A stretch of DNA of 64,000 bases, taken from the NCBI GenBank assembly GCA_963713825.1, contig CAVQNG010000003.1, positions 1,152,001 to 1,216,000 of the forward strand. Direction: 5' to 3'. Both the position numbers and the translations under genes were made by a program. The notes below the pieces were generated by a model. It was not told the origin of the DNA, did not search any database, and saw only the letters and a list, made by a program, of their open reading frames with translations. Origin of the DNA: an uncultured Acidobacteriota bacterium. Its GTDB lineage: Bacteria; Acidobacteriota; Thermoanaerobaculia; Multivoradales; JAHEKO01. Positions 1 to 64,000 of the stretch are shown here, one piece after another (position 1 is the first letter of the stretch; each line of letters begins with the position of its first letter).

Positions 1-153
1 CGCAGGTCGTTCTGCCGCGACATCCAATCAGTCGAGGGTCCGCGGATGCCAGTAATCCGGCCGGGTGCGGCCGGGCAGCACAGGGAATCTCTGCCACGGG
101 CTGCCCCATGCGGTCGATTCACTTCCTGGCTTCGATCGAGTGGTGAATGAGAG

Positions 154-1095
154 CTAGCCTGGCGCCAGATCCGGGATCCGGACAACCACGGGTAGGCGAG
201 GCGGAAAGCTCCCCGCGGGGAAGCCGACCCTGAAGTCACCCTGCCGCAGTTTCTCCGCAGCCTCGCGGTACGCCCCGACAAACCACCGGTAGGCCTCCAC
301 CAGCTCTCTTCGGGCAGCCTTTGAAGCCGCATGGAAGGCCGGCGCGAGGGCCTTCTTTGACTTCAACGGTCTATGGTGAGGGTCCTGAGCCAAGACGGCA
401 CCGACACCCAGTGGCCGGGTTTCGTGCTCGGCATGTCGATCGGCGGTTTCGGTCTCGATTTGGAAGATCAGTTCAGCGATCCGACTTCGGGGCCTTTCTT
501 CCGGGAGATGCTGCCAGCAGGGCAATGGGTCGAGCCGTATCGTCTCGGGAGATGCGTAGGCGAAGTGGTCGAACTCTTCTCGCCGAGCTCGCGCAGCGTA
601 CTCCTGGGTTCGGTCAAACCACAGGCCTCTTAGGGGCAGGCCTTCGAGCAGCGCCTCAACGCAATGGGCACCTGGCCACTCTCGAGGTCGAGCGACTAGA
701 CCCTCCTTGCAGCCGTGAGACAAGAGGTACCTGAGCCTATCGACCTGAGCCGCCTCTTCTTGACTGATCACGATGGCCTGGTACCGGCGACCCCAGAACT
801 TCTCCCTCCACCCATGCAATCGACCGGCCTCTCGTGCCAGGTTCGAGTTGAGGAAATTCATGAAGCGGGCGAGTTCAGGGGCATTGTCGACACTCAGAAG
901 AAGATGGTAGTGATTCGAGAGGAAGACGAACGCATGAAGCTCGACCGGGCAGAGCCTTTGGGCTCGGGCGAGGACGCCGATGATGATGGAGTTCAACTCA
1001 TCGGAGGGCTTGAGCAGAAATCGGCCCTGCATTGTCCGACATGTCACTTCGACCAGGGCGCCGCCTTCGGGGATGTACCTCAGTCTCCTTGCCAT
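154..1095 (-). mobile_element. Y1/HUH transposase, IS200-like / REP-associated tyrosine transposase (RAYT) type
   Basis: 313-aa ORF with N-terminal 'VEVTCRT', HUH motif 'FVFLSNHYHLLL', 'FWGRRY' and catalytic-Tyr region 'LRYLLSHGCKEGLV..P.EWP'. Confidence 0.85.
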
Positions 1096-1141
1096 ACCTT
1101 AAACGTCGCAATGCCCTCCCGCGTTCTTGCAGAATCGGATG

Positions 1142-1194
1142 GCACTTCTCCATCCCTTGAGAGGTGCTCCAGACCCAGTTAGGTGGGTGGCACC
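1142..1194. repeat. Short palindromes upstream of the Y1 transposase (possible REP-like/terminal elements)
   Basis: gcacttctc..gagaggtgc hairpin at 1142-1167 and GGTG-GGTGG-CACC at 1182-1194. Confidence 0.35.
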
Positions 1195-1208
1195 GATGTC
1201 CTTCGCCT

Positions 1209-2117
1209 TCAAACCGTAAGGTGGGTGGCGAAGAACTCGATGGTCCGACTCCATGCGAGCTCCGCTGCGGCCTCGTTGTAGCGGCCCGTCGAATCGTTGT
1301 GGAACCCGTGGTTGACGCCGGGATACATGTGCATGGTGTAGGGGCTCTTGGTGGCCTTCAGATCGAGCTCATACTCGGGCCAGGTTGCGTTGACCCGTTC
1401 GTCCAGCTCCGCGAGATGAATCAGCAGGGGCGCCTTGATGTTCGGTCGGATCTCCTCGGCGGGGGGTGTGCCATAGAAGGGCACACCGGCGTTCACCAGG
1501 TCGGGCAGAGTGGCCGCCAACATGTTGGTGATATATCCGCCGAAACAGAAACCGACCACACCGAGACGGCCGTTGCAGAGGGGCTGGGCCCTGAGAAACC
1601 TGGCGGCGGCGATCATGTCCTGCTCGATCTTCATCCGATCCAGCGAGCGCTGCAGCTCCCGTCCTTCATCATCGTTTCCGGGGTAGCCGCCCACCGGGTG
1701 CAACGCATCGGGCGCAAACGCGACAAAGCCCGCTTTGGCAACCCTGCGCGCAACATCTTCGATATAGGGATTGAGGCCTCGATTCTCATGCACGACCAAT
1801 ACCGCTCCCGTCGACTCCGTCACCGCTGTCGGAACGACGAGATACCCTCGGCCCTCTCCGTGCCCATCGGGTGAAGGAAATGTCTCGTACTCAGCCCTGA
1901 TGTCGGGATCGTTGAACGAGACCTGCTCGGCCAAAGCGTAGTTCGGGATCAGCGCGGCGGCCAACCCGCTCACTGTGAATCCCAAGACGGTGAGGGTGGA
2001 CAGTCGGTCGAAGAACTCGCGCCTGGAAATCAGACCATGCGCGTACTCGTCGTACCAGTCAAACGCTTCCTGCGGGATCGGTTGTGTTGTCGGTTCGTTC
2101 TCGTTCGGCGCAGTCAC
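1209..2117 (-). CDS. Dienelactone hydrolase family protein (YghX-like)
   Basis: 'VVHENRGLNPYI', nucleophile motif 'GFCFGG', 'HGFHND', N-terminal 'YDEYAHGLISRREF'. Confidence 0.9.
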   Translation of the reverse strand: MTAPNENEPTTQPIPQEAFDWYDEYAHGLISRREFFDRLSTLTVLGFTVSGLAAALIPNYALAEQVSFNDPDIRAEYETFPSPDGHGEGRGYLVVPTAVTESTGAVLVVHENRGLNPYIEDVARRVAKAGFVAFAPDALHPVGGYPGNDDEGRELQRSLDRMKIEQDMIAAARFLRAQPLCNGRLGVVGFCFGGYITNMLAATLPDLVNAGVPFYGTPPAEEIRPNIKAPLLIHLAELDERVNATWPEYELDLKATKSPYTMHMYPGVNHGFHNDSTGRYNEAAAELAWSRTIEFFATHLTV

Positions 2118-2320
2118 AGCAACCTCCTCGGTGATCGTTCGTGGTGAAGACAGTCTGACTTCAAAACACTATGCCAGGGTCCAGTGATTTCGAATGGTCG
2201 GACCCCGGGCGTCAGGTTCCGCTGAGAAGGGCGTTGAAGATGGCCACACCGTAGTGTGACCCGCCCAAGCGTCACATCCTAGCGCTCAGACTGGACTCGT
2301 TGCAGGGGGTCAGTTCGCTC

Positions 2321-2458
2321 GGTGCCGCCGTCGCGTACGACCGGTATGAGATCGTTCTCGCCCTCACGGACAACCTGATGTTGCGTTGGCTCCGATCTCT
2401 GAAGGAAGTGGTGGCAGAGTTGGAGCCGGAGGAGAAACAGCGCGACGTTGACGCTTAG
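2321..2458 (+). pseudogene. Possible C-terminal remnant of an MgtC/SapB-family membrane protein
   Basis: Reads GAAVAYDRYEIVLALTDNLMLRWLRSLKEVV...*; resembles the last TM segment of MgtC/SapB proteins; no 5' part. Confidence 0.35.
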
Positions 2459-2487
2459 CTCTGAGCGGAATCTCTCAACCCTTGCAG

Positions 2488-3234
2488 CTACCCTTCCAAC
2501 CACCTGACCTGCCCGGTTGAAAGATCGTAGACGCCGCCGACGACCAACAACTCGCCGTTGTCGACCATCCCCGAGATGATATCGCTCTGCGCGAGAATGT
2601 CAGCGATCGTCTGGCGAACGTTCTCCTCGATGGCAAGATCAATGAACTCCTGATTCGAAGAATTTGCCTCGCCCTCGGTAGCCTCGTCGGCGCGGGCGAT
2701 GGGCGCATCGAAGTCGTTCAGCAGCTCGGTCAGATTGCCCATCTCTACGCCGTCGGCAGCACCCTTGATGGCACCGCAGGAGGTGTGTCCGAGAATGACG
2801 ACGACCTTGGACCCGGCTAGCTTGCTGGCAAATTCCAGGCTGCCGACAAGGTTGATGTCTTCGACGTTGCCGGCCACTCGGCCGACGAATACGTCGCCAA
2901 TGCCCTGGTCGAAGACGATCTCCGGCGGCACTCGCGAGTCAACGCAACCGAGGATGACTGCCTTGGGGTACTGACCACCGGCAGCCGTGGCCTCGGCCTG
3001 CGCGATGTAGTCGCGCGGCGTTAGTTTGCCTTCTACGAACCGCCGGTTGCCGGCCTTGAGGTCTGCCAGCACCTGCTCGGGGGTCAATGCCTGCTGGGCG
3101 GCGCTGTCGAGTACGCTGCTCACCAGCTCGGGCGCGGAGGAGGTGGTCTGAGCGGGCGGCTCCGATGAAGGAGCACAGCCGATGGCAAGCATGGCAATTG
3201 AAAGAACCATTACGTGCGTTGTGGAAGGTCGCAT
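2488..3234 (-). CDS. Beta-class carbonic anhydrase, predicted lipoprotein
   Basis: Zn motifs 'GCVDSRV' and 'GHTSCGA', 'RVAGN'; lipobox 'LAIGC'. Confidence 0.92.
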   Translation of the reverse strand: MRPSTTHVMVLSIAMLAIGCAPSSEPPAQTTSSAPELVSSVLDSAAQQALTPEQVLADLKAGNRRFVEGKLTPRDYIAQAEATAAGGQYPKAVILGCVDSRVPPEIVFDQGIGDVFVGRVAGNVEDINLVGSLEFASKLAGSKVVVILGHTSCGAIKGAADGVEMGNLTELLNDFDAPIARADEATEGEANSSNQEFIDLAIEENVRQTIADILAQSDIISGMVDNGELLVVGGVYDLSTGQVRWLEG

Positions 3235-3740
3235 GTCAGCTCCATTTCAAGGTTGGATGTTGAATGTTCTACCAGAGGCACAATCCACGAGCCCTATTGG
3301 CCGGGCGGGATGCACGGGAAGATGAGAAGGAGACTCCATTGCCAGCTGCGACATCAACCTTGTCGATCCGAGTGCCGGTGGCGTAGATCTCTGGGTGAAA
3401 GCGTTCAAAACGTCCACTCCGATGAAGGATAGACGCGATTGACCATCTTGTCAAGAAGGTCGGCGATTGTCGGTCAATTCGATCCGCCGATAGACGATTC
3501 TGGTGCCGTCGGGAGACCAATCGGGCGAAGGACGAATCGCGGTCTCCGAGACTCAGCCAACGGCTGTTCTCAGAGACTCGAAAGCGGTCAATTCGACGAT
3601 GAGCGGGTTTGAAAGCGGCAGCCTGAGGGCTACCAGCCGGTACCCTCGATTCGGCCCGGCCAGCGTACCGGCTTTCGTCGTCCACAACCTTGTCGAAGGC
3701 CTCGACAAGGCACGGATTCAAGGGGGGTACAATAGTCGCG

Positions 3741-3974
3741 ATGAAGAACGATGCAGGGCCAAAGGCTGTCAGCACCGCCCGTGAGACCGGCTCAGGTCTC
3801 GGAAACCCTCCAGCCCCCGGGATCGAACCGGATCTGGATGGAGCCTTTGCCGATGATGGTGTCGACCTGTCTTTGATCCGTTGGATGCTCCGACTGAGCC
3901 CCACCGAACGGCTTCAGGCTGCTCAAGACCTGATCGATGCAGCCTGGGCACTCCGGACAGATAGTGAAGCCTGA
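3741..3974 (+). CDS. Small hypothetical protein, partner of the downstream nucleotidyltransferase
   Basis: 'GVDLSLIRWMLRLSPTERL'; overlaps the next gene; TACAAT -10-like box at 3728-3733 just before the ATG. Confidence 0.65.
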   Translation: MKNDAGPKAVSTARETGSGLGNPPAPGIEPDLDGAFADDGVDLSLIRWMLRLSPTERLQAAQDLIDAAWALRTDSEA

Positions 3975-4440
3975 TTATCTGGAGCTGTTTCGAGCCCTTG
4001 GACGAGCAGGGGTGGATTACATCGTGGTCGGTGGCGTCGCCGCCATTCTGGAAGGGGCCCCTATCACCACCCTCGATCTGGACATCGTGTGTCGGCGAGA
4101 CGACGACAATCTGGGCCGCCTGACGGAGCTTCTGGATGATCTGGAAGCACGCTACCGTGACCCTGCAGGCAGAGTCATTCGCCCCACACCGGACCGGCTC
4201 GCAAGCAATAAGATCAACCTTCTCGAGACAAGCCTCGGCCCCTTGGACGTGATGCAGAGCGTCGGCCCCGACTGGGACTGGGCCGATCTGGTGAGCAGGT
4301 CTCGTATTCTCGAGGTGGGTGGCCTCGATCTGCGCGTCCTGAAGCTGGCTTCGGTCATCGAATCGAAGGAGCTGGCAGATCGGGAGAAGGACCGAGCGAT
4401 GCTGCCAGTATTGCGGCGCACTCTCGAAGAGAAGGGGTAG
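3964..4440 (+). CDS. Nucleotidyltransferase (Pol-beta superfamily, minimal NT type)
   Basis: 'YIVVGGVAA...TTLDLDIV' (GG...DxD) and C-terminal 'K..ADREKD'. Confidence 0.8.
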
Positions 4441-4517
4441 GGAGCGATCCAACAGAGCCTCTCACGCCGGTAACGCGTGTGCGAATCCCGTACGCGCTAC
4501 CAGCTCACCGCCAGCCC

Positions 4518-4691
4518 AGCCACACGCTCCGCCACAGCTTTGCCACGCACCTTCTCGAGGATGGATGCGACATTCGTACCGTTCAGGAACTCCTAGGCCA
4601 CAAGAGCGTCCGCCTCACGATGATCTACACCCACGTATTGAATCGAGGTGGGCGGGGCGTCCGCAGCCCTGCTGATCGGCTTCTGGGCTGA
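4518..4691 (+). pseudogene. intI: Integron integrase, 3' fragment only
   Basis: [50 protein letters not shown]: tyrosine-recombinase box II with the YTHV..GVRSP tail typical of IntI; N-terminal part missing; attC nearby. Confidence 0.85.
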
Positions 4692-5249
4692 ACATGTGCT
4701 CATCCTGCTCGCTGCCGTTGAGAAGCGCAGCCTATGTCTGGAACGACAAAGTATGGGTCTGCTTGATCGCTGGTGAGTACGGCGCTAATGGCTTGGCAGA
4801 GCCCGTTGGCTCTTGACGATGGTGCCGGAACCCGAGCGGCTCACTGGGTGGTAGGCTCGGAATCCGCGATTACAGGGAGTTTCAGGACTAAACAGAGTGT
4901 CTGGCAAGCGAATGTCGCACCTATCGCACGCGACGATTCCGGAGGTCGGACCAGCCCGGCGGGAGCGATTCTATAGCCCTCTCGTGCATAATGGACTGCG
5001 TTCAGTGCAGCGTAGCAACGGCTTGTCAGCCTTGGACAATGTCTCCACGGGGCCAGCCAGTGGGAGGACAGGTGATTTCGGCCGAAGGGTGGGTCACCTC
5101 ACGCTAGGCTGCGCACGAACGGAGGCTGCCGATCGACTAGGCTGCCCAGGAGCGCAGCCCAGCCTTCCTGTTGTTCGGCTAACCGAAACCGTCCAGGTGA
5201 GAGTTCCCGCCAATAGCAGACCGCCGCTAGGGTGTCGCTGGGACCCGTT

Positions 5250-5311
5250 GCCTATGCTGTTCTTGTCTGCAAGGTCCCCGAACTATTTCAGCAGTCCAAT
5301 CTAGGTTAACT
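5250..5311 (+). other. Putative attI site; crossover at G^TTAACT (5305-5311)
   Basis: GTTAACTTTCAA (5305-5316) is the exact reverse complement of TTGAAAGTTAAC (5824-5835) at the R'' end of the cassette; no attC-like palindrome seen upstream. Confidence 0.6.
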
Positions 5312-5332
5312 TTCAAAACTCATGGAGTAACG

Positions 5333-5827
5333 ATGAATACCTACCCGAGGACGTTCTCACATATTGGGATTTCCGTTCCTGATGTTGAAAAAGCAGTTGA
5401 GTTCTACAGCAAGGTGATGGGCTGGTACCAGATAATGGAACCCACTGTCATTGCCGAAGAATCAGATACCCCGATAGGCCAAATGTGTATTGATGTTTTT
5501 GGCAATGGCTGGGGCTCTTTCAAAATAGCGCATATGTCCACCGGTGACAAAATCGGCGTTGAGATGTTCGAGTTCAAAAACAATGAAAGCCCAAGAGACT
5601 TTGAGTATTGGAAAACCAGCACCTTTCATTTCTGTGTTCAGGATCCAGATGTAGAGGGCCTTGTTGCAAGAATTGTGGCGCATGGCGGAAAACAAAGAAT
5701 GCCTATACGCGAGTACTATCCTGGAGAAAAACCCTACAGGATGGTTTATGTAGAAGATCCATTCGGCCTAATATTCGAGGTTTACTCTCACAGCTATGAG
5801 CTTACTTATTCGCAAGGGGCATATTGA
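5333..5827 (+). CDS. VOC/lactoylglutathione lyase family protein (integron cassette 1)
   Basis: 'FSHIGISVPD', 'FHFCVQDPD', 'EDPFGLIFEVY'; visibly AT-richer than flanks; bounded by core site and attC. Confidence 0.9.
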   Translation: MNTYPRTFSHIGISVPDVEKAVEFYSKVMGWYQIMEPTVIAEESDTPIGQMCIDVFGNGWGSFKIAHMSTGDKIGVEMFEFKNNESPRDFEYWKTSTFHFCVQDPDVEGLVARIVAHGGKQRMPIREYYPGEKPYRMVYVEDPFGLIFEVYSHSYELTYSQGAY

Positions 5828-5828
5828 A

Positions 5829-5900
5829 AGTTAACAAGGCGCTGCTGCCGTCCACGGTTTCCGCTGCGCTCCAAACATGCCGCAGAGCGCGGCGTTAGAC
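5829..5900 (+). other. attC site (72 bp)
   Basis: R'' AGTTAAC (5829-5835), GCGCTGC..GCAGAGCGC inner boxes, R' GTTAGAC (5894-5900); directly after the VOC stop. Confidence 0.85.
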
Positions 5901-5918
5901 ACAACCGTGGGGGTACCG

Positions 5919-6428
5919 TTGGCTCGAATCAAGATACATCTCGAGACCGCGAGTGAGATCGACGGTATCCGCGAGATCAACGTCGAAGCGTTCCGTGACC
6001 ATCCGGTCAGTCGGCAGACCGAGCACTTGATCGTCGATGCATTGCGCGACAACGGCGCACTCGAAGTGTCGCTTGTGGCCGTCACCGAGGGTCGGACTGT
6101 CGGACACATTGCCTTCTCGAAGGCCGTCGTCGGCGACTCGGAATCCGATTGGTACTTGCTCGGCCCTGTCGCCGTTCAGCCCGGCGTGCAGGGTCAGGGG
6201 ATCGGTTCTGCGCTTGTGAACTTCGGGCTGGAGGAGTTGCGGACCCGACACGCGAGCGGTTGTGTCCTGGTGGGGGACCCAGGCTACTACTCTCGTTTCG
6301 GCTTCAGCACCTTCCCTGATCTGTCCTACGCAGGCGTGCCACACGAGTACGTTCTCGGGCTTCCGTTCACGGCAGCCAGCCCGTGCGGGTCGATTGTCGC
6401 GAACAAGGCCTTCGAGATCGAGCCGTAG
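5919..6428 (+). CDS. GNAT N-acetyltransferase (YhbS-like), cassette 2, attC not evident
   Basis: 'LGPVAVQPGVQGQGIGSALV', 'LVGDPGYYSRFGF'; starts just after the attC R' box (TTG start inferred). Confidence 0.85.
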   Translation: MARIKIHLETASEIDGIREINVEAFRDHPVSRQTEHLIVDALRDNGALEVSLVAVTEGRTVGHIAFSKAVVGDSESDWYLLGPVAVQPGVQGQGIGSALVNFGLEELRTRHASGCVLVGDPGYYSRFGFSTFPDLSYAGVPHEYVLGLPFTAASPCGSIVANKAFEIEP

Positions 6429-6483
6429 CCGGTGTAGCCTTAGCATAGGCAGGTAGGACGCCCTACCAAAGGAGGGAAAAGAC

Positions 6484-6936
6484 GTGTTCCACTTCGGCTA
6501 TGGATCGAATCTGAGTCTCGATTTCGTCAGAGACAACCTGATTGCGAACGCGAAGTTTGTAATGAAGGGGTACTTGCCCAACTTCGAAGTACAGTTCCCG
6601 TTCTGGTCGGAAGAACGCCAGGGTGGCTACAGCGGCATCATGGAGGCCCCCGGCGAGCTCGTTCACGGCGCACTCTACGAAGTGACGGAGCAGGAGCTCA
6701 TAGCGCTCGACAACCTGGAAGGTGTCTACAAGGACTTGTATCGACGGGAGACGTTTCTGGTGTTGGGCGAAGACGGCAAATTCCATCCGGCAGATCTATA
6801 CCGGGTGATCGATCCTCGAGGCCCCTTCCCACCTTCAAAGAGCTATGTCGAAATCATGCTCACCGGAGCGCGGGAGCTCGAGCTGGATCCTGAGTACATA
6901 GAGAAGATCGAGGGGTTCCACCGTCAAGGGCAATAG
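6484..6936 (+). CDS. Gamma-glutamylcyclotransferase (GGCT/AIG2-like) family protein
   Basis: 'FGYGSNL', 'VHGALYEV', catalytic-Glu region 'LDNLEG', 'PSKSY'; RBS ggaggg upstream. Confidence 0.85.
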   Translation: MFHFGYGSNLSLDFVRDNLIANAKFVMKGYLPNFEVQFPFWSEERQGGYSGIMEAPGELVHGALYEVTEQELIALDNLEGVYKDLYRRETFLVLGEDGKFHPADLYRVIDPRGPFPPSKSYVEIMLTGARELELDPEYIEKIEGFHRQGQ

Positions 6937-6985
6937 TGCCTGGCACTTGAGAGGCGAAAACCGGCGCACGGAGAACAGGAGTGCC

Positions 6986-8758
6986 ATGGCAGGTCTGGAT
7001 CGTTCGACGATACTCCCCGAGCCTGAGCTCCCGGACGCATCCGAGTTGCTCGCAGAGGGACGGCGCCTCGCCCAGAACTTTGCGGTGGGCCGATGCCCGT
7101 TCCTGACGACCTACGAAGTCTCCTCCGAAAGCGAGTACAAGCGGCGCCGAATGGCCGAGAGAGCGCTCATGTTCCACGCTCAGTTCGGCTTCCGCAGCTT
7201 CGAGAAGAGCCGCCGAGCCTATGCGGAGATCTCGGAGAGTGTGGCCGCGGCTGGATACCGGGTCGACCGCTACGGCATCTGCCTGGATTGGAGCATGGGA
7301 TACCCCGCTGCGCAGCGGACCGGCATGCCCCATGGCACGGGACTGATCCTGGACTCCCCCGAGGCCTTCGCGGCCTTGACCCAGGGGGCGCCAGTGGCGC
7401 CCCATTTCGGTGACTTCGTCATCGGCATGCCCGCAGCGGTGGAGAACACTGCCGCGGCCCTCGCCGCCGGGTCCACCGCCATCGGCAACCTGGGCCAGTA
7501 CTTCACCTTCAGGCTGCCCCGCTGGGACGACGACGTCGGCACGACCGCGGAGACCGTCAAGGCGCTGGCGATTTGCGCCGCACAGCCCGAGGAGGTCCTC
7601 ATCCACTCCAACCTGGACGATGGCTTCGCGGCCATGTTCACCGATCTGGCGTGCGGCATCGGCGCGGTGCTCATCGAGCGTACGATCGTGGAGGAGCTCG
7701 TGGGCGGGTGCGTCTCGCACTGCTACGGTCACACGTTCTCGGATTCCCTGTCCCGATTGGCATTCCAGAGGGCTCTGGCCCGCGTCACCGATACGCCGGG
7801 CAGCATGGTCTACGGCAACACGACCATCTTCGTAGCCGACCAGGTGGAGAACTACGCCAACCTGGCCAGCTACCTCCTGGTGGACCTCGTCGCCCAACGC
7901 ATGGAGCCGAGCGGCCACGGCCTCAACCCGGTACCGGTGACCGAGGCGCTTCGCATCCCCGAGATCGACGAGATCGTCGACGCCCACCTGTTCGCCAATC
8001 GACTGGCGCTTCGGTCCGAGGGCTTCGAGGAACTCTTTGATCTGGAGCGTGCCGACGAGATGGCAGATCGCTTGGTAGAGGGGGGGCGCCGCTTCGAGAA
8101 ACAGGTCATGGAAGGGCTCGCCGAAGCGGGTGTCGACACTGGGGATCCTTTCGAGCTCCTGCTTTCACTCCGGCGCATCGGCGCCAAGTGTCTCGAGGAG
8201 CTCTGGGGTCCGGGTGTGCCGCAAGAGGGCGTGCCCCGCGGGCGCTTACCCGTGGTGAGGGCTACCACAGTGGCGGCGCTGGAGGCCCAGGGCGAGGGTG
8301 TTGTGACGGCCCTCGATCCCGCGCAGCGAGAGGTGATTGGGTGCGCTCGCCTCACCGCGTGTGTCGCCTCCACAGACGTGCACGAGTACGGGAAGCTCCT
8401 TGTGGAAGCGGTGCTCGCGCACTTGGGCGTGACAGTGGTGGATGCCGGAGTCAGCGCTGATCCCGAGGTGGTCGCGGAGCGAACCAGTAGCGCGGATGCC
8501 AGCTTCGTTGCCGTCAGCACTTACTCCGGGATCGCGCTGAGGTACATCACAGAGCTACGTGAGGCGATGGATCGCCTCGGGTGTAACGTGCCCATCTTCG
8601 TGGGCGGCAAGCTCAACGAGGTGCCGTACGGGAGCCCGTCGAGCATGCCCGAAGACGTGACGCAGCAGCTCGACGAGCTGGGGATCGTCGTGTGTCTGCG
8701 CGTCGAGGACATGCTGGTCAGACTCGTCGAGATGGCGAAGGAGGCGACCTGTGATTGA
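6986..8758 (+). CDS. Cobalamin-dependent mutase-like protein (glutamate-mutase-epsilon-like barrel fused to a C-terminal B12-binding domain)
   Basis: C-terminal 'STDVHEYGK' (DxHxxG), 'AVSTYSG', 'IFVGGK'; 'VPVTEALRIPEIDE' recalls GlmE 'KTPHEAIGIPT'. Confidence 0.7.
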   Translation: MAGLDRSTILPEPELPDASELLAEGRRLAQNFAVGRCPFLTTYEVSSESEYKRRRMAERALMFHAQFGFRSFEKSRRAYAEISESVAAAGYRVDRYGICLDWSMGYPAAQRTGMPHGTGLILDSPEAFAALTQGAPVAPHFGDFVIGMPAAVENTAAALAAGSTAIGNLGQYFTFRLPRWDDDVGTTAETVKALAICAAQPEEVLIHSNLDDGFAAMFTDLACGIGAVLIERTIVEELVGGCVSHCYGHTFSDSLSRLAFQRALARVTDTPGSMVYGNTTIFVADQVENYANLASYLLVDLVAQRMEPSGHGLNPVPVTEALRIPEIDEIVDAHLFANRLALRSEGFEELFDLERADEMADRLVEGGRRFEKQVMEGLAEAGVDTGDPFELLLSLRRIGAKCLEELWGPGVPQEGVPRGRLPVVRATTVAALEAQGEGVVTALDPAQREVIGCARLTACVASTDVHEYGKLLVEAVLAHLGVTVVDAGVSADPEVVAERTSSADASFVAVSTYSGIALRYITELREAMDRLGCNVPIFVGGKLNEVPYGSPSSMPEDVTQQLDELGIVVCLRVEDMLVRLVEMAKEATCD

Positions 8759-9533
8759 GCGAGTGGGCGTCCTCGGTGTCGGCCATCTGGCCGGATACTT
8801 GGTGGAAGGCCTGGCGCGGGCGCGGCCGGAGCTGCAGGTCGTCCTATCTCCGAGGAACGTCGAACGCGCGGCGCAGCTCGCCGCCCAGTACGGGGCGAGC
8901 GTCGCCGCGGACAATCAGGCCGTGTGCGAAGCGGCCGACGTTGTGCTCGTGACGACGCGTCCAGGAGATGTCGCGGGGGCATGTAGGGCGCTCACCTTCC
9001 GAGCCAGCCAGACCGTGATCTCGACCGCGGCCGGCGTGCCACTCTGCGCGGTGGCATCGGTTGTCGCACCCGCAACCGCAGTGCGGGCCATGCCCCTCAC
9101 CTGCTCGGCCATTGGCCAGAGTCCAACCCTGCTGCTGCCAGATGACCCGGTGGCTCGCGAGCTCTTCGAGCTCTTGGGTACCGTACTTTCTTTGGACGAC
9201 GAAGCGCAGTTCACGCCTGCCAGTGCCATCGGGGCCTACTACGGATGGATCTACGCTCTCATGGATGAAGCCGTCGCGTGGTGTGTCAGTGCCGGTGTGC
9301 CGTCATCCACGGCCCGCGACCTGGTTCTGAAGACCACACGTGGAGCGGCGGAAATGGGGCTTCATCATCCGGACCGGGAGCTCTCCGAGATGCTGGATTC
9401 TCTGGCAACGCCCGGCGGAATCACACGCCAGGGCCTGGAGACTCTCAGACGGAGAGGCAGCCTGGATGCCTGGATCGAAGCGTTGGAAGATGTACTCCAA
9501 CGGCTACGCGGTGAAGCCCAGGGAAAGGAGTGA
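8751..9533 (+). CDS. Pyrroline-5-carboxylate reductase-like NAD(P)-dependent oxidoreductase
   Basis: Rossmann 'GVLGVGHLA', 'VRAMP', 'ATPGGIT'; overlaps the upstream gene. Confidence 0.8.
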   Translation: MIERVGVLGVGHLAGYLVEGLARARPELQVVLSPRNVERAAQLAAQYGASVAADNQAVCEAADVVLVTTRPGDVAGACRALTFRASQTVISTAAGVPLCAVASVVAPATAVRAMPLTCSAIGQSPTLLLPDDPVARELFELLGTVLSLDDEAQFTPASAIGAYYGWIYALMDEAVAWCVSAGVPSSTARDLVLKTTRGAAEMGLHHPDRELSEMLDSLATPGGITRQGLETLRRRGSLDAWIEALEDVLQRLRGEAQGKE

Positions 9534-9555
9534 GCTTCGGACTTTGTGGCGGACC

Positions 9556-9735
9556 CCGGAAATACGGTGAGAAATACGGTGACACGAAACTCATTTCCGG
9601 ACGACTGCCCACTTCCCCCCGCCTCCGTGTTGGAATCCCGTGCGGGCTATCATATAACTTCAATAGAATCAGGAACTTGCAGGGATCGAGACACCCCAAA
9701 ATGGGCGGGGGCCTCGCCGCATCCATATGGTGTCC
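9556..9735. repeat. REP/MITE-like non-coding element
   Basis: Tandem gaaatacggtga x2 (9559-9582) inside inverted repeat ccggaaat/atttccgg (9556-9600); related atatggtgtcc at 9725-9735. Confidence 0.35.
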
Positions 9736-10277
9736 ACATCCCGTAGTTGAGAACGTCTGTTCCCGCGAGCCGGGAGCGGCGAGAATCTCGCAGATACCTT
9801 CCGCCCACACGAGGTCTACCGAGCCGGGGCGATAAGGTCACCCGCGATCCCGAAGAGCGGCGAGCCAAGATCAGCTAGACGGAACAAGCCTTAGGCCGGT
9901 TGTGGTCAGAGCGCGAGAACCTCGGTGCCATCCCGAGGGCAGTGAGACGAGTTGAGACCTTCTTGCCGGCTAGAATCTTTTACGGGTAGCCGAGAGGATC
10001 AGCTGAGGAGGTGCGAAGGGCAGTTCCTGGATTTCAGGAGTGGTTCCGGCCACTTTTGAACCCACTTCCCGATGGAGAGGTCGATCGACTTTCCGATGTC
10101 TCTGCGTCAATCACGGCGGAGCTGAGCGCCCCCCGTTACTTGCCCGATTGAGGACTCTAGGGATCTGGAGTACCAGGCTGCATCGGAAGTTCCACCTGGA
10201 GCGACTGGACGTGCTCGCTCAGGATCTCGCCCATTGACCATCGCACCCAGAAGTGGCCTGCCGTTGCCTTGGTGAGC

Positions 10278-10790
10278 GGCGTTGGTGCATGAATCGGCGT
10301 TGGCCCCTGCGCTAGCATCGGCTCGGGATCCCGACCCATCATGGAGGTCGAGGGGGCTATGCCATGGCCGCACGGAAGTCGAGCCGAGTCAACCGCAAGT
10401 ACAAGACGAAGTACAGAATCCGGAACTGGAAAGAGTACGAACGCGGCCTCAGGAGCCGCGGCGATGTCACGATCTGGCTGAACGAGGAGGCGATCGCCGC
10501 TTGGACACCGCCGAAGACCGGTCTCCGCGGAAGCCAGCGACGCTACTCGAATCTCGCAATCTTGACCGCGTTGGCGCAGCGGGAAGCTGCTCTTCAGAGG
10601 ATTCGCAAGGTCGGCCGAAGAGAATGGCAGAAGGAGTCGGGATAGCGATAGCAGGCGCGCGCTGAGAACACTTTCTACCGATACAAATCAGCGCTCGGAG
10701 GCGGCCGGAGGGCGAGGAGAGGCACAGCGCAGACGAAAGAGGACAGGATCGGGTGTCACATCCTCAATCGGCTGGCCGAGCTCGGCAGAG
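10278..10790 (+). mobile_element. IS5 family (IS903 group) remnant: left IR plus internally deleted transposase
   Basis: GGCGTTGGTGCATGAATC (10278-10295) resembles the IS903 IR; 'KYRIRNWKEYERGLRSRGDVTIW' joined directly to C-terminal 'ARAENTFYRYK...ILNRLAELG' with internal stops; no right IR seen. Confidence 0.8.
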
Positions 10791-10884
10791 GTGACGGGTG
10801 CTTCTCGAGCAGAACTGCGAGGTCGCTCGAGCGAAGGCCGAATCGCGTGACGGCAAGTAGCGTCAGTTCGACTCGGTCCTTGGG

Positions 10885-12522
10885 TCAGGCCGGGAGGCCT
10901 GCTGCGCGCAGGCCATCGACCAGGTCGTCGATGAGGGGGTCGATCTTGAGCGCCCGCCGCATTAGCTCTCCGGCGCGGGCCGCGAGGTCCGGTTTCTGCT
11001 TCATGGCCGCCGCGATGTGGGGTTGTGCCTCGTCGGTGCGACCGAGCCTGCCGAGCATGGCGGCCGTCATGGCGGCGTCCCAGTAGACGAGGAACGGCTT
11101 GTGCTTTCGGGTTTCGACCAGGGCCTGCTCGTACTCGCCACGCACCATGAGGTCGATGATCTCGCCCGCCCGGAACCAGGAGGGATGACACGGGCTCGCG
11201 GCGATCGCCCGGTCGAGCAGGGCGAGCCCGCGCTCGCGCTCGCCACGCAGCACGTGCATGTACCCGATCGCTCCGACCGTGTAGGGCGAGTTGGGGTTCA
11301 GCGCGAGGGCCGTCTCGGATTCCCCGAGGAAGCTGTCGGAGTCGTCCGCCAGGTAGCTCGCGTAGGCGAGGATCAACCGGCCGAGCTGCGACCCCGGCTC
11401 GAGGAACACGCCCCTGCGGGCGAACTCGAGGGCGGTTGTCAGCGCATTCTCGGAGCCGGTGGTGTCGAAGGACCACATCTGGCAATGGAGCGTCGCCAGG
11501 GCGGACCACACGGGACCGTACTCCGGCTCGCGCTCGGAGGCCGCCCGGAGGGCGTTGAAGCAGGCCTCGATCGAGTCCGACGATGGCGCGATCTGGTGAC
11601 TGTAGTACCGCAGCATCGCCTCGTAGGTCCGAAGATCGGCCGGCGCCTTCTTCCTCGACTCGGCCGACAGTCGCCGGGAGATGATCCCGAACTCGCTGGC
11701 GACGGCTGCGGCCACGCCGTTGGCGATCTGCTCCTGGGTGGCGATGAGGTGGCTCGCCTCGAGCGGGTGCGTTGACGCGTCGGCCCAGATCTGGCGGCCG
11801 TCGGCCGTATCGGTCAGCTGGGCGGAGACCTTGACGACTTCGGCGTCGCGCCGGACCGCGCCTCGCAGGATGAAGCGCGCGCCCACACGCCGTGCCGCCT
11901 CGACAGGATCCGTCGGGAACCCGGGTGGCTGTTGAGCCATCTGGCAGGTGATGACCGCGATGTCCTGGAAGCGGGTCAGGTCGGTGGCCAGTTCCTCGGT
12001 CAGCCCGACGGTCAGGACTAGCTGCTCGGAGTCACCGGTCAGGTTTTCGAACGGCAGCACGGCCAGGGACGGCCCACTGGCCACGCCAGTATTGCCGGCC
12101 GCGGTGCTTGGTAGCCGCGAGCCCTGTTCGTCGGGTGTCTCCGATCGAAGCGAGAACCGCGGGATGTAGCGTCCTTTCGGGATGTCGATCTGGATCGGGT
12201 CGCGGACGCCGCCGACCAGGTAGTAGCGCTCGAGGGCCCGGCGGAGACGACCCGCCTGGATGCGGACGATGGGATCGTTGGCGGCATCGAAGTCCTCGCC
12301 TCGTCCGAAGACGTTCACCGCGATCGTGTAGCCCTTGAGCCGATGCGACCGGCCGGCGAGCTTCTCCTCGACGACGAAACGCAGGAAGTCGCGCATCTTG
12401 TCAGTGGCGTGGAACTCCGGGCTCGCGAGGATCCGATCGAGCTGGGCCCGGACCTCCGTGTGGGGAAGGCCGCTTCGCGAATCCACCGTCGTCTCGTGTT
12501 CCTTCGAGCCCAGACCATCCAT
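10885..12522 (-). CDS. TolB-like/TPR sensor-regulator with N-terminal putative DNA-binding domain
   Basis: 'LKGYTIAVNVFGR...DPIVRIQAGRLRRALERYY', 'PSLAVLPFENL', TPR-like helices; start at MDGLG inferred. Confidence 0.8.
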   Translation of the reverse strand: MDGLGSKEHETTVDSRSGLPHTEVRAQLDRILASPEFHATDKMRDFLRFVVEEKLAGRSHRLKGYTIAVNVFGRGEDFDAANDPIVRIQAGRLRRALERYYLVGGVRDPIQIDIPKGRYIPRFSLRSETPDEQGSRLPSTAAGNTGVASGPSLAVLPFENLTGDSEQLVLTVGLTEELATDLTRFQDIAVITCQMAQQPPGFPTDPVEAARRVGARFILRGAVRRDAEVVKVSAQLTDTADGRQIWADASTHPLEASHLIATQEQIANGVAAAVASEFGIISRRLSAESRKKAPADLRTYEAMLRYYSHQIAPSSDSIEACFNALRAASEREPEYGPVWSALATLHCQMWSFDTTGSENALTTALEFARRGVFLEPGSQLGRLILAYASYLADDSDSFLGESETALALNPNSPYTVGAIGYMHVLRGERERGLALLDRAIAASPCHPSWFRAGEIIDLMVRGEYEQALVETRKHKPFLVYWDAAMTAAMLGRLGRTDEAQPHIAAAMKQKPDLAARAGELMRRALKIDPLIDDLVDGLRAAGLPA

Positions 12523-12704
12523 GTATTTATTCTCGCTCTTCCCGCGGAAGATTGCCGGATCCCGAGACGATACCAGGATGTAGGCTACATTCCGACCTCG
12601 TAGCACCCTACCGACAAACCTCCGGCGGCTCCATACTCATCGAAGACGATCGAGCGGCGTGCAGTGAGGATGCGACGTAGGGCAATCGTCGGGATGAGAG
12701 GCTC

Positions 12705-13007
12705 ATGTTCCCCGCGCAGGACACACCGGAACTCATCGCGAGCGCCTTTCCCGGTCGCGAGGCACTCATCGACCGCGCCTACCGGGAGAGCGGCTCGTTT
12801 CGCGACCTCTGCCGAGACTACCGGAGCTGTGCTCAGGCGCTCGAGCGATGGCGTCGGATGAACGGTGACAAGCCGTTATCGCGGGCGCGGGAGTACGTCG
12901 AGCTGCTGAGCCAGCTGGGCGGAGAGATCGGAGCTTGCCTCGAGGCCATGGAGAGCGTTTCGGGCCCACGGAGGGGATTGTCGGTGACACGCACTCACGA
13001 CAGCTGA
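12705..13007 (+). CDS. Hypothetical protein
   Basis: 100-aa ORF 'FP.....I.R......FRDLCRDY', 19 bp upstream of the next gene. Confidence 0.6.
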   Translation: MFPAQDTPELIASAFPGREALIDRAYRESGSFRDLCRDYRSCAQALERWRRMNGDKPLSRAREYVELLSQLGGEIGACLEAMESVSGPRRGLSVTRTHDS

Positions 13008-13026
13008 ATCGAAAGGGAGGAGAACG

Positions 13027-14463
13027 ATGCACCACAGACCATTTTCCACAATCGCCTTCGCGGTGATGATCGGCGCGCTTCTAGCGTGCGGTCCGACCGG
13101 TCCGGCCGCGGTCGCGCCGGAGGAGGCCCAGGCCTTCGCCAGGGAGGCCTACGTCTACGGCTACCCGATGGTGATGAACTACAAGACGCTCTACAACTAC
13201 GTGATCGACACTTCAAACCCCGAGTACAAGGGGCCGTTCAACAAGGTGGCCTGCGAGGCGCGGCTGTTCACCCCGGAGGACCGGGCGGTGGTGACGCCCA
13301 ACGCCGACACCCCCTACTGCATGTTCTGGATGGATCTCCAGGCTGAACCGCTGGTGCTGACCGTACCCGAAATGGAGCCGGAAAGGTTCTACCACTTTCA
13401 GCTCATCGACTGGTATACCCACAATTTCGCTTACGTCGGGACGCTGAGCACCGGCAACGACGCCGGAACCTTCCTCATCGCCGGTCCGGGCTGGGATGGC
13501 GCGGCGCCGGAGGGCGTTGACGACGTGCTGCGCAGCGAGACGGACCTCGTGTTCATCGTCGTCCGGACCCAGCTCTTCGGCCCCGACGACCTGGCGAGGG
13601 TTGGAGAGATCCAGGCGGAGTACACACTCGAGCCGCTGAGCGGTTTCCTCGGCACGGATCCGCCGCCGGCGCCACCCATGCGCGAGTTCCCGGTGTGGGA
13701 CGAGGGCGCCCAGTTCGATGAGCGGTTCTTCGTCTTTCTCGACGTCGCCATGGACCTGTTGGGGAACCCGGCACCGGGACGGGAGGACCTTTGGGAGCGG
13801 CTGGGCCAGCTCGGACTCGGACCGGGACACGACTTCGACTTCGCGGCGCTGCCGCCCGAAATCCAGGACTCCATGAAGGCGGGCCGCGAGGCCGGGTTCG
13901 CGGACATGGAAGGGTTCATCGAGGCCTACTCGCAGGACCCGCTCACCGGCGGCCGGATCTACGGCACCCGCGAGTTCCTCGCCGACAGTGCGGCGACGAA
14001 ATACCAGCTCGAGAACGCCGACCTGCTGCGTACGGTGGCGACCCACCTCGGCCTGTACGGCAACTCGGCCGCCGAAGCTCTTTACCCCGCCTACTTCGTC
14101 GACGCCGACGGCAGCCCCCTGGACGCCTCGGCCAACCGCTACACCATGACCTTTGCCGAAGGCCAGCTGCCGCCGGCGAAGGCCTTCTGGTCGCTGACCA
14201 TGTACGACGGCCGGACCCAGCTCTTCATCGACAACCCTCTCGACCGATACCTTCTGAGCTCCTCGATGCTGGATCAGCTAAGGATGGGAGAGGACGGCTC
14301 ACTCACCCTGTACATCCAGAAGGAGTCGTCGGGAAAGAACCACGAAAGCAACTGGCTGCCGGCGCCCGACGGGCCGTTCTATCTGGTGATGCGCCTCTAC
14401 GGGCCCGAGGCGGTTGCGGTCGACGGGACCTGGACGCCGCCGCCGGTGGAACCAGCGGAGTGA
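13027..14463 (+). CDS. DUF1254/DUF1214 lipoprotein
   Basis: 'AYVYGYP', 'TPNADTPY', 'FWSLTMYD', 'NWLPAP...MRLYGP'; lipobox 'LLAC'. Confidence 0.9.
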   Translation: MHHRPFSTIAFAVMIGALLACGPTGPAAVAPEEAQAFAREAYVYGYPMVMNYKTLYNYVIDTSNPEYKGPFNKVACEARLFTPEDRAVVTPNADTPYCMFWMDLQAEPLVLTVPEMEPERFYHFQLIDWYTHNFAYVGTLSTGNDAGTFLIAGPGWDGAAPEGVDDVLRSETDLVFIVVRTQLFGPDDLARVGEIQAEYTLEPLSGFLGTDPPPAPPMREFPVWDEGAQFDERFFVFLDVAMDLLGNPAPGREDLWERLGQLGLGPGHDFDFAALPPEIQDSMKAGREAGFADMEGFIEAYSQDPLTGGRIYGTREFLADSAATKYQLENADLLRTVATHLGLYGNSAAEALYPAYFVDADGSPLDASANRYTMTFAEGQLPPAKAFWSLTMYDGRTQLFIDNPLDRYLLSSSMLDQLRMGEDGSLTLYIQKESSGKNHESNWLPAPDGPFYLVMRLYGPEAVAVDGTWTPPPVEPAE

Positions 14464-14506
14464 TCCCCCGACCGGGGTCTTTGATGAGCAAGAGAAGAGG
14501 AGAACC

Positions 14507-15451
14507 ATGATGATTTCCACGGCATCCACATCGCACTGGAAGAGCATTCTTGTTGTGTCTGTCGGTCTGTCACTGGCAGCGGTTTCGGCCTGTGCTCGAA
14601 GCGATACGGACACCACCGCAAAGGCCCAACCACAGCCGGTACCCGTCGAGGAAGCGATCCCTGGTGAGAGCCTCGGGATCGCGTCCGTGGTGAACCTTCG
14701 CGACCTGGGCGGCTACACCACGAGCGATGGCGCGACTGTGGCCAGGGGGCTCATCTATCGCTCCAATCAGCTCAGCGAGATCCCCGAGGTTGACATGGAG
14801 AAGCTCGCCACCCTCGGGCTCGAGGTCGATTACGACCTGCGTACCGCTGCCGAGCGCGACGCCCGCCCGGACGAGCTGCCGCCGGGAGTCGAGTACGTGG
14901 TGGTCGACGTGCTGGCCGACTCGCCACAAGCGGGTCCGGCAATGCTGGAGAACTTGATGCAGGATCCCCAGGCGGCCAACGCGGAGCTCGGCGGAGGCAA
15001 GGTGGAAGAGGAATTCCGGGAGTCCTACCGCGGGTTCGTCTCGCTCCCGAGCGCAAAGACCGAGTTCAGCAAGATGTTCCACGGTCTGGCCGATGAAGAG
15101 AAACTCCCGGCGCTCTTCCACTGCACCACCGGCAAGGACCGGACCGGATGGGCCGCCGCGGCCCTCCTGACCCTGCTCGGCGTGCCGGAAGATCAGGTCT
15201 ACCAAGACTACCTGCGGAGCAACGACAACATCCTGCCGGCCTACAAGCACGTGATCGACCCGTTCGTCGAAGCGGGCGGTGACCCGGAGATCACGGCGGC
15301 GATCCTGGGCGTGAAGCGGGAGTACCTCGAGGCCTCGTTCGACGAGATGGAAACGAACTACGGCACCATCGAAAACTACTTCGCCGAAGCTCTGGGCATC
15401 GACGCCGCGGGGCAACAGGTCATCCGCGATCTTTATCGTCAAACCCATTGA
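14507..15451 (+). CDS. Protein-tyrosine phosphatase family (PtpB/IphP-like), predicted lipoprotein
   Basis: P-loop 'FHCTTGKDRTG', 'NLRDLGGY', 'DYLRSN'; 'AVSAC' lipobox. Confidence 0.88.
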   Translation: MMISTASTSHWKSILVVSVGLSLAAVSACARSDTDTTAKAQPQPVPVEEAIPGESLGIASVVNLRDLGGYTTSDGATVARGLIYRSNQLSEIPEVDMEKLATLGLEVDYDLRTAAERDARPDELPPGVEYVVVDVLADSPQAGPAMLENLMQDPQAANAELGGGKVEEEFRESYRGFVSLPSAKTEFSKMFHGLADEEKLPALFHCTTGKDRTGWAAAALLTLLGVPEDQVYQDYLRSNDNILPAYKHVIDPFVEAGGDPEITAAILGVKREYLEASFDEMETNYGTIENYFAEALGIDAAGQQVIRDLYRQTH

Positions 15452-15558
15452 ACTCGGTCTCAATTGTCGGAGGTAGGCCCATGAATCAACGAATCGATCG
15501 ACAAACCATTCCTGGCGCACTGCTCGCAACGGCGGCTTCGGACCGGAAGGAACCCTCG

Positions 15559-16749
15559 ATGAGCCGGATTGGGTTGGTCGTCGTGGCGCTGTTGATCTCC
15601 TCGGCAAGCGTCTGCCTTCATGCCGAGGAGTGGGCGCCCTTCGAGGGCGCCGAGCAACTGCGCGACCTCGTCGCCGGCGCGACGGCAGAGATCGAGATGA
15701 AACCCGGTCACGTTGCGGTGGGCCAGTACCGTGCGGACGGGACCGCGACGATCACCGCCTGGGGCGAAACCTATGAGCGCACGTGGGAGGTCGTCGGCGA
15801 CGAGCGGGTGTGCTACTCCTCGCTCACCGAGACCAACTGTTACACCTTTGAAACCAGCGTCGACGTGCCGGGTGAGTACCGCGCGCAGCACGTCGAGACC
15901 GGAGAGATCAGGATCTTCCGCGTCACAGAAGCGGACTCGGAAGTGATCACCGCAGACACCGCGCCGGGAGGGGAGGGCGGTCTCGGTGCGCCGTCCGCGT
16001 CGGAGGTTGCTGCGGCGCTTTCCAACCCCAACACGACCATGGGCACGATGAACACCCTCTTCGATTTCGTCGCCTATGACGGCGACCTGCCGGACGCCGG
16101 CTCGCAAAGTGTGTTCCGGGCGACCTTCCAGCCGTCGCTACCCTACCCTTTGTCCGACACCACCAACCTGTTCGTGCGACCGCTGATCCCGATCATCTTC
16201 AGCCAGGATGTGCCGACCGCGGACGGTTTTGAGTCGGTGGGTGTCGACCTCGGCGACATCGGGTTCGACGTCTTCCTCGCCAAGAACCTCGCAGGCGGCT
16301 TCGTCGTCGGCGGCGGTGTGGTCGGAACCCTACCGACCGCGACCGACGACGCCCTCGGCCTCGACCAGTGGCTGCTGGGGCCCGAGGTGCTGGTGGCCAA
16401 GGTCCCCAAGTGGGGTGTGCTCGGTCTGCTGTTGACCCACCAGTGGGACGTCGCCGGCGGTGACGGCGATGGCACCAGCATCACCGGCGGCCAGTACTTC
16501 TACACCATCAACCTGAAGGATGGGTGGCAGATCAACGGCGCGCCGGTGTACTCCTACAACCACAACGCCTCGAGCGGCAACGCGTGGACCTTTCCGATCG
16601 CCGTCGGCGCCGCCAAGACGACCATGATCGGCGGCCGGCCGTGGAAGTTCAACCTCCAGTACTGGCACTATGTCGTCTCTCCAGACACCTTCGGGCCGGG
16701 GAACCAGATCAGGATGGGCATCTCGCCGGTGGTCGAGCTCCCATGGTGA
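15559..16749 (+). CDS. Exported protein with C-terminal putative outer-membrane beta-barrel
   Basis: Signal peptide, 'LSNP', 'FQPSLP', 'LGDI', 'LPTATDD.LG' and amphipathic aromatic-rich strands. Confidence 0.6.
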   Translation: MSRIGLVVVALLISSASVCLHAEEWAPFEGAEQLRDLVAGATAEIEMKPGHVAVGQYRADGTATITAWGETYERTWEVVGDERVCYSSLTETNCYTFETSVDVPGEYRAQHVETGEIRIFRVTEADSEVITADTAPGGEGGLGAPSASEVAAALSNPNTTMGTMNTLFDFVAYDGDLPDAGSQSVFRATFQPSLPYPLSDTTNLFVRPLIPIIFSQDVPTADGFESVGVDLGDIGFDVFLAKNLAGGFVVGGGVVGTLPTATDDALGLDQWLLGPEVLVAKVPKWGVLGLLLTHQWDVAGGDGDGTSITGGQYFYTINLKDGWQINGAPVYSYNHNASSGNAWTFPIAVGAAKTTMIGGRPWKFNLQYWHYVVSPDTFGPGNQIRMGISPVVELPW

Positions 16750-16969
16750 CCGGAACCGTCGACGGAGAGTGGATGACTCGATTTGAGAGCTGCCGATCCG
16801 CAGCGTGGCGGCTGGCGCTTCCGTTTGCAAGCGAACTTCGTGCTGCCGAAGTAGCGACCGGTGTCACGGGTATGAGTCCGCTGAAGGGAACCCTTGCGGG
16901 TCCGTTCTTCGCTTTGATGATGAATGAGATTGGCGTTGAGAAACGCAACTAGTGGATGAGGAGGAAGAG

Positions 16970-18460
16970 ATGCACAGCTATTTCAACGATACAACCAGGC
17001 GTCCTTGGATCATGCTGTCGGCGATGTGCCTATTCATCGCGTTCGCTTTGCCGGTGCAGGGCGAGACGCTCGATACGAGAATAGGAGAGCTCGAGTACGA
17101 GGCAGGCTATCCCACGCAGGAGACCGTCGAGAAGCTTTATGACGAGTTGGACTTCCAGCGCGCCGTTCAGGCCTATCTCTGGGCACTGCCGATGGCGTCG
17201 TACGGAGCCATGGCGGATGCCCACTGGGCACTGGGTGCCGACAGCCACACGGTGATCGTTGCCGACAAGCTGGCCGAGCCACGGCAGCTGGCCCTGACGG
17301 CCAACCAGGACACCGTCTACATGTCCGGCGTTCTTGACCTGCGTGAAGGGCCGATGGTGATGGAGCTTCCGCCGGGTCTGCTGGGGACGATGAACAACAT
17401 CTGGCAGCAACCTCTGGTCGACCTCGGCGGCCCCTTCTCGCCCGAACAGAACCGCGGGGGAAAGTTCCTGATTCTGCCGCCCGGGTATGACGGTCCCCTG
17501 CCCGAGGTCCATCACCACATCGCACGTTCCGACACCGACATCGTGGTGTTTTACCTTCGGGCCATTCCGAAAACGCGGGAAGACATCCCACAACTGGTCG
17601 AGCTGATCCACACCTATCGCCAGTACAAGCTCGAGGACGCCGCCAATCCGCCCGAGACCCGGTTCGTATCGCTGGCAGGCAAGGACGCCGACCTTTTGAC
17701 CAACGAGGGCTTTGCCTACTTTGAGACCCTGGCCCGTTACATCAATGAGAACCCGCCCCGCTCGCAGGACATGGCGATGCTCGGCATGCTGGAGTCGCTC
17801 GGCATCGCCCACGGGCAGCCCTTCGAGCCGGACGAGCGCATGACGGCCATTCTCACCGAGGCGGCCACCGTCGGGCGGGCGATGGCAGAAGCCCTTGCCT
17901 TTGCACCGAGAGTGCCCAGGGACGTCGTCTATGCATATCCCGGAGAACGCCGCTGGAAGAAGATCTTCTTCGCGGATCCCACTTTCCACGAACCGGAGTA
18001 CATGGCCATCGATCTTCGTACCAAGTACGCCTTCGAGGCGATCGGCACGGCGAAGTCCATGGTCGTGTCCGTGCCCGGCCAGGGCTCCCAGTACATCGGG
18101 GCGTACCAGGATGCCGACGGCAACTGGCTGACCGGGGACAACACCTACCGGATTCACCTGCCCATGGACGTGCCGGCCAACATGTTCTGGTCGCTGACGG
18201 TCTACGACAACGACACCCGTTCGATGATCCAGAACGAACACGGGCGGCCGCTGGTCGGCTCGGTGCATGGTGCCGTCGCCAACAAAGACGGCTCCTTTGA
18301 TCTCTACTTCGGTCCCAAGATGCCGGCAGATGTGCCGGAAGATAACTGGGTGCAGACAATGCCGGGCAAGGGATGGTTTACCTACCTGCGCCTCTATGGC
18401 CCGGAACTGCCGTATTTCGAGAAAACCTGGATTCCCGGTGATGCGGAGAAACTGGATTAA
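16970..18460 (+). CDS. DUF1254/DUF1214 protein
   Basis: 'DFQRAVQAYLWALP', 'LTANQDTVY', 'FWSLTVYD', 'LRLYGP'. Confidence 0.9.
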   Translation: MHSYFNDTTRRPWIMLSAMCLFIAFALPVQGETLDTRIGELEYEAGYPTQETVEKLYDELDFQRAVQAYLWALPMASYGAMADAHWALGADSHTVIVADKLAEPRQLALTANQDTVYMSGVLDLREGPMVMELPPGLLGTMNNIWQQPLVDLGGPFSPEQNRGGKFLILPPGYDGPLPEVHHHIARSDTDIVVFYLRAIPKTREDIPQLVELIHTYRQYKLEDAANPPETRFVSLAGKDADLLTNEGFAYFETLARYINENPPRSQDMAMLGMLESLGIAHGQPFEPDERMTAILTEAATVGRAMAEALAFAPRVPRDVVYAYPGERRWKKIFFADPTFHEPEYMAIDLRTKYAFEAIGTAKSMVVSVPGQGSQYIGAYQDADGNWLTGDNTYRIHLPMDVPANMFWSLTVYDNDTRSMIQNEHGRPLVGSVHGAVANKDGSFDLYFGPKMPADVPEDNWVQTMPGKGWFTYLRLYGPELPYFEKTWIPGDAEKLD

Positions 18461-18480
18461 ACACTGTCGGAGGGCATCGA

Positions 18481-18585
18481 ACCGTGCCGAACAAGGGCTT
18501 CGGCGTGATCCTTCGGCTCTACGGTCCACTCGAACCCTGGTTCGACAAGACCTGGAAACCAGGCGACTTCGAGCTGGTGGAATAA
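18481..18585 (+). pseudogene. Orphan C-terminal fragment of another DUF1214 gene
   Basis: TVPNKGFGVILRLYGPLEPWFDKTWKPGDFELVE*, homologous to the end of the upstream gene, in a different frame. Confidence 0.8.
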
Positions 18586-18675
18586 GCGAGGAGAGATGAC
18601 GCCGCAGCGGTCACTACGCTGCGACGAACGATACGACCAACTCAGGAATGGACTCCAGATTCAAAGGAGAGAATC

Positions 18676-19677
18676 ATGAAGACACTAGCCACAACAATGC
18701 TGCTGGTCGCCCTCGTGGCGCCTGCCATGGCCGAGGACGTGACGGTCGACAACTACGTTCGGGCCGAGTCCGACCATATGATCCGCGCCAACATGAACAC
18801 CTTCGGCGTGGAGGTCGGCAAGCTGACCCATGTCCGCGAGCCCATCACGCCGGACAACCAGCCCGTCATCCGCATGAACCAGGACACGCTGTATTCGGCG
18901 GCCACTCTGGATGTCTCGAAACCGGTGGAGCTCACCCTGCCGGAGGCGGACGGGCGCTACATGTCCATGCACGTGGTGAACCAGGATCACTACATGTTCG
19001 TGGAATCGGATCCGGGGACCTACGAGCTCACCGAGGACTCCGTGGGCACGCGCTTTGCGTGGGTGGCGATTCGGACCTTTGCCGACCCCACCGATCCCGC
19101 CGACGTGGCAAAGGCCCACGCCGCGCAGGATGCGATCAAGATCAACGGCGGCGGCGATGGGCCGTTCGAGACCCCGGACTGGGACACCGAGGACCTCGCC
19201 GTGGCGCGCAAGGCCCTCAACGACCTCGCCGTGCTCGGCTTCGATGCATCCTACGCGTTCGGCCGCAAGGAAGATGTCCGCCCGATTGACTTCCTCGTCG
19301 GAGCGGCAGCCGGCTGGGGTGGGCTGCCGCGGACGGCAGCCATGTACGTGGTCGACAGCGTGAACAAAAACGACGGCGATACCCCGCACGCGATCACGGT
19401 GAAGGACGTGCCGGTGGATGCCTTCTGGTCGGTCACGGTCTACAACGCCGACGGCTATCTCGAAGACAACGATCGGGGCGTCAACAGCTACAACAACTTC
19501 TCGGCCGAGCCGAACGACGACGGTTCCCACACCCTCCATTTCGGCGGCTGCGACGACGGACGCGTCAACTGCATCCCCATCTCACCCGGCTGGAACTACG
19601 CGATCCGCATGTACGAGCCGGGTCCCGAGATCCTCGACGGGTCATGGCGCTTTCCGGCGCCGCAAGCGGTCGACTGA
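18676..19677 (+). CDS. DUF1254/DUF1214 protein (short type)
   Basis: 'IRMNQDTLYS', 'GWGGLP', 'FWSVTVYN', 'GWNYAIRMY'; signal peptide; RBS aaggag. Confidence 0.9.
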   Translation: MKTLATTMLLVALVAPAMAEDVTVDNYVRAESDHMIRANMNTFGVEVGKLTHVREPITPDNQPVIRMNQDTLYSAATLDVSKPVELTLPEADGRYMSMHVVNQDHYMFVESDPGTYELTEDSVGTRFAWVAIRTFADPTDPADVAKAHAAQDAIKINGGGDGPFETPDWDTEDLAVARKALNDLAVLGFDASYAFGRKEDVRPIDFLVGAAAGWGGLPRTAAMYVVDSVNKNDGDTPHAITVKDVPVDAFWSVTVYNADGYLEDNDRGVNSYNNFSAEPNDDGSHTLHFGGCDDGRVNCIPISPGWNYAIRMYEPGPEILDGSWRFPAPQAVD

Positions 19678-19912
19678 GAGAGGAATCCGATGGCGTGATT
19701 CAAGAGCTCGTCTCGGCAGGGTAGATTCCACCAATATCGGTGCCACCCATTAGAAGGTGTTTGTCAATCAGAGGCTAGTGTCTTGCTTTTCACCGCGCCG
19801 CGATCAGTGTGAGCTGAAAGATCCCTGACCGATTCTGCAGGTTTGGAATCCGGTATCAAGACTCCAATATCTCAATCATGCGCCAGTGGCGATCGAGTAC
19901 TATAGATGCCCG

Positions 19913-20926
19913 ATGGCAGGTGACGAAATCCGAAGTGTGGACCTGCTGCGGAGCGGATCCGTCTCGTGGAACGAGTGGCGGCGCGGCAACCCCGGGGTCC
20001 AACCCCGGCTGGCGGGCGAAGATCTCTCCGAAATGGACCTCTCCGGCGCCGATCTCAGCGAGTCGGACCTGACCGACGCGGAGCTGTTTCAGACCGATCT
20101 CAGCGAGGCGAACCTCAAGATGGCGGTCATGGTCGATGCTGACCTCTCCGGGGCCAATCTGCGCGGTGCCGGCCTGTACAAGGCCCAACTCAGCCGCGCC
20201 TGCCTGATCGAGGCTCAGTTCGAACGGGCGAACGTCAGCGCCGCCAACCTATCGAATGCTGACCTGCGTGGCGCCGTCATTTGCCAGGCCGACCTCACCG
20301 AGGCCGACCTGTCCCACGCCGACCTGTCCGAGGCGGACTTCAGTGGGTCGAACCTGACGAACGCCAACATCATCGGAGCCAACCTCCGCAGCGCCAACCT
20401 CGCCGGAGCCAACCTCACCGGACTCGTGCACGGTAGTCTCGACTCCAAGATGGGTCACTACTACGGCATCCGGGGTCTGGACAGCTGCTTCGGCAACGCC
20501 CTGTTCGTCCGCGACGCCAAGGACCAGGATTATCTGGACACACTCATGAACAGCATTAACCAGACCCGGTCGACGATCAGCGGGCGGTGGAAGTTGTTCT
20601 GGTTCCACGCGTGGGGCTTGATCGACTACGGCCGCAGCCTCGGGAAGCTCGCGCTGGGAGCCTTGGGGGTGGCTCTTCTGTTCGGTCTGGTGTTCCACCT
20701 GGACGAGACCTTCCAGTGGGGGTTCTTCGACTACCCGACCACCGTCAACAGCCTTCTGACCCCGTATTACTACTCGGTGGTCACCTACACCCGACTCGGA
20801 TCGGGGGGGATCTCGCCCACCCACTGGGTTGGAGAGATCGTGCTCATCTTCGAGCGAATTCTCGGGTTCGTGACCCTGGGGCTTCTGCTATCGATCCTCG
20901 CCAATCGCGTGGCGCGAAGGAGCTGA
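19913..20926 (+). CDS. Pentapeptide-repeat protein with C-terminal two-TM ion-channel-like domain
   Basis: Long A(D/N)L repeats, then TM-'YYSVVTYTRLGSGGISP'-TM. Confidence 0.85.
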   Translation: MAGDEIRSVDLLRSGSVSWNEWRRGNPGVQPRLAGEDLSEMDLSGADLSESDLTDAELFQTDLSEANLKMAVMVDADLSGANLRGAGLYKAQLSRACLIEAQFERANVSAANLSNADLRGAVICQADLTEADLSHADLSEADFSGSNLTNANIIGANLRSANLAGANLTGLVHGSLDSKMGHYYGIRGLDSCFGNALFVRDAKDQDYLDTLMNSINQTRSTISGRWKLFWFHAWGLIDYGRSLGKLALGALGVALLFGLVFHLDETFQWGFFDYPTTVNSLLTPYYYSVVTYTRLGSGGISPTHWVGEIVLIFERILGFVTLGLLLSILANRVARRS

Positions 20927-20965
20927 GGCGATGGGAACACCGGGTACCACACCCCGAGGCCTGTC

Positions 20966-24778
<3,813 letters not shown>

Positions 24779-24788
24779 GGAGAAGGGA

Positions 24789-25151
24789 ATGGCGAGAATC
24801 CTGCTCGTGGAAGACAACGAGATGAACCGCGACATGCTCACGCGTCGGCTGTCCAAGCGGGGCCATGAGGTGTTGATCGCAGTCGACGGGCGCCAGGGAG
24901 TCGATGTGGCGGTCTCCTCGTCCCCTGACATCATCCTGCTCGATATGAGCCTTCCCGTGATGGACGGCTGGGAGGCCGCACGCCGTCTCAAGGCCGACTC
25001 GGCGACCAACCACGTCCCAATTATCGCGCTCACCGCTCACGCCATGGCGGGAGACCGCGAGAAGTGCCTCGAGGCTGGCTGCGACGATTACGACACCAAA
25101 CCGGTGGAGTTCAAGAGGCTACTGGCCAAGATCGACGCCCTGCTGAGGTGA
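24789..25151 (+). CDS. Single-domain response regulator (DivK-like)
   Basis: 'ILLVEDN', 'LLDMSLP', 'ALTAHAM', 'TKPV'. Confidence 0.92.
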   Translation: MARILLVEDNEMNRDMLTRRLSKRGHEVLIAVDGRQGVDVAVSSSPDIILLDMSLPVMDGWEAARRLKADSATNHVPIIALTAHAMAGDREKCLEAGCDDYDTKPVEFKRLLAKIDALLR

Positions 25152-25261
25152 CGGGTGGGGCCGACCGAGCTAGCGACCCGGATTGGATGGGAATAGCTAG
25201 CGCCGTCAAGGCACAACAGCGGTCCACTCAGTCGCAACGCCGCTCTCGAGCCAGGAGCGGA

Positions 25262-25297
25262 CAAGAAAAGGCCCGGAGCGCAAGCACGCCCCGGGCC
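25262..25297 (-). terminator. Rho-independent terminator
   Basis: ggcccgg..ccgggcc stem (25270-25297) followed on the minus strand by ttttcttg; lies between convergent genes. Confidence 0.6.
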
Positions 25298-25341
25298 GAT
25301 CTAGCTCTTCTCCTGCGCTTCAGCGCAAGGACTTCGACAGT

Positions 25342-26424
25342 CTACTGTGGCGGAGTGTAGGGATCCCCTTCCTTCGCAGGGCACTCGTCCGAAAGCTCGT
25401 TGGCCTGCACGAGCATTCCCATCTTGCCACTGCACACCATATTTATGACCTCTCCCACCCCGTAGGGATAGTAGACCGATGGATGCAAGGCGTTCAGGAG
25501 GGCGGCCGTGCCATGACGACCGATCTTGTTGAGACCGCCACCCTTCAGGCGAATGGTCTCGGTCAGATACTTGGGATCGAGCTCGGTGTATTCGCAGACC
25601 GCGAAGTACTCTTCCCAGATGGTTTCCATGCCGGAGGTCAGCGAATCGACCGGCCAGTAGTTGCCCTGCTTCTTGGAGCCGTCGTGGTTCTTCCAGAAGC
25701 CCGGGGTGCAGCCGCTGCCTCCCCGCCGCTGGTAGACGATGTCGTCGATGGCTCCGGATCCCTGGATCCACACCTCCATCCTCCGGACTCCAGGCGTGTC
25801 GAACAGGTCGACCACGTGCTTGCCGTTGCCAGGATCGTTGTTCAGGATCGGGAAGGTGCCGAGTAGCGTGTCGTCCGCATCGTAGAGCTCGACGCGTGGA
25901 TTGGGACCGTTGCCGTCGATGTCGATGAAATCGATGCTCGTTGCGACGATATCGAACGGGAAGGTAAAGGTGACCACTGCCTCAGGAATCGAGTTGGAAT
26001 ACCCGATGTCATTCGGCGAATCCACGAGTCCGTCCGAGCCCACCGACCCATCCGAATTCGTGCAGGTGTCGGACACGTCTCTTTCGTTGATGATCAGGAC
26101 CATGCCCTGGGGGGTGCAGTTCTCGAATTCTCCACCAGCACCGACCGCCGGGTCGAAACCGTTCCCGGGTCCGCCGCAGGCGCCCGAAGGCGTTCCCAGA
26201 TCCAGATCCCTGACTGGTCCACATAGCCTCGGCGTTGTGAACGACGAGTCGAAGGCCACGGCAAAGTTGCCAGCGGCCTGTGGATTCACGCCGGAGATCA
26301 TCGCATCCCCCGACATCGTGATGAAATCACCATGCTCGAACTCTTCGAAATCGATCACTGCGGCCTGCACGCCCACCGAGGCGAGAGCTACCGCCAAAAT
26401 GCCTATCCATATCTTCCTTCCCAT
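25342..26424 (-). CDS. Secreted hypothetical protein with C-terminal 'GCTPGFWKNH' domain
   Basis: Signal peptide after RBS aaggag; Asp/Gly-rich beta domain; 'GCTPGFWKNH...AALLNA' tail. Confidence 0.75.
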   Translation of the reverse strand: MGRKIWIGILAVALASVGVQAAVIDFEEFEHGDFITMSGDAMISGVNPQAAGNFAVAFDSSFTTPRLCGPVRDLDLGTPSGACGGPGNGFDPAVGAGGEFENCTPQGMVLIINERDVSDTCTNSDGSVGSDGLVDSPNDIGYSNSIPEAVVTFTFPFDIVATSIDFIDIDGNGPNPRVELYDADDTLLGTFPILNNDPGNGKHVVDLFDTPGVRRMEVWIQGSGAIDDIVYQRRGGSGCTPGFWKNHDGSKKQGNYWPVDSLTSGMETIWEEYFAVCEYTELDPKYLTETIRLKGGGLNKIGRHGTAALLNALHPSVYYPYGVGEVINMVCSGKMGMLVQANELSDECPAKEGDPYTPPQ

Positions 26425-26535
26425 ACCGGATCTCCTTTTAGGGATGTCCATTGCTGTCTCTTTTCTCATTTCCCGCTGAGCGACGGATTCAGATTCCACC
26501 CTCAACGGCGAGCCCTTCTGGCTCTTCAGCAGCTC

Positions 26536-26647
26536 GTTCCGGCAGTCTGGCGATCTAGGTGCTTGCCTCGATGCGGTTCAGCGAAGAAAGCGGCGAAGAC
26601 CCATGACTTTGCGCCCCCGACTCACGTCGAGTTTGCCCTTTTCGGCG
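26536..26647 (-). ncRNA. c-di-GMP-I (GEMM) riboswitch
   Basis: Minus strand GAAAAGGGCAAACTCGAC-GTGA-GTCGGGGGCGCAAAGTCATGGGTCT...AGATCGCCAGACTGCCG fits the GGCAAA/GNRA/GCAAAG/GCCG consensus; in the 5' leader of 25342-26424. Confidence 0.85.
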
Positions 26648-26766
26648 TCTACAGTTCGAAGGTAGAGCTTGTCCGGCGGAAAGTCAACAGAGTTTCTAAC
26701 ATATAGGCATTCAGCTATTTATCGCTGGCGCCTCCATGAGAACTGCTGGCTCGAGTCCCGTAAGCG

Positions 26767-28086
26767 TCACCGATCAACCTGCACATTGGAAAGGCTCTTC
26801 CTGAAGGACGGCAGCAGGACGAGATTGCCCATCAATCGCCCACCAAGAAAGGCGGCTGCCGCTGCCACTGCGCCGACGAAGTCCCTTTGCACCACCAGAA
26901 AGATCAGGATTGCGGCGATCGTGGTGATCTCAGCGACGGTGGCCCAGGTGATCGGACGGGTATTCCTCGAGTGCATCAGGACTCCACGCTGGAGTGACAG
27001 CAGCACGGACAGAGCCGGAAGGGGAATCAGTATGCAAGCCGGCAGTAAGGCGAACTGGTAGAGCTCTGCATCGAGCCCGGAGAGGGTCTGGAACCAGAGC
27101 TCCGACAGCGGTGTTGCAACGATGATGGCCAGACCGATCGAAGTTGCGAGCCCGAGAGTGGCGGCAAAGCGCATGACCGGTCCGCGATTCGAGGCGCTGC
27201 GACCGAGTATTGCGATCACGACTTCCTGATAGGCGAGCCCGAGAGCGCGAAAGATGAAGGTGAGTGCGTTGATCACCGGCAGCACTGCCAGCGATTCCAG
27301 AGACCCTACGGCATGACCCATGAAGAACGTCACCATGGGATGGGCGGCCAGACCGACAACAGAAGTCCAGGCGAGCGGCAGATAGAACCTCCAGATGTCC
27401 CCATAGGTCAGAGGTGTTCCAGTGGGCGCGTCCGCAGAGGACAGGTAGCGGACCTCGCTGTTAGCGAGATACCGGACAACGGCTGCCTCGACCAGGACTC
27501 CCATGCTGAGAGCGCAGGCGGCGACCCAGGCTCCGGGCAGGTCGCTGACGAGAAACACCACCAAGGCCGTCGCGGTCATGGAGGTCAGCCGGACCGCGGT
27601 GCCGTACGCCACCAGGCGTGTCGAGCCGCTGCGAATCAGGAGGCCCTGATGAAATCGTCGGTAGCCGATCGCGGCTGGCCAGGGCAACAGAATCGCCATG
27701 GCGCCGCGGGTGAGCTGCGCGATCCTCTCGTCGAGCCCGATCCACCCTTGAAGCACCAACTCATAGGCGGGAGTGGCGACGAGGACGAGCATTCCCAACG
27801 TCATCAGAACGTTGAGGATCATCGTGAATCGGCGTAGGCGAATGTATGAGTTTCTGCCGTCGACCAGTGCCGTTGCGGCACCCAACATCATGATGACGGG
27901 CGCTTCTATGATGATGGCCATCGCGAAGGCCACGCCGTGGGCCGCCAGGTTGTAGCGCGGGTCGGGCAGTCTGGCGATGAGAGCAGCGAGGAATGGCCCC
28001 TCGCAGGCCATCATCAACCACGTCGATGCCAGCGGTAGCCAGAACCGCAGGATGTCCCGCTGACGCAGTGGGGTCGGCGTCGTCAT
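26767..28086 (-). CDS. MATE/MOP-superfamily membrane protein (ANKH-like)
   Basis: About 12 TM segments in two repeats ('RFWLPLA' / 'RFYLPLA'). Confidence 0.7.
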   Translation of the reverse strand: MTTPTPLRQRDILRFWLPLASTWLMMACEGPFLAALIARLPDPRYNLAAHGVAFAMAIIIEAPVIMMLGAATALVDGRNSYIRLRRFTMILNVLMTLGMLVLVATPAYELVLQGWIGLDERIAQLTRGAMAILLPWPAAIGYRRFHQGLLIRSGSTRLVAYGTAVRLTSMTATALVVFLVSDLPGAWVAACALSMGVLVEAAVVRYLANSEVRYLSSADAPTGTPLTYGDIWRFYLPLAWTSVVGLAAHPMVTFFMGHAVGSLESLAVLPVINALTFIFRALGLAYQEVVIAILGRSASNRGPVMRFAATLGLATSIGLAIIVATPLSELWFQTLSGLDAELYQFALLPACILIPLPALSVLLSLQRGVLMHSRNTRPITWATVAEITTIAAILIFLVVQRDFVGAVAAAAAFLGGRLMGNLVLLPSFRKSLSNVQVDR

Positions 28087-28185
28087 CGCCGATCAGCATA
28101 GCTTCGCCAGTCACGCGAAGCGAGCGGCAAGGGCTCCGGCTGAACCCTGGAGTCTCTTACCACCTCAGCCGGGAACAAATGCCGC

Positions 28186-30801
28186 TCAGTAGCCCGGCTG
28201 CTCGTTGTGGTCGTAGCAAAGTACTGTGGTTTCGGCGCAGGGTTCGGCCGGCCCCAGAGTGGGGGCCGCCGCCAGGGCCGCGGCCGAGGTCGTGGCAAAC
28301 GGGCCCCACTTGATCGTCAGGCCGTCCTGATCGAGGCGGTAGGCTGCAGCCTGGTAGACGCCTCCGCCGGCCCAGCCGATGTCTCGCCAAAGGATGAGAA
28401 GGCTCGAGGATGTCCGTTGCAGCAGCTCGCCGGCCGGCTCCGAGGTCTCGATCACCGAAGTGTCAGGCATGGTCCACGAGAAGGGCTGGTAGTCGGCCCG
28501 CTGTCGAAGGATCAGGGTATCTGTGCCGGGCTCGTAGGACGACGGGTCGTACTGCCCGGTCTCTGTGGCGATCGGGGCAAAGGCGACGAGCTCGTCGGAG
28601 ACGGTACCCGCATCGGTCCGCTCGTACCAGCCGCCGAGGTTGGTGAACAGACTCGAGAAGTCGGTGTCGCCCTGCCACTGTGCGTTGCAGAGTGCTGCCT
28701 CGGCCCGCCAGGCCCACTGCAGCTGCTCAAACCGGGGCCGGAACCTTTGCGAATCGGGGTCGGCCATGTCCGCTTCCATCACCACCCCGTATGGGTCGCG
28801 ACGGATGTCGTCCATGAGCCCGAAGACGCAGGCGTTGATGAGCCTGCCCTCGACAACAGCCGAAACGTTGAACTCCATCTGTGCCCAGGGGTACTCGGGG
28901 TAGCCACCGCCGCCCACCCGGTAGCCAGCGTAGCCGGGGACCTCGTCCGCAAACGTCTGGGGCTGGGCGACAGAGTCTCCGGCGCTCACCGGGATGGGCG
29001 AGACTCCCAGCAAAAGGTCGGTGCCGGCGTCGACCCCTGTGCAGCTTTCCCAGCTCCGAGGGTCGCAGCCGGTGGCGGCGTGCACTGCGAGCGCTACGTC
29101 GTCGGCTATTCGGCCGACGTGGCCCAGCTCCATCTTCACACCCGAGTCGAGCGCCATGGCGACCTCCCAATGCGGGACGGCGTCGAAGTAATCCGACGGG
29201 GCGCCACTCTTCAATTTCATGCCGGAGATCACGCCGTCCTGGGGGGCGACGTACCATGGGATTCGCTGCCGTACCAGGAATCCATCCGCCGCCGCCCAAT
29301 AGGCACAACCACCGGCCTCCAACTCTGCAGTCGAACAGATGCCGTCGTCGTTGCCGATGCCATCACCCATGAGCTCGTCCAGCTCGCTATCGTCTGCCGG
29401 AAGAAAGCCAGAGAAATTGGCCTTGCGATCACCGAAGACGTGATTGCCGACGGGGGAGAAATGGCCGCCGTAGCCGCCGAGGGCGACGTGGATCGGATCA
29501 CCTGCGGTGGGGACCTCGAGCCGGCTATCGCCCGACTGGATCGCCGCGGAGATCCACGGCAAGTCGAAGACCGGCTGCTGGTCGCCGCTGATCTTCCAGA
29601 CGCCGCTATCCGCCGCGAAGACGCCGAGCTGATTGTGAGTCTGGGGTGCGAGCATGTCGTCGCGGGTGTCGAGATAGACCTGCCGGCCCCCCCCGCTTGC
29701 AGGCATGCCGGAACGGATCTGGCGGAAGTCGACTCCCTGTGGGCGGGACAGGATCGCTCGCTCGTTGGCTTCGTCGATGGTGGCGATCCGGGAGACATCC
29801 AGCACCGTGAACTCGATGTCGGTCCAGGCGGCCATCTCGCTGGCGAAGTCCGTGAACAACCCGGCCAGAGTCGTACCGTCGTGGAAGTAGTCGTCGGCGA
29901 ACGACGGGTGGGGTGAGGTGAACGGGACGCCCGACTCGAGCTGATCCGCGATTGTGGCGAGAGTGGACAGGACCTCGGCGACATCGCCCGAGGTAGTGCC
30001 GTCGATGAAACCGCCGAGCAACGTCCCTGACTGTGACCCGGCACAGTCGATGAGGTTGAAGCTGCCGAAATAGAGATCGACGGAGGGATCGAAGGTGGCC
30101 TCGAGAAGAGAGCCGGCCGAACAGCCCCCATCGAGGTCGAGCCCGATCGTCACCGCCTCGCCGACGGTCGAGAAGGAGGTCACTCCGCCATCCTGTCCCC
30201 ACGGTGGTGTCTGCTGCGTTCCGGACCAACTGCCCGCCACCAGATGCCCCTCCGCATCAAGGGCCACGGCCAGGCTGACAAAGTGGGGGGTCGAGAGGCC
30301 GTCGGTGGAGTCGGCGACAACGAAGCGACGTTCGACGAGCTCCTCCGACCAGCGCACGAGCTCGACCGTCTGGTTGGGGAGATCGCCGGTCAGAGCGAGG
30401 GTTGCTCGCCCTCCCTCGACCGGGCCGGACAGGGTGACGATCCTGTCTCCTGAGGGGCGGCCCAGGGCGAGCTCCAGATCGAGCACGCCGCCGGTGTAGG
30501 CCCCTGACCGCATGACCCAGCTCTCGCTAGTCCCGAGCAGGTAGCCGAGAAGCTCTCCGTCGGCCCGTTGATGTAGCTGAACCGCTAGGGGTCGGGCGAC
30601 CTCACCGGGAAACACCAGAGCGCCTATCCAGGTACCCTCCACGTCGGCAGGAGGAAGACAAGTTGCCTCCCAGGCGCACAGATCCCCTGACTCGAAGCTG
30701 TCGAGGAAGAGTGGAGTTGCGGCATCGACTCCGGATGCCATCGAGGAGCCGATGGCGACCCCCAGCGCGACCGCCGCGCAACGAAAAATAGACGATCTCA
30801 T
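28186..30801 (-). CDS. Large secreted hypothetical protein
   Basis: 871 aa; signal peptide followed by 'LFLDSFESGDLCAW'; several Cys pairs. Confidence 0.75.
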   Translation of the reverse strand: MRSSIFRCAAVALGVAIGSSMASGVDAATPLFLDSFESGDLCAWEATCLPPADVEGTWIGALVFPGEVARPLAVQLHQRADGELLGYLLGTSESWVMRSGAYTGGVLDLELALGRPSGDRIVTLSGPVEGGRATLALTGDLPNQTVELVRWSEELVERRFVVADSTDGLSTPHFVSLAVALDAEGHLVAGSWSGTQQTPPWGQDGGVTSFSTVGEAVTIGLDLDGGCSAGSLLEATFDPSVDLYFGSFNLIDCAGSQSGTLLGGFIDGTTSGDVAEVLSTLATIADQLESGVPFTSPHPSFADDYFHDGTTLAGLFTDFASEMAAWTDIEFTVLDVSRIATIDEANERAILSRPQGVDFRQIRSGMPASGGGRQVYLDTRDDMLAPQTHNQLGVFAADSGVWKISGDQQPVFDLPWISAAIQSGDSRLEVPTAGDPIHVALGGYGGHFSPVGNHVFGDRKANFSGFLPADDSELDELMGDGIGNDDGICSTAELEAGGCAYWAAADGFLVRQRIPWYVAPQDGVISGMKLKSGAPSDYFDAVPHWEVAMALDSGVKMELGHVGRIADDVALAVHAATGCDPRSWESCTGVDAGTDLLLGVSPIPVSAGDSVAQPQTFADEVPGYAGYRVGGGGYPEYPWAQMEFNVSAVVEGRLINACVFGLMDDIRRDPYGVVMEADMADPDSQRFRPRFEQLQWAWRAEAALCNAQWQGDTDFSSLFTNLGGWYERTDAGTVSDELVAFAPIATETGQYDPSSYEPGTDTLILRQRADYQPFSWTMPDTSVIETSEPAGELLQRTSSSLLILWRDIGWAGGGVYQAAAYRLDQDGLTIKWGPFATTSAAALAAAPTLGPAEPCAETTVLCYDHNEQPGY

Positions 30802-30906
30802 CTTGGATTCCGAAGCGCAGTATAGACCAACAGGGCAACGGTGCCCCAGGTCGCTAGGACCGGGAGTTCGTTTCTCGAGGTGTCGGGCCAGCTATTGAAG
30901 CCGGAA

Positions 30907-31518
30907 TCATGTGTTGGAGGCGTTCACCACGAACCCGGTAACGAGCTCGATCGCTTCGGCCCGGGTAATGCGATCCTCTTGTGTCAGCGAACGCCAGGCC
31001 TGAAAGTCGACGGCGTGGCGCGTTGCGGCCAGCAGTAGATGCCGCCTTCGACCTCGAGCGGCCCAGCCGGTGGCCAGGATCTCGGCCACCTCGTCGAGGT
31101 ACTCCTTCATGGGAACAAGCGTCGGGCGCAGATCTTCGATGAGCTCGGCGTCCCGCAGGACGTTGCTGAACATTCGCTCGGTGCTCTCATAGTACGCGTA
31201 GAGATCGTCCAGCACTTGCTCGAGTCGCTGGCGAGGGTCGCTGATCTTCCGCCAGGGCTCGATGTCGGGTAGCGGATGTTCTGCGAAGAAGTGTGCTGAA
31301 CAAGCCCCGAAGAGATCGGCTTCGGTGGGGAAGTGGCGGTAGACGGTGTGGCGCTGCACGCCTGCCCGGTCTGCGACTGCGCTCAATGTTGTGCGGGCTG
31401 GCCCGACCGTCCCGTGGAGCTCGGCGGCAGCCGCGGCGATTCTCTGCCGAGTCTCAATCATCGTGTCGGCTCGCTTCTTGAGCTGGTATCTGCGCTTCGA
31501 TGTCTTTTCATGTGCCAT
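30907..31518 (-). CDS. TetR/AcrR family transcriptional regulator
   Basis: HTH 'TTLSAVADRAGVQRHTVYRHFP'. Confidence 0.9.
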   Translation of the reverse strand: MAHEKTSKRRYQLKKRADTMIETRQRIAAAAAELHGTVGPARTTLSAVADRAGVQRHTVYRHFPTEADLFGACSAHFFAEHPLPDIEPWRKISDPRQRLEQVLDDLYAYYESTERMFSNVLRDAELIEDLRPTLVPMKEYLDEVAEILATGWAARGRRRHLLLAATRHAVDFQAWRSLTQEDRITRAEAIELVTGFVVNASNT

Positions 31519-31534
31519 GGTTGTGCAATGAATA

Positions 31535-31563
31535 TTGACATGATGCGGCTCTCTCTGTACAGT
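31535..31563 (+). promoter_or_regulatory. Sigma70-type promoter for the AhpD-like gene
   Basis: TTGACA (31535-31540), 17-bp spacer, TACAGT (31558-31563); GTGCAA repeated at 31523, 31562 and 31584 (possible TetR operator). Confidence 0.6.
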
Positions 31564-31606
31564 GCAATTCATCAACCAAGCACGTGCAACAAAAATGGAG
31601 GGCTAC

Positions 31607-32182
31607 ATGGCCCGAATCAAGACCGTTTCAGAAAACGAGGCCCGCGGCATCCAGCGCGCACTTGTCTGGCACACAAAGCGTCAATATGGCTATCTGCCGG
31701 GGATCTTCAAGATTCTCCTGCCGGACTTCGGACTGGCGCGACATGTGGGAGCCATCTACAACCATCTCCAGCTTCGCGCGGGCTCGCCGTTGAGCCGTCT
31801 GCAACGCGAGATGATCGCTGTGGTGGTGAACGGTCACATCAGCGGCGCGCCGTGACTGGCTCTCCATACGACGGCCGTGCGCCGTCTCACAGGGGATGAG
31901 CACCTCTCCAGCGAGTTTGCAACTACCTGGCAGACCTACGATCTCGACGAGGGGACCCAGAGCCTGCTCGCCTATGCCGAGAAGCTCACGAAGTCCCCGA
32001 GCCAGCTCGAAGACTCGGACGTCGACGCCCTGCGAGAAGCGGGTTGGAGCGAGGATGCAATCTACGAGGCTACCGCCCTGATCTCGTTCTTCAACTTCAG
32101 CGGCCGACTGGAGGCCGCCTCTGGCCTGCCGCCCGACGAGGTTCCCGCCGGGGCGGTGACGCCGGAAGCTCGGTCCGAATAG
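31607..32182 (+). CDS. AhpD/carboxymuconolactone-decarboxylase-like protein with in-frame TGA (probable selenocysteine, residue 83)
   Basis: ORFs 31562-31855 and 31877-32182 share a frame and are separated only by TGA 31853-31855: 'LSRLQREMIAVVVNGHISGAP-U-LALH'; second half 'LLAYAEKLT..P...DVDALREAGWS...FFNFSGR'. Confidence 0.75.
31856..31900 (+). other. Putative bacterial SECIS hairpin
   Basis: GACGGC-CGTGC-GCCGTC (31870-31886); loop G lies 22 nt after the UGA. Confidence 0.55.
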
Positions 32183-32190
32183 TCCGCAGG

Positions 32191-33615
32191 CTAGCTCGCG
32201 GCTTTGGCCCACCGCGCTTCGTTGAGGGCCGCCGCTTCGGCACTCGGTAGCTCGAGGCCGTGCGAGTCGGGTCCGCGGTCCGCTCTCTTGAGTCGGAAGG
32301 CGAAGAAGACGGCGAAAAGCCCGAAAGCAGCGAACGTCAACATGGTGACGGTGTAGTCGTAGACGCCGGTTCCCGCCTGGAGGGCCTCGACGGTGACCTC
32401 CGGGTTCGACTTGTCCAGGACCCACCCGGCGATGAAAGCCATGGCCCACCACCACAGGTTCTGCATCCAGGTCATCAGTCCGTAGGCGGTGCCGAGGCGC
32501 TTCTCCTCGACGATCAACGCCACCGCAGGCCACATGGCAGAGGGCACGAGGGAGAAGGCGATCCCAAACATCGGCACGAGCAGCCAGGGGGTGATGTAGG
32601 TCAGTGCGAACCCCAGGTGCGAGGCCACCAGGAGAATCGAGCCGCCGATCATCAGCGTGGCGCGCAGTCCCTTCTTGTCCACGAAAGCGCCGAAGATGAT
32701 GGTGAAAACGGCGGCACCCCAGGGGATGAGCGACGTGAAGTCGCCGGCCGCGATTTCTCCGTAGCCGTACTTGTGCTTGAGCATGTCGGCCAGATAGTCC
32801 TGGAACGGAAAAACGATGGCGTAGAACGTCGCGCACAAGAGCATGATGTAGAGGTAGGACTTGTTAGCGAAGAGCGATAGCACGTCCTTGAGGTGGAACT
32901 CCTCGTCGGCAGCCAGCTTGGCGGCGTCCCCGGTGCCACGCTTCTTCTCGTCGCGAAAGTCCATGGCCATGTAGATGATGAAGAGGATCAGTCCCGAAAG
33001 CATGACGACCGCGCCGAGCCACAGCGACGAGTGGAAGCCGAACCGCTCGGCGATCCTCGGTGACATGGACATGCCCAGAGCGCTGCCCACCCGGGCGAAG
33101 CCCAGGTTGAGTCCGAAGGCCAGGGCCAGTTCTTTGCCCATGAACCACTTCGCCAGCACCTTGTTGAGCATGACGATCTGAGTCTCGGCCCCGAGACCGA
33201 AGAGCAGCCGCCCGAGCATCAGCATCTTGAGCTCGGGCGAGTAGGCGGGCAGGAACGAGCTCATCAGGTCGTAGCCGAAACCGCCGGCTGTGAAGGCGTC
33301 GCTGACGCTGTAGGCCGTTACGATGCCGCCCAGGGCGCAGAGCAGAGTGAAGACGAAGCCGGTCTTCCGAATGCCGAACCGATCCAGAAAAATCCCCCCC
33401 AGGAGAGCCATGAAGAGGAACGTATTCGGGACGTTGTAGAAGTTCCGGATCATTCCCCACTGGGTGGAGGTGGCTCCGAGCTCGGTCTGCAGCGTCCCTT
33501 TGAGCGTCGAGAAACAGTCGTAGAGGTAGTAGTTCGCGAAGATGACGAGGCTCATCAAGACGAGGACGACCCAACGGGTCGCACCACGGCTCTCTTCGGG
33601 TTTCGGATCGGTCAA
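32191..33615 (-). CDS. MFS transporter (MFSD1-like)
   Basis: 'GGIFLDRFGIR' motif A, 'GRLLFGLGAE', about 12 TM. Confidence 0.88.
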   Translation of the reverse strand: MTDPKPEESRGATRWVVLVLMSLVIFANYYLYDCFSTLKGTLQTELGATSTQWGMIRNFYNVPNTFLFMALLGGIFLDRFGIRKTGFVFTLLCALGGIVTAYSVSDAFTAGGFGYDLMSSFLPAYSPELKMLMLGRLLFGLGAETQIVMLNKVLAKWFMGKELALAFGLNLGFARVGSALGMSMSPRIAERFGFHSSLWLGAVVMLSGLILFIIYMAMDFRDEKKRGTGDAAKLAADEEFHLKDVLSLFANKSYLYIMLLCATFYAIVFPFQDYLADMLKHKYGYGEIAAGDFTSLIPWGAAVFTIIFGAFVDKKGLRATLMIGGSILLVASHLGFALTYITPWLLVPMFGIAFSLVPSAMWPAVALIVEEKRLGTAYGLMTWMQNLWWWAMAFIAGWVLDKSNPEVTVEALQAGTGVYDYTVTMLTFAAFGLFAVFFAFRLKRADRGPDSHGLELPSAEAAALNEARWAKAAS

Positions 33616-33866
33616 GCCACGCTCCTTTCACACGAGAAGTAGCAAGGATACACGACAGACCTTTGAGTCTGGCTGAGGACTCGATGGTTCGGGACGTCCC
33701 CAAGGACGAGGTCGTCAGGCGCATGGCGGTCGCGAGTTCCCGTATCCGGAGCACTAGTAGTTCGCGCGGCAATTGAGCCGGTATAGTGAGAGCGCCAAGA
33801 TTGGGGCAGCGGGGCCCTGCGCCCCCGCCTGTCATGTCGCCGATCGTCTGCCAGAGGAGAGATCGA

Positions 33867-34544
33867 ATGAGGGCACTAGTAATGCAGCGATGCAGCGGGG
33901 CCTGTTCCACAGCCGGCTGGGTCGGGTTGATTGCTGTACTCACCGTGGTGGTCCTGACTTTGCCAGCGCAGGTCGCGGCTCAGGAGCACGAGCAACCGGA
34001 AGCGGCCGGCGAGGAGCATGAAGCTGCTACCGAGCATGGTGAGGGTGGCGAGGACGCCGAGGAGCACGGTGAAGAGCACAACTTTCACAAGAACCATTTC
34101 GCGGTCATCATCAGCGCGACGGAGGCCCCGGAGGAGCACGGTGAAGAGCACAACGATGACGGTCATGGCGATGCCCACAGCGAGGGGTCGAGCGGTGGCA
34201 AGAACGATCCGGACTTCACCATCGGCTTCGACTACGAGCGTCGTTTCACTCAGTTGTTCGGCTTGGGCGGGATGATCGATTGGGTGGCGGAGGGGAGACG
34301 GGAGCTCTTGTTTGGACCGTTCGCTATCCTGCATCCGTTCGCCGGCTCCAAGTTCTGGGTGGCGCCGCTGGCGGAGCGAGTTCGGGAGACAGGAGATTGG
34401 GAGCTCGTGTGGCGGCTCGGGGTCGGCTGGGACTTCGAGATCGGGAAGTCGGGAAAGTACAGCATTGCTCCGCTTGTGAACTACGACATCACTGAGGAAC
34501 ACGAACTGTGGGTCGTGGGCGTGGCCATCGGCAAGGGATTCTAG
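33867..34544 (+). CDS. His/Glu-rich exported protein, putative small outer-membrane beta-barrel
   Basis: Signal peptide, EEHGEEH repeats, amphipathic strands, terminal Phe. Confidence 0.6.
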   Translation: MRALVMQRCSGACSTAGWVGLIAVLTVVVLTLPAQVAAQEHEQPEAAGEEHEAATEHGEGGEDAEEHGEEHNFHKNHFAVIISATEAPEEHGEEHNDDGHGDAHSEGSSGGKNDPDFTIGFDYERRFTQLFGLGGMIDWVAEGRRELLFGPFAILHPFAGSKFWVAPLAERVRETGDWELVWRLGVGWDFEIGKSGKYSIAPLVNYDITEEHELWVVGVAIGKGF

Positions 34545-34699
34545 GGGGTCCTTTTCCTCCCGAGCTGCTGCACATCAGGACTTCGCCGGCCGTCTCTTGG
34601 CGCTTGACTTCCAGCTGGCGGCGACTAGTCGGTGCCAGCTGGAAGAAGGTCCCCGAGGCCGGCCACTGGATTCAGCGGAGCCTCGGTCAACAGCCTCCT

Positions 34700-37600
34700 T
34701 CAATCCCGAGTCGAGACGTGGGGAACGGAACTCTCCCGGGCCCAGGTGTTGACCGCCTCGATGTCCGATGCCTCGATTCCGGCAAGCTCGGACTCGAGCG
34801 TCGCCCACTCCGCGTTCAGATCCCCCAGGCGCTCGAGCGCTCCTGCCGCCACGGGCGGGCCGGCATCGTCTACGACGTCGAGCAAGTGCCGCACGTTCTT
34901 GAGCAGGCGTGGTGGGAGGTTGTCCTCGTCTTCGTAGGTCTCGTACTCGACCTGAACGACCTTGTGCTCCCAAGCAGTCAGGCGCTCGATGGCGCTCTTA
35001 CCAGCCTCTTGTAATGCTTCCGCATCGGGGTAGGCAGCGAGCAAGGCCTCGATCTGCTCACGGGACCCGCGAATGGAAGCCAGGCCGTCGAGCAGCTCGT
35101 TCATCAGCGTCGTCATCTCCGAGACGTACCGGTCGACTTCAGCGAATTCGGCGGCAGTCGCTTCGACACGGCGATCGGCCACCAAGGTGATCTCTGCCGT
35201 GTCCTCGACATCGCCGATCATGACGCGCGCCCGGTAGGTGCCCGGCATCACGTAGGGGCCCGCGAAGCCCTCGAACAACCGGATGTCGTCGATGCAGTGC
35301 AGACCCTCCCGCCGCATGTCCCAGACCCAGCGGTTGGCGCCCTCCTTCTTGGGCGGATAGCTGACCTCGAAGGGAATGCGCTGATCCATGTTGCCGAGAA
35401 TGCAGCGCTCGAAATCTCCCTCCTCACTCGAGTAGCGGCGCACGACATTGCCGTCCGCATCGCTGATCTCGATGGTCAGCGGGCCTTCTTGCTCGTCTTT
35501 GATTCGATAGGCGAGAACCACTCCGTTCGGTGGGTTCGAGCCCACGCCGCCGCCGCCACCGCCCCAACCGCGCCGGATCATCTCGACCGGCCCAGGGGTG
35601 AATACGTGCAACGGCTTGTCCGCCATCTCCTGGGTCACGCTTCTCAGGCCGGTGAGATCGTCGAGCACCCAGAAGCCACGGCCCTGCGTGGCGGCGACGA
35701 GGTCGCCTTGCCGAATCGCCAGGTCGGTGATCGGCACCGGCGGCAGGTTGAGGTCGAGCGATTGCCAGTGCGCCCCATCGTCGAACGACACGTACATGCC
35801 GGCCTCCCCGCCAGCGAAGAGCAGGCCCTGCCTTTCCGGGTCCTCCCGGACGACGCGGATGAAGTTGTCGCGAGGCAGGTCGGCATCGAGCCGCGTCGCG
35901 CTGGCCCCGTAGTCGGTCAGCTTGTAGATGTAGGGCTGGAAGTCGTTCATCTTGTAGCCGGCCACCGCGACGTAGGCGGTGCCGGGCTCGTGTGGACTGA
36001 CGTCGATGGCGTTGACCATGGCACCGCCGAGATCGCCGGGAGTCACGTTGCTCCACGTCTCTCCGTCGTCCCGAGTCACGTGGACGAGTCCGTCGTCGCT
36101 ACCCACCCAGAGCGTGCCGTATTCGTGGGGGGAGGCGGTGATCACGAAGATGGTGCCGTAGAACTCGGCGCCGACGTTCTCCGCCGTGATCGGCCCCCCG
36201 TTGAGGCCCTGCTTGTCCTTCTCGTTCTTCGTCAGGTCGCCGCTGATCTCCTCGAAGGTGACACCACGGTCCTTCGTGCGAAGCAGCTTCTGGGTGCCGT
36301 AGTAGATGACGCTCGGATCCTGCACCGCAGCGGTCACCGGAGGGTTCCAATTCGTCCGGTAGCGCAGATCCTTCGATTCCATCCCGAAGACGAACTCCGG
36401 ATACGGCTTGATCTCCCGCACTCGCCGGGTCTCGGCGTCGTACTCGGTCAGCGTGCCGTTGATCGTCGTGGCGTAGATGAATCGCGGATTGTCGGGGTCG
36501 AAGGCGATGTGGGCGCTCTCGCCACCACCAACGGAGTGGAACTCCTTGGCGGTGATCCCACCACCATAGGTCTCACTCAGAATCGCCACGGTCGAGTTGT
36601 CCTGCTGGCCGCCGTAGATGCGGTACGGGAACAGGTTGTCCGTGTTGACGCGGTAGAACTGCGCCGTCGGCTGGTTGTGGATGCTCGACCACGACTCGCC
36701 ACCATCGAAGGTGATCGTGCCGCCCCCGTCGTTGGCTTGGATCATGTTCTGGTTGTCGTGCGGGTTGATCCAGAGATCGTGATGGTCGCCGTGCGGCGTG
36801 GAACGCTTTTCGAACGTTACGCCGCCGTCGATCGAGCGCATGAACGGCGCGTTCATGATGTAGACGATGTTGTCGTTGACCGGGTCGGCGGTGATGTGCA
36901 TGTAGTACCAGGAGCGGGTCCACAAGATGCGGTCGCCGTTCACCAGCTTCCAGCTCTCGCCCCCGTTGTCGCTGCGGTACAGGCCGCCCTCACCCGGCAT
37001 TGCCTCCACGATGGCGTACAGCCGGCTGGGATTGCTGGCGCTGACGTCGACGCCGATCTTGCCGATGAGCTCCGGCAGACCCTCGGTCAGCTTCTCCCAG
37101 GTGTCGCCACCGTCCGTCGATTTGAAGATACCGCCCGCGTGGCCACCGGATAGCACATACCAGGGCTTCCTGCCGTGCTCCCACATGGCGGCGTAGAGGA
37201 TCCGCGGGTTGCTGGGATCCATCCGCAGGTCGGTGGCGCCGGTCTGGGCGTCGACTGCGAGAACCTGATCCCAGGTCTGTCCACCATCGGTCGTCCGATA
37301 GACACCGCGCTCCTCGTTCGGTCCCCAGATCTGCCCCTGGACCGCTGCGTAGGCGATGTCGGCGTTGCTCGGATGGATCTTGATGCGGGCGATCTGCCCA
37401 GCCTTTGGCAGCCCGATATGTGTCCAGGTCTTGCCGCCGTCTGTCGATTTGTACATGCCGTCGCCATGGCTGGTAGTGACCCCTCGGATCGACTTCTCCC
37501 CAGTACCGACGTAGATGACGTTGGGGTCGGACTCCGCCACTGCAATGGCGCCGATCGTGCCGACGTTGAAGTGGTCGTCGGAGAGATTCTCCCAGGACAG

Positions 37601-37843
37601 ACCAGCGTTCTCCGTCCTCCACAAGCCGCCGCCGGTGGCGCCCATTAAGTAGAGCTGTGGGTTGTCGGGTACTCCTGCGACGGTGGTCACGCGGCCGCCG
37701 CGGAAAGGACCCACCAGGCGCCACTCCATGGCAGACAGAAGCGATGCGTCTACCGTTTCTTCAGCTCCCGCTTTGGGCGCCAGCCACGCCGAGGCGACGA
37801 TGATCACGACAAGAACAGCACAGGACTCGAGCCTTTTGTTCAC
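34700..37843 (-). CDS. BNR/Asp-box (VPS10-like) repeat beta-propeller protein, putative glycosyl hydrolase
   Basis: Many S/TxDGGxTW repeats; 'WRLVGPFRGGR', 'HGDHHDLWINP', 'GGQQDN'. Confidence 0.88.
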   Translation of the reverse strand: MNKRLESCAVLVVIIVASAWLAPKAGAEETVDASLLSAMEWRLVGPFRGGRVTTVAGVPDNPQLYLMGATGGGLWRTENAGLSWENLSDDHFNVGTIGAIAVAESDPNVIYVGTGEKSIRGVTTSHGDGMYKSTDGGKTWTHIGLPKAGQIARIKIHPSNADIAYAAVQGQIWGPNEERGVYRTTDGGQTWDQVLAVDAQTGATDLRMDPSNPRILYAAMWEHGRKPWYVLSGGHAGGIFKSTDGGDTWEKLTEGLPELIGKIGVDVSASNPSRLYAIVEAMPGEGGLYRSDNGGESWKLVNGDRILWTRSWYYMHITADPVNDNIVYIMNAPFMRSIDGGVTFEKRSTPHGDHHDLWINPHDNQNMIQANDGGGTITFDGGESWSSIHNQPTAQFYRVNTDNLFPYRIYGGQQDNSTVAILSETYGGGITAKEFHSVGGGESAHIAFDPDNPRFIYATTINGTLTEYDAETRRVREIKPYPEFVFGMESKDLRYRTNWNPPVTAAVQDPSVIYYGTQKLLRTKDRGVTFEEISGDLTKNEKDKQGLNGGPITAENVGAEFYGTIFVITASPHEYGTLWVGSDDGLVHVTRDDGETWSNVTPGDLGGAMVNAIDVSPHEPGTAYVAVAGYKMNDFQPYIYKLTDYGASATRLDADLPRDNFIRVVREDPERQGLLFAGGEAGMYVSFDDGAHWQSLDLNLPPVPITDLAIRQGDLVAATQGRGFWVLDDLTGLRSVTQEMADKPLHVFTPGPVEMIRRGWGGGGGGVGSNPPNGVVLAYRIKDEQEGPLTIEISDADGNVVRRYSSEEGDFERCILGNMDQRIPFEVSYPPKKEGANRWVWDMRREGLHCIDDIRLFEGFAGPYVMPGTYRARVMIGDVEDTAEITLVADRRVEATAAEFAEVDRYVSEMTTLMNELLDGLASIRGSREQIEALLAAYPDAEALQEAGKSAIERLTAWEHKVVQVEYETYEDEDNLPPRLLKNVRHLLDVVDDAGPPVAAGALERLGDLNAEWATLESELAGIEASDIEAVNTWARESSVPHVSTRD

Positions 37844-38025
37844 TGGATTCCCCCTCCGCCCGCAGTGAGATTGCGGGCCGGTCCCAGCATACTCGAAATC
37901 CGGTGACAGGCACCTCATTTCACTGAAGGTTTGCGTCCGGTGCATCTCCGCCATCGGAGTTGCTAGAATCCGGCCACCAGATCGCGAAGGACGCAGCAAC
38001 TACACGGTTGAGGAGGAGTCTTAGC

Positions 38026-38415
38026 ATGCGAATTGCCAAGAACGATATTCCTGTAAAAATCGATGCGCCCGGAGCCGTTGCACGACAGCAGATCGACTTC
38101 GGAGACGCCTCGGGGTTCGGAATGATGGGCGCGGAGTACTTCTCGCTCGCAGCGGGTGCGGACATGGCGCCGTTGCTCGCGGGCCTCGAGCACGACCTCT
38201 GCCACTCACCCCATTGGGGCTATGTCATCGAGGGCGAGCTGACCGTGACCTACAAGGACGGATCCGAGGAACCGGCGAGTGCTGGCGACATGTTCTATTG
38301 GCCGCCCTACCACACTGTGCGGGTGGCCAAGGATGCCGAGTTGGTCATGTTCAGTCCCCAGCACGAGCATACGACGGTCATAGAACACGTGAATCGCAAG
38401 ATTCAGGGCGAGTGA
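38026..38415 (+). CDS. Cupin-fold protein
   Basis: 'CHSPHWGYVIEG...AGDMFYWPPYH'; RBS aggagg. Confidence 0.8.
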   Translation: MRIAKNDIPVKIDAPGAVARQQIDFGDASGFGMMGAEYFSLAAGADMAPLLAGLEHDLCHSPHWGYVIEGELTVTYKDGSEEPASAGDMFYWPPYHTVRVAKDAELVMFSPQHEHTTVIEHVNRKIQGE

Positions 38416-38456
38416 GAATCGGTCTCGACAATCATCAGTGCTGATAGTGCGGAGTG

Positions 38457-39188
38457 CTACTCCGAGAGCGGCCGGGCGAAGGTGCTGTCGTGCAAGGGCA
38501 CGTTGACCTCGAGCGCCTGGACAGCGGCACGCCATGTGCCGTCGGAGCTCGAGACCCAGCGCGGGTGATGGATGCCGTCTCTGACGAAATCCCACGGGCC
38601 AGACAAGCCGCCGCCGTCGTCATCCCAGAAGCCAAACGCGTAGGGCTCTCCCTTCGCGTCCAGTTTGAGCCACAGGATGCGTTTGTCGTCGGCGAAGATC
38701 TCGAGGCGTCCGTCCTCGCCGACGCCGAGGGACAGGGCCGCATCACGAGCGGCGACGCGGTGGATGGTTCGGTAGAGATGCGCCGCGTACCACCTTATTT
38801 CCTCGGCGACGCGGTCAGCAGGGACGTCCTCGATCTCGCCCGCGCGGTTCAGCCGCCAGTTGTTGTCGGCGTCGATGACGCGGATCAAACGCAGGTCCTG
38901 TGCGGTCGTGTCGATGCGGAAGCGCGGCTGCTCGAAATCCATCGTGATCACCGCGTAGACAGCGGTGGGCTCGTCGGCCCGATTCTGCTGCGAGCCGTTG
39001 ATGGTGTTCTTCAATCCCGCCCACGCGCTTCGGCCACCGAGGCGCTCGAGCATCTTGTCGGCCAATGCATCGGCGGATGTTGCCTCCGCGTGGACACCCG
39101 GCGACGTCAGGACCGCGGCGAGACCCACGAGGAGACTTGCTATCCGCAGACGGATGTGGCACTTCCTCTGGCTGAATGAGGCAGACAT
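38457..39188 (-). CDS. Exported hypothetical protein (LolA-like fold possible)
   Basis: Signal peptide, 'LERLGGRSAW', C-terminal 'VNVPLHDSTF.RP'. Confidence 0.6.
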   Translation of the reverse strand: MSASFSQRKCHIRLRIASLLVGLAAVLTSPGVHAEATSADALADKMLERLGGRSAWAGLKNTINGSQQNRADEPTAVYAVITMDFEQPRFRIDTTAQDLRLIRVIDADNNWRLNRAGEIEDVPADRVAEEIRWYAAHLYRTIHRVAARDAALSLGVGEDGRLEIFADDKRILWLKLDAKGEPYAFGFWDDDGGGLSGPWDFVRDGIHHPRWVSSSDGTWRAAVQALEVNVPLHDSTFARPLSE

Positions 39189-39358
39189 TGGTGGCTCCCT
39201 TGCTAGAATTTTCCTCTACTACGGCATGGGCGCTGAAAGGTTTTTCCTACCAGATCCTCTCCCGAGTCGCGAGCATCCCTCGATCGGATTCCTTCAGCGG
39301 CCTCGATCCTGGACGGGATGCGATACTCTGAGCAGGCAAGTAGCCTGGTTACATCGTC

Positions 39359-39721
39359 ATGGTTCGGCGACGCGCCATCTTCGTCTCTGTCATTGCTCTT
39401 CTGACTCTCCTCGGGTGTCGGGAACCTACGAGCGTCGAAGAGGGTGTCGCTTCGTTCTACGCCGACTCGTTTCACGGCCGCGATACCGCAAACGGCGAGA
39501 CCTACAGCAAGCGGGCCATGACCGCTGCGCACAAAACTCTCCCGTTCGACACCCGAGTCAAGGTGACCAACCTCGAAAACGGCAGATCCGTGTCGGTTCG
39601 TATCAACGATCGAGGACCCCACGTCGAAGGCAGGATCATCGATCTGTCGGGTGCAGCGGCTCGTAAGTTGCGGATGACAGAGACAGGCACCGCGAGGGTA
39701 CGGCTCGAGATCTACGACTGA
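39359..39721 (+). CDS. rlpA: RlpA-family septal ring lytic transglycosylase lipoprotein
   Basis: 'GVASFY...TANGE...TAAHKTLPF...INDRGP...IIDLS'; lipobox 'LLGC'. Confidence 0.9.
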
Positions 39722-39748
39722 GCAGCCCGGCCCGCCACCTGGCTGGCC

Positions 39749-40633
39749 TTACATCATCTGCACGCCGGCGAGATTCCTATGAATACTTCTCTTGTACTTG
39801 TATTTTGGGTACCCGACGATCAGCGAGGTCATGACCTTGTTTTCCTTCGGGATTCCGTAGCGCTGCCGCAGGACCTTGGAACGGTCCACGATCGGCGGTA
39901 TCAGGCCGATGATCGTGGTTCCCAGGCCCAGTGAGAGAGCGGCCAACATGGCGTGGTGGCAGACCAGGTGGGCGTTTTCCTCGTAGGACATCGCCCAACG
40001 GTTGCCGTGAAAGAGCATGAGCATCGGTGCCCGGTACATGTATCGGTCCGTGCCGTCACGGTGATACGCCTCGTTGGCATATCGCGCTAGATCCACAATG
40101 TAGTCCTTCAACATCCGGTAGCTTTCGGCTCCACTGACCAGCCGAACCACGGCTCGGCCGACCGGATTGGAAAAGGCCCGAACCAGGGATGCATAGTCCT
40201 TGACGAGTTCCGTCAGCAGGAAGTCGAGCTCCTTTCGCTGATCGAGGACCACGACCTCTGTCGAATGGGGTGGCATACCCATCGGTGCGGTGGCGGCAGC
40301 GGCCAGGATCTTCTCGGTCAACTCCTTGTCGACCGGCCGGTCTTTGAATACGCGCACACTGCGGCGCATTGCGAGGAAGTCGAGGAAGTCGCCGTAGCCG
40401 AACGGCAGCTTGGCCAAGTCCTCGAAGTCCTCCATTGGCAGCTTCGGCATTTCGAGCGCTTCGGTGGGGCAAACCGCCACACACTGCCCACAGAGAATGC
40501 AATGGTCCTCTCGACTTTCGACAGTAGCCGCTTTGCCGTCGAGGATCTCCAGGACGTTCTCCGGGCAGATGTCGACGCAAATGCCGTCACCCCTGCAGGA
40601 CTCCAGATCTACCAGATGCAGCTCCGCGGCCAT
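39749..40633 (-). CDS. Nitroreductase family protein with N-terminal 4Fe-4S dicluster domain
   Basis: 'CRGDGICVDICP', 'CILCGQCVAVCP', 'RRSVR'. Confidence 0.9.
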   Translation of the reverse strand: MAAELHLVDLESCRGDGICVDICPENVLEILDGKAATVESREDHCILCGQCVAVCPTEALEMPKLPMEDFEDLAKLPFGYGDFLDFLAMRRSVRVFKDRPVDKELTEKILAAAATAPMGMPPHSTEVVVLDQRKELDFLLTELVKDYASLVRAFSNPVGRAVVRLVSGAESYRMLKDYIVDLARYANEAYHRDGTDRYMYRAPMLMLFHGNRWAMSYEENAHLVCHHAMLAALSLGLGTTIIGLIPPIVDRSKVLRQRYGIPKENKVMTSLIVGYPKYKYKRSIHRNLAGVQMM

Positions 40634-40758
40634 CGTTCACCCTCCTTCCTGCATGTTCTCGACTTCAGTCTACCGCCGCAGGGCGGCATGGAGCCTGCGG
40701 AGGGAGTGATAACCTCGCTCCTCGCTCGAAACACCAATCAAGACAACGGGGCTCAGCG

Positions 40759-43122
40759 ATGCATCGAACAGGAATATCTTGTCTCCTAATTGCGGCGTTA
40801 GCCGTCTCTGTGAGCGGTTTGGCGAACGCTGCTATCACCACTGAACCGGCACGAGTGCAACAGGGTCTGCTGACAGGCCCGACGACCGACCCGGCTCGCG
40901 AGGTTGCAACCATCTACCTGGAAAAGGCATCAGCCGAGTTTGGCTTGAGGCCTGGCGACCTGGAAGACACCGTGATTCGGGACGAATACCGCTCGGCTCA
41001 CAATGGCGTCACCCATATCTACGTGCGCCAAAGGCTCAACGGCATCGAGGTCGTCAACGGTGACAGCAACGTCAACATCGACCGCGAGGGCCGGGTGTTC
41101 TTCGCCGGCACGCGATTCGTCTCCAACCTCGTTGGCAGGGCCAATGCGAACAGCCCTTCCATCGGCGCCCTCGAGGCCCTGCTGTCGGCGGCGAAGCATC
41201 TCGAGTTGCAGCCGAACGAGCTCGAGCTCCTGCAGAGCATCGGCGGCCCTGCTGCCGCGGCGATCTTCAGTCGCGGTGGTATCTCACTGGAGGAAATCCC
41301 GGTCAAGCTGATGTATCTACCCACGGACAAAGGTGAGGTGCGCCTGGTCTGGGAGGCCGTGGTTCGGTTGCCCGATGGTCAGCACTGGTACGACCTCTTC
41401 ATCGACGCCCTCACCGGCGAAGTGCTGGAGAAGTTCGACTGGATCGCCGAAGAAGCGGAATACGACGTCATACCGTTGCCGGCGGAGAGCCCGCTCGACA
41501 GCCCGCAGACAACGATCATAGGACCTTCGGACCCGACTGCGTCCCCCTTTGGCTGGCACGACACCAACGGCGCGAGTGGCGCCGAGTTCACCGATACACG
41601 GGGAAACAATGTCTCCGCGCAAACGGACATCGACGCCAACAACTTTGGAGGTGAGAACCGGCCCGACGGGGGTGCTGGACTGATCTTCGACTTTCCGTGG
41701 GACCCTCTTCTCGGCCCCACCGAGGGGACCAATAAGGAAGCCGCAGTCGTCAACCTCTTCTATTGGAACAACATCATGCACGATGTTCTGTATCCCTATG
41801 GTTTCGACGAGGCCGCCGGGAACTTCCAGGAGAACAACTACGGTAATGGCGGCGCTGGCGGCGATCCAGTGCAGGCCGACGCACTCGACGGATCGGGCAC
41901 CAACAATGCCAACTTTGGCACGCCGCCCGACGGGAATGACCCCAGGATGCAGATGTTCATCTGGACCAGCCCGTTCGGCCAGATGGCAACGGTGAACTCG
42001 CCCGCTGGGATCGCGGGTGAATACGTTGCCAACCCATCCAACAGTGGTGGTACGGCCAACGGTTTGACCGCCAATCTCGCCATTGTCGAGGACGGCGTCG
42101 CACCCACCACGGACGGTTGCGAGGCGATCAGCAATGACCTGACAGGCAAGATCGCCCTCATACTGTGGAGCGGGGGTCTCTGCAATTCCAGCGTATTCGT
42201 GGCCAATGCCGCCGGTGCGGGTGCCGTAGCGGCCATCATCATCGACAACACCGACGTGCCGTACACCAACTTCGGTGGTAGCGCGCTGATTCCATCCGTA
42301 GCCGTGGGCTTGGCCGACGGCCAGCTTTTCATCACCACCATCAACGGTGGAGCCACGGTAAATGTGACGATCGACGACAACCCGGATTCTGTCGACCGCG
42401 ATAGCGACTTCGACAATGGGATCATCGCCCACGAGTACGGTCACGGCGTCTCCAACCGGCTCACCGGAGGCCGCAACAACGTGAACTGCCTCGGTCACAG
42501 TGAGCAGGCGGGCGAAGGCTGGAGTGACTGGTGGACACTCACCCTCTTTCCGCTTCCTTCGGACACCCGGACGACGGTCCGGGGTATTGGCAACTACGCC
42601 ACCTTCCGACCCATCGACGGAGGCGGTATCCGGAACTTCCCGTACAGCACGGACATGACAGTCAACCCCCAGACCTACGTCGATATCGGTACCACCAACA
42701 TCCCGCACGGCGTTGGCGAGATCTGGGCCGCGATGCTGTGGGAGATGTACTGGAATCTCGTTGACAAGTACGGCTTCGACTCCGACCTGTACGGGGGCAC
42801 TGGCGGCAACAACCTGGCCATCCAGCTGGTGATCGACGGCATGAAGATGCAGCCGTGCTCGCCGACGTTCGTGCAGGCACGGGATGCCATTCTCGCGGCG
42901 GACCTGGCCAACAATGCCGGTGCCAACGAGTGCGAGATCTGGAATGCCTTCGCCAAGCGGGGCCTCGGGTTCTCTGCCACTGCTGGCGGCACTGGGGTAG
43001 GAGACGAGGTCGAGGCCTTTGACCTGCCAGACGGTGTCCCGGCCGTGTGCACTGCAACCCAGATCTACAAGGACGGTTTCGAGTCCGGCGACACCTCGGC
43101 GTGGAGTGCCTCGGTGCCCTAG
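40759..43122 (+). CDS. M36 (fungalysin) metallopeptidase with propeptide and PA domain
   Basis: 'AHEYGHGVSNRLTGG', 'GEGWSD', 'FAKRGLG'; C-terminal 'IYKDGFESGDTSAWS'. Confidence 0.92.
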   Translation: MHRTGISCLLIAALAVSVSGLANAAITTEPARVQQGLLTGPTTDPAREVATIYLEKASAEFGLRPGDLEDTVIRDEYRSAHNGVTHIYVRQRLNGIEVVNGDSNVNIDREGRVFFAGTRFVSNLVGRANANSPSIGALEALLSAAKHLELQPNELELLQSIGGPAAAAIFSRGGISLEEIPVKLMYLPTDKGEVRLVWEAVVRLPDGQHWYDLFIDALTGEVLEKFDWIAEEAEYDVIPLPAESPLDSPQTTIIGPSDPTASPFGWHDTNGASGAEFTDTRGNNVSAQTDIDANNFGGENRPDGGAGLIFDFPWDPLLGPTEGTNKEAAVVNLFYWNNIMHDVLYPYGFDEAAGNFQENNYGNGGAGGDPVQADALDGSGTNNANFGTPPDGNDPRMQMFIWTSPFGQMATVNSPAGIAGEYVANPSNSGGTANGLTANLAIVEDGVAPTTDGCEAISNDLTGKIALILWSGGLCNSSVFVANAAGAGAVAAIIIDNTDVPYTNFGGSALIPSVAVGLADGQLFITTINGGATVNVTIDDNPDSVDRDSDFDNGIIAHEYGHGVSNRLTGGRNNVNCLGHSEQAGEGWSDWWTLTLFPLPSDTRTTVRGIGNYATFRPIDGGGIRNFPYSTDMTVNPQTYVDIGTTNIPHGVGEIWAAMLWEMYWNLVDKYGFDSDLYGGTGGNNLAIQLVIDGMKMQPCSPTFVQARDAILAADLANNAGANECEIWNAFAKRGLGFSATAGGTGVGDEVEAFDLPDGVPAVCTATQIYKDGFESGDTSAWSASVP

Positions 43123-43182
43123 GGTTCGAATCCCGAGAGGTGCGCTGCGATCGGAGCGGGGCTCTGGCAAAATAGCGGCGAT

Positions 43183-45297
43183 ATGAGGAACTTTCGGCGT
43201 ACCGCCACCGGCATTCTGCTGCTGGTCTGCCTGGCAAGTCTGGGGCTGACCCTGTTCGGCCTCTTTCGGTACCTCGGCTACGAGCGCGGCATTGTCGAGC
43301 CTTTGAAGCAGGACTTGATCCGCCGCACACGCGAGGCGGCCAGCCGAATCGAGGCCGCCCTGACACCGGCGCGGGAAGCCGCTGAGTCGATGGCGGCTCG
43401 CCTCGATGCCATCGTCGATCCGAACGAGGAGCAGCTCGTCGAGCTCCTACGAGAAGCAGTGCTCAGCGATGAGTCCTGCTATGGAGGCGCCATCGCCTTC
43501 GAGCCCAACCGATTCGACCCAGAGCGACGGCTGTACGCACCGTACCTGGCGCGGAAGAACGGTGAGATGACCTTCCTGCGCATCGAGGAGACCTACGACT
43601 ACACCGACCCGAGTCAGGAGTGGTACGTCAAAGCCCTGGCCGAGGGCCCGCGGTGGTCCGAACCGTACTTCGATACGTCGGTCGGCGACGTGTTGATGAC
43701 TACCTACTCTTCGGTGTTCCATGACGAGGGCGTACCCCAAGGAGTCGTCACCATCGATGTCTCGATGGACGCCATCCGCAAGATCGTTCGCTCGCTGGAT
43801 CTGGGGGGAATCGGTTATGCCTTGCTGCTCTCGGATCAGGGACGGTTCTTGTACCACCCCAACGAGGATCTCGTTCTGTCTGGAGCCAATGTTCTCGAAG
43901 TCACCGAGCGATCCGGCGATGCAGAGCTCCATGAGCTAGCCACCAAGATCCTCGGGGGCGGCAGTGGAATCGACGATCACACGGGCCCGTTGACCGGCCT
44001 CGATACCTGGTTCGTCTACGAGCCGGTTACGACGACCGGCTGGTCCCTCGTCGGGGCCTACGTCAAGAACGACGCTCCCGTCGATACCGCAGTCTTGCGT
44101 CACTGGCAGATCAAGATTGGAGCAACGCTCCTAGTTTTCCTCGCCACCGCCGTAGCACTCGTGCTCAACGTTCTCGCCGGCGATCGGCGGCGCCTATGGG
44201 CTTTCTCGATCAGCGTCTCGTTTCTGCTCGTGGCTGGCATCGGCTTCACCTGGCGCGCTGCCCTCCGGTACGACTCCGACGAGAATGTCGAAGGCCGCAT
44301 CGTCACCGACATGGCGGGCCTGATGTCGTTCGAGCAGACGATCACGGATCAGTCCCACGAGCGTCTGACCGAGCCTGCGGTATTCATCCCTACAGGAGTG
44401 CTCATCGAATCATTGCGCTTCGATGGCGGCACGGATATCGACGTCCGTGGGTATATCTGGCAGAAGTACGATCTCGAAGAGCATTCACAGATCGATCGTG
44501 GAATCGCTCTGGCCGGAGTTCAGGAGCAACGCATTGGCGAGCCGCAAGTCGAGAGACTTTCCGGAAGAGAGGTTGTCCGGTGGTCTTTCGAGGCTGCCCA
44601 GCGAGTGAGGTTCGAGAACGCCAAGTACCCTCTGATGCGCGAGCGATTCGCACTGCGAGTGGTGCCGCGAGCGCTGTCGAGCAACGTTCTGCTGGTCCCT
44701 GACCTGGAGGCTTACCCATTCTTGAGCCCGACAACTCGGCCGGGACTCGATGAGAACGTCTTTCTCCCAGGTTGGGAGATCACTCGCACGTTCTTCGAGC
44801 TGCGGGAACGGACACCAGCCACCAACTACGGTCTCGGGAGCTCCGCCTCGAGGGAGAACTTCCCCTCGCTCTATTTCAATATCGAGGTCCGTAAGGAGTT
44901 CAGCGACACGTTTGTATCGAATCTCGTGCCCTTGATCATCGTAGGGCTCGTGATCTTCCTGGTGCTCTTGATCAATGAGCGGGAAGAGGAGCGCATCCTC
45001 CTCATGAGGACCGGTCCGGGCTTCAATCTGAGCATTGCCGGCACGCTGCTATTCGTGGCGGTGTTCTCGCATATCGGCGCGCGGCAGAAGATCGCCGCCC
45101 AGGAGATCATCTACCTGGAGTACTTCTACATCGTCATGTACTTCGCGTTGCTGTGGGTGGCGGTGAATTCGATCCTCTACGTGCGCTGGCCGGAGTCGAA
45201 GTTCATCCAGTACGAGCAGAACCTCCTCCCCAAGGTCCTCTTCTGGCCCGTGACCCTCGGCGCGCTGTGGTTGGTGACCCTCTTCACGTTCTACTAA
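43183..45297 (+). CDS. Cache-domain protein fused to a pentameric ligand-gated ion channel-like domain
   Basis: dCache 'WY......PRWSEPYFD'; then 'GYIWQKY', Pro-loop-like 'FENAKYPL', 'LPGWEI' and four C-terminal TM helices. Confidence 0.7.
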   Translation: MRNFRRTATGILLLVCLASLGLTLFGLFRYLGYERGIVEPLKQDLIRRTREAASRIEAALTPAREAAESMAARLDAIVDPNEEQLVELLREAVLSDESCYGGAIAFEPNRFDPERRLYAPYLARKNGEMTFLRIEETYDYTDPSQEWYVKALAEGPRWSEPYFDTSVGDVLMTTYSSVFHDEGVPQGVVTIDVSMDAIRKIVRSLDLGGIGYALLLSDQGRFLYHPNEDLVLSGANVLEVTERSGDAELHELATKILGGGSGIDDHTGPLTGLDTWFVYEPVTTTGWSLVGAYVKNDAPVDTAVLRHWQIKIGATLLVFLATAVALVLNVLAGDRRRLWAFSISVSFLLVAGIGFTWRAALRYDSDENVEGRIVTDMAGLMSFEQTITDQSHERLTEPAVFIPTGVLIESLRFDGGTDIDVRGYIWQKYDLEEHSQIDRGIALAGVQEQRIGEPQVERLSGREVVRWSFEAAQRVRFENAKYPLMRERFALRVVPRALSSNVLLVPDLEAYPFLSPTTRPGLDENVFLPGWEITRTFFELRERTPATNYGLGSSASRENFPSLYFNIEVRKEFSDTFVSNLVPLIIVGLVIFLVLLINEREEERILLMRTGPGFNLSIAGTLLFVAVFSHIGARQKIAAQEIIYLEYFYIVMYFALLWVAVNSILYVRWPESKFIQYEQNLLPKVLFWPVTLGALWLVTLFTFY

Positions 45298-45309
45298 AAA
45301 GAGGTATCT

Positions 45310-46548
45310 ATGCAGGATTCGCTGACAATGAGTGGAAAGGGATGGCTGCGGTTGCTCAGCTTCCTGTTCGGTATCGGGATGGTCGTCTTTTCGGCGCTCA
45401 CGATCGAGCACTACTACGCCGCCAACTACCCGACGTCGATCTTCGAAGGCTCGTTCTGCGACATCAGCGCTTTCTTCAATTGCGATAGCTCGGCCTACAG
45501 CGAGATCTCCGCGATCGGCGGCGTGCCGCTGGGTTTCTTCGGCTTGTTCATTGGGGCCCTGGTGGCGTTGGGCGCGGTGTTCCCCTCTGCAGCATTCGAG
45601 AGAACCAACAAGATGATCTCGCTGGTGAATGCGATCGGCGTGGTCGTGCTGCTGCTCTACTCGGTAATCGGACTGGGGAGTCTCTGCCTGCTGTGTAGCG
45701 GTTTCTACCTCTTCTCGCTCGCCAGTTGCTTCCTCTTCTGGAAATTCGGCATCGATAGAGACAAGGGCTTTCTGGCCAGTTGGTTCAGTCCATCGATCAA
45801 GCATCTGGTGACCTACGGGGTTGTGGTTCTCGTTGGCTCCTGGGGTTTCACGCTCTATTCGGGTGCCAGGCAGGACGCGCAATCGGGAGGCGTTGCGGCG
45901 CGAGCCATCAACGAGTTCTACAACCTCGAGGTCGTGGAGTGGCCCAGCTTCATCTCACCGTTCTGGACTGCCAAGGCGACCGAGAAGTTCGAGGATGCTC
46001 CGATCCGGATTGTGGAGTATGGCGACCTGCTTTGTTCGGACTGTCTGTATCTCCACGAGCAACTGAAGCGGCTGAAGACGGAGTTCGAAGGCCAGATCAA
46101 CATCGCGTTTCAGCTCTTCCCTCTCGAAGCCAAGTGCAACGACGTGGTGGAGAAGGACTTGCACCCCGGCGCTTGCGACATGTCCTACGCTGCCGCTTAC
46201 GACCCCGACAAGTTCCAGGCAATCCACGACGAGATCTTCGGCAACTTCCAGCAGGCACGCAGACAGGAGGAGTGGCGCGCGGCGCTACCAGGGCGGTTCG
46301 GTGTCGAGGCGGGGCTGACGGACCCGGCGACGATCGCCCTGGTCGACCGCATGATCCAGACCGGCAGGGAATACGAGAAGACAGACGAACGCTTCGCCCA
46401 CGGCATCCGATCGACACCGACGATGATCGTCAACAACCGGATGATCATCGGGACCCTGCCGTACGAGCAATTGCAGGCCATCTTCCAGGCCCTGGTCGAC
46501 GAGCACGAAGCCGGCGACCACCGCTTCATAGAGAGCTGGGTGGAGTAA
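45310..46548 (+). CDS. VKOR domain fused to a DsbA-like thioredoxin domain
   Basis: Loop cysteines 'FCDISAFFNCD', active site 'LCLLC'; thioredoxin 'CSDC' and cis-Pro 'STPT'. Confidence 0.85.
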   Translation: MQDSLTMSGKGWLRLLSFLFGIGMVVFSALTIEHYYAANYPTSIFEGSFCDISAFFNCDSSAYSEISAIGGVPLGFFGLFIGALVALGAVFPSAAFERTNKMISLVNAIGVVVLLLYSVIGLGSLCLLCSGFYLFSLASCFLFWKFGIDRDKGFLASWFSPSIKHLVTYGVVVLVGSWGFTLYSGARQDAQSGGVAARAINEFYNLEVVEWPSFISPFWTAKATEKFEDAPIRIVEYGDLLCSDCLYLHEQLKRLKTEFEGQINIAFQLFPLEAKCNDVVEKDLHPGACDMSYAAAYDPDKFQAIHDEIFGNFQQARRQEEWRAALPGRFGVEAGLTDPATIALVDRMIQTGREYEKTDERFAHGIRSTPTMIVNNRMIIGTLPYEQLQAIFQALVDEHEAGDHRFIESWVE

Positions 46549-46653
46549 CGGGGTCCGAACTTGTCCTGGCAGCGCTCATAGCCTGGTGTCAGTGGGTGGC
46601 TCGTGACGACGCCGATCTGAGGCGGTAAGCCGGCTGGGGAACGCGGGTACGTG

Positions 46654-48081
46654 TCAGTCGACGTAACCAAGGGCTCTGAGAGCCTCGACGTCGAACTCGA
46701 CCTTTTCCACAGCCTCGGGACTCGTCGCAGGGTCGATTGCTTGGCCCAGCTCACTGGCCATCGACTCCGCAATCTCGGGGTGGAGGGCCGCCAGGTTCTC
46801 GAGCTCGTCCGGATCTTGCTCGAGGTTGAAGAGCAACTGGACATCCCTCTGGCCTTCGTAGTTCGACCTGATGTCGATCAGCTTGAAGGGGCCGATCCGA
46901 AGCGCTGCAGCGACGGCCCGCTCTTCCCAGCGAGTCTCGAGGAGTATCGGCCTGAGGTTGGAAGGGGGGCGCGACGTATCGCTTTCTAGAAACGGCAATA
47001 GCGAGGTGCCATGCAAACCCTCTGGGTGGTCAAGATCCAGCGTCTCGAGGATCGTCGGATAGATGTCGATCAACGAGACTGGATAGTCGACGGTCGCTGC
47101 CGTGGTCTGGCCAGGGAGCTTGATCCATAGTGGCACGCGCACGACCTCCTCGTAGAGGGAGTAAGCATGGCTGAAGCCACCGTGGTCGAATAGCTCCTCG
47201 CCGTGGTCTGACGTCACGATGATCAACGAATTTTCGTAGAGGTTTCGTGAGCGCAGCATCTCCAGCAGCTCACCGACGGTATCCAAGCTGTAGCGGACTG
47301 CGGTGTCGTACTGGTCGGTCAGACTCTGGACAAACTTCGGCGTAACCTCGGATCGGGCAGCGACGTCGCCGCGTCTGACGATCGATTGCATGAGATCGCC
47401 CTGGTAGCGGAACTCCCGGTCTGGTTTGCGCCCCAGAAGCTCAGCTTGGTGTTCTTCCGGCACATTGTAGGGGCCGTGGCAATTCATTGGCTGGAAGTAC
47501 AGAAACCAGGGTGTGGACCCCCGGTCAGGTCCGGCGAGCCAGCTGTCGACCACAGTCAGCATGTCGGCCACGTCGGGATATGCGAGGACGTGACCGTCGT
47601 GGCCGACGAAGTAGTCGAAGCCCTGGTGGTAGCCGGACTTTCCGCTGATGAACAGGTTGCCACTGAACGCAGCGCTCGTCCAACCTGCCTGCGAGACCCT
47701 CTCGGCAATGGTCTCGAACTCGGATGAGAGCACAGCGCCCTGAACGACCACCCGGTGGGAGGAGGGCATCAGTCCTGTGAATAGAGAAGCCACACTGGGC
47801 TGAGTCCAGGAAGATGTGGAATAGGCCCGGGTGAAGATGGTGGAGTGGGACGCGAACTCGGCCAGGCCGGGGCTTGTCTCACGTTTGTATCCGTACTGAG
47901 TCAAGTGATCGGCACGCAGGGTGTCGACGACAATCAAGATGACATTCGGCTCCTGGGGCTTGGTATCGGTGGTGCAGCCAACGGCCAGGAGGCAGGCAAG
48001 GAGAAGAGTCGATCTGGGTAAGCGCGGCCTGCGAAGTGAGAAAGATGGTTCCATGAGGAGGCCCAAATCATAGCGGATCAT
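46654..48081 (-). CDS. Sulfatase-like hydrolase (alkaline phosphatase superfamily), predicted lipoprotein
   Basis: 'VVDTLRADH', 'SWTQPSVASLFTG', 'TSDHGEE', 'DPDELENL'; lipobox 'LAVGC'. Confidence 0.85.
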   Translation of the reverse strand: MIRYDLGLLMEPSFSLRRPRLPRSTLLLACLLAVGCTTDTKPQEPNVILIVVDTLRADHLTQYGYKRETSPGLAEFASHSTIFTRAYSTSSWTQPSVASLFTGLMPSSHRVVVQGAVLSSEFETIAERVSQAGWTSAAFSGNLFISGKSGYHQGFDYFVGHDGHVLAYPDVADMLTVVDSWLAGPDRGSTPWFLYFQPMNCHGPYNVPEEHQAELLGRKPDREFRYQGDLMQSIVRRGDVAARSEVTPKFVQSLTDQYDTAVRYSLDTVGELLEMLRSRNLYENSLIIVTSDHGEELFDHGGFSHAYSLYEEVVRVPLWIKLPGQTTAATVDYPVSLIDIYPTILETLDLDHPEGLHGTSLLPFLESDTSRPPSNLRPILLETRWEERAVAAALRIGPFKLIDIRSNYEGQRDVQLLFNLEQDPDELENLAALHPEIAESMASELGQAIDPATSPEAVEKVEFDVEALRALGYVD

Positions 48082-48152
48082 TCGTTTGCCAACCTTGCGT
48101 TTCGATCGGTTGTCGCTGGGCGGTCTCGAAGCCCGACTGGCTCGCAACCTCA

Positions 48153-51100
48153 CTAGGGGACCGTGACGGACCAAGCACTCGTGTCTCCCGACTCGAAGCC
48201 TTCACCGAAGATGACATGAGGGTTGGCCAGCGGTAGGGCCTGGATCTCTCCGGCAGAAAGGGCGCGGTCGTAGATTCGAACCTCGTCCAGGAGTCCGTCC
48301 CAGGGACGAGCCGAGCCTTCGGGAGGGTTACCGCCAATCCAGACCGAGACGCCACTGTTGGTAGATAGGCTGCCGGACTTGCCGGTGCTGCCGACCTGCG
48401 TGCCGTTGAGATAGAGCAACATGTCGGCGCCGTCGTACACCGCGGCGGCGTGGACCCAGGTGTTCTCGGGCAGATTGCCGCTGGAGGCGATGAGTGTCGA
48501 GGTGGTGCCGTCGGTTTTGAGGCGAAAGCGCAGTCGCGTGTTGGCGCCGCTCTCGATGGTGCTCAGCATGAAGAAGTGGTCGGTTTCCGCGGTACCGGTG
48601 GTCTTGGAAAGGATGCGGCAGTCGTTGGCCACGCAGTTGGCCAGGTCCCTGGAGTAGATCCAGGCCGCCAAGGTCAGCGCGCTGCCGGTGACATCCAGGG
48701 TGCCGACATCCACGTAGTCGTTCTCTCCATCGAAGTCGAGACTCGGACCACCGATCCACTGGGGCCCATTGACCAGTGTGCCGGAGTTGCCATGCCCGGA
48801 GGCGTCGAAGGTCACCGTGCCCGACCCTTCGTCCAGAGGCCAGTAGGCGACGAGCCCATGGGAATCCTGGACGAAGATGAACGTCGCCTGGGAGTCGGGA
48901 GCGATCGCATTGCCGCCCAAGTCCTCGACGTCGTTGACGGTCAGCAGATACTGGGTGCTCTCAGAGAGTGTGGAGGTCGTGAGCGTCACCGTCTGACGCC
49001 CTGCATCGAGGGTGGCATCCGTGACGCTGACTCCGTGCGAGATCGTGTAGTTGGCGCCGCTCTCGGCGGTGACGGGGTCCAGATCCTCACTGAACTCGAT
49101 AACGACCTGCGTGGCATCGCCTAGGGCGATCACCGAATCGATCACCGGCGGCGTCAGATCGATATCGCCGCCGCCGATCGCAAGGTTCTCGTAGATTGTC
49201 AGACTTCGCTTCGACCAGCCGATGGAGAGGATGTCGAGATCACCGTCCAGGTCCATGTCCACGAGTTGGGTGCCGTCGTGATGATCGATCAACGCGGAGT
49301 CGCCAGGATCGACGGTGTGCGTGATCCATGAGGCCCCCTGGCCGTTGTTCTCGTAGACATACACCTCGCCACTGCCCTGGTGCGCTCCGCCCACCACGTC
49401 GATGTCGCCGTCGCGGTCGATATCCGCCGCATCGACACTGAAGTAGTCGACGTCGGTGGCGATGACTCGCTCGGTCCAGGTCTGGCCGTCGTCAGCGCTC
49501 TCGCCCCAGACCAAACGCTGTCCGAATTCGACTCCAATGACCACATCCAGATCACCCTCGCCATCGATGTCGGCCAGCACCACCCGATCGGGCACGCCGC
49601 CGCTCACGGTCACACCGCTCTGGGTGGAGAAGGTGCCGTTGCTCTCCTGGCGCAGCCAATCGGACCCCAGGTGGATGTCGGTATCGCCATCGCCGTCGAT
49701 ATCGCCGACGGGAACCTGCTCCTGGTTGGTGGTGGCACTGATCGAGGTCAGGGGCCAATTGGCGACGGCCGGGTCGCTGGGGACAGTGAACATCGAAGTT
49801 CCAGAGGCTCCGTTATGCCAGGAAAGGACGACTTCTTCGTCGCCTCCGGCGATCACCTGGTCGACGCTGACGCCCTGCAGGAAGTCGCCCCCGGTGGGCG
49901 CGTTGGTGATGCTGCGAATCGTGAATAGACCGGCGCCGTCGTTCTGTGCCCAGGAGAAGCCCTCTCCGGACACCTGCCCATCGGTACCCAGGACATCCAG
50001 ATCTCCATCGCCGTCGAAGTCATGGACGGCGGCCATGTTGTGAAGGGGAGCCCCGAGGGTTCTACGGGACCACGAGCTGTTCAAATCACCCGGATTCGGG
50101 TACCACCACCCACCGGTGACGAGGTCAGGCAAGCCGTCACCATTCAGATCGCCACCCTCGACGAAGACGGCTTGCCAGGGCAGCGACGTTTCGAGGATGT
50201 GGCGCTTCCAGCCGTCGAGGGACAGCGGACCGCTCTGGTTCTCCCACATCTCGATGACCGCCGAGTTCGGTGCGCTGTCATTCCAATTGGCACCGTAGAT
50301 ATCGATGTCCAGGTCATTGCCAATGTCGCCGACTCGCAGGTTGTGGGAGCCCGTGGTGGCGACCACGACCTGCGACCAGGTCAAGCCATCTCCTTCGTTG
50401 AGGTAGACGCTGACTTCATCGGGATTCGAGGATTGGTGCATTTCGGCCGTTACCAGGTCGAGGTCGCCGTCCCGGTCCATGTCCGCGGCCTTGAAGGTGT
50501 GGAAGTAGGACACCGCTGGATCGATGCTGTGTTCAGTCCAGGGTCCGTTGACCGGGTCCGAGGTCTCGTACCAGGAGAATCGGCCCGAGCTCTCCGAAGG
50601 AGCCAGCACCACATCGAGGTCACCGTCGTCGTTGATGTCCACCGCCAGGACACCGACGTCGTCCGACCAATTGTTGTCGATGGTGTGCTCGACCCAGGTC
50701 GCGAGGTCGACCTGCTCGACCCAGAAGCCGTTGTGAACCACATCGAGGTCGTCGTCCTCATCGAGATCGGCCAGAGCGGTGCCCTCACCGTCTGTGGTGC
50801 TGACCGTGATTCGCGACCAGGAGGTGGGCATCTCTTGCCGCCAAAGATAAGTCAGGCCGTCGGACTTCTTGCGGGTTACCACGTCCAGTGCGCCATCTCC
50901 GTCCACGTCGCCGATCTCGACGTCGTGGTTGTTGGCGCCGGCCGACCCGATCAGATGGACGCTCCAGGGCGAAGTCCGGGGGTCTCCCCCCGGTCGGGGG
51001 TTCTCGTACCACTCCAGTCCGTTGGAGTCGGGGATGACGACGTCCAGATCCCCGTCGTTGTCGATATCGGCCACTTGCATGTCGGTGGTCCAGGAGCCAC

Positions 51101-51377
51101 TGGCGCGGATGGGATGCTCGGTCCAGCCGGGATACTCGTACCAGAACAGGCCGCCACCGGAGGAGCTGGCCGCGAGGGCATCGAGGAGCCCGTCGCCGTC
51201 GATGTCACCCAGGGCCTTACAGTGGGGATCGCTCGGATTGGTCGCGTCGATGACGACGTGCTGGAAGGTGGGCGGCTGTGCCGTGAGGGGGCAGGCGACT
51301 ACCAGAGCGGTGGCCACCGCCAAGCCACGTATCGAGCTCGGGGTCATTGTGAGGATGGTGCCGTTCATGGCTGTCAT
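48153..51377 (-). CDS. Secreted FG-GAP/VCBS-repeat protein with Ig-like and LamG domains
   Basis: Many DxDxDGxxD repeats; LamG 'VAYWPLDE...WVHAAAVYDG...LDEVRIYDRALS'; GFESGD tail; start at MTAMN inferred. Confidence 0.85.
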   Translation of the reverse strand: MTAMNGTILTMTPSSIRGLAVATALVVACPLTAQPPTFQHVVIDATNPSDPHCKALGDIDGDGLLDALAASSSGGGLFWYEYPGWTEHPIRASGSWTTDMQVADIDNDGDLDVVIPDSNGLEWYENPRPGGDPRTSPWSVHLIGSAGANNHDVEIGDVDGDGALDVVTRKKSDGLTYLWRQEMPTSWSRITVSTTDGEGTALADLDEDDDLDVVHNGFWVEQVDLATWVEHTIDNNWSDDVGVLAVDINDDGDLDVVLAPSESSGRFSWYETSDPVNGPWTEHSIDPAVSYFHTFKAADMDRDGDLDLVTAEMHQSSNPDEVSVYLNEGDGLTWSQVVVATTGSHNLRVGDIGNDLDIDIYGANWNDSAPNSAVIEMWENQSGPLSLDGWKRHILETSLPWQAVFVEGGDLNGDGLPDLVTGGWWYPNPGDLNSSWSRRTLGAPLHNMAAVHDFDGDGDLDVLGTDGQVSGEGFSWAQNDGAGLFTIRSITNAPTGGDFLQGVSVDQVIAGGDEEVVLSWHNGASGTSMFTVPSDPAVANWPLTSISATTNQEQVPVGDIDGDGDTDIHLGSDWLRQESNGTFSTQSGVTVSGGVPDRVVLADIDGEGDLDVVIGVEFGQRLVWGESADDGQTWTERVIATDVDYFSVDAADIDRDGDIDVVGGAHQGSGEVYVYENNGQGASWITHTVDPGDSALIDHHDGTQLVDMDLDGDLDILSIGWSKRSLTIYENLAIGGGDIDLTPPVIDSVIALGDATQVVIEFSEDLDPVTAESGANYTISHGVSVTDATLDAGRQTVTLTTSTLSESTQYLLTVNDVEDLGGNAIAPDSQATFIFVQDSHGLVAYWPLDEGSGTVTFDASGHGNSGTLVNGPQWIGGPSLDFDGENDYVDVGTLDVTGSALTLAAWIYSRDLANCVANDCRILSKTTGTAETDHFFMLSTIESGANTRLRFRLKTDGTTSTLIASSGNLPENTWVHAAAVYDGADMLLYLNGTQVGSTGKSGSLSTNSGVSVWIGGNPPEGSARPWDGLLDEVRIYDRALSAGEIQALPLANPHVIFGEGFESGDTSAWSVTVP

Positions 51378-51388
51378 AGGACTGTCTT

Positions 51389-52753
51389 TCAGGGCAGGCT
51401 GGCAGACCATTGGGAAAGGTCCCCGGACTCGAAGCCCTCGAGGAAGATCAGGAGAAGCTCTTTGAACTCCTCTGCCAGAGTCCAGCCAGGATTTCCGTCC
51501 GCCTGCCAGAGGTATGCTCCCACATCGGCGGCACCACCTCGCTGCCGCCCATTGAAGTCGTCTGTAGCCAGGTAGAGCGGGCTGGCGGATCCCACCAGTT
51601 GAGAGACGGTTGCCGGAAACGCATCCTGGGGCAAATCTCCCGAGTAGCTTGCCGCTGAGAGGTCGAGATCGATGTCGCCCGAGGCGTCGAAACCGGTGCT
51701 GACCCCCGTCAAGCCTCCACTTCCGACATTTGCGACCACGGTCAGCTTCGAAGTGTCGCCCGAGACGCGAATGGCATCTCCACTCTGGGCAAAGAGCGCA
51801 TTGTTGGCGATGACCACCGAGCCCGCGATGCTGCTGCTTCTGACCGCCGAGTTGGCAGGGGCCAGAACGGTGTTGTGGGTGATCAGGAGATTCGATGGCA
51901 CTCCGTTTTGGTGCGGCTGGTTGCGAATGCCGTCCTGCGCCGCCCCCAGGATGATGTTGTTGCGGATCACGGCATCGGCGGCCGACTGGATCGCGTGGTC
52001 GCCGCAGCCCCACATGAGATTGCGTTCGAGGATGTTGGGTCCGCCGTTGCCAACGGTGGAGTAGGTGAGAATGCAGGGATAGTTGGTGTCGTGGATCACG
52101 TTGTCGCGGACGATGTTGTTGTAGCTGCCCTCTTTGATTTCGATGCCATCGCCCTGGGAAACGCCCGCACCGTTGGTGTGATGGATGTAGTTACCCTCGA
52201 TCAGGCTGTCGAACATGCGGCAGTCGTCGTAGTTGCAGCCCAGATACATCCCTTCGCCGGTGTTGTCGGTGTCGTGAATGTGATTGCGGCGCAGCACCAG
52301 GCCTTCATAGGAGCTGCCGGGAACATTGGCGGACAGTGCCACGTCGTTGGTGCCGTGGATGTGGCAGTCCTCCACGGTGATGAAGTCGGAATGCGAGATC
52401 CTGATGCCGTGCGAGCCGCCGGTCACCTCGAGACCCCGCAGCGTCACAAAGGCACTGGACTCGACATTGATGACGTTTTGCGCTGCACTTGGATAGACGA
52501 TCACCGGTGTGTCGCCGTCCTTGGCTCGGATCAGGATGGGCGACCCGGCTGTGCCGACCCGCTGAATGCTGAACCGCGAACCGAGAGTGTAGGTGCCTCC
52601 GAGCAGAACCAGCTCATCTCCGGGCTGCAGAGCGTTGACGGCTGACTGGAGGTTGTCTCCGGGGCCGATCTCTGTGGTCACTGCCCCGACCGGCATGGCC
52701 AGAGCAAGAGTCAGGAGAAGCCCGGTGCAGACAGAGACCCTTCGGAAGCTCAT
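51389..52753 (-). CDS. Secreted right-handed parallel beta-helix protein
   Basis: 'LQPGDELVLLGGTY', repeated 'N.IH.T' strands, 'ADVGAY'; FESGD tail. Confidence 0.85.
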   Translation of the reverse strand: MSFRRVSVCTGLLLTLALAMPVGAVTTEIGPGDNLQSAVNALQPGDELVLLGGTYTLGSRFSIQRVGTAGSPILIRAKDGDTPVIVYPSAAQNVINVESSAFVTLRGLEVTGGSHGIRISHSDFITVEDCHIHGTNDVALSANVPGSSYEGLVLRRNHIHDTDNTGEGMYLGCNYDDCRMFDSLIEGNYIHHTNGAGVSQGDGIEIKEGSYNNIVRDNVIHDTNYPCILTYSTVGNGGPNILERNLMWGCGDHAIQSAADAVIRNNIILGAAQDGIRNQPHQNGVPSNLLITHNTVLAPANSAVRSSSIAGSVVIANNALFAQSGDAIRVSGDTSKLTVVANVGSGGLTGVSTGFDASGDIDLDLSAASYSGDLPQDAFPATVSQLVGSASPLYLATDDFNGRQRGGAADVGAYLWQADGNPGWTLAEEFKELLLIFLEGFESGDLSQWSASLP

Positions 52754-52829
52754 GACCCTCCAAGCTAGAGAGGTGACCGGAGACCCGATATGGAGTTCGT
52801 AACACACCCGCATATACTCACGAAGCTCG

Positions 52830-53237
52830 ATGACGGATCCGCCAGACATCAACTCGTCCGAAGCTCTCACGCGAGGTGTGCGAGTCCAGGTGCGATCACA
52901 GTTCGATCCGACCCGCTCGGAACCGAGCGCAGGTCAGTGGTTCTTCCTCTACACGGTGACGATCGAAAACCTCGCAGAGGAGACGGTTCAGCTGCTAACG
53001 CGGCACTGGATCATTACGGATGGTAATGGTCACGTGGAAGAAGTCCGTGGCCCAGGGGTCGTTGGTGAGCAACCCATACTGGCGCCCGGCGAGGCCTTCG
53101 AGTACACGTCCGGTTGCCCGCTGACGACCGAAGTGGGCAAGATGGAAGGCACCTACCAGATGATCACGAACTCAGGCGAGCAGTTCGATGCTGCAATCGC
53201 GCCCTTCACACTCGCCACGCCGGGCCCGGTACACTGA
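52830..53237 (+). CDS. apaG: ApaG protein
   Basis: 'QLLTRHWIITDG...GPGVVGEQP...FEYTSGCPL.T..G.MEG.Y'. Confidence 0.95.
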   Translation: MTDPPDINSSEALTRGVRVQVRSQFDPTRSEPSAGQWFFLYTVTIENLAEETVQLLTRHWIITDGNGHVEEVRGPGVVGEQPILAPGEAFEYTSGCPLTTEVGKMEGTYQMITNSGEQFDAAIAPFTLATPGPVH

Positions 53238-53278
53238 GGCGTGACCCGTGGGGTTATGGCTGGAGAACGGGTAGTGGC

Positions 53279-53731
53279 ATGAACCAGGATCGCAGTCACA
53301 TGGAGATCCTTCGGGACCTACTCGAGTCACAGTTGCTGGGAGTCTTGGGCACTCAGCACGACGGAGAGCCGTACACGAGTCTCGTGGGATTTGTCGCGAC
53401 TCCGGATCTCAAGCAGTTGTTGTTCGCCACGGGGCGCTCGACCCGCAAGCTTGCCAACCTCGTAACGGACTCCCGTGCCTCGATGCTGGTGGACAATCGC
53501 ACCAATCGCAGTAGCGACTTCACTGAAGCGTCTGCGGCCACCGCGGTAGGAGTGGTCGAGCAAGTTGGCGGCGAAGAGCGAGCCGAGTTCGAACGGCTCT
53601 TTCTGGGCAAGCATCCTCACCTTGAGAGCTTTGTCCGGTCGCCGAGTTGCGTCTCTTTGAGGCTGCGAGTGTCGGTCTATATGGTCGCAACCCATTTTCA
53701 GCACGTCATCGAGCTTCACATCGATCCATGA
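53279..53731 (+). CDS. Pyridoxamine 5'-phosphate oxidase-like (split barrel) protein
   Basis: 'VLGT...GEPYTSLV.F', 'FAT.RSTRK..NL', 'LVDNR'. Confidence 0.85.
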   Translation: MNQDRSHMEILRDLLESQLLGVLGTQHDGEPYTSLVGFVATPDLKQLLFATGRSTRKLANLVTDSRASMLVDNRTNRSSDFTEASAATAVGVVEQVGGEERAEFERLFLGKHPHLESFVRSPSCVSLRLRVSVYMVATHFQHVIELHIDP

Positions 53732-55902
53732 AGCTGATCGTCGGCCTCGACGAAGTCACCGATGCCGATGGCTTCCGGGTCGGCGGCAAAGCGATTGCTC
53801 TGGCTGCACTGCACCGCTCGGGTCGTGCGGTCCCACCCACCGTCTGTCTAACCACCGAGGCTTACGAGCTCTTTGTGGAGCAAGCCTCGCTGCGAGCGGT
53901 GATCCACCAGGAATTGGGCCGTAAGAGCTTTGCCGACATGCGTTGGGAGGAGATCTGGGATGCAGCGCTTCGTATCCGGAGCCGTTTCCTCAGGGCTGCG
54001 ATACCGGAGCCGGTCGTGGCGGCGTTGAAGGAGCATCTGGCGACGGGGCTTCCAGATCGCCGCCTCGCCGTGCGTTCGTCAGCCCCCGGTGAAGATTCCC
54101 AGGCGACTTCCTTTGCCGGCCTCCACGATTCCTTTGTCGGTGTGCGCGGGCTGCCGGTCATGACCGAGGCCGTTCGGAAGGTTTGGGCCTCCTTGTGGAC
54201 TGACCGTGCTCTGCTGTATCGGCGTGAGCTCGGGATCGATGTCGACTCGAGCGCCATGGCAGTGCTCATCCAGAGCCTTGTTGAGGGTCCCGTCTCCGGG
54301 ATCGCATTCGGCGCTCATCCCAACGATCCCGATCTGGTGGCGGTCGAGGCCGTCTACGGACTCAACCAGGGGCTGGTGGACGGCAGTATCGAGCCGGATC
54401 GCTGGAGTCTGGAGCGTCAGACTGCGCGCGTGGTGGAACATGTCGCACCGGCCGAGCGGCAGCGCCTCGTCGCCCGCGGCACCGAGACAGAGGTCGAATC
54501 GGTGCCAATCAGCATGGCCTCGATACCCCCTCTGGGCGACTCGCAGCTGGTCGAGGTCTTCGAAGCAGTACGGGCCACGGAGGATCTGTTCGGCGCACCG
54601 CAAGATGTCGAGTGGACGTTTTCCGATGACCACCTGGTGTTACTCCAGTCACGGCCCGTCACCACGGCGACCGCGGGTGTCGGTGACAAGCGAGCCTGGT
54701 ATCTCAGCCTGACTCGCAGCCTTCAGAGCCTGCTTGTCTTGCGCGATCGTGTCGAGACCGAGCTGCTGCCGGCGATGGATCGTGAGGCGGCCGATATGGG
54801 GAGTCGAGACCTTGGCGCACTCGATACAGCCGAGCTCGTAGAGGAGATCGAGAAGCGACGGAGGGCACACGACCGATGGGTGGAGGTTTACTCCCGCGAC
54901 TTCATCCCTCTCGCCCATGGCATTCGACTCTTCGGCCAGTTCTACAACGATGTCGTTGGTCCCGAGGACCCCTACGAGTTCATGACGCTGCTTGCCGCGA
55001 CACCCTTGCTGAGCGTGCAGCGCAATCGAGAGCTCGCTCGTTTGGCCTCGAAGGTGCGAGAAGACTCGGAATTGCGCCGACAGCTCCAGGCAGGCGGCTT
55101 GGGGGATGCCAAATTTGAGCAGGAGCTCGACGAGTTCACTCTCGAGTTCGGTGAGGTTACCTTCGGGTCTCAGAGGTGTTTCGGTAACCGTGCGCGAGTG
55201 GTCCGGTTCCTGCTCAGGTTGGCCGAGGTACCGACGCTGGCCGAGTCGAGCGCGGAGGGTGACGTCGAGTCGCTGAACGAAAGGTTCTTTGCCGCTGTGG
55301 CCGACGAGAGACATGTCATGGCGCGTCAGCTGCTCGAGCTCGGTCGTTCCAGCTATCGCCTGCGAGACGATGACAACATTCACCTCGCCCGCCTCGAAGC
55401 GCTGGTCCTCGATGCCGTTGGTGAGGGGCACAGCAGGCTCCGCATGAATGGGCCGGGAGCTGAGCAGTCGCTGAATCTGGAGCAGGTAGTGGCTGCGTTG
55501 CGGCACCCGAATCTGGTCGTCGAGCCGAGGCCGGAACAGGCACAGACTCCGGTGGAGGAGGGCTTTCGAGCTCGACCCCGCCAACTCGTGGGGCAGCCGG
55601 CCGGTCCTGGAGTTGCGACCGGCGCAGCCAGGGTGATCGAAACCGCTGATGATCTGTTCCGATTTCAGGCCGGCGAGGTCCTGGTGTGTGATGCCGTCGA
55701 TCCCAACATGACCTTCGTCGTGCCGATGGCAAGCGCGGTGATCGAACGGCGTGGCGGGATGCTGATCCACGGTGCAATCATCGCCCGCGAGTATGGTTTG
55801 CCCTGTGTGACGGGCGTGCCCGAGGTGACCAGCTTGATCTCCAACGGCGACCCTCTGACCGTCGACGGGTACCTGGGAATAGTCACAGTCTCCCGAGATT
55901 GA
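53728..55902 (+). CDS. PEP-utilising enzyme family protein (ATP-grasp, middle domain, C-terminal phospho-His swivel; rifamycin-phosphotransferase-like layout)
   Basis: 'VGGKA', 'AVRSSAPGED..ATSFAG', 'QDVEW', 'LQSRPVT', 'GGMLIHGAIIAREYG'; ATGA overlap with upstream gene. Confidence 0.85.
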   Translation: MKLIVGLDEVTDADGFRVGGKAIALAALHRSGRAVPPTVCLTTEAYELFVEQASLRAVIHQELGRKSFADMRWEEIWDAALRIRSRFLRAAIPEPVVAALKEHLATGLPDRRLAVRSSAPGEDSQATSFAGLHDSFVGVRGLPVMTEAVRKVWASLWTDRALLYRRELGIDVDSSAMAVLIQSLVEGPVSGIAFGAHPNDPDLVAVEAVYGLNQGLVDGSIEPDRWSLERQTARVVEHVAPAERQRLVARGTETEVESVPISMASIPPLGDSQLVEVFEAVRATEDLFGAPQDVEWTFSDDHLVLLQSRPVTTATAGVGDKRAWYLSLTRSLQSLLVLRDRVETELLPAMDREAADMGSRDLGALDTAELVEEIEKRRRAHDRWVEVYSRDFIPLAHGIRLFGQFYNDVVGPEDPYEFMTLLAATPLLSVQRNRELARLASKVREDSELRRQLQAGGLGDAKFEQELDEFTLEFGEVTFGSQRCFGNRARVVRFLLRLAEVPTLAESSAEGDVESLNERFFAAVADERHVMARQLLELGRSSYRLRDDDNIHLARLEALVLDAVGEGHSRLRMNGPGAEQSLNLEQVVAALRHPNLVVEPRPEQAQTPVEEGFRARPRQLVGQPAGPGVATGAARVIETADDLFRFQAGEVLVCDAVDPNMTFVVPMASAVIERRGGMLIHGAIIAREYGLPCVTGVPEVTSLISNGDPLTVDGYLGIVTVSRD

Positions 55903-55993
55903 ATCGACTCCAAGAAATGGCTACCCACAGCAGTGATTTCGAAAGCTGCCGAGAGCGGGCAGTGGCCACGCGAGAAACGGCGATTCGAGTGAA

Positions 55994-56878
55994 TCAGTGC
56001 TCGGCTCGGCAGATGGCCTCCACGCCGCGGTGCTCGACACCTCGCTTGACAGTCACGGCGTAGTACGAGACCTCAGCGTCCTTCAGAACGCCAAGACTCT
56101 TGACACCATGCTGACGCTCGATTGCAGCTGCCAGGCCGGAGGGTGCGGGGAATAGGCCGAGGCCGGACTCGCTGAAAGACTTCATCAAGGCGCTGTCCTC
56201 GAACTCGCCGATGATGCGTGGCGCGACGCCGTTCGCCTCGAACCAGCGATCGAGAGAGCGACGCATGGCCGACTCGGCCGTCGGTAGGAGTACGGGAGCT
56301 TCCTCGAGAGACAACGGAAAGCCGCTCGCTCGTTGCGCCACGAGCTCGGGTGCACCGAAGAAGGCGATGTTCCATCGCGCCACTTGGTGATCGGCAGCCT
56401 TGATGGGCAGCGCTGGATCGACCGGGCTATCGAGCAAGACGACATCCAGTCGATGAGCCGCCAGCTCAGCCATCAGGCGATTCGGGGTGTCTTGCCGACA
56501 GATCAATCGCATCTCTGGATAGAGCTTCATTACTGGTTGGAGGACACGGGAAGCGGCCAGCTTCGGGACCGCGTCGGCGATGCCAACCTGAAGTAGTCGG
56601 GGTCCGGTTGTGCTCCATCCGTGTATCGCATGCGTCATCTCGCGCCCGAGGGCAAAGATCTCCTCGGCGTACCGGAAGGCCAACTGACCGACCTCCGAAA
56701 GGCGCAGGTTGCGACCCACTCGATTGAACAGCTGCACTCCCTGAGCTTCCTCCAACTGGCCGATCTGGGCGCTGATCGTCGACGGAGAGACATCCAGAGA
56801 ATCGCTTGCATGAGAGATCCCGCCCTCGCGAGCCACAATCCAGAAGTAGTACAGGTGGTGGTAGTTGAGAGGGGGCAT
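55994..56878 (-). CDS. nhaR: LysR-family activator NhaR
   Basis: 'LNYHHLYYFW.VAREG', 'VGIADAVPK', 'GEFEDSALMK.F'. Confidence 0.85.
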   Translation of the reverse strand: MPPLNYHHLYYFWIVAREGGISHASDSLDVSPSTISAQIGQLEEAQGVQLFNRVGRNLRLSEVGQLAFRYAEEIFALGREMTHAIHGWSTTGPRLLQVGIADAVPKLAASRVLQPVMKLYPEMRLICRQDTPNRLMAELAAHRLDVVLLDSPVDPALPIKAADHQVARWNIAFFGAPELVAQRASGFPLSLEEAPVLLPTAESAMRRSLDRWFEANGVAPRIIGEFEDSALMKSFSESGLGLFPAPSGLAAAIERQHGVKSLGVLKDAEVSYYAVTVKRGVEHRGVEAICRAEH

Positions 56879-56893
56879 GATGAGCCTCTTTCT

Positions 56894-56908
56894 TTCGGAA
56901 AATACGAA
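56894..56908. promoter_or_regulatory. Putative LysR (T-N11-A) binding site
   Basis: TTCG-N7-CGAA palindrome in the AT-rich divergent intergenic region. Confidence 0.5.
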
Positions 56909-57002
56909 TAATCCATTCGTTCATTCTGTCTTGTTCACTATTCTACATTCGCCTAGAGTCCTTTTCGGCAGATCGACAACTCTTGCCGAAAGGAGACAAG
57001 TC

Positions 57003-57962
57003 ATGAAGAGATTCAAGAAGATCCTCTGCTACGTGGGCGGTCCTGCTGACCCATCCTCCGGTCTGAACAGCGCCGCAGATTTGGCCGAGCGCAACGACGC
57101 CCACTTGACGCTGATGGATGTCCTACCCGAATCGACCGAGAGCGCGTGGCTCACCCTTCCCGGCAAGCCAGAACTCGAGGAGATGGTGGTGACATCACGC
57201 ATTCAAGACCTCGAGGAGATGGCAGCCGGCCTTCGTTCGCACGGTTTGCAGGTAGCCACGGTCGTGACGAAGGGCAGCCCCTTTGTCGAGCTGACTCGTC
57301 GGGTGGTCGTGGAGGAGCACGATCTCGTAATCAAGACCGCGCAGGGTCTGGAGAGCCGACTCGGTGGGTTGCTTGGCACGACAGCGCTGCACCTCATGCG
57401 TAAGTGCCCAGCCCCGGTCTGGGTAGTGAAGCCACCAACCGCCGAGCTGTTTGGTCGCGTGATTGCGGCGGTCGATCCAAGGCCCGACCGACCGGGCGAC
57501 GACCTGCTAGGCATCAAGGTGCTGGAATTGGCGTCTTCGCTTGCCGAGGCGAGCGGCAGCAAGCTCCACGTGGTCCATGCTTGGTGGCTCCACTCCGAGG
57601 CCATGCTGCGCAGTCGGCGCATCAACCTGCCTCCGGCCGAAGTCGACGGTCTTCTGCGTGATGTCCGTGGCTCCGCCGAACAATCCCTCGACGCCCTGGT
57701 AGGCCGCGTCGACCTCAGCCGGGTCCCGCACGAGATCCACATTGTCAAGGGGCAGCCTTACGAAGTCATCAGCGGTTTCGCCTCGCAGTCGGATGTCGCC
57801 GTGATCGGAACCATGTCCCGCGGTGGCGTCGATGGCCTGCTGATCGGCAATACAGCCGAGCGCATACTTCGACGAGTGGACTGCTCGGTTGTGGCTGTCA
57901 AGCCCGAAGGGTTTCTGACACCCCTGCGCTTCGAAGAAGTTGTGGAGGAGGCCACAGTCTGA
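57003..57962 (+). CDS. Tandem universal stress protein (UspE-like)
   Basis: 'MKRFKKIL', 'HLMRKCPAPVWVVK', 'IGNTAERIL..VDCSVVAVKP'. Confidence 0.9.
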   Translation: MKRFKKILCYVGGPADPSSGLNSAADLAERNDAHLTLMDVLPESTESAWLTLPGKPELEEMVVTSRIQDLEEMAAGLRSHGLQVATVVTKGSPFVELTRRVVVEEHDLVIKTAQGLESRLGGLLGTTALHLMRKCPAPVWVVKPPTAELFGRVIAAVDPRPDRPGDDLLGIKVLELASSLAEASGSKLHVVHAWWLHSEAMLRSRRINLPPAEVDGLLRDVRGSAEQSLDALVGRVDLSRVPHEIHIVKGQPYEVISGFASQSDVAVIGTMSRGGVDGLLIGNTAERILRRVDCSVVAVKPEGFLTPLRFEEVVEEATV

Positions 57963-57980
57963 ATCGGTGAACCGCTGTAG

Positions 57981-58475
57981 ATGTCAGATCAGTGGATTAT
58001 AGGAGGCATCATGGGATTCGAACCGCAGCAGGATCCGCTCTTGCGCGTCTCACAGCGCCTGATACTGATTTCGGTGCGAGCACTCGTGCTACTGATGACC
58101 GGGGTGATTGTCTGGGGTGTGGCGGATGTCATCTGGGTGCTGTACGAGCGACTGCGCGAGCCGCCGGTGATGCTGCTGACGATCAGTGACATTCTGTCGA
58201 CCTTCGGCGCCTTCATTGCGGTCATGATCGCTATCGAGATCTTCGAGAATCTGACCATCTATTTGCGGCAGAACGTGATCGAGGTGGAGTTGGTCATGGC
58301 CACAGGACTGATGGCGATCGCACGCAAGGTGATCGTGCTCGACTACAAAGAGCTGAGCCCCGAGTATGTCTGGGCCACAGCCGGCGTGGTGCTGGCAATG
58401 AGCATTGGCTACTGGCTGGTCAAGCGGCAGTCGGACCGCGACACCAGCGATGCATACGCGGGTGACAGGTCTTGA
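57981..58475 (+). CDS. PsiE-family membrane protein
   Basis: 'IAIEIFENLT.YL', 'MAIARKVIVLD'. Confidence 0.8.
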   Translation: MSDQWIIGGIMGFEPQQDPLLRVSQRLILISVRALVLLMTGVIVWGVADVIWVLYERLREPPVMLLTISDILSTFGAFIAVMIAIEIFENLTIYLRQNVIEVELVMATGLMAIARKVIVLDYKELSPEYVWATAGVVLAMSIGYWLVKRQSDRDTSDAYAGDRS

Positions 58476-61252
58476 GCGACTGGAGCGCTGTCTGGGCGAC
58501 CTTGCTGGTGGCGGCTCCGGCCTTGGCTGGCGTCGTCATCGCCGGGTGTCGGATGTTGCCGAGGCAGGCGACGCTCTGGGCGATGGGTGCTTCGGCACTC
58601 TCGCTGGCCACAGCGGCCGGGTTGCTCCTACAACCTCCACGCCGTGCCTCGATGCTTTGGAGCTGGGCTCCCGAGCTCCATCTGGAGGTGAGCTGGCGGC
58701 TCGATATTGCCACCTTGGCTCTGGCGGTGCTGGTGGCAGGAATTGGCTTGCTCGTTCTTCAGTACTCGGGCAGCTACTTCGGCACCAGCCGCGAGTCGGG
58801 CCGGACGATTGCTCTACTCGCTGGATTCGAGTCGGCCATGCTGGGTCTGATACTGGCCGACAACCTCCTCCTGCTGTACGTTTTTTGGGAGCTGACCGGA
58901 CTGTGCTCGTTCTTCTTGATCAGCAGCGACCGTTCCAAGGGCGAACTTGGTTTGCGGGCGGCGAGCCAGGCTCTCCTGATAACGGCTGCGGGCGGGTTGT
59001 CCATGCTGATCGGGATGCTTTACTTGATCGCGCAGACGGGAACCTCCAGCCTGACCGCGCTGCTGCAGCTCGATCTCGAGCCCAAGACGCAGACCGTGGC
59101 TCTTGCCCTACTGCTGCCAGCGGTTCTGACCAAGAGCGCCCAAGTGCCGACCCACTTTTGGCTGCCGGGTGCGATGACGGCCCCGACACCTGTCTCGGCC
59201 TACCTGCACTCGGCAACGATGGTCAAAGCCGGCATAATCCTGCTGCTGTACTTCTTCCCGTTGCTTGGCAGCTCGCCGCTCTGGGCATGGGTTCTGCTGC
59301 CGGTGGGGGCGGCCACGTGCGTCTGGGGAAGTCTGCGGGCCCTGGTCCAGAGCGACATCAAGCTGCTGATGGCCTGGTCGACGGTGTCTCAGTTGGGCCT
59401 GATCACCCTGACGATCGGCCTGGGGACCGACATCGCGATTCGGGCTGCGATCCTGCACCTGTTTGCCCACGCCGTCTTCAAGGCAGGGCTCTTCCTGACC
59501 GTCGGCGGGGTGGACCACGCGGCTCATACCCGCTCGTTGCTCGAGTTGGGGGGGCTGCGGCATCGAACCCCTCTGCTGGCGCTGGCGGCCGCAGTGCTGG
59601 CGGGGTCGATGGCGGGCATCCCACCGCTTGCTGGTTTCCTCTCCAAGGAGCTGATCCTGAAGAAGGCTATGCTGGGCGAGCTTTGGGTGCACTCGCTGGC
59701 GGTTGGGGGGATCGTGCTCGGATCGGTGGGGACCGTCGCCTACTCGAGCCGCTTTTTTTTCGAGGTCTTCACCGGCCGGGCGCGCAGCGAGAAAGCAGAC
59801 AAGGCAGAACGGCTGTGCGCCGGGTTGCTGCTGGCACCGGTGGTGCTGGCTACGATCACGGTGTTGGCTGGTCCGGCCGCGCCCTGGCTCGACCGCTGGT
59901 TTCTCGAGCCGGTGGCTTTCTCGATCGTCGGTGCACCGCTCGAGGTCAAGCCTCTCTCGCTCTGGTATGGCGTCAATGCGGCGCTGCTGCTGAGCGTTGC
60001 CGTCGTTTCGGTGGGTTTCGTCATCGATCGCTGGCTGGGCTTGAGATTCCTGGGGACGCCAACCAGGCGCTGGTGGCACGGTGCAGAGTTGTTCGACTCC
60101 TGGATGCGACAGGCCCAGAAGCTCGGTGACTATGTCGTCGAGGTAACGTCCGGAGCCTCTCCGAGGGTGTACATGGCGATTGCCGCAGCCTGCGGCCTTC
60201 TGCCGGGTCTGGCCCTGGCACCAGCACTGGCGGAAGTCGAATGGAGATCGCCGCTGCCTGCTGGTGCAATAGCTGTGGCCGCATTGTTCGCTCTGCTCGT
60301 ATTCCTGTTGGCCGCGCGCCGACCGCTGCCAAGAATACTGATTCTGACGGCGATCGGGTTTGCCGTGGCGATGCTGTTCAAGTTGGCGCACGGGCCGGAT
60401 CTGATGCTTACGCAGTTGCTGGTCGAAGTGCTGGTGACCTTCTTTTTCGCTCTGGCGCTCTTGATCTTACCGGGGAGTTCCCGGAGTTCGATTCCTACCC
60501 GAGAGCGCCCCGACCGCTGGTGGCGGGGCACTCTCGCCGTTGCCAGCGGCCTGGCCGCCGCATCTTGTATGGCCGCCCTCTCGGCGGTCGAGAAAGACAA
60601 TCATGTCGCGAATTTCATTCGTGAAGTGGTGCCGCCGATTGCCAAGGGAGACAACCTTGTCAACGTCGTCCTGACCGACGTGCGGTCTGTCGATACCTTG
60701 ATGGAGACCATGGTCGTGGTCCTCGGGGCCCTTGGGGTTGTCGGCCTCTTGAAGGGGAGAGAGCGCGCCGACAGGCGACGAGTCGATGGCGATACAAGGA
60801 TGGCTGTCTCAATGACAGCAGGCCTCTTGCCTGGCCTGGCAAGGGCGATCTTGCCGATCGGAGCCTTGTTTGCGCTAACGATGCTGTTCAAGGGGCACAA
60901 CGATCCAGGGGGGGGATTTGTCGCTGGTCTCAGCCTAGGGGGCACCGCGATGATTGGACTGGTTGCATTCGGCCCCAGTTGGCTCGAGCGGCGTCTGAGG
61001 GCCTCTTTGTCCGGGTTGGCAATTGTGGGCTGCGGACTGATGTTGGTCACCGCCGGTCTCGGTCCTCTGACGGGACGCCCATTTCTGACGCAGCTGCACG
61101 GAAAGCTGTCAATCGCTGGGCTGTCCCTGCCCCTGCACACGACCCTGCTGTTCGACATCGGCGTCATGCTGGCGGTGGCCGGTGCGGTCGGCGCGGCAGG
61201 TCTGGCACTTTGGACGACTGCCGACTGCGAGCGCGAGGGAGAGCAGCGATGA
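58472..61252 (+). CDS. mrpA: Mrp Na+/H+ antiporter subunit A (fused A+B)
   Basis: 'TKSAQVP.HFWLPGAM.APTPVSAYLHSATMVKAG'; MnhB motif 'GHNDPGGGFVAGL'. Confidence 0.92.
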   Translation: MSDWSAVWATLLVAAPALAGVVIAGCRMLPRQATLWAMGASALSLATAAGLLLQPPRRASMLWSWAPELHLEVSWRLDIATLALAVLVAGIGLLVLQYSGSYFGTSRESGRTIALLAGFESAMLGLILADNLLLLYVFWELTGLCSFFLISSDRSKGELGLRAASQALLITAAGGLSMLIGMLYLIAQTGTSSLTALLQLDLEPKTQTVALALLLPAVLTKSAQVPTHFWLPGAMTAPTPVSAYLHSATMVKAGIILLLYFFPLLGSSPLWAWVLLPVGAATCVWGSLRALVQSDIKLLMAWSTVSQLGLITLTIGLGTDIAIRAAILHLFAHAVFKAGLFLTVGGVDHAAHTRSLLELGGLRHRTPLLALAAAVLAGSMAGIPPLAGFLSKELILKKAMLGELWVHSLAVGGIVLGSVGTVAYSSRFFFEVFTGRARSEKADKAERLCAGLLLAPVVLATITVLAGPAAPWLDRWFLEPVAFSIVGAPLEVKPLSLWYGVNAALLLSVAVVSVGFVIDRWLGLRFLGTPTRRWWHGAELFDSWMRQAQKLGDYVVEVTSGASPRVYMAIAAACGLLPGLALAPALAEVEWRSPLPAGAIAVAALFALLVFLLAARRPLPRILILTAIGFAVAMLFKLAHGPDLMLTQLLVEVLVTFFFALALLILPGSSRSSIPTRERPDRWWRGTLAVASGLAAASCMAALSAVEKDNHVANFIREVVPPIAKGDNLVNVVLTDVRSVDTLMETMVVVLGALGVVGLLKGRERADRRRVDGDTRMAVSMTAGLLPGLARAILPIGALFALTMLFKGHNDPGGGFVAGLSLGGTAMIGLVAFGPSWLERRLRASLSGLAIVGCGLMLVTAGLGPLTGRPFLTQLHGKLSIAGLSLPLHTTLLFDIGVMLAVAGAVGAAGLALWTTADCEREGEQR

Positions 61253-61644
61253 CGCCTGTGTTGACCCTGGCGGTGGGGTTGCTAGCTGGCGTGGGGGTCT
61301 ACCTCGTGCTGGCGCGCAAGGTCTTCTCCGTGATTCTCGGCCTCTCTCTGCTAGCCCACGCGGCGAACCTGGTAATGCTCGGTGCCGGCGAATCTGCGGA
61401 GAGGGCACCCATCGTCACCGAGGGTGTCGAACGCCACCTCTTGGCGGATCCGGTGCCGCAGGCCCTTGTGCTGACAGCGATTGTGATTTCAATGGCGGTC
61501 ACCCTGTATCTACTGGCCGCGTTTGCGGAAGGTGCCCGGATTCTGGGCACTGACGAGATGGTGAGGGCCTCGGTAAGCGACGCCGAATCCGATCAGGAGT
61601 TGGTGCGCATGGAGCTTGCTGGACAGGGCAGGGAAGAGGCGTGA
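61249..61644 (+). CDS. mrpC: Mrp antiporter subunit C
   Basis: 'ADPVPQALVLTAIVIS'. Confidence 0.92.
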   Translation: MTPVLTLAVGLLAGVGVYLVLARKVFSVILGLSLLAHAANLVMLGAGESAERAPIVTEGVERHLLADPVPQALVLTAIVISMAVTLYLLAAFAEGARILGTDEMVRASVSDAESDQELVRMELAGQGREEA

Positions 61645-63140
61645 GCTGGCTTCTGGCAGTGGTGTGGGTGGTCCCCGCTGTTGTTGGCCAGACTCTCTGG
61701 TTGCTACCCCGGGGCTCGGCCTGGCAGGTGCCGCTGGCAAGGTCTGCGGCCCTAGGGCAGATGGTCTTGGCGCTCGTGCTGCTCAACGCCACAGCCGCGG
61801 GTGAAGTCCTGGTGCATGAGTTCGGCAACTGGTCAGCTCCTTTCGGCATCGTCATTTTCGCCGACCGATTGTCCGGTCTCCTCGTGTTGCTACAGTCGCT
61901 ACTGCTAGCGGTCACAGCGTGGGTGCTGCGACCAGCGGTGCACGGCAGTCGCTCGGTTGAGCGGGCATTGCCGATACTCTTTCTGCTCTCTTTCGGTCTG
62001 AACGGAGCATTTCTGACCGGCGACCTCTTCAATCTCTTCGTCGCCTTCGAAGTCGTCCTGCTCGCATCGTATCTGCTGATTCAAGTTCCGGGCACCGAAC
62101 GGTCGCTGCGAGCGGCGTTTCCCAACGTAGCCATCAATCTACTGGCTTCCCTCTTCTTCTTTGTCGGTGTGGGATTGCTCTATGGACAGTACGGAACAGT
62201 CAATCTGGTGGACCTTGCGCTGCGCATGGCGAGCGGACCGACGACCCTGGCCGTTGTCGCCTGCGGACTGCTGAGCGTCGCCTTCGCCATCAAGGCCGGC
62301 GTGGTACCGCTGCTGTTCTGGCTGCCGGCGACCTATCCGACTTTCTCCGGGCCCGTGGCGGCGCTATTCGCTGGCATGATGACCAAACTCGGGTTCTTCG
62401 CGCTATTGCGAACTGTGCCGCTGTTGATGCCTCAGACACAGATTCCAGCCGTGCTGGTCATCGTTGGCGCCGCCTCGGCGCTGCTGGGGGTCTTGGCGGC
62501 GCTGTCGGAATACGAGCTGCGACGCCTTCTCGGCTTTCACATCGTCTCTCAGGTCGGCTACATGGTGCTCGGTCTTGGGCTGTTGACCGTGGGTGCGGTT
62601 GCAGCCTCGATCTTCTACATGATCCACCACATCGTGATCAAAACGGTGCTGTTCTTTGTGGCCGATGAGCTCGAACGCCGGAGCGGCACGAGAGATCTGA
62701 GATTGATGTTGCCGGGTCGCGCCAGAGACGGAGGCTTGGCGGTGGCCTTCCTGCTGGCAGCGTTCTCACTGGCCGGTCTGCCACCCCTTTCGGGTTTCTT
62801 CGCGAAGGTCGGCCTTTTCCAGGCGGCACTCGAGGTGGAATCGTGGGGCACGTTGGCGGTCTTGGCGATCGCTTCGTTCTTTACTCTGGCCAGTATGCTG
62901 AAGGTGTGGCGCTTCGCCTTCCACGCCGATGGAGCGGTGAGCAGTAGGGATTCCTCGAGGTTCGGATTTGCGCCGGTCTGGCTGCTGGTCGGTACTTCGA
63001 TTTTGATCGCTGTGTCTGCAGGACCAGTCTACGAGTTCGCTGAAGCGACAGCCAGGCAAATCTTGGACGTTCAATCTTATGCTCGTACCGTTCTGTCGGG
63101 CTTTGACCAAGTCGGCGTTGCGGAGCTTCCGGGATCATGA
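61641..63140 (+). CDS. mrpD: Mrp antiporter subunit D
   Basis: 'FLTGDLFNLFVAFEV', 'WLPATY', 'SLAGLPPLSGF.AK'. Confidence 0.92.
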   Translation: MSWLLAVVWVVPAVVGQTLWLLPRGSAWQVPLARSAALGQMVLALVLLNATAAGEVLVHEFGNWSAPFGIVIFADRLSGLLVLLQSLLLAVTAWVLRPAVHGSRSVERALPILFLLSFGLNGAFLTGDLFNLFVAFEVVLLASYLLIQVPGTERSLRAAFPNVAINLLASLFFFVGVGLLYGQYGTVNLVDLALRMASGPTTLAVVACGLLSVAFAIKAGVVPLLFWLPATYPTFSGPVAALFAGMMTKLGFFALLRTVPLLMPQTQIPAVLVIVGAASALLGVLAALSEYELRRLLGFHIVSQVGYMVLGLGLLTVGAVAASIFYMIHHIVIKTVLFFVADELERRSGTRDLRLMLPGRARDGGLAVAFLLAAFSLAGLPPLSGFFAKVGLFQAALEVESWGTLAVLAIASFFTLASMLKVWRFAFHADGAVSSRDSSRFGFAPVWLLVGTSILIAVSAGPVYEFAEATARQILDVQSYARTVLSGFDQVGVAELPGS

Positions 63141-63502
63141 GTCGAGATGCGAACGGGTTTTTCGTACGTCGTTGGCTGCGGCGGGCGAGCCTGGGGCTGC
63201 AACTGCTGGTACTTTTCGCTGTCGAGTTGCTGCTGGCCAACGTCCAGCAAGCAGCCCTGGTTCTCGGATGGCCGCTTCGAGTTCAGCCGCGCTGGATTCG
63301 CTTCGAGACCCGTCTTCGATCCCAGACCGCTCGGACCCTGCTGGGTGTGCTCATTTCGCTGACGCCGGGAACTCTGACCTGTGATCTCCGAGGGGAGATT
63401 CTGCTGATTCACGCTCTGAACGCCACCTCCGACGAGGAAGCGGTGGTGCGGATTCGGCAGCGCTTCGAGTCGCTGCTGTTGCGGATGGAGGAAGCCTCAT
63501 GA
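63137..63502 (+). CDS. mrpE: Mrp antiporter subunit E
   Basis: 'ISLTPGTL', 'LLIHAL', 'FE..L'. Confidence 0.88.
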   Translation: MSRDANGFFVRRWLRRASLGLQLLVLFAVELLLANVQQAALVLGWPLRVQPRWIRFETRLRSQTARTLLGVLISLTPGTLTCDLRGEILLIHALNATSDEEAVVRIRQRFESLLLRMEEAS

Positions 63503-63765
63503 GTGGACTCTTCATCACAAGCCTGCTGCTCATTGTCGGTGCCTTGCTACTGAACGGAATCCGTCTGGTTCGTGGTCCCAGCGACTTCGACCGTCTTCTC
63601 GCTGCGGAGACCGTGGTGCTGGGGTTGGTCGGGTTGTTGATGGTGGGAGGCGGTGAAGTAGACGACCGGTTCTACGTCGATGCCGCCCTGGGGCTGGCAC
63701 TGTTTTCCTTTGTCGGCACCGTAGTGTTGGCGAAGTACCTCGAGGTCAGAGGCGATGATGAGTGA
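63499..63765 (+). CDS. mrpF: Mrp antiporter subunit F
   Basis: 'RLVRGPS.FDR.LA', 'FVGTV..AKY'. Confidence 0.88.
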   Translation: MSGLFITSLLLIVGALLLNGIRLVRGPSDFDRLLAAETVVLGLVGLLMVGGGEVDDRFYVDAALGLALFSFVGTVVLAKYLEVRGDDE

Positions 63766-64000
63766 AACAGGATCTGAGTTGGTTGCGATTCTGGCGGATC
63801 TGCTGGCTCTGACCGGAGCTCTGTTCTTCTTGATCTCGGCGATAGGACTCCTGCGACTGCCGGACTTCTTCTGCCGCATTCACGCGCCCACCAAGGCAGC
63901 TACGCTCGGCGTCATGCTTCTCGGGCTGAGCGCCTTGGTGCGCAGCCTCGCACAGGGGGAGCTCGTATGGCTGGAGGACCTGGTGATCCTCTTGTTTCTT
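63758..64000 (+). CDS. mrpG: Mrp antiporter subunit G (runs off the window end)
   Basis: 'IGLLRLPDFFCRIHAPTKAATLG'. Confidence 0.88.
   Translation, partial: MSETGSELVAILADLLALTGALFFLISAIGLLRLPDFFCRIHAPTKAATLGVMLLGLSALVRSLAQGELVWLEDLVILLFL

Follow-up and report, generated by a model that had tools for sequence, protein, structure and literature searches.

Two small open reading frames (ORFs) in the window (the whole 64-kb stretch of DNA that was analysed) belong to one gene, which is predicted to encode an AhpD-like redox enzyme. We show this unity by reading the frame through and by comparing it with related genes, and the reading that we prefer goes further: a single AhpD-fold gene in which UGA codon 83 is decoded as selenocysteine (Sec) by means of a SECIS hairpin, and whose product acts as a single-selenol catalyst together with an external thiol. 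We give this reading as a whole a probability of roughly 0.8.

The predicted coding sequence, of the TIGR01926 type, is located on the forward strand at 31607..32182. From ATG 31607 to the stop TAG at 32180-32182 it is a single frame of 191 codons plus the stop, and the sole interruption is the TGA at 31853-31855. In the ORF listing the same frame appears as two table-11 ORFs, 31562..31855 and 31877..32182. It was claimed in an earlier note on this DNA that these ORFs are parted only by the TGA, that they join into a protein of 191 amino acids and that this protein has no Cys. Each of these points was reproduced, the joined length when counting from ATG 31607 and the absence of Cys from the letters of the read-through protein, which contain zero Cys. 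A Shine-Dalgarno-like GGAGGG, recognised from the sequence, is found at 31597..31602 on the forward strand, 4 nt before the ATG, and its GGAG is kept in two of the related loci (L001 and L002).

When the TGA was read through, the protein matched the NCBIfam model TIGR01926 ('peroxidase-related enzyme') with 105.9 bits against a curated cut-off of 81.8, and the alignment covered profile positions 2-176 of 178. An end-to-end match of this kind indicates that both halves are one protein. The Pfam CMD model was also matched by the read-through protein, with a score of 23.9 against a cut-off of 23.

The TGA itself is highly conserved. We found 36 related genome loci in more than 10 phyla, many of which cover residues 1-188 or more, and the aligned codon was TGA in all 34 loci with in-frame sequence at this site, while TGG and TGC were each found 0 times. 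The remaining two of the 36 fall outside this count, L035 because a deletion further upstream shifts its frame and L036 because it is a C-terminal fragment. Amino-acid conservation in the loci spans the codon, as G-A-P-TGA-L-G-L-H-T-A-A-V-R-R-L-T. The carriers belong to Acidobacteriota, Actinomycetota, Chloroflexota, Dormibacterota, Gemmatimonadota, Ignavibacteriota, KSB1, NC10, Binatota, Eiseniibacteriota, Desulfobulbaceae and Myxococcales and include one Neobacillus isolate; they are mostly from soil, sediment and groundwater phyla. Decayed copies also occur, L014 having a TAA at codon 138 and L035 the deletion mentioned above.

The U83 column contains Cys in 18 full-length, more distant homologues (48-56% identity) and in 23 protein-database matches with the motif, including P0001 and P0002. 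In the tree, the Sec forms (32 rows) and the Cys forms (18 rows) were split at one branch with an SH-aLRT value of 93. An alignment of homologues, which had been suggested earlier as a check on the site, therefore gave TGA in the loci or Cys in the distant homologues, with the frame conserved on both sides. In the window, 22 of the 33 genes with Pfam support end in TGA as an ordinary stop codon, so the codon has not been generally reassigned here.

Directly after the TGA there is a SECIS-like hairpin at 31870..31886 on the forward strand, with a 6-bp stem (GACGGC/GCCGUC) that starts 14 nt after the TGA and a 5-nt loop (CGUGC). The element had been proposed in the earlier note with its loop G 22 nt past the TGA, and both the hairpin and the position of this G (31877) were recovered. 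The stem positions could pair in 97.5% of 198 cells, compared with 32-70% when the partners were slid, and the covariation score of the stem was reached by 0 out of 500 shuffles. Stem pair 19/33 was GC in 24 sequences, GU in 5 and AU in 4, which represents compensatory changes, and several double changes were found in one stem pair only. At the third positions of stem codons 88, 89, 92 and 93 the entropy was 0.61, 0.00, 0.54 and 0.85 bits, the four lowest values of 62 four-fold-degenerate columns (median 1.75 bits), a rank pattern with a combinatorial chance of 1 in 557,845, and since the stem encodes conserved residues (T/A-A ... R-R) its conservation is partly at the protein level. The loop G was present in 33/33 sequences; a G in the apical loop is given as a feature of bacterial SECIS elements in passages of PMC1088965. 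Folded as a single sequence, the region after the TGA was not exceptional (z = -0.31), with 68 of 200 shuffles folding at least as well, and it was therefore given no weight in the argument for a SECIS element. A longer lower stem, predicted from the window alone, was rejected as it had no support in the alignment, where only the upper stem of 5-6 bp was conserved.

The AlphaFold2 model of the full-length protein had a pLDDT of 96.4, and the closest folds were 6k40, 3c1l, 2prr, 2pfx and 2oyo, with query TM-scores of 0.78-0.80. The closest solved relatives share 30-33% identity with the protein and are annotated as antioxidant or alkylhydroperoxidase proteins. In phmmer alignments, G80-A-P-U83-L-A-L-H87 was placed on the C-x-x-C-x-x-x-H of 6k40 (1e-22), 3c1l and 2oyo, so that U83 aligns with the second Cys of the CxxC. 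The proton-relay residues of AhpD are present as well: Glu68 (codon 31808..31810, forward strand), 15 residues before the Sec, is the equivalent of the relay Glu, and His87 (codon 31865..31867, forward strand), at Sec+4, is the equivalent of His137 in M. tuberculosis AhpD and of His55 in PA0269. A Glu-Cys spacing of 15 is also found in passages of PMC3141380, for Glu118-Cys133 in M. tuberculosis AhpD and Glu36-Cys51 in PA0269. E68, U/C83 and H87 were invariant in 50/50 Sec and Cys sequences. In the model, E68 is in helix 64-78 while U83 and H87 are both in helix 81-95, with U83 near its N-terminus.

The first position of the motif is Gly (Gly80), not Cys, in the window gene and in 34/34 loci, giving the clade motif G-[AGV]-P-U. 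The orthologues contained no Cys in 28 of 34 cases, and one each in the other six, at non-conserved places. Since Gly stands at the first Cys position and the protein usually has zero Cys, the AhpD dithiol/disulfide is not possible. Of the features of AhpD sensu stricto, the protein thus lacks the CxxC dithiol couple and has the proton-relay Glu and His, at spacings of 15 and 4. According to parts of PMC3141380, the canonical AhpD mechanism needs both Cys and the first one is essential; a peroxidase-type activity is therefore not to be assumed here.

The earlier proposal of a selenoprotein with the AhpD/CMD fold was strengthened from four sides, namely the conservation of the TGA, the Cys column, the alignment with the second Cys of CxxCxxxH and the RNA-level constraint on the hairpin. 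These observations support TGA 31853-31855 as the putative Sec codon (U83), and we infer that selenium would be inserted at residue 83. In the mechanism that we propose, UGA codon 83 would be decoded as Sec with the small SECIS hairpin lying inside the coding sequence, 14 nt downstream. Sec83 would stand where AhpD has the second Cys of its CxxCxxxH motif, with its relay partners Glu68 and His87 kept, and the selenolate would attack an oxidant, for which a hydroperoxide or an oxidised thiol partner is the likeliest candidate. The selenenic acid or selenenyl-sulfide formed could then be resolved by an external thiol, much as in glutathione peroxidase or the 1-Cys peroxiredoxins, with no internal disulfide involved. 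By analogy with these enzymes, the protein is probably a single-selenol enzyme that is recycled by an external thiol. It would be expressed from a near-consensus promoter, probably under a divergent TetR repressor.

This promoter, a sigma-70-like TTGACA-17-TACAGT, is located at 31535..31563 on the forward strand and matches the consensus at 10 of 12 positions, with 1 site found against 0.1 expected in shuffles. It is kept in L001 and L002 as TTGACA-17-TATAGT. The divergent gene (30907..31530, reverse strand, ATG at 31530) encodes a TetR-family regulator with a Pfam TetR_N domain at 1.1e-12, so both the near-consensus promoter and the divergent TetR gene were found as described before. The mechanical ORF of the TetR gene extends to TTG 31575. 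A TetR gene was present within the two upstream ORFs in 13 of the 36 loci. Control of the selenoprotein gene by TetR is probable. When the intergenic region was searched for a TetR operator, it was without inverted or direct repeats of at least 8 nt; conserved GTGCA repeats do occur within 31500-31606.

The wider neighbourhood was assessed with 130 proteins, taken from two ORFs on each side of the 36 loci. Cupin_2 proteins were found directly upstream in 5 of the 36 loci, ODP-type metallo-beta-lactamase-fold proteins were adjacent in 6 and Amidohydro_2 proteins in 2. Neither a peroxiredoxin nor ahpC was linked to the gene, with none among the 130 neighbours and none near the gene in the window. 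A convergent MFS transporter gene in the window (32191..33615, reverse strand; Pfam MFS_1 1.2e-38) serves as context only, and there was no MFS gene among the 130 neighbours. As no neighbour was conserved across all clades, the genomic context does not give a firm substrate.

The same selenoprotein could have another chemistry, in which the lone selenol would react with a halogen or some other electrophile, or bind a soft metal or metalloid, and would not reduce peroxide. A variant of this explanation would be the reductive dehalogenation or detoxification of a xenobiotic to which the TetR regulator responds. There is a precedent for dehalogenation with a single Sec in the iodothyronine deiodinases, and an AhpD-like fold is also found in the debrominase Bmp8 (6ohj and 6ohi, E 7e-5 to 2e-4). 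The neighbours of the gene, being of the small-molecule type (TetR, Cupin_2, ODP-type and Amidohydro_2) with 0/130 peroxiredoxins, would also fit such a role. However, Bmp8 is a far weaker match than the closest solved relatives with their antioxidant and alkylhydroperoxidase annotations, the Glu-His relay of a peroxidase-type site is invariant, and none of the neighbours is shared by all clades. We therefore consider a chemistry other than the reduction of an oxidant unlikely.

For the decoding of the UGA, no tRNA-Sec was found by ARAGORN in the 64-kb window or in the 36 loci, and no SelA, SelB or SelD was detected with Pfam in two scans of window ORFs (46 and 3 ORFs) or among the 130 locus neighbours. 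A search of the window with Rfam at gathering thresholds found a riboswitch alone. The annotation gap at 52000-53120 was considered as a further selenoprotein gene and rejected, since reading TGA as sense there gave ordinary genes overrunning their stops. This lack of Sec genes in the window and around the 36 loci is a point against our preferred reading. It would agree with a read-through of the UGA as Cys or another amino acid that is not Sec, for which a Cys-charged Sec-like tRNA, a suppressor tRNA or the near-cognate tRNAs for Trp or Cys could be responsible. Parts of PMC5389517 describe selC*-type tRNA-Cys from delta-proteobacteria that may serve as opal suppressors, and for Acidobacteria they mention tRNAs of an unusual, suppressor-like kind. 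However, the TGA and the hairpin occur together in more than 10 phyla, far wider than the lineages for which these parts report such tRNAs, and a Cys codon would be a simpler way to encode Cys, as the sister clade does. Organisms that decode Sec are reported for Acidobacteria, Chloroflexi, Actinobacteria (including Rubrobacter), Bacillales and KSB1. Decoding as something other than Sec is, on this evidence, highly improbable.

Standard annotation was expected to split the gene at the TGA, and this is what the databases contain. Among the 103 short matches, 89 are exactly 82 amino acids long and end just before the TGA, and the ones with a source name all go under 'hypothetical protein'. The N-terminal half-proteins end in G-x-P in 99 of 103 cases; two tails that end in C-A-V are frameshifted reads. 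Other database proteins continue through the site with a standard residue, which is W in 16 matches, L in one protein (P0004) and R in one (P0217). Homologues with Trp at this position had been named earlier as evidence that would speak against a Sec codon; such proteins do exist, but they are best explained as gene calls in which TGA was read as W, which is what the W-bearing proteins look like. No genome locus among those found was identical to any W-bearing protein, the best identities being 62-86%, so this argument stays indirect. A locus without any read-through of the UGA, whether as a pseudogene, through a sequencing error or as a pair of independent small genes, is hardly tenable: the halves are reported separately by gene callers, GTG 31877 could start a second ORF and decayed copies exist (L014 and L035), but TGA is found in 34/34 loci with amino acids conserved across it, TIGR01926 is matched end to end by a protein with a confident full-length model, and the residues right after the TGA, including the invariant His87, precede any start codon of a second ORF.

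The preferred reading, a gene for an AhpD-fold selenoprotein, has consequences for annotation. In databases the family appears as a 'hypothetical protein' of 82 residues alongside a truncated 'CMD family protein', or else its catalytic residue is wrongly given as Trp, and this misannotation distorts estimates of the selenoproteome and of selenium use in soil and groundwater bacteria. We also suggest, tentatively and with more doubt than confidence, that these genes form a clade of their own, widespread and made up of enzymes that lack thiols and use a single selenol on the AhpD scaffold, invisible to standard annotation and with a chemistry beyond that of their CxxC and CxxU relatives. If so, the clade could carry out a glutathione peroxidase-like reduction of peroxide with an external thiol, or a reductive dehalogenation or detoxification of electrophiles like that of the deiodinases or Bmp8, under TetR control and among aerobic soil phyla, for example Acidobacteriota, Gemmatimonadota, Dormibacterota and the Rubrobacteraceae. 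An AhpD fold with a Glu/His relay in which Sec is the sole chalcogen would be a natural test of whether a lone Sec with an external reductant can replace a dithiol couple. Bench tests of the prediction are feasible, since a Neobacillus isolate in culture (L024) is among the carriers.

The earlier note described the gene as a hidden selenoprotein, which is right in that the gene is split in databases, but AhpD-like (COG2128) selenoproteins have been known since 2005, with the published motif CxxU. Their description drew on metagenomes of the Sargasso Sea and GOS, together with genomes including that of Alkaliphilus metalliredigenes, and a 2026 review gives TIGR01926 as the model assigned to the family. 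A literature search for 'GxxU' returned no AhpD-like entry. Our protein resembles this family in scoring above the TIGR01926 cut-off, in having Cys homologues, and in its one Sec at motif position 2 with a His at +4 and a SECIS hairpin just downstream. It differs from the family as described in having GxxU instead of CxxU and usually zero Cys, and its carriers are mostly from soil, sediment and groundwater and not from marine metagenomes.

With M. tuberculosis AhpD and the AhpD-like proteins 6k40 (D. radiodurans), 3c1l (Mlr4105), 2oyo, 2pfx, 2prr and PA0269, the predicted protein shares an all-helical fold and a Glu...Cys...His relay with identical spacings of 15 and 4. It differs from them in having Sec for Cys, no CxxC and no adjacent ahpC or peroxiredoxin, and M. 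tuberculosis AhpD itself is a distant fold match only (E about 0.1). Bmp8 (6ohi and 6ohj) likewise has an AhpD/CMD-type fold, matched at the E values given above with a query TM-score of 0.65-0.67, but at 21-22% identity it is much more distant than the close relatives. In glutathione peroxidase and the 1-Cys peroxiredoxins, the substrate oxidises a lone selenol or thiol, which an external thiol then recycles; the fold of these enzymes is unrelated, and the likeness to the mechanism that we propose for the Sec83 protein is one of analogy.

The stretch at 31607-32182 encodes one protein, not two. Table 11 ORF calling gives two ORFs in the same frame (31562..31855 and 31877..32182), and between ATG 31607 and TAG 32180-32182 that frame has a single stop, TGA 31853-31855. 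Once this codon is read through, the product has 191 residues and no Cys. An earlier note had pointed out this Cys-free joined frame, together with a near-consensus promoter, a divergent TetR gene and a hairpin with its loop G 22 nt after the TGA. All of these were reproduced, and the observation is confirmed. The promoter-like TTGACA-17-TACAGT (31535-31563, +) matches at 10/12 positions, with 0.1 sites expected in shuffles, and is the only such site within 31400-32300; a Shine-Dalgarno-like GGAGGG lies 4 nt 5' of ATG 31607 (+), and the hairpin GACGGC-CGUGC-GCCGUC is at 31870-31886 (+).

The gene is flanked by a divergent TetR-family gene upstream and a convergent MFS transporter gene downstream, and could be under TetR control. 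When the intergenic region was compared with two 89%-identical Acidobacteriota loci, L001 and L002, three GTGCA-containing blocks and the promoter hexamers were found to be kept (window 31516-31600, L001 5911-5993, L002 1-82). These blocks may be the operator bound by TetR; no repeats of at least 8 nt were reported for this region by the repeat finder. Directly beyond the TetR gene is an 871-residue ORF (28186-30801, -) with no Pfam match at 1e-5, the N-terminal residues of which resemble a signal peptide.

The read-through product matched NCBIfam TIGR01926 'peroxidase-related enzyme' at 105.9 bits (cut-off 81.8) over profile positions 2-176 of 178, and narrowly passed the Pfam CMD threshold. 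Five AhpD-like structures were matched by phmmer in the PDB, 6k40 (1e-22) followed by 3c1l, 2oyo, 2pfx and 2prr. In the alignments to 6k40, 3c1l and 2oyo G80-A-P-U83-L-A-L-H87 is placed on C-x-x-C-x-x-x-H, the TGA falling on the second Cys and Gly on the first. The same five structures were the best fold matches (query TM-scores 0.78-0.80) of an AlphaFold2 model built from 50 relatives (pLDDT 96.4), in which E68 is in helix 64-78, and U83 and H87 are in helix 81-95.

The homologue alignment proposed in the earlier note favours selenocysteine (Sec). Among genomes sampled at one per species, 36 related loci were detected; the aligned codon is TGA in all 34 that cover the site in frame, with TGG, TGC and TGT each absent, within the motif G-[GA]-A-P-TGA-L-G-L-H-T-A-A-V-R-R-L-T. 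The remaining two are L036, which is only a C-terminal fragment, and L035, in which the TGA and hairpin are retained but a deletion further upstream puts them out of frame. L035 is a decayed copy, with roughly 70 nt deleted relative to L022 at about 6060, as is L014 on a Myxococcales chromosome, with an extra TAA at codon 138 (6412-6414). The carriers are Acidobacteriota, Actinomycetota including Rubrobacteraceae, Chloroflexota, Dormibacterota, Gemmatimonadota, Ignavibacteriota, KSB1, NC10, Binatota, Eiseniibacteriota, Desulfobulbaceae, Myxococcales and one cultured Neobacillus. As TGA is an ordinary stop in 22/33 Pfam-supported window genes, the genetic code is standard. Full-length protein-collection matches of 48-56% identity carry Cys at this column, in xxxC-L-x-x-H motifs, some of them C-S-C. 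In a quick maximum-likelihood tree of 32 Sec and 18 Cys forms, rooted at midpoint only and leaving out L002, L014, L023, L035, L036 and all forms with Trp at the site, the two groups split at one branch (SH-aLRT 93). L001 and L002 are on separate contigs of one Acidobacteriota MAG, and their proteins are identical except for the last residue, with DUF885 downstream of one copy and alpha-L-fucosidase downstream of the other; the pair reflects a duplication, or else an artefact of binning or assembly.

Trp in homologues would point away from Sec, and W does occupy the site in 16 closer 'full-length' protein matches (P0003, P0005-P0009, P0011-P0018, P0020, P0028). These are probably gene calls in which TGA was read as Trp, because they share 62-86% identity with TGA-bearing genome loci, because TGG is present in 0/34 loci and because W is frequent in their C-terminal tails (14/244 residues, compared to 1/161 in Cys forms), typically where relatives stop, e.g. 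...SARVW-EVSK. A TGA=Trp table is applied by some metagenome gene callers, and other selenoproteins on short metagenomic contigs could be miscalled in the same way. One further match has L and one short match has R, whose codons are single-base neighbours of TGA; these may be errors or dead alleles. Other matches are partial: 103 short proteins align to residues 1-82, of which 89 have a length of exactly 82 aa and 99 end in G-x-P immediately before the stop, and those with a source name are all 'hypothetical protein'. About 80 more matches, 105-165 aa long, correspond to the C-terminal part, one under the name 'carboxymuconolactone decarboxylase family protein'. Among close relatives in the protein collection none has C (as the stand-in for U) at this position, therefore no record annotating Sec in this clade was seen there.

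As a single sequence the hairpin is unremarkable (z = -0.31; 68/200 shuffles fold as well). Across 33 aligned sequences RNAalifold kept a 5-bp stem, and in a 6-bp version 97.5% of 198 cells are paired, compared to 32-70% with the 3' partners slid. None of 500 shuffles equalled the alignment in covariation score or in the share of paired cells; this count is not a probability, as kinship alone can beat every shuffle. At stem pair 19/33, 24 sequences have G-C, five G-U and four A-U, and the loop contains G in 33/33, a trait that PMC1088965 gives for bacterial SECIS elements. Because the stem encodes conserved residues, synonymous sites were tested by third-position entropy over 62 codon columns in four-fold boxes (median 1.75 bits). 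Stem codons 88, 89, 92 and 93 (0.61, 0.00, 0.54 and 0.85 bits) are the four lowest of the 62, and the two stem Arg codons are exclusively CGC or CGU in every sequence. The hairpin is under RNA-level selection, and it lies where a bacterial SECIS is expected. With the uniform TGA, Cys in distant homologues and these most constrained stem codons, the proposal that the gene encodes a selenoprotein is strongly supported by comparative sequence evidence.

E68, U83 (or Cys) and H87 are invariant in the 50 Sec and Cys forms, and their spacings of 15 and 4 are those of the proton relays given, in the available text of PMC3141380, for M. tuberculosis AhpD (Glu118/Cys130/His132/Cys133/His137) and PA0269 (Glu36/Cys48/Tyr50/Cys51/His55). 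The first motif Cys of AhpD is replaced by Gly, and 28/34 orthologues have no Cys, the other six having one each in non-conserved places; a dithiol/disulfide cycle is therefore impossible. In M. tuberculosis AhpD the nucleophile that attacks is reportedly the second Cys (Koshkin et al., 2003). For the window enzyme we infer a single-selenol cycle, in which the selenolate would be activated by the Glu/His relay, oxidised by substrate to Se-OH or Se-S-R, and regenerated by an external thiol.

None of 130 neighbour proteins of the related loci has a peroxiredoxin domain, so the context speaks against a classical AhpC partner. Instead, TetR is within two upstream ORFs in 13/36 loci (an upstream ORF was available in 32), Cupin_2 immediately precedes the gene on the same strand in five loci, all actinobacterial MAGs and three labelled Rubrobacteraceae, an ODP-family (PF19583) metallo-beta-lactamase-fold protein adjoins on the same strand in six (L012, L013, L014, L016, L021, L022), and Amidohydro_2 is adjacent in two. 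The ODP-type and Cupin_2 neighbours are possible functional partners. Given this context, and since the debrominase Bmp8 was among the fold matches, though at weaker scores, halogen or electrophile chemistry stays as a rival account of the activity. In a Thermoanaerobaculia locus (L004 915-1793, -) the selenoprotein gene is followed, after about 400 nt, by a Fer4 and Nitroreductase fusion, and the same architecture is found in the window at 39749-40630 (-), about 7.5 kb from the gene.

Elsewhere in the window, Rfam matched a c-di-GMP-I-GGC riboswitch aptamer (RF03167, 26537-26646, -; 62.4 bits, gathering score 59) just upstream of an ORF without Pfam domain (25342-26502, -). Three DUF1254/DUF1214 proteins at 13027-19674 (+) are interrupted by a tyrosine-phosphatase-family gene and a domain-less ORF, and an ORF at the edge (154-1092, -) weakly matched an IS200-like Y1 transposase (27 bits, cut-off 23).

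In the available parts of the literature, Sec-decoding organisms are reported among Acidobacteria, Chloroflexi, Actinobacteria including Rubrobacter, and Bacillales, and selA, selB and selD in KSB1 MAGs; this makes the trait plausible here and proves nothing for the window's own genome. Sec-like tRNAs that insert Cys, and the suppressor-like tRNAs of Acidobacteria, both described in the text available of PMC5389517, could also serve the TGA, which is a minor alternative to Sec insertion.

AhpD-like selenoproteins as such are long known. In the portions of these sources available, the Sargasso Sea survey lists 27 sequences (COG2128, CXXU), a 2006 genome survey two (COG2128), the GOS survey 299 of AhpD-like 1 and 70 of AhpD-like 2 (both CxxU), and a 2026 review an 'AhpD-like protein, TIGR01926, CxxU'; the GxxU entries in the part of that review available belong to other families only, none being AhpD-like. 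BSepDB, from what is available of its description, browses an 'AhpD-like protein family' and uses a homology-based pipeline, which may well already hold members of the GxxU clade, and the variant may have been catalogued without comment. Compared to the published AhpD-like selenoproteins, the window gene is alike in its TIGR01926 match and Sec position but is without the first Cys of CxxU; by sequence it is a predicted thiol-free GxxU variant, whose chemistry we can only infer.
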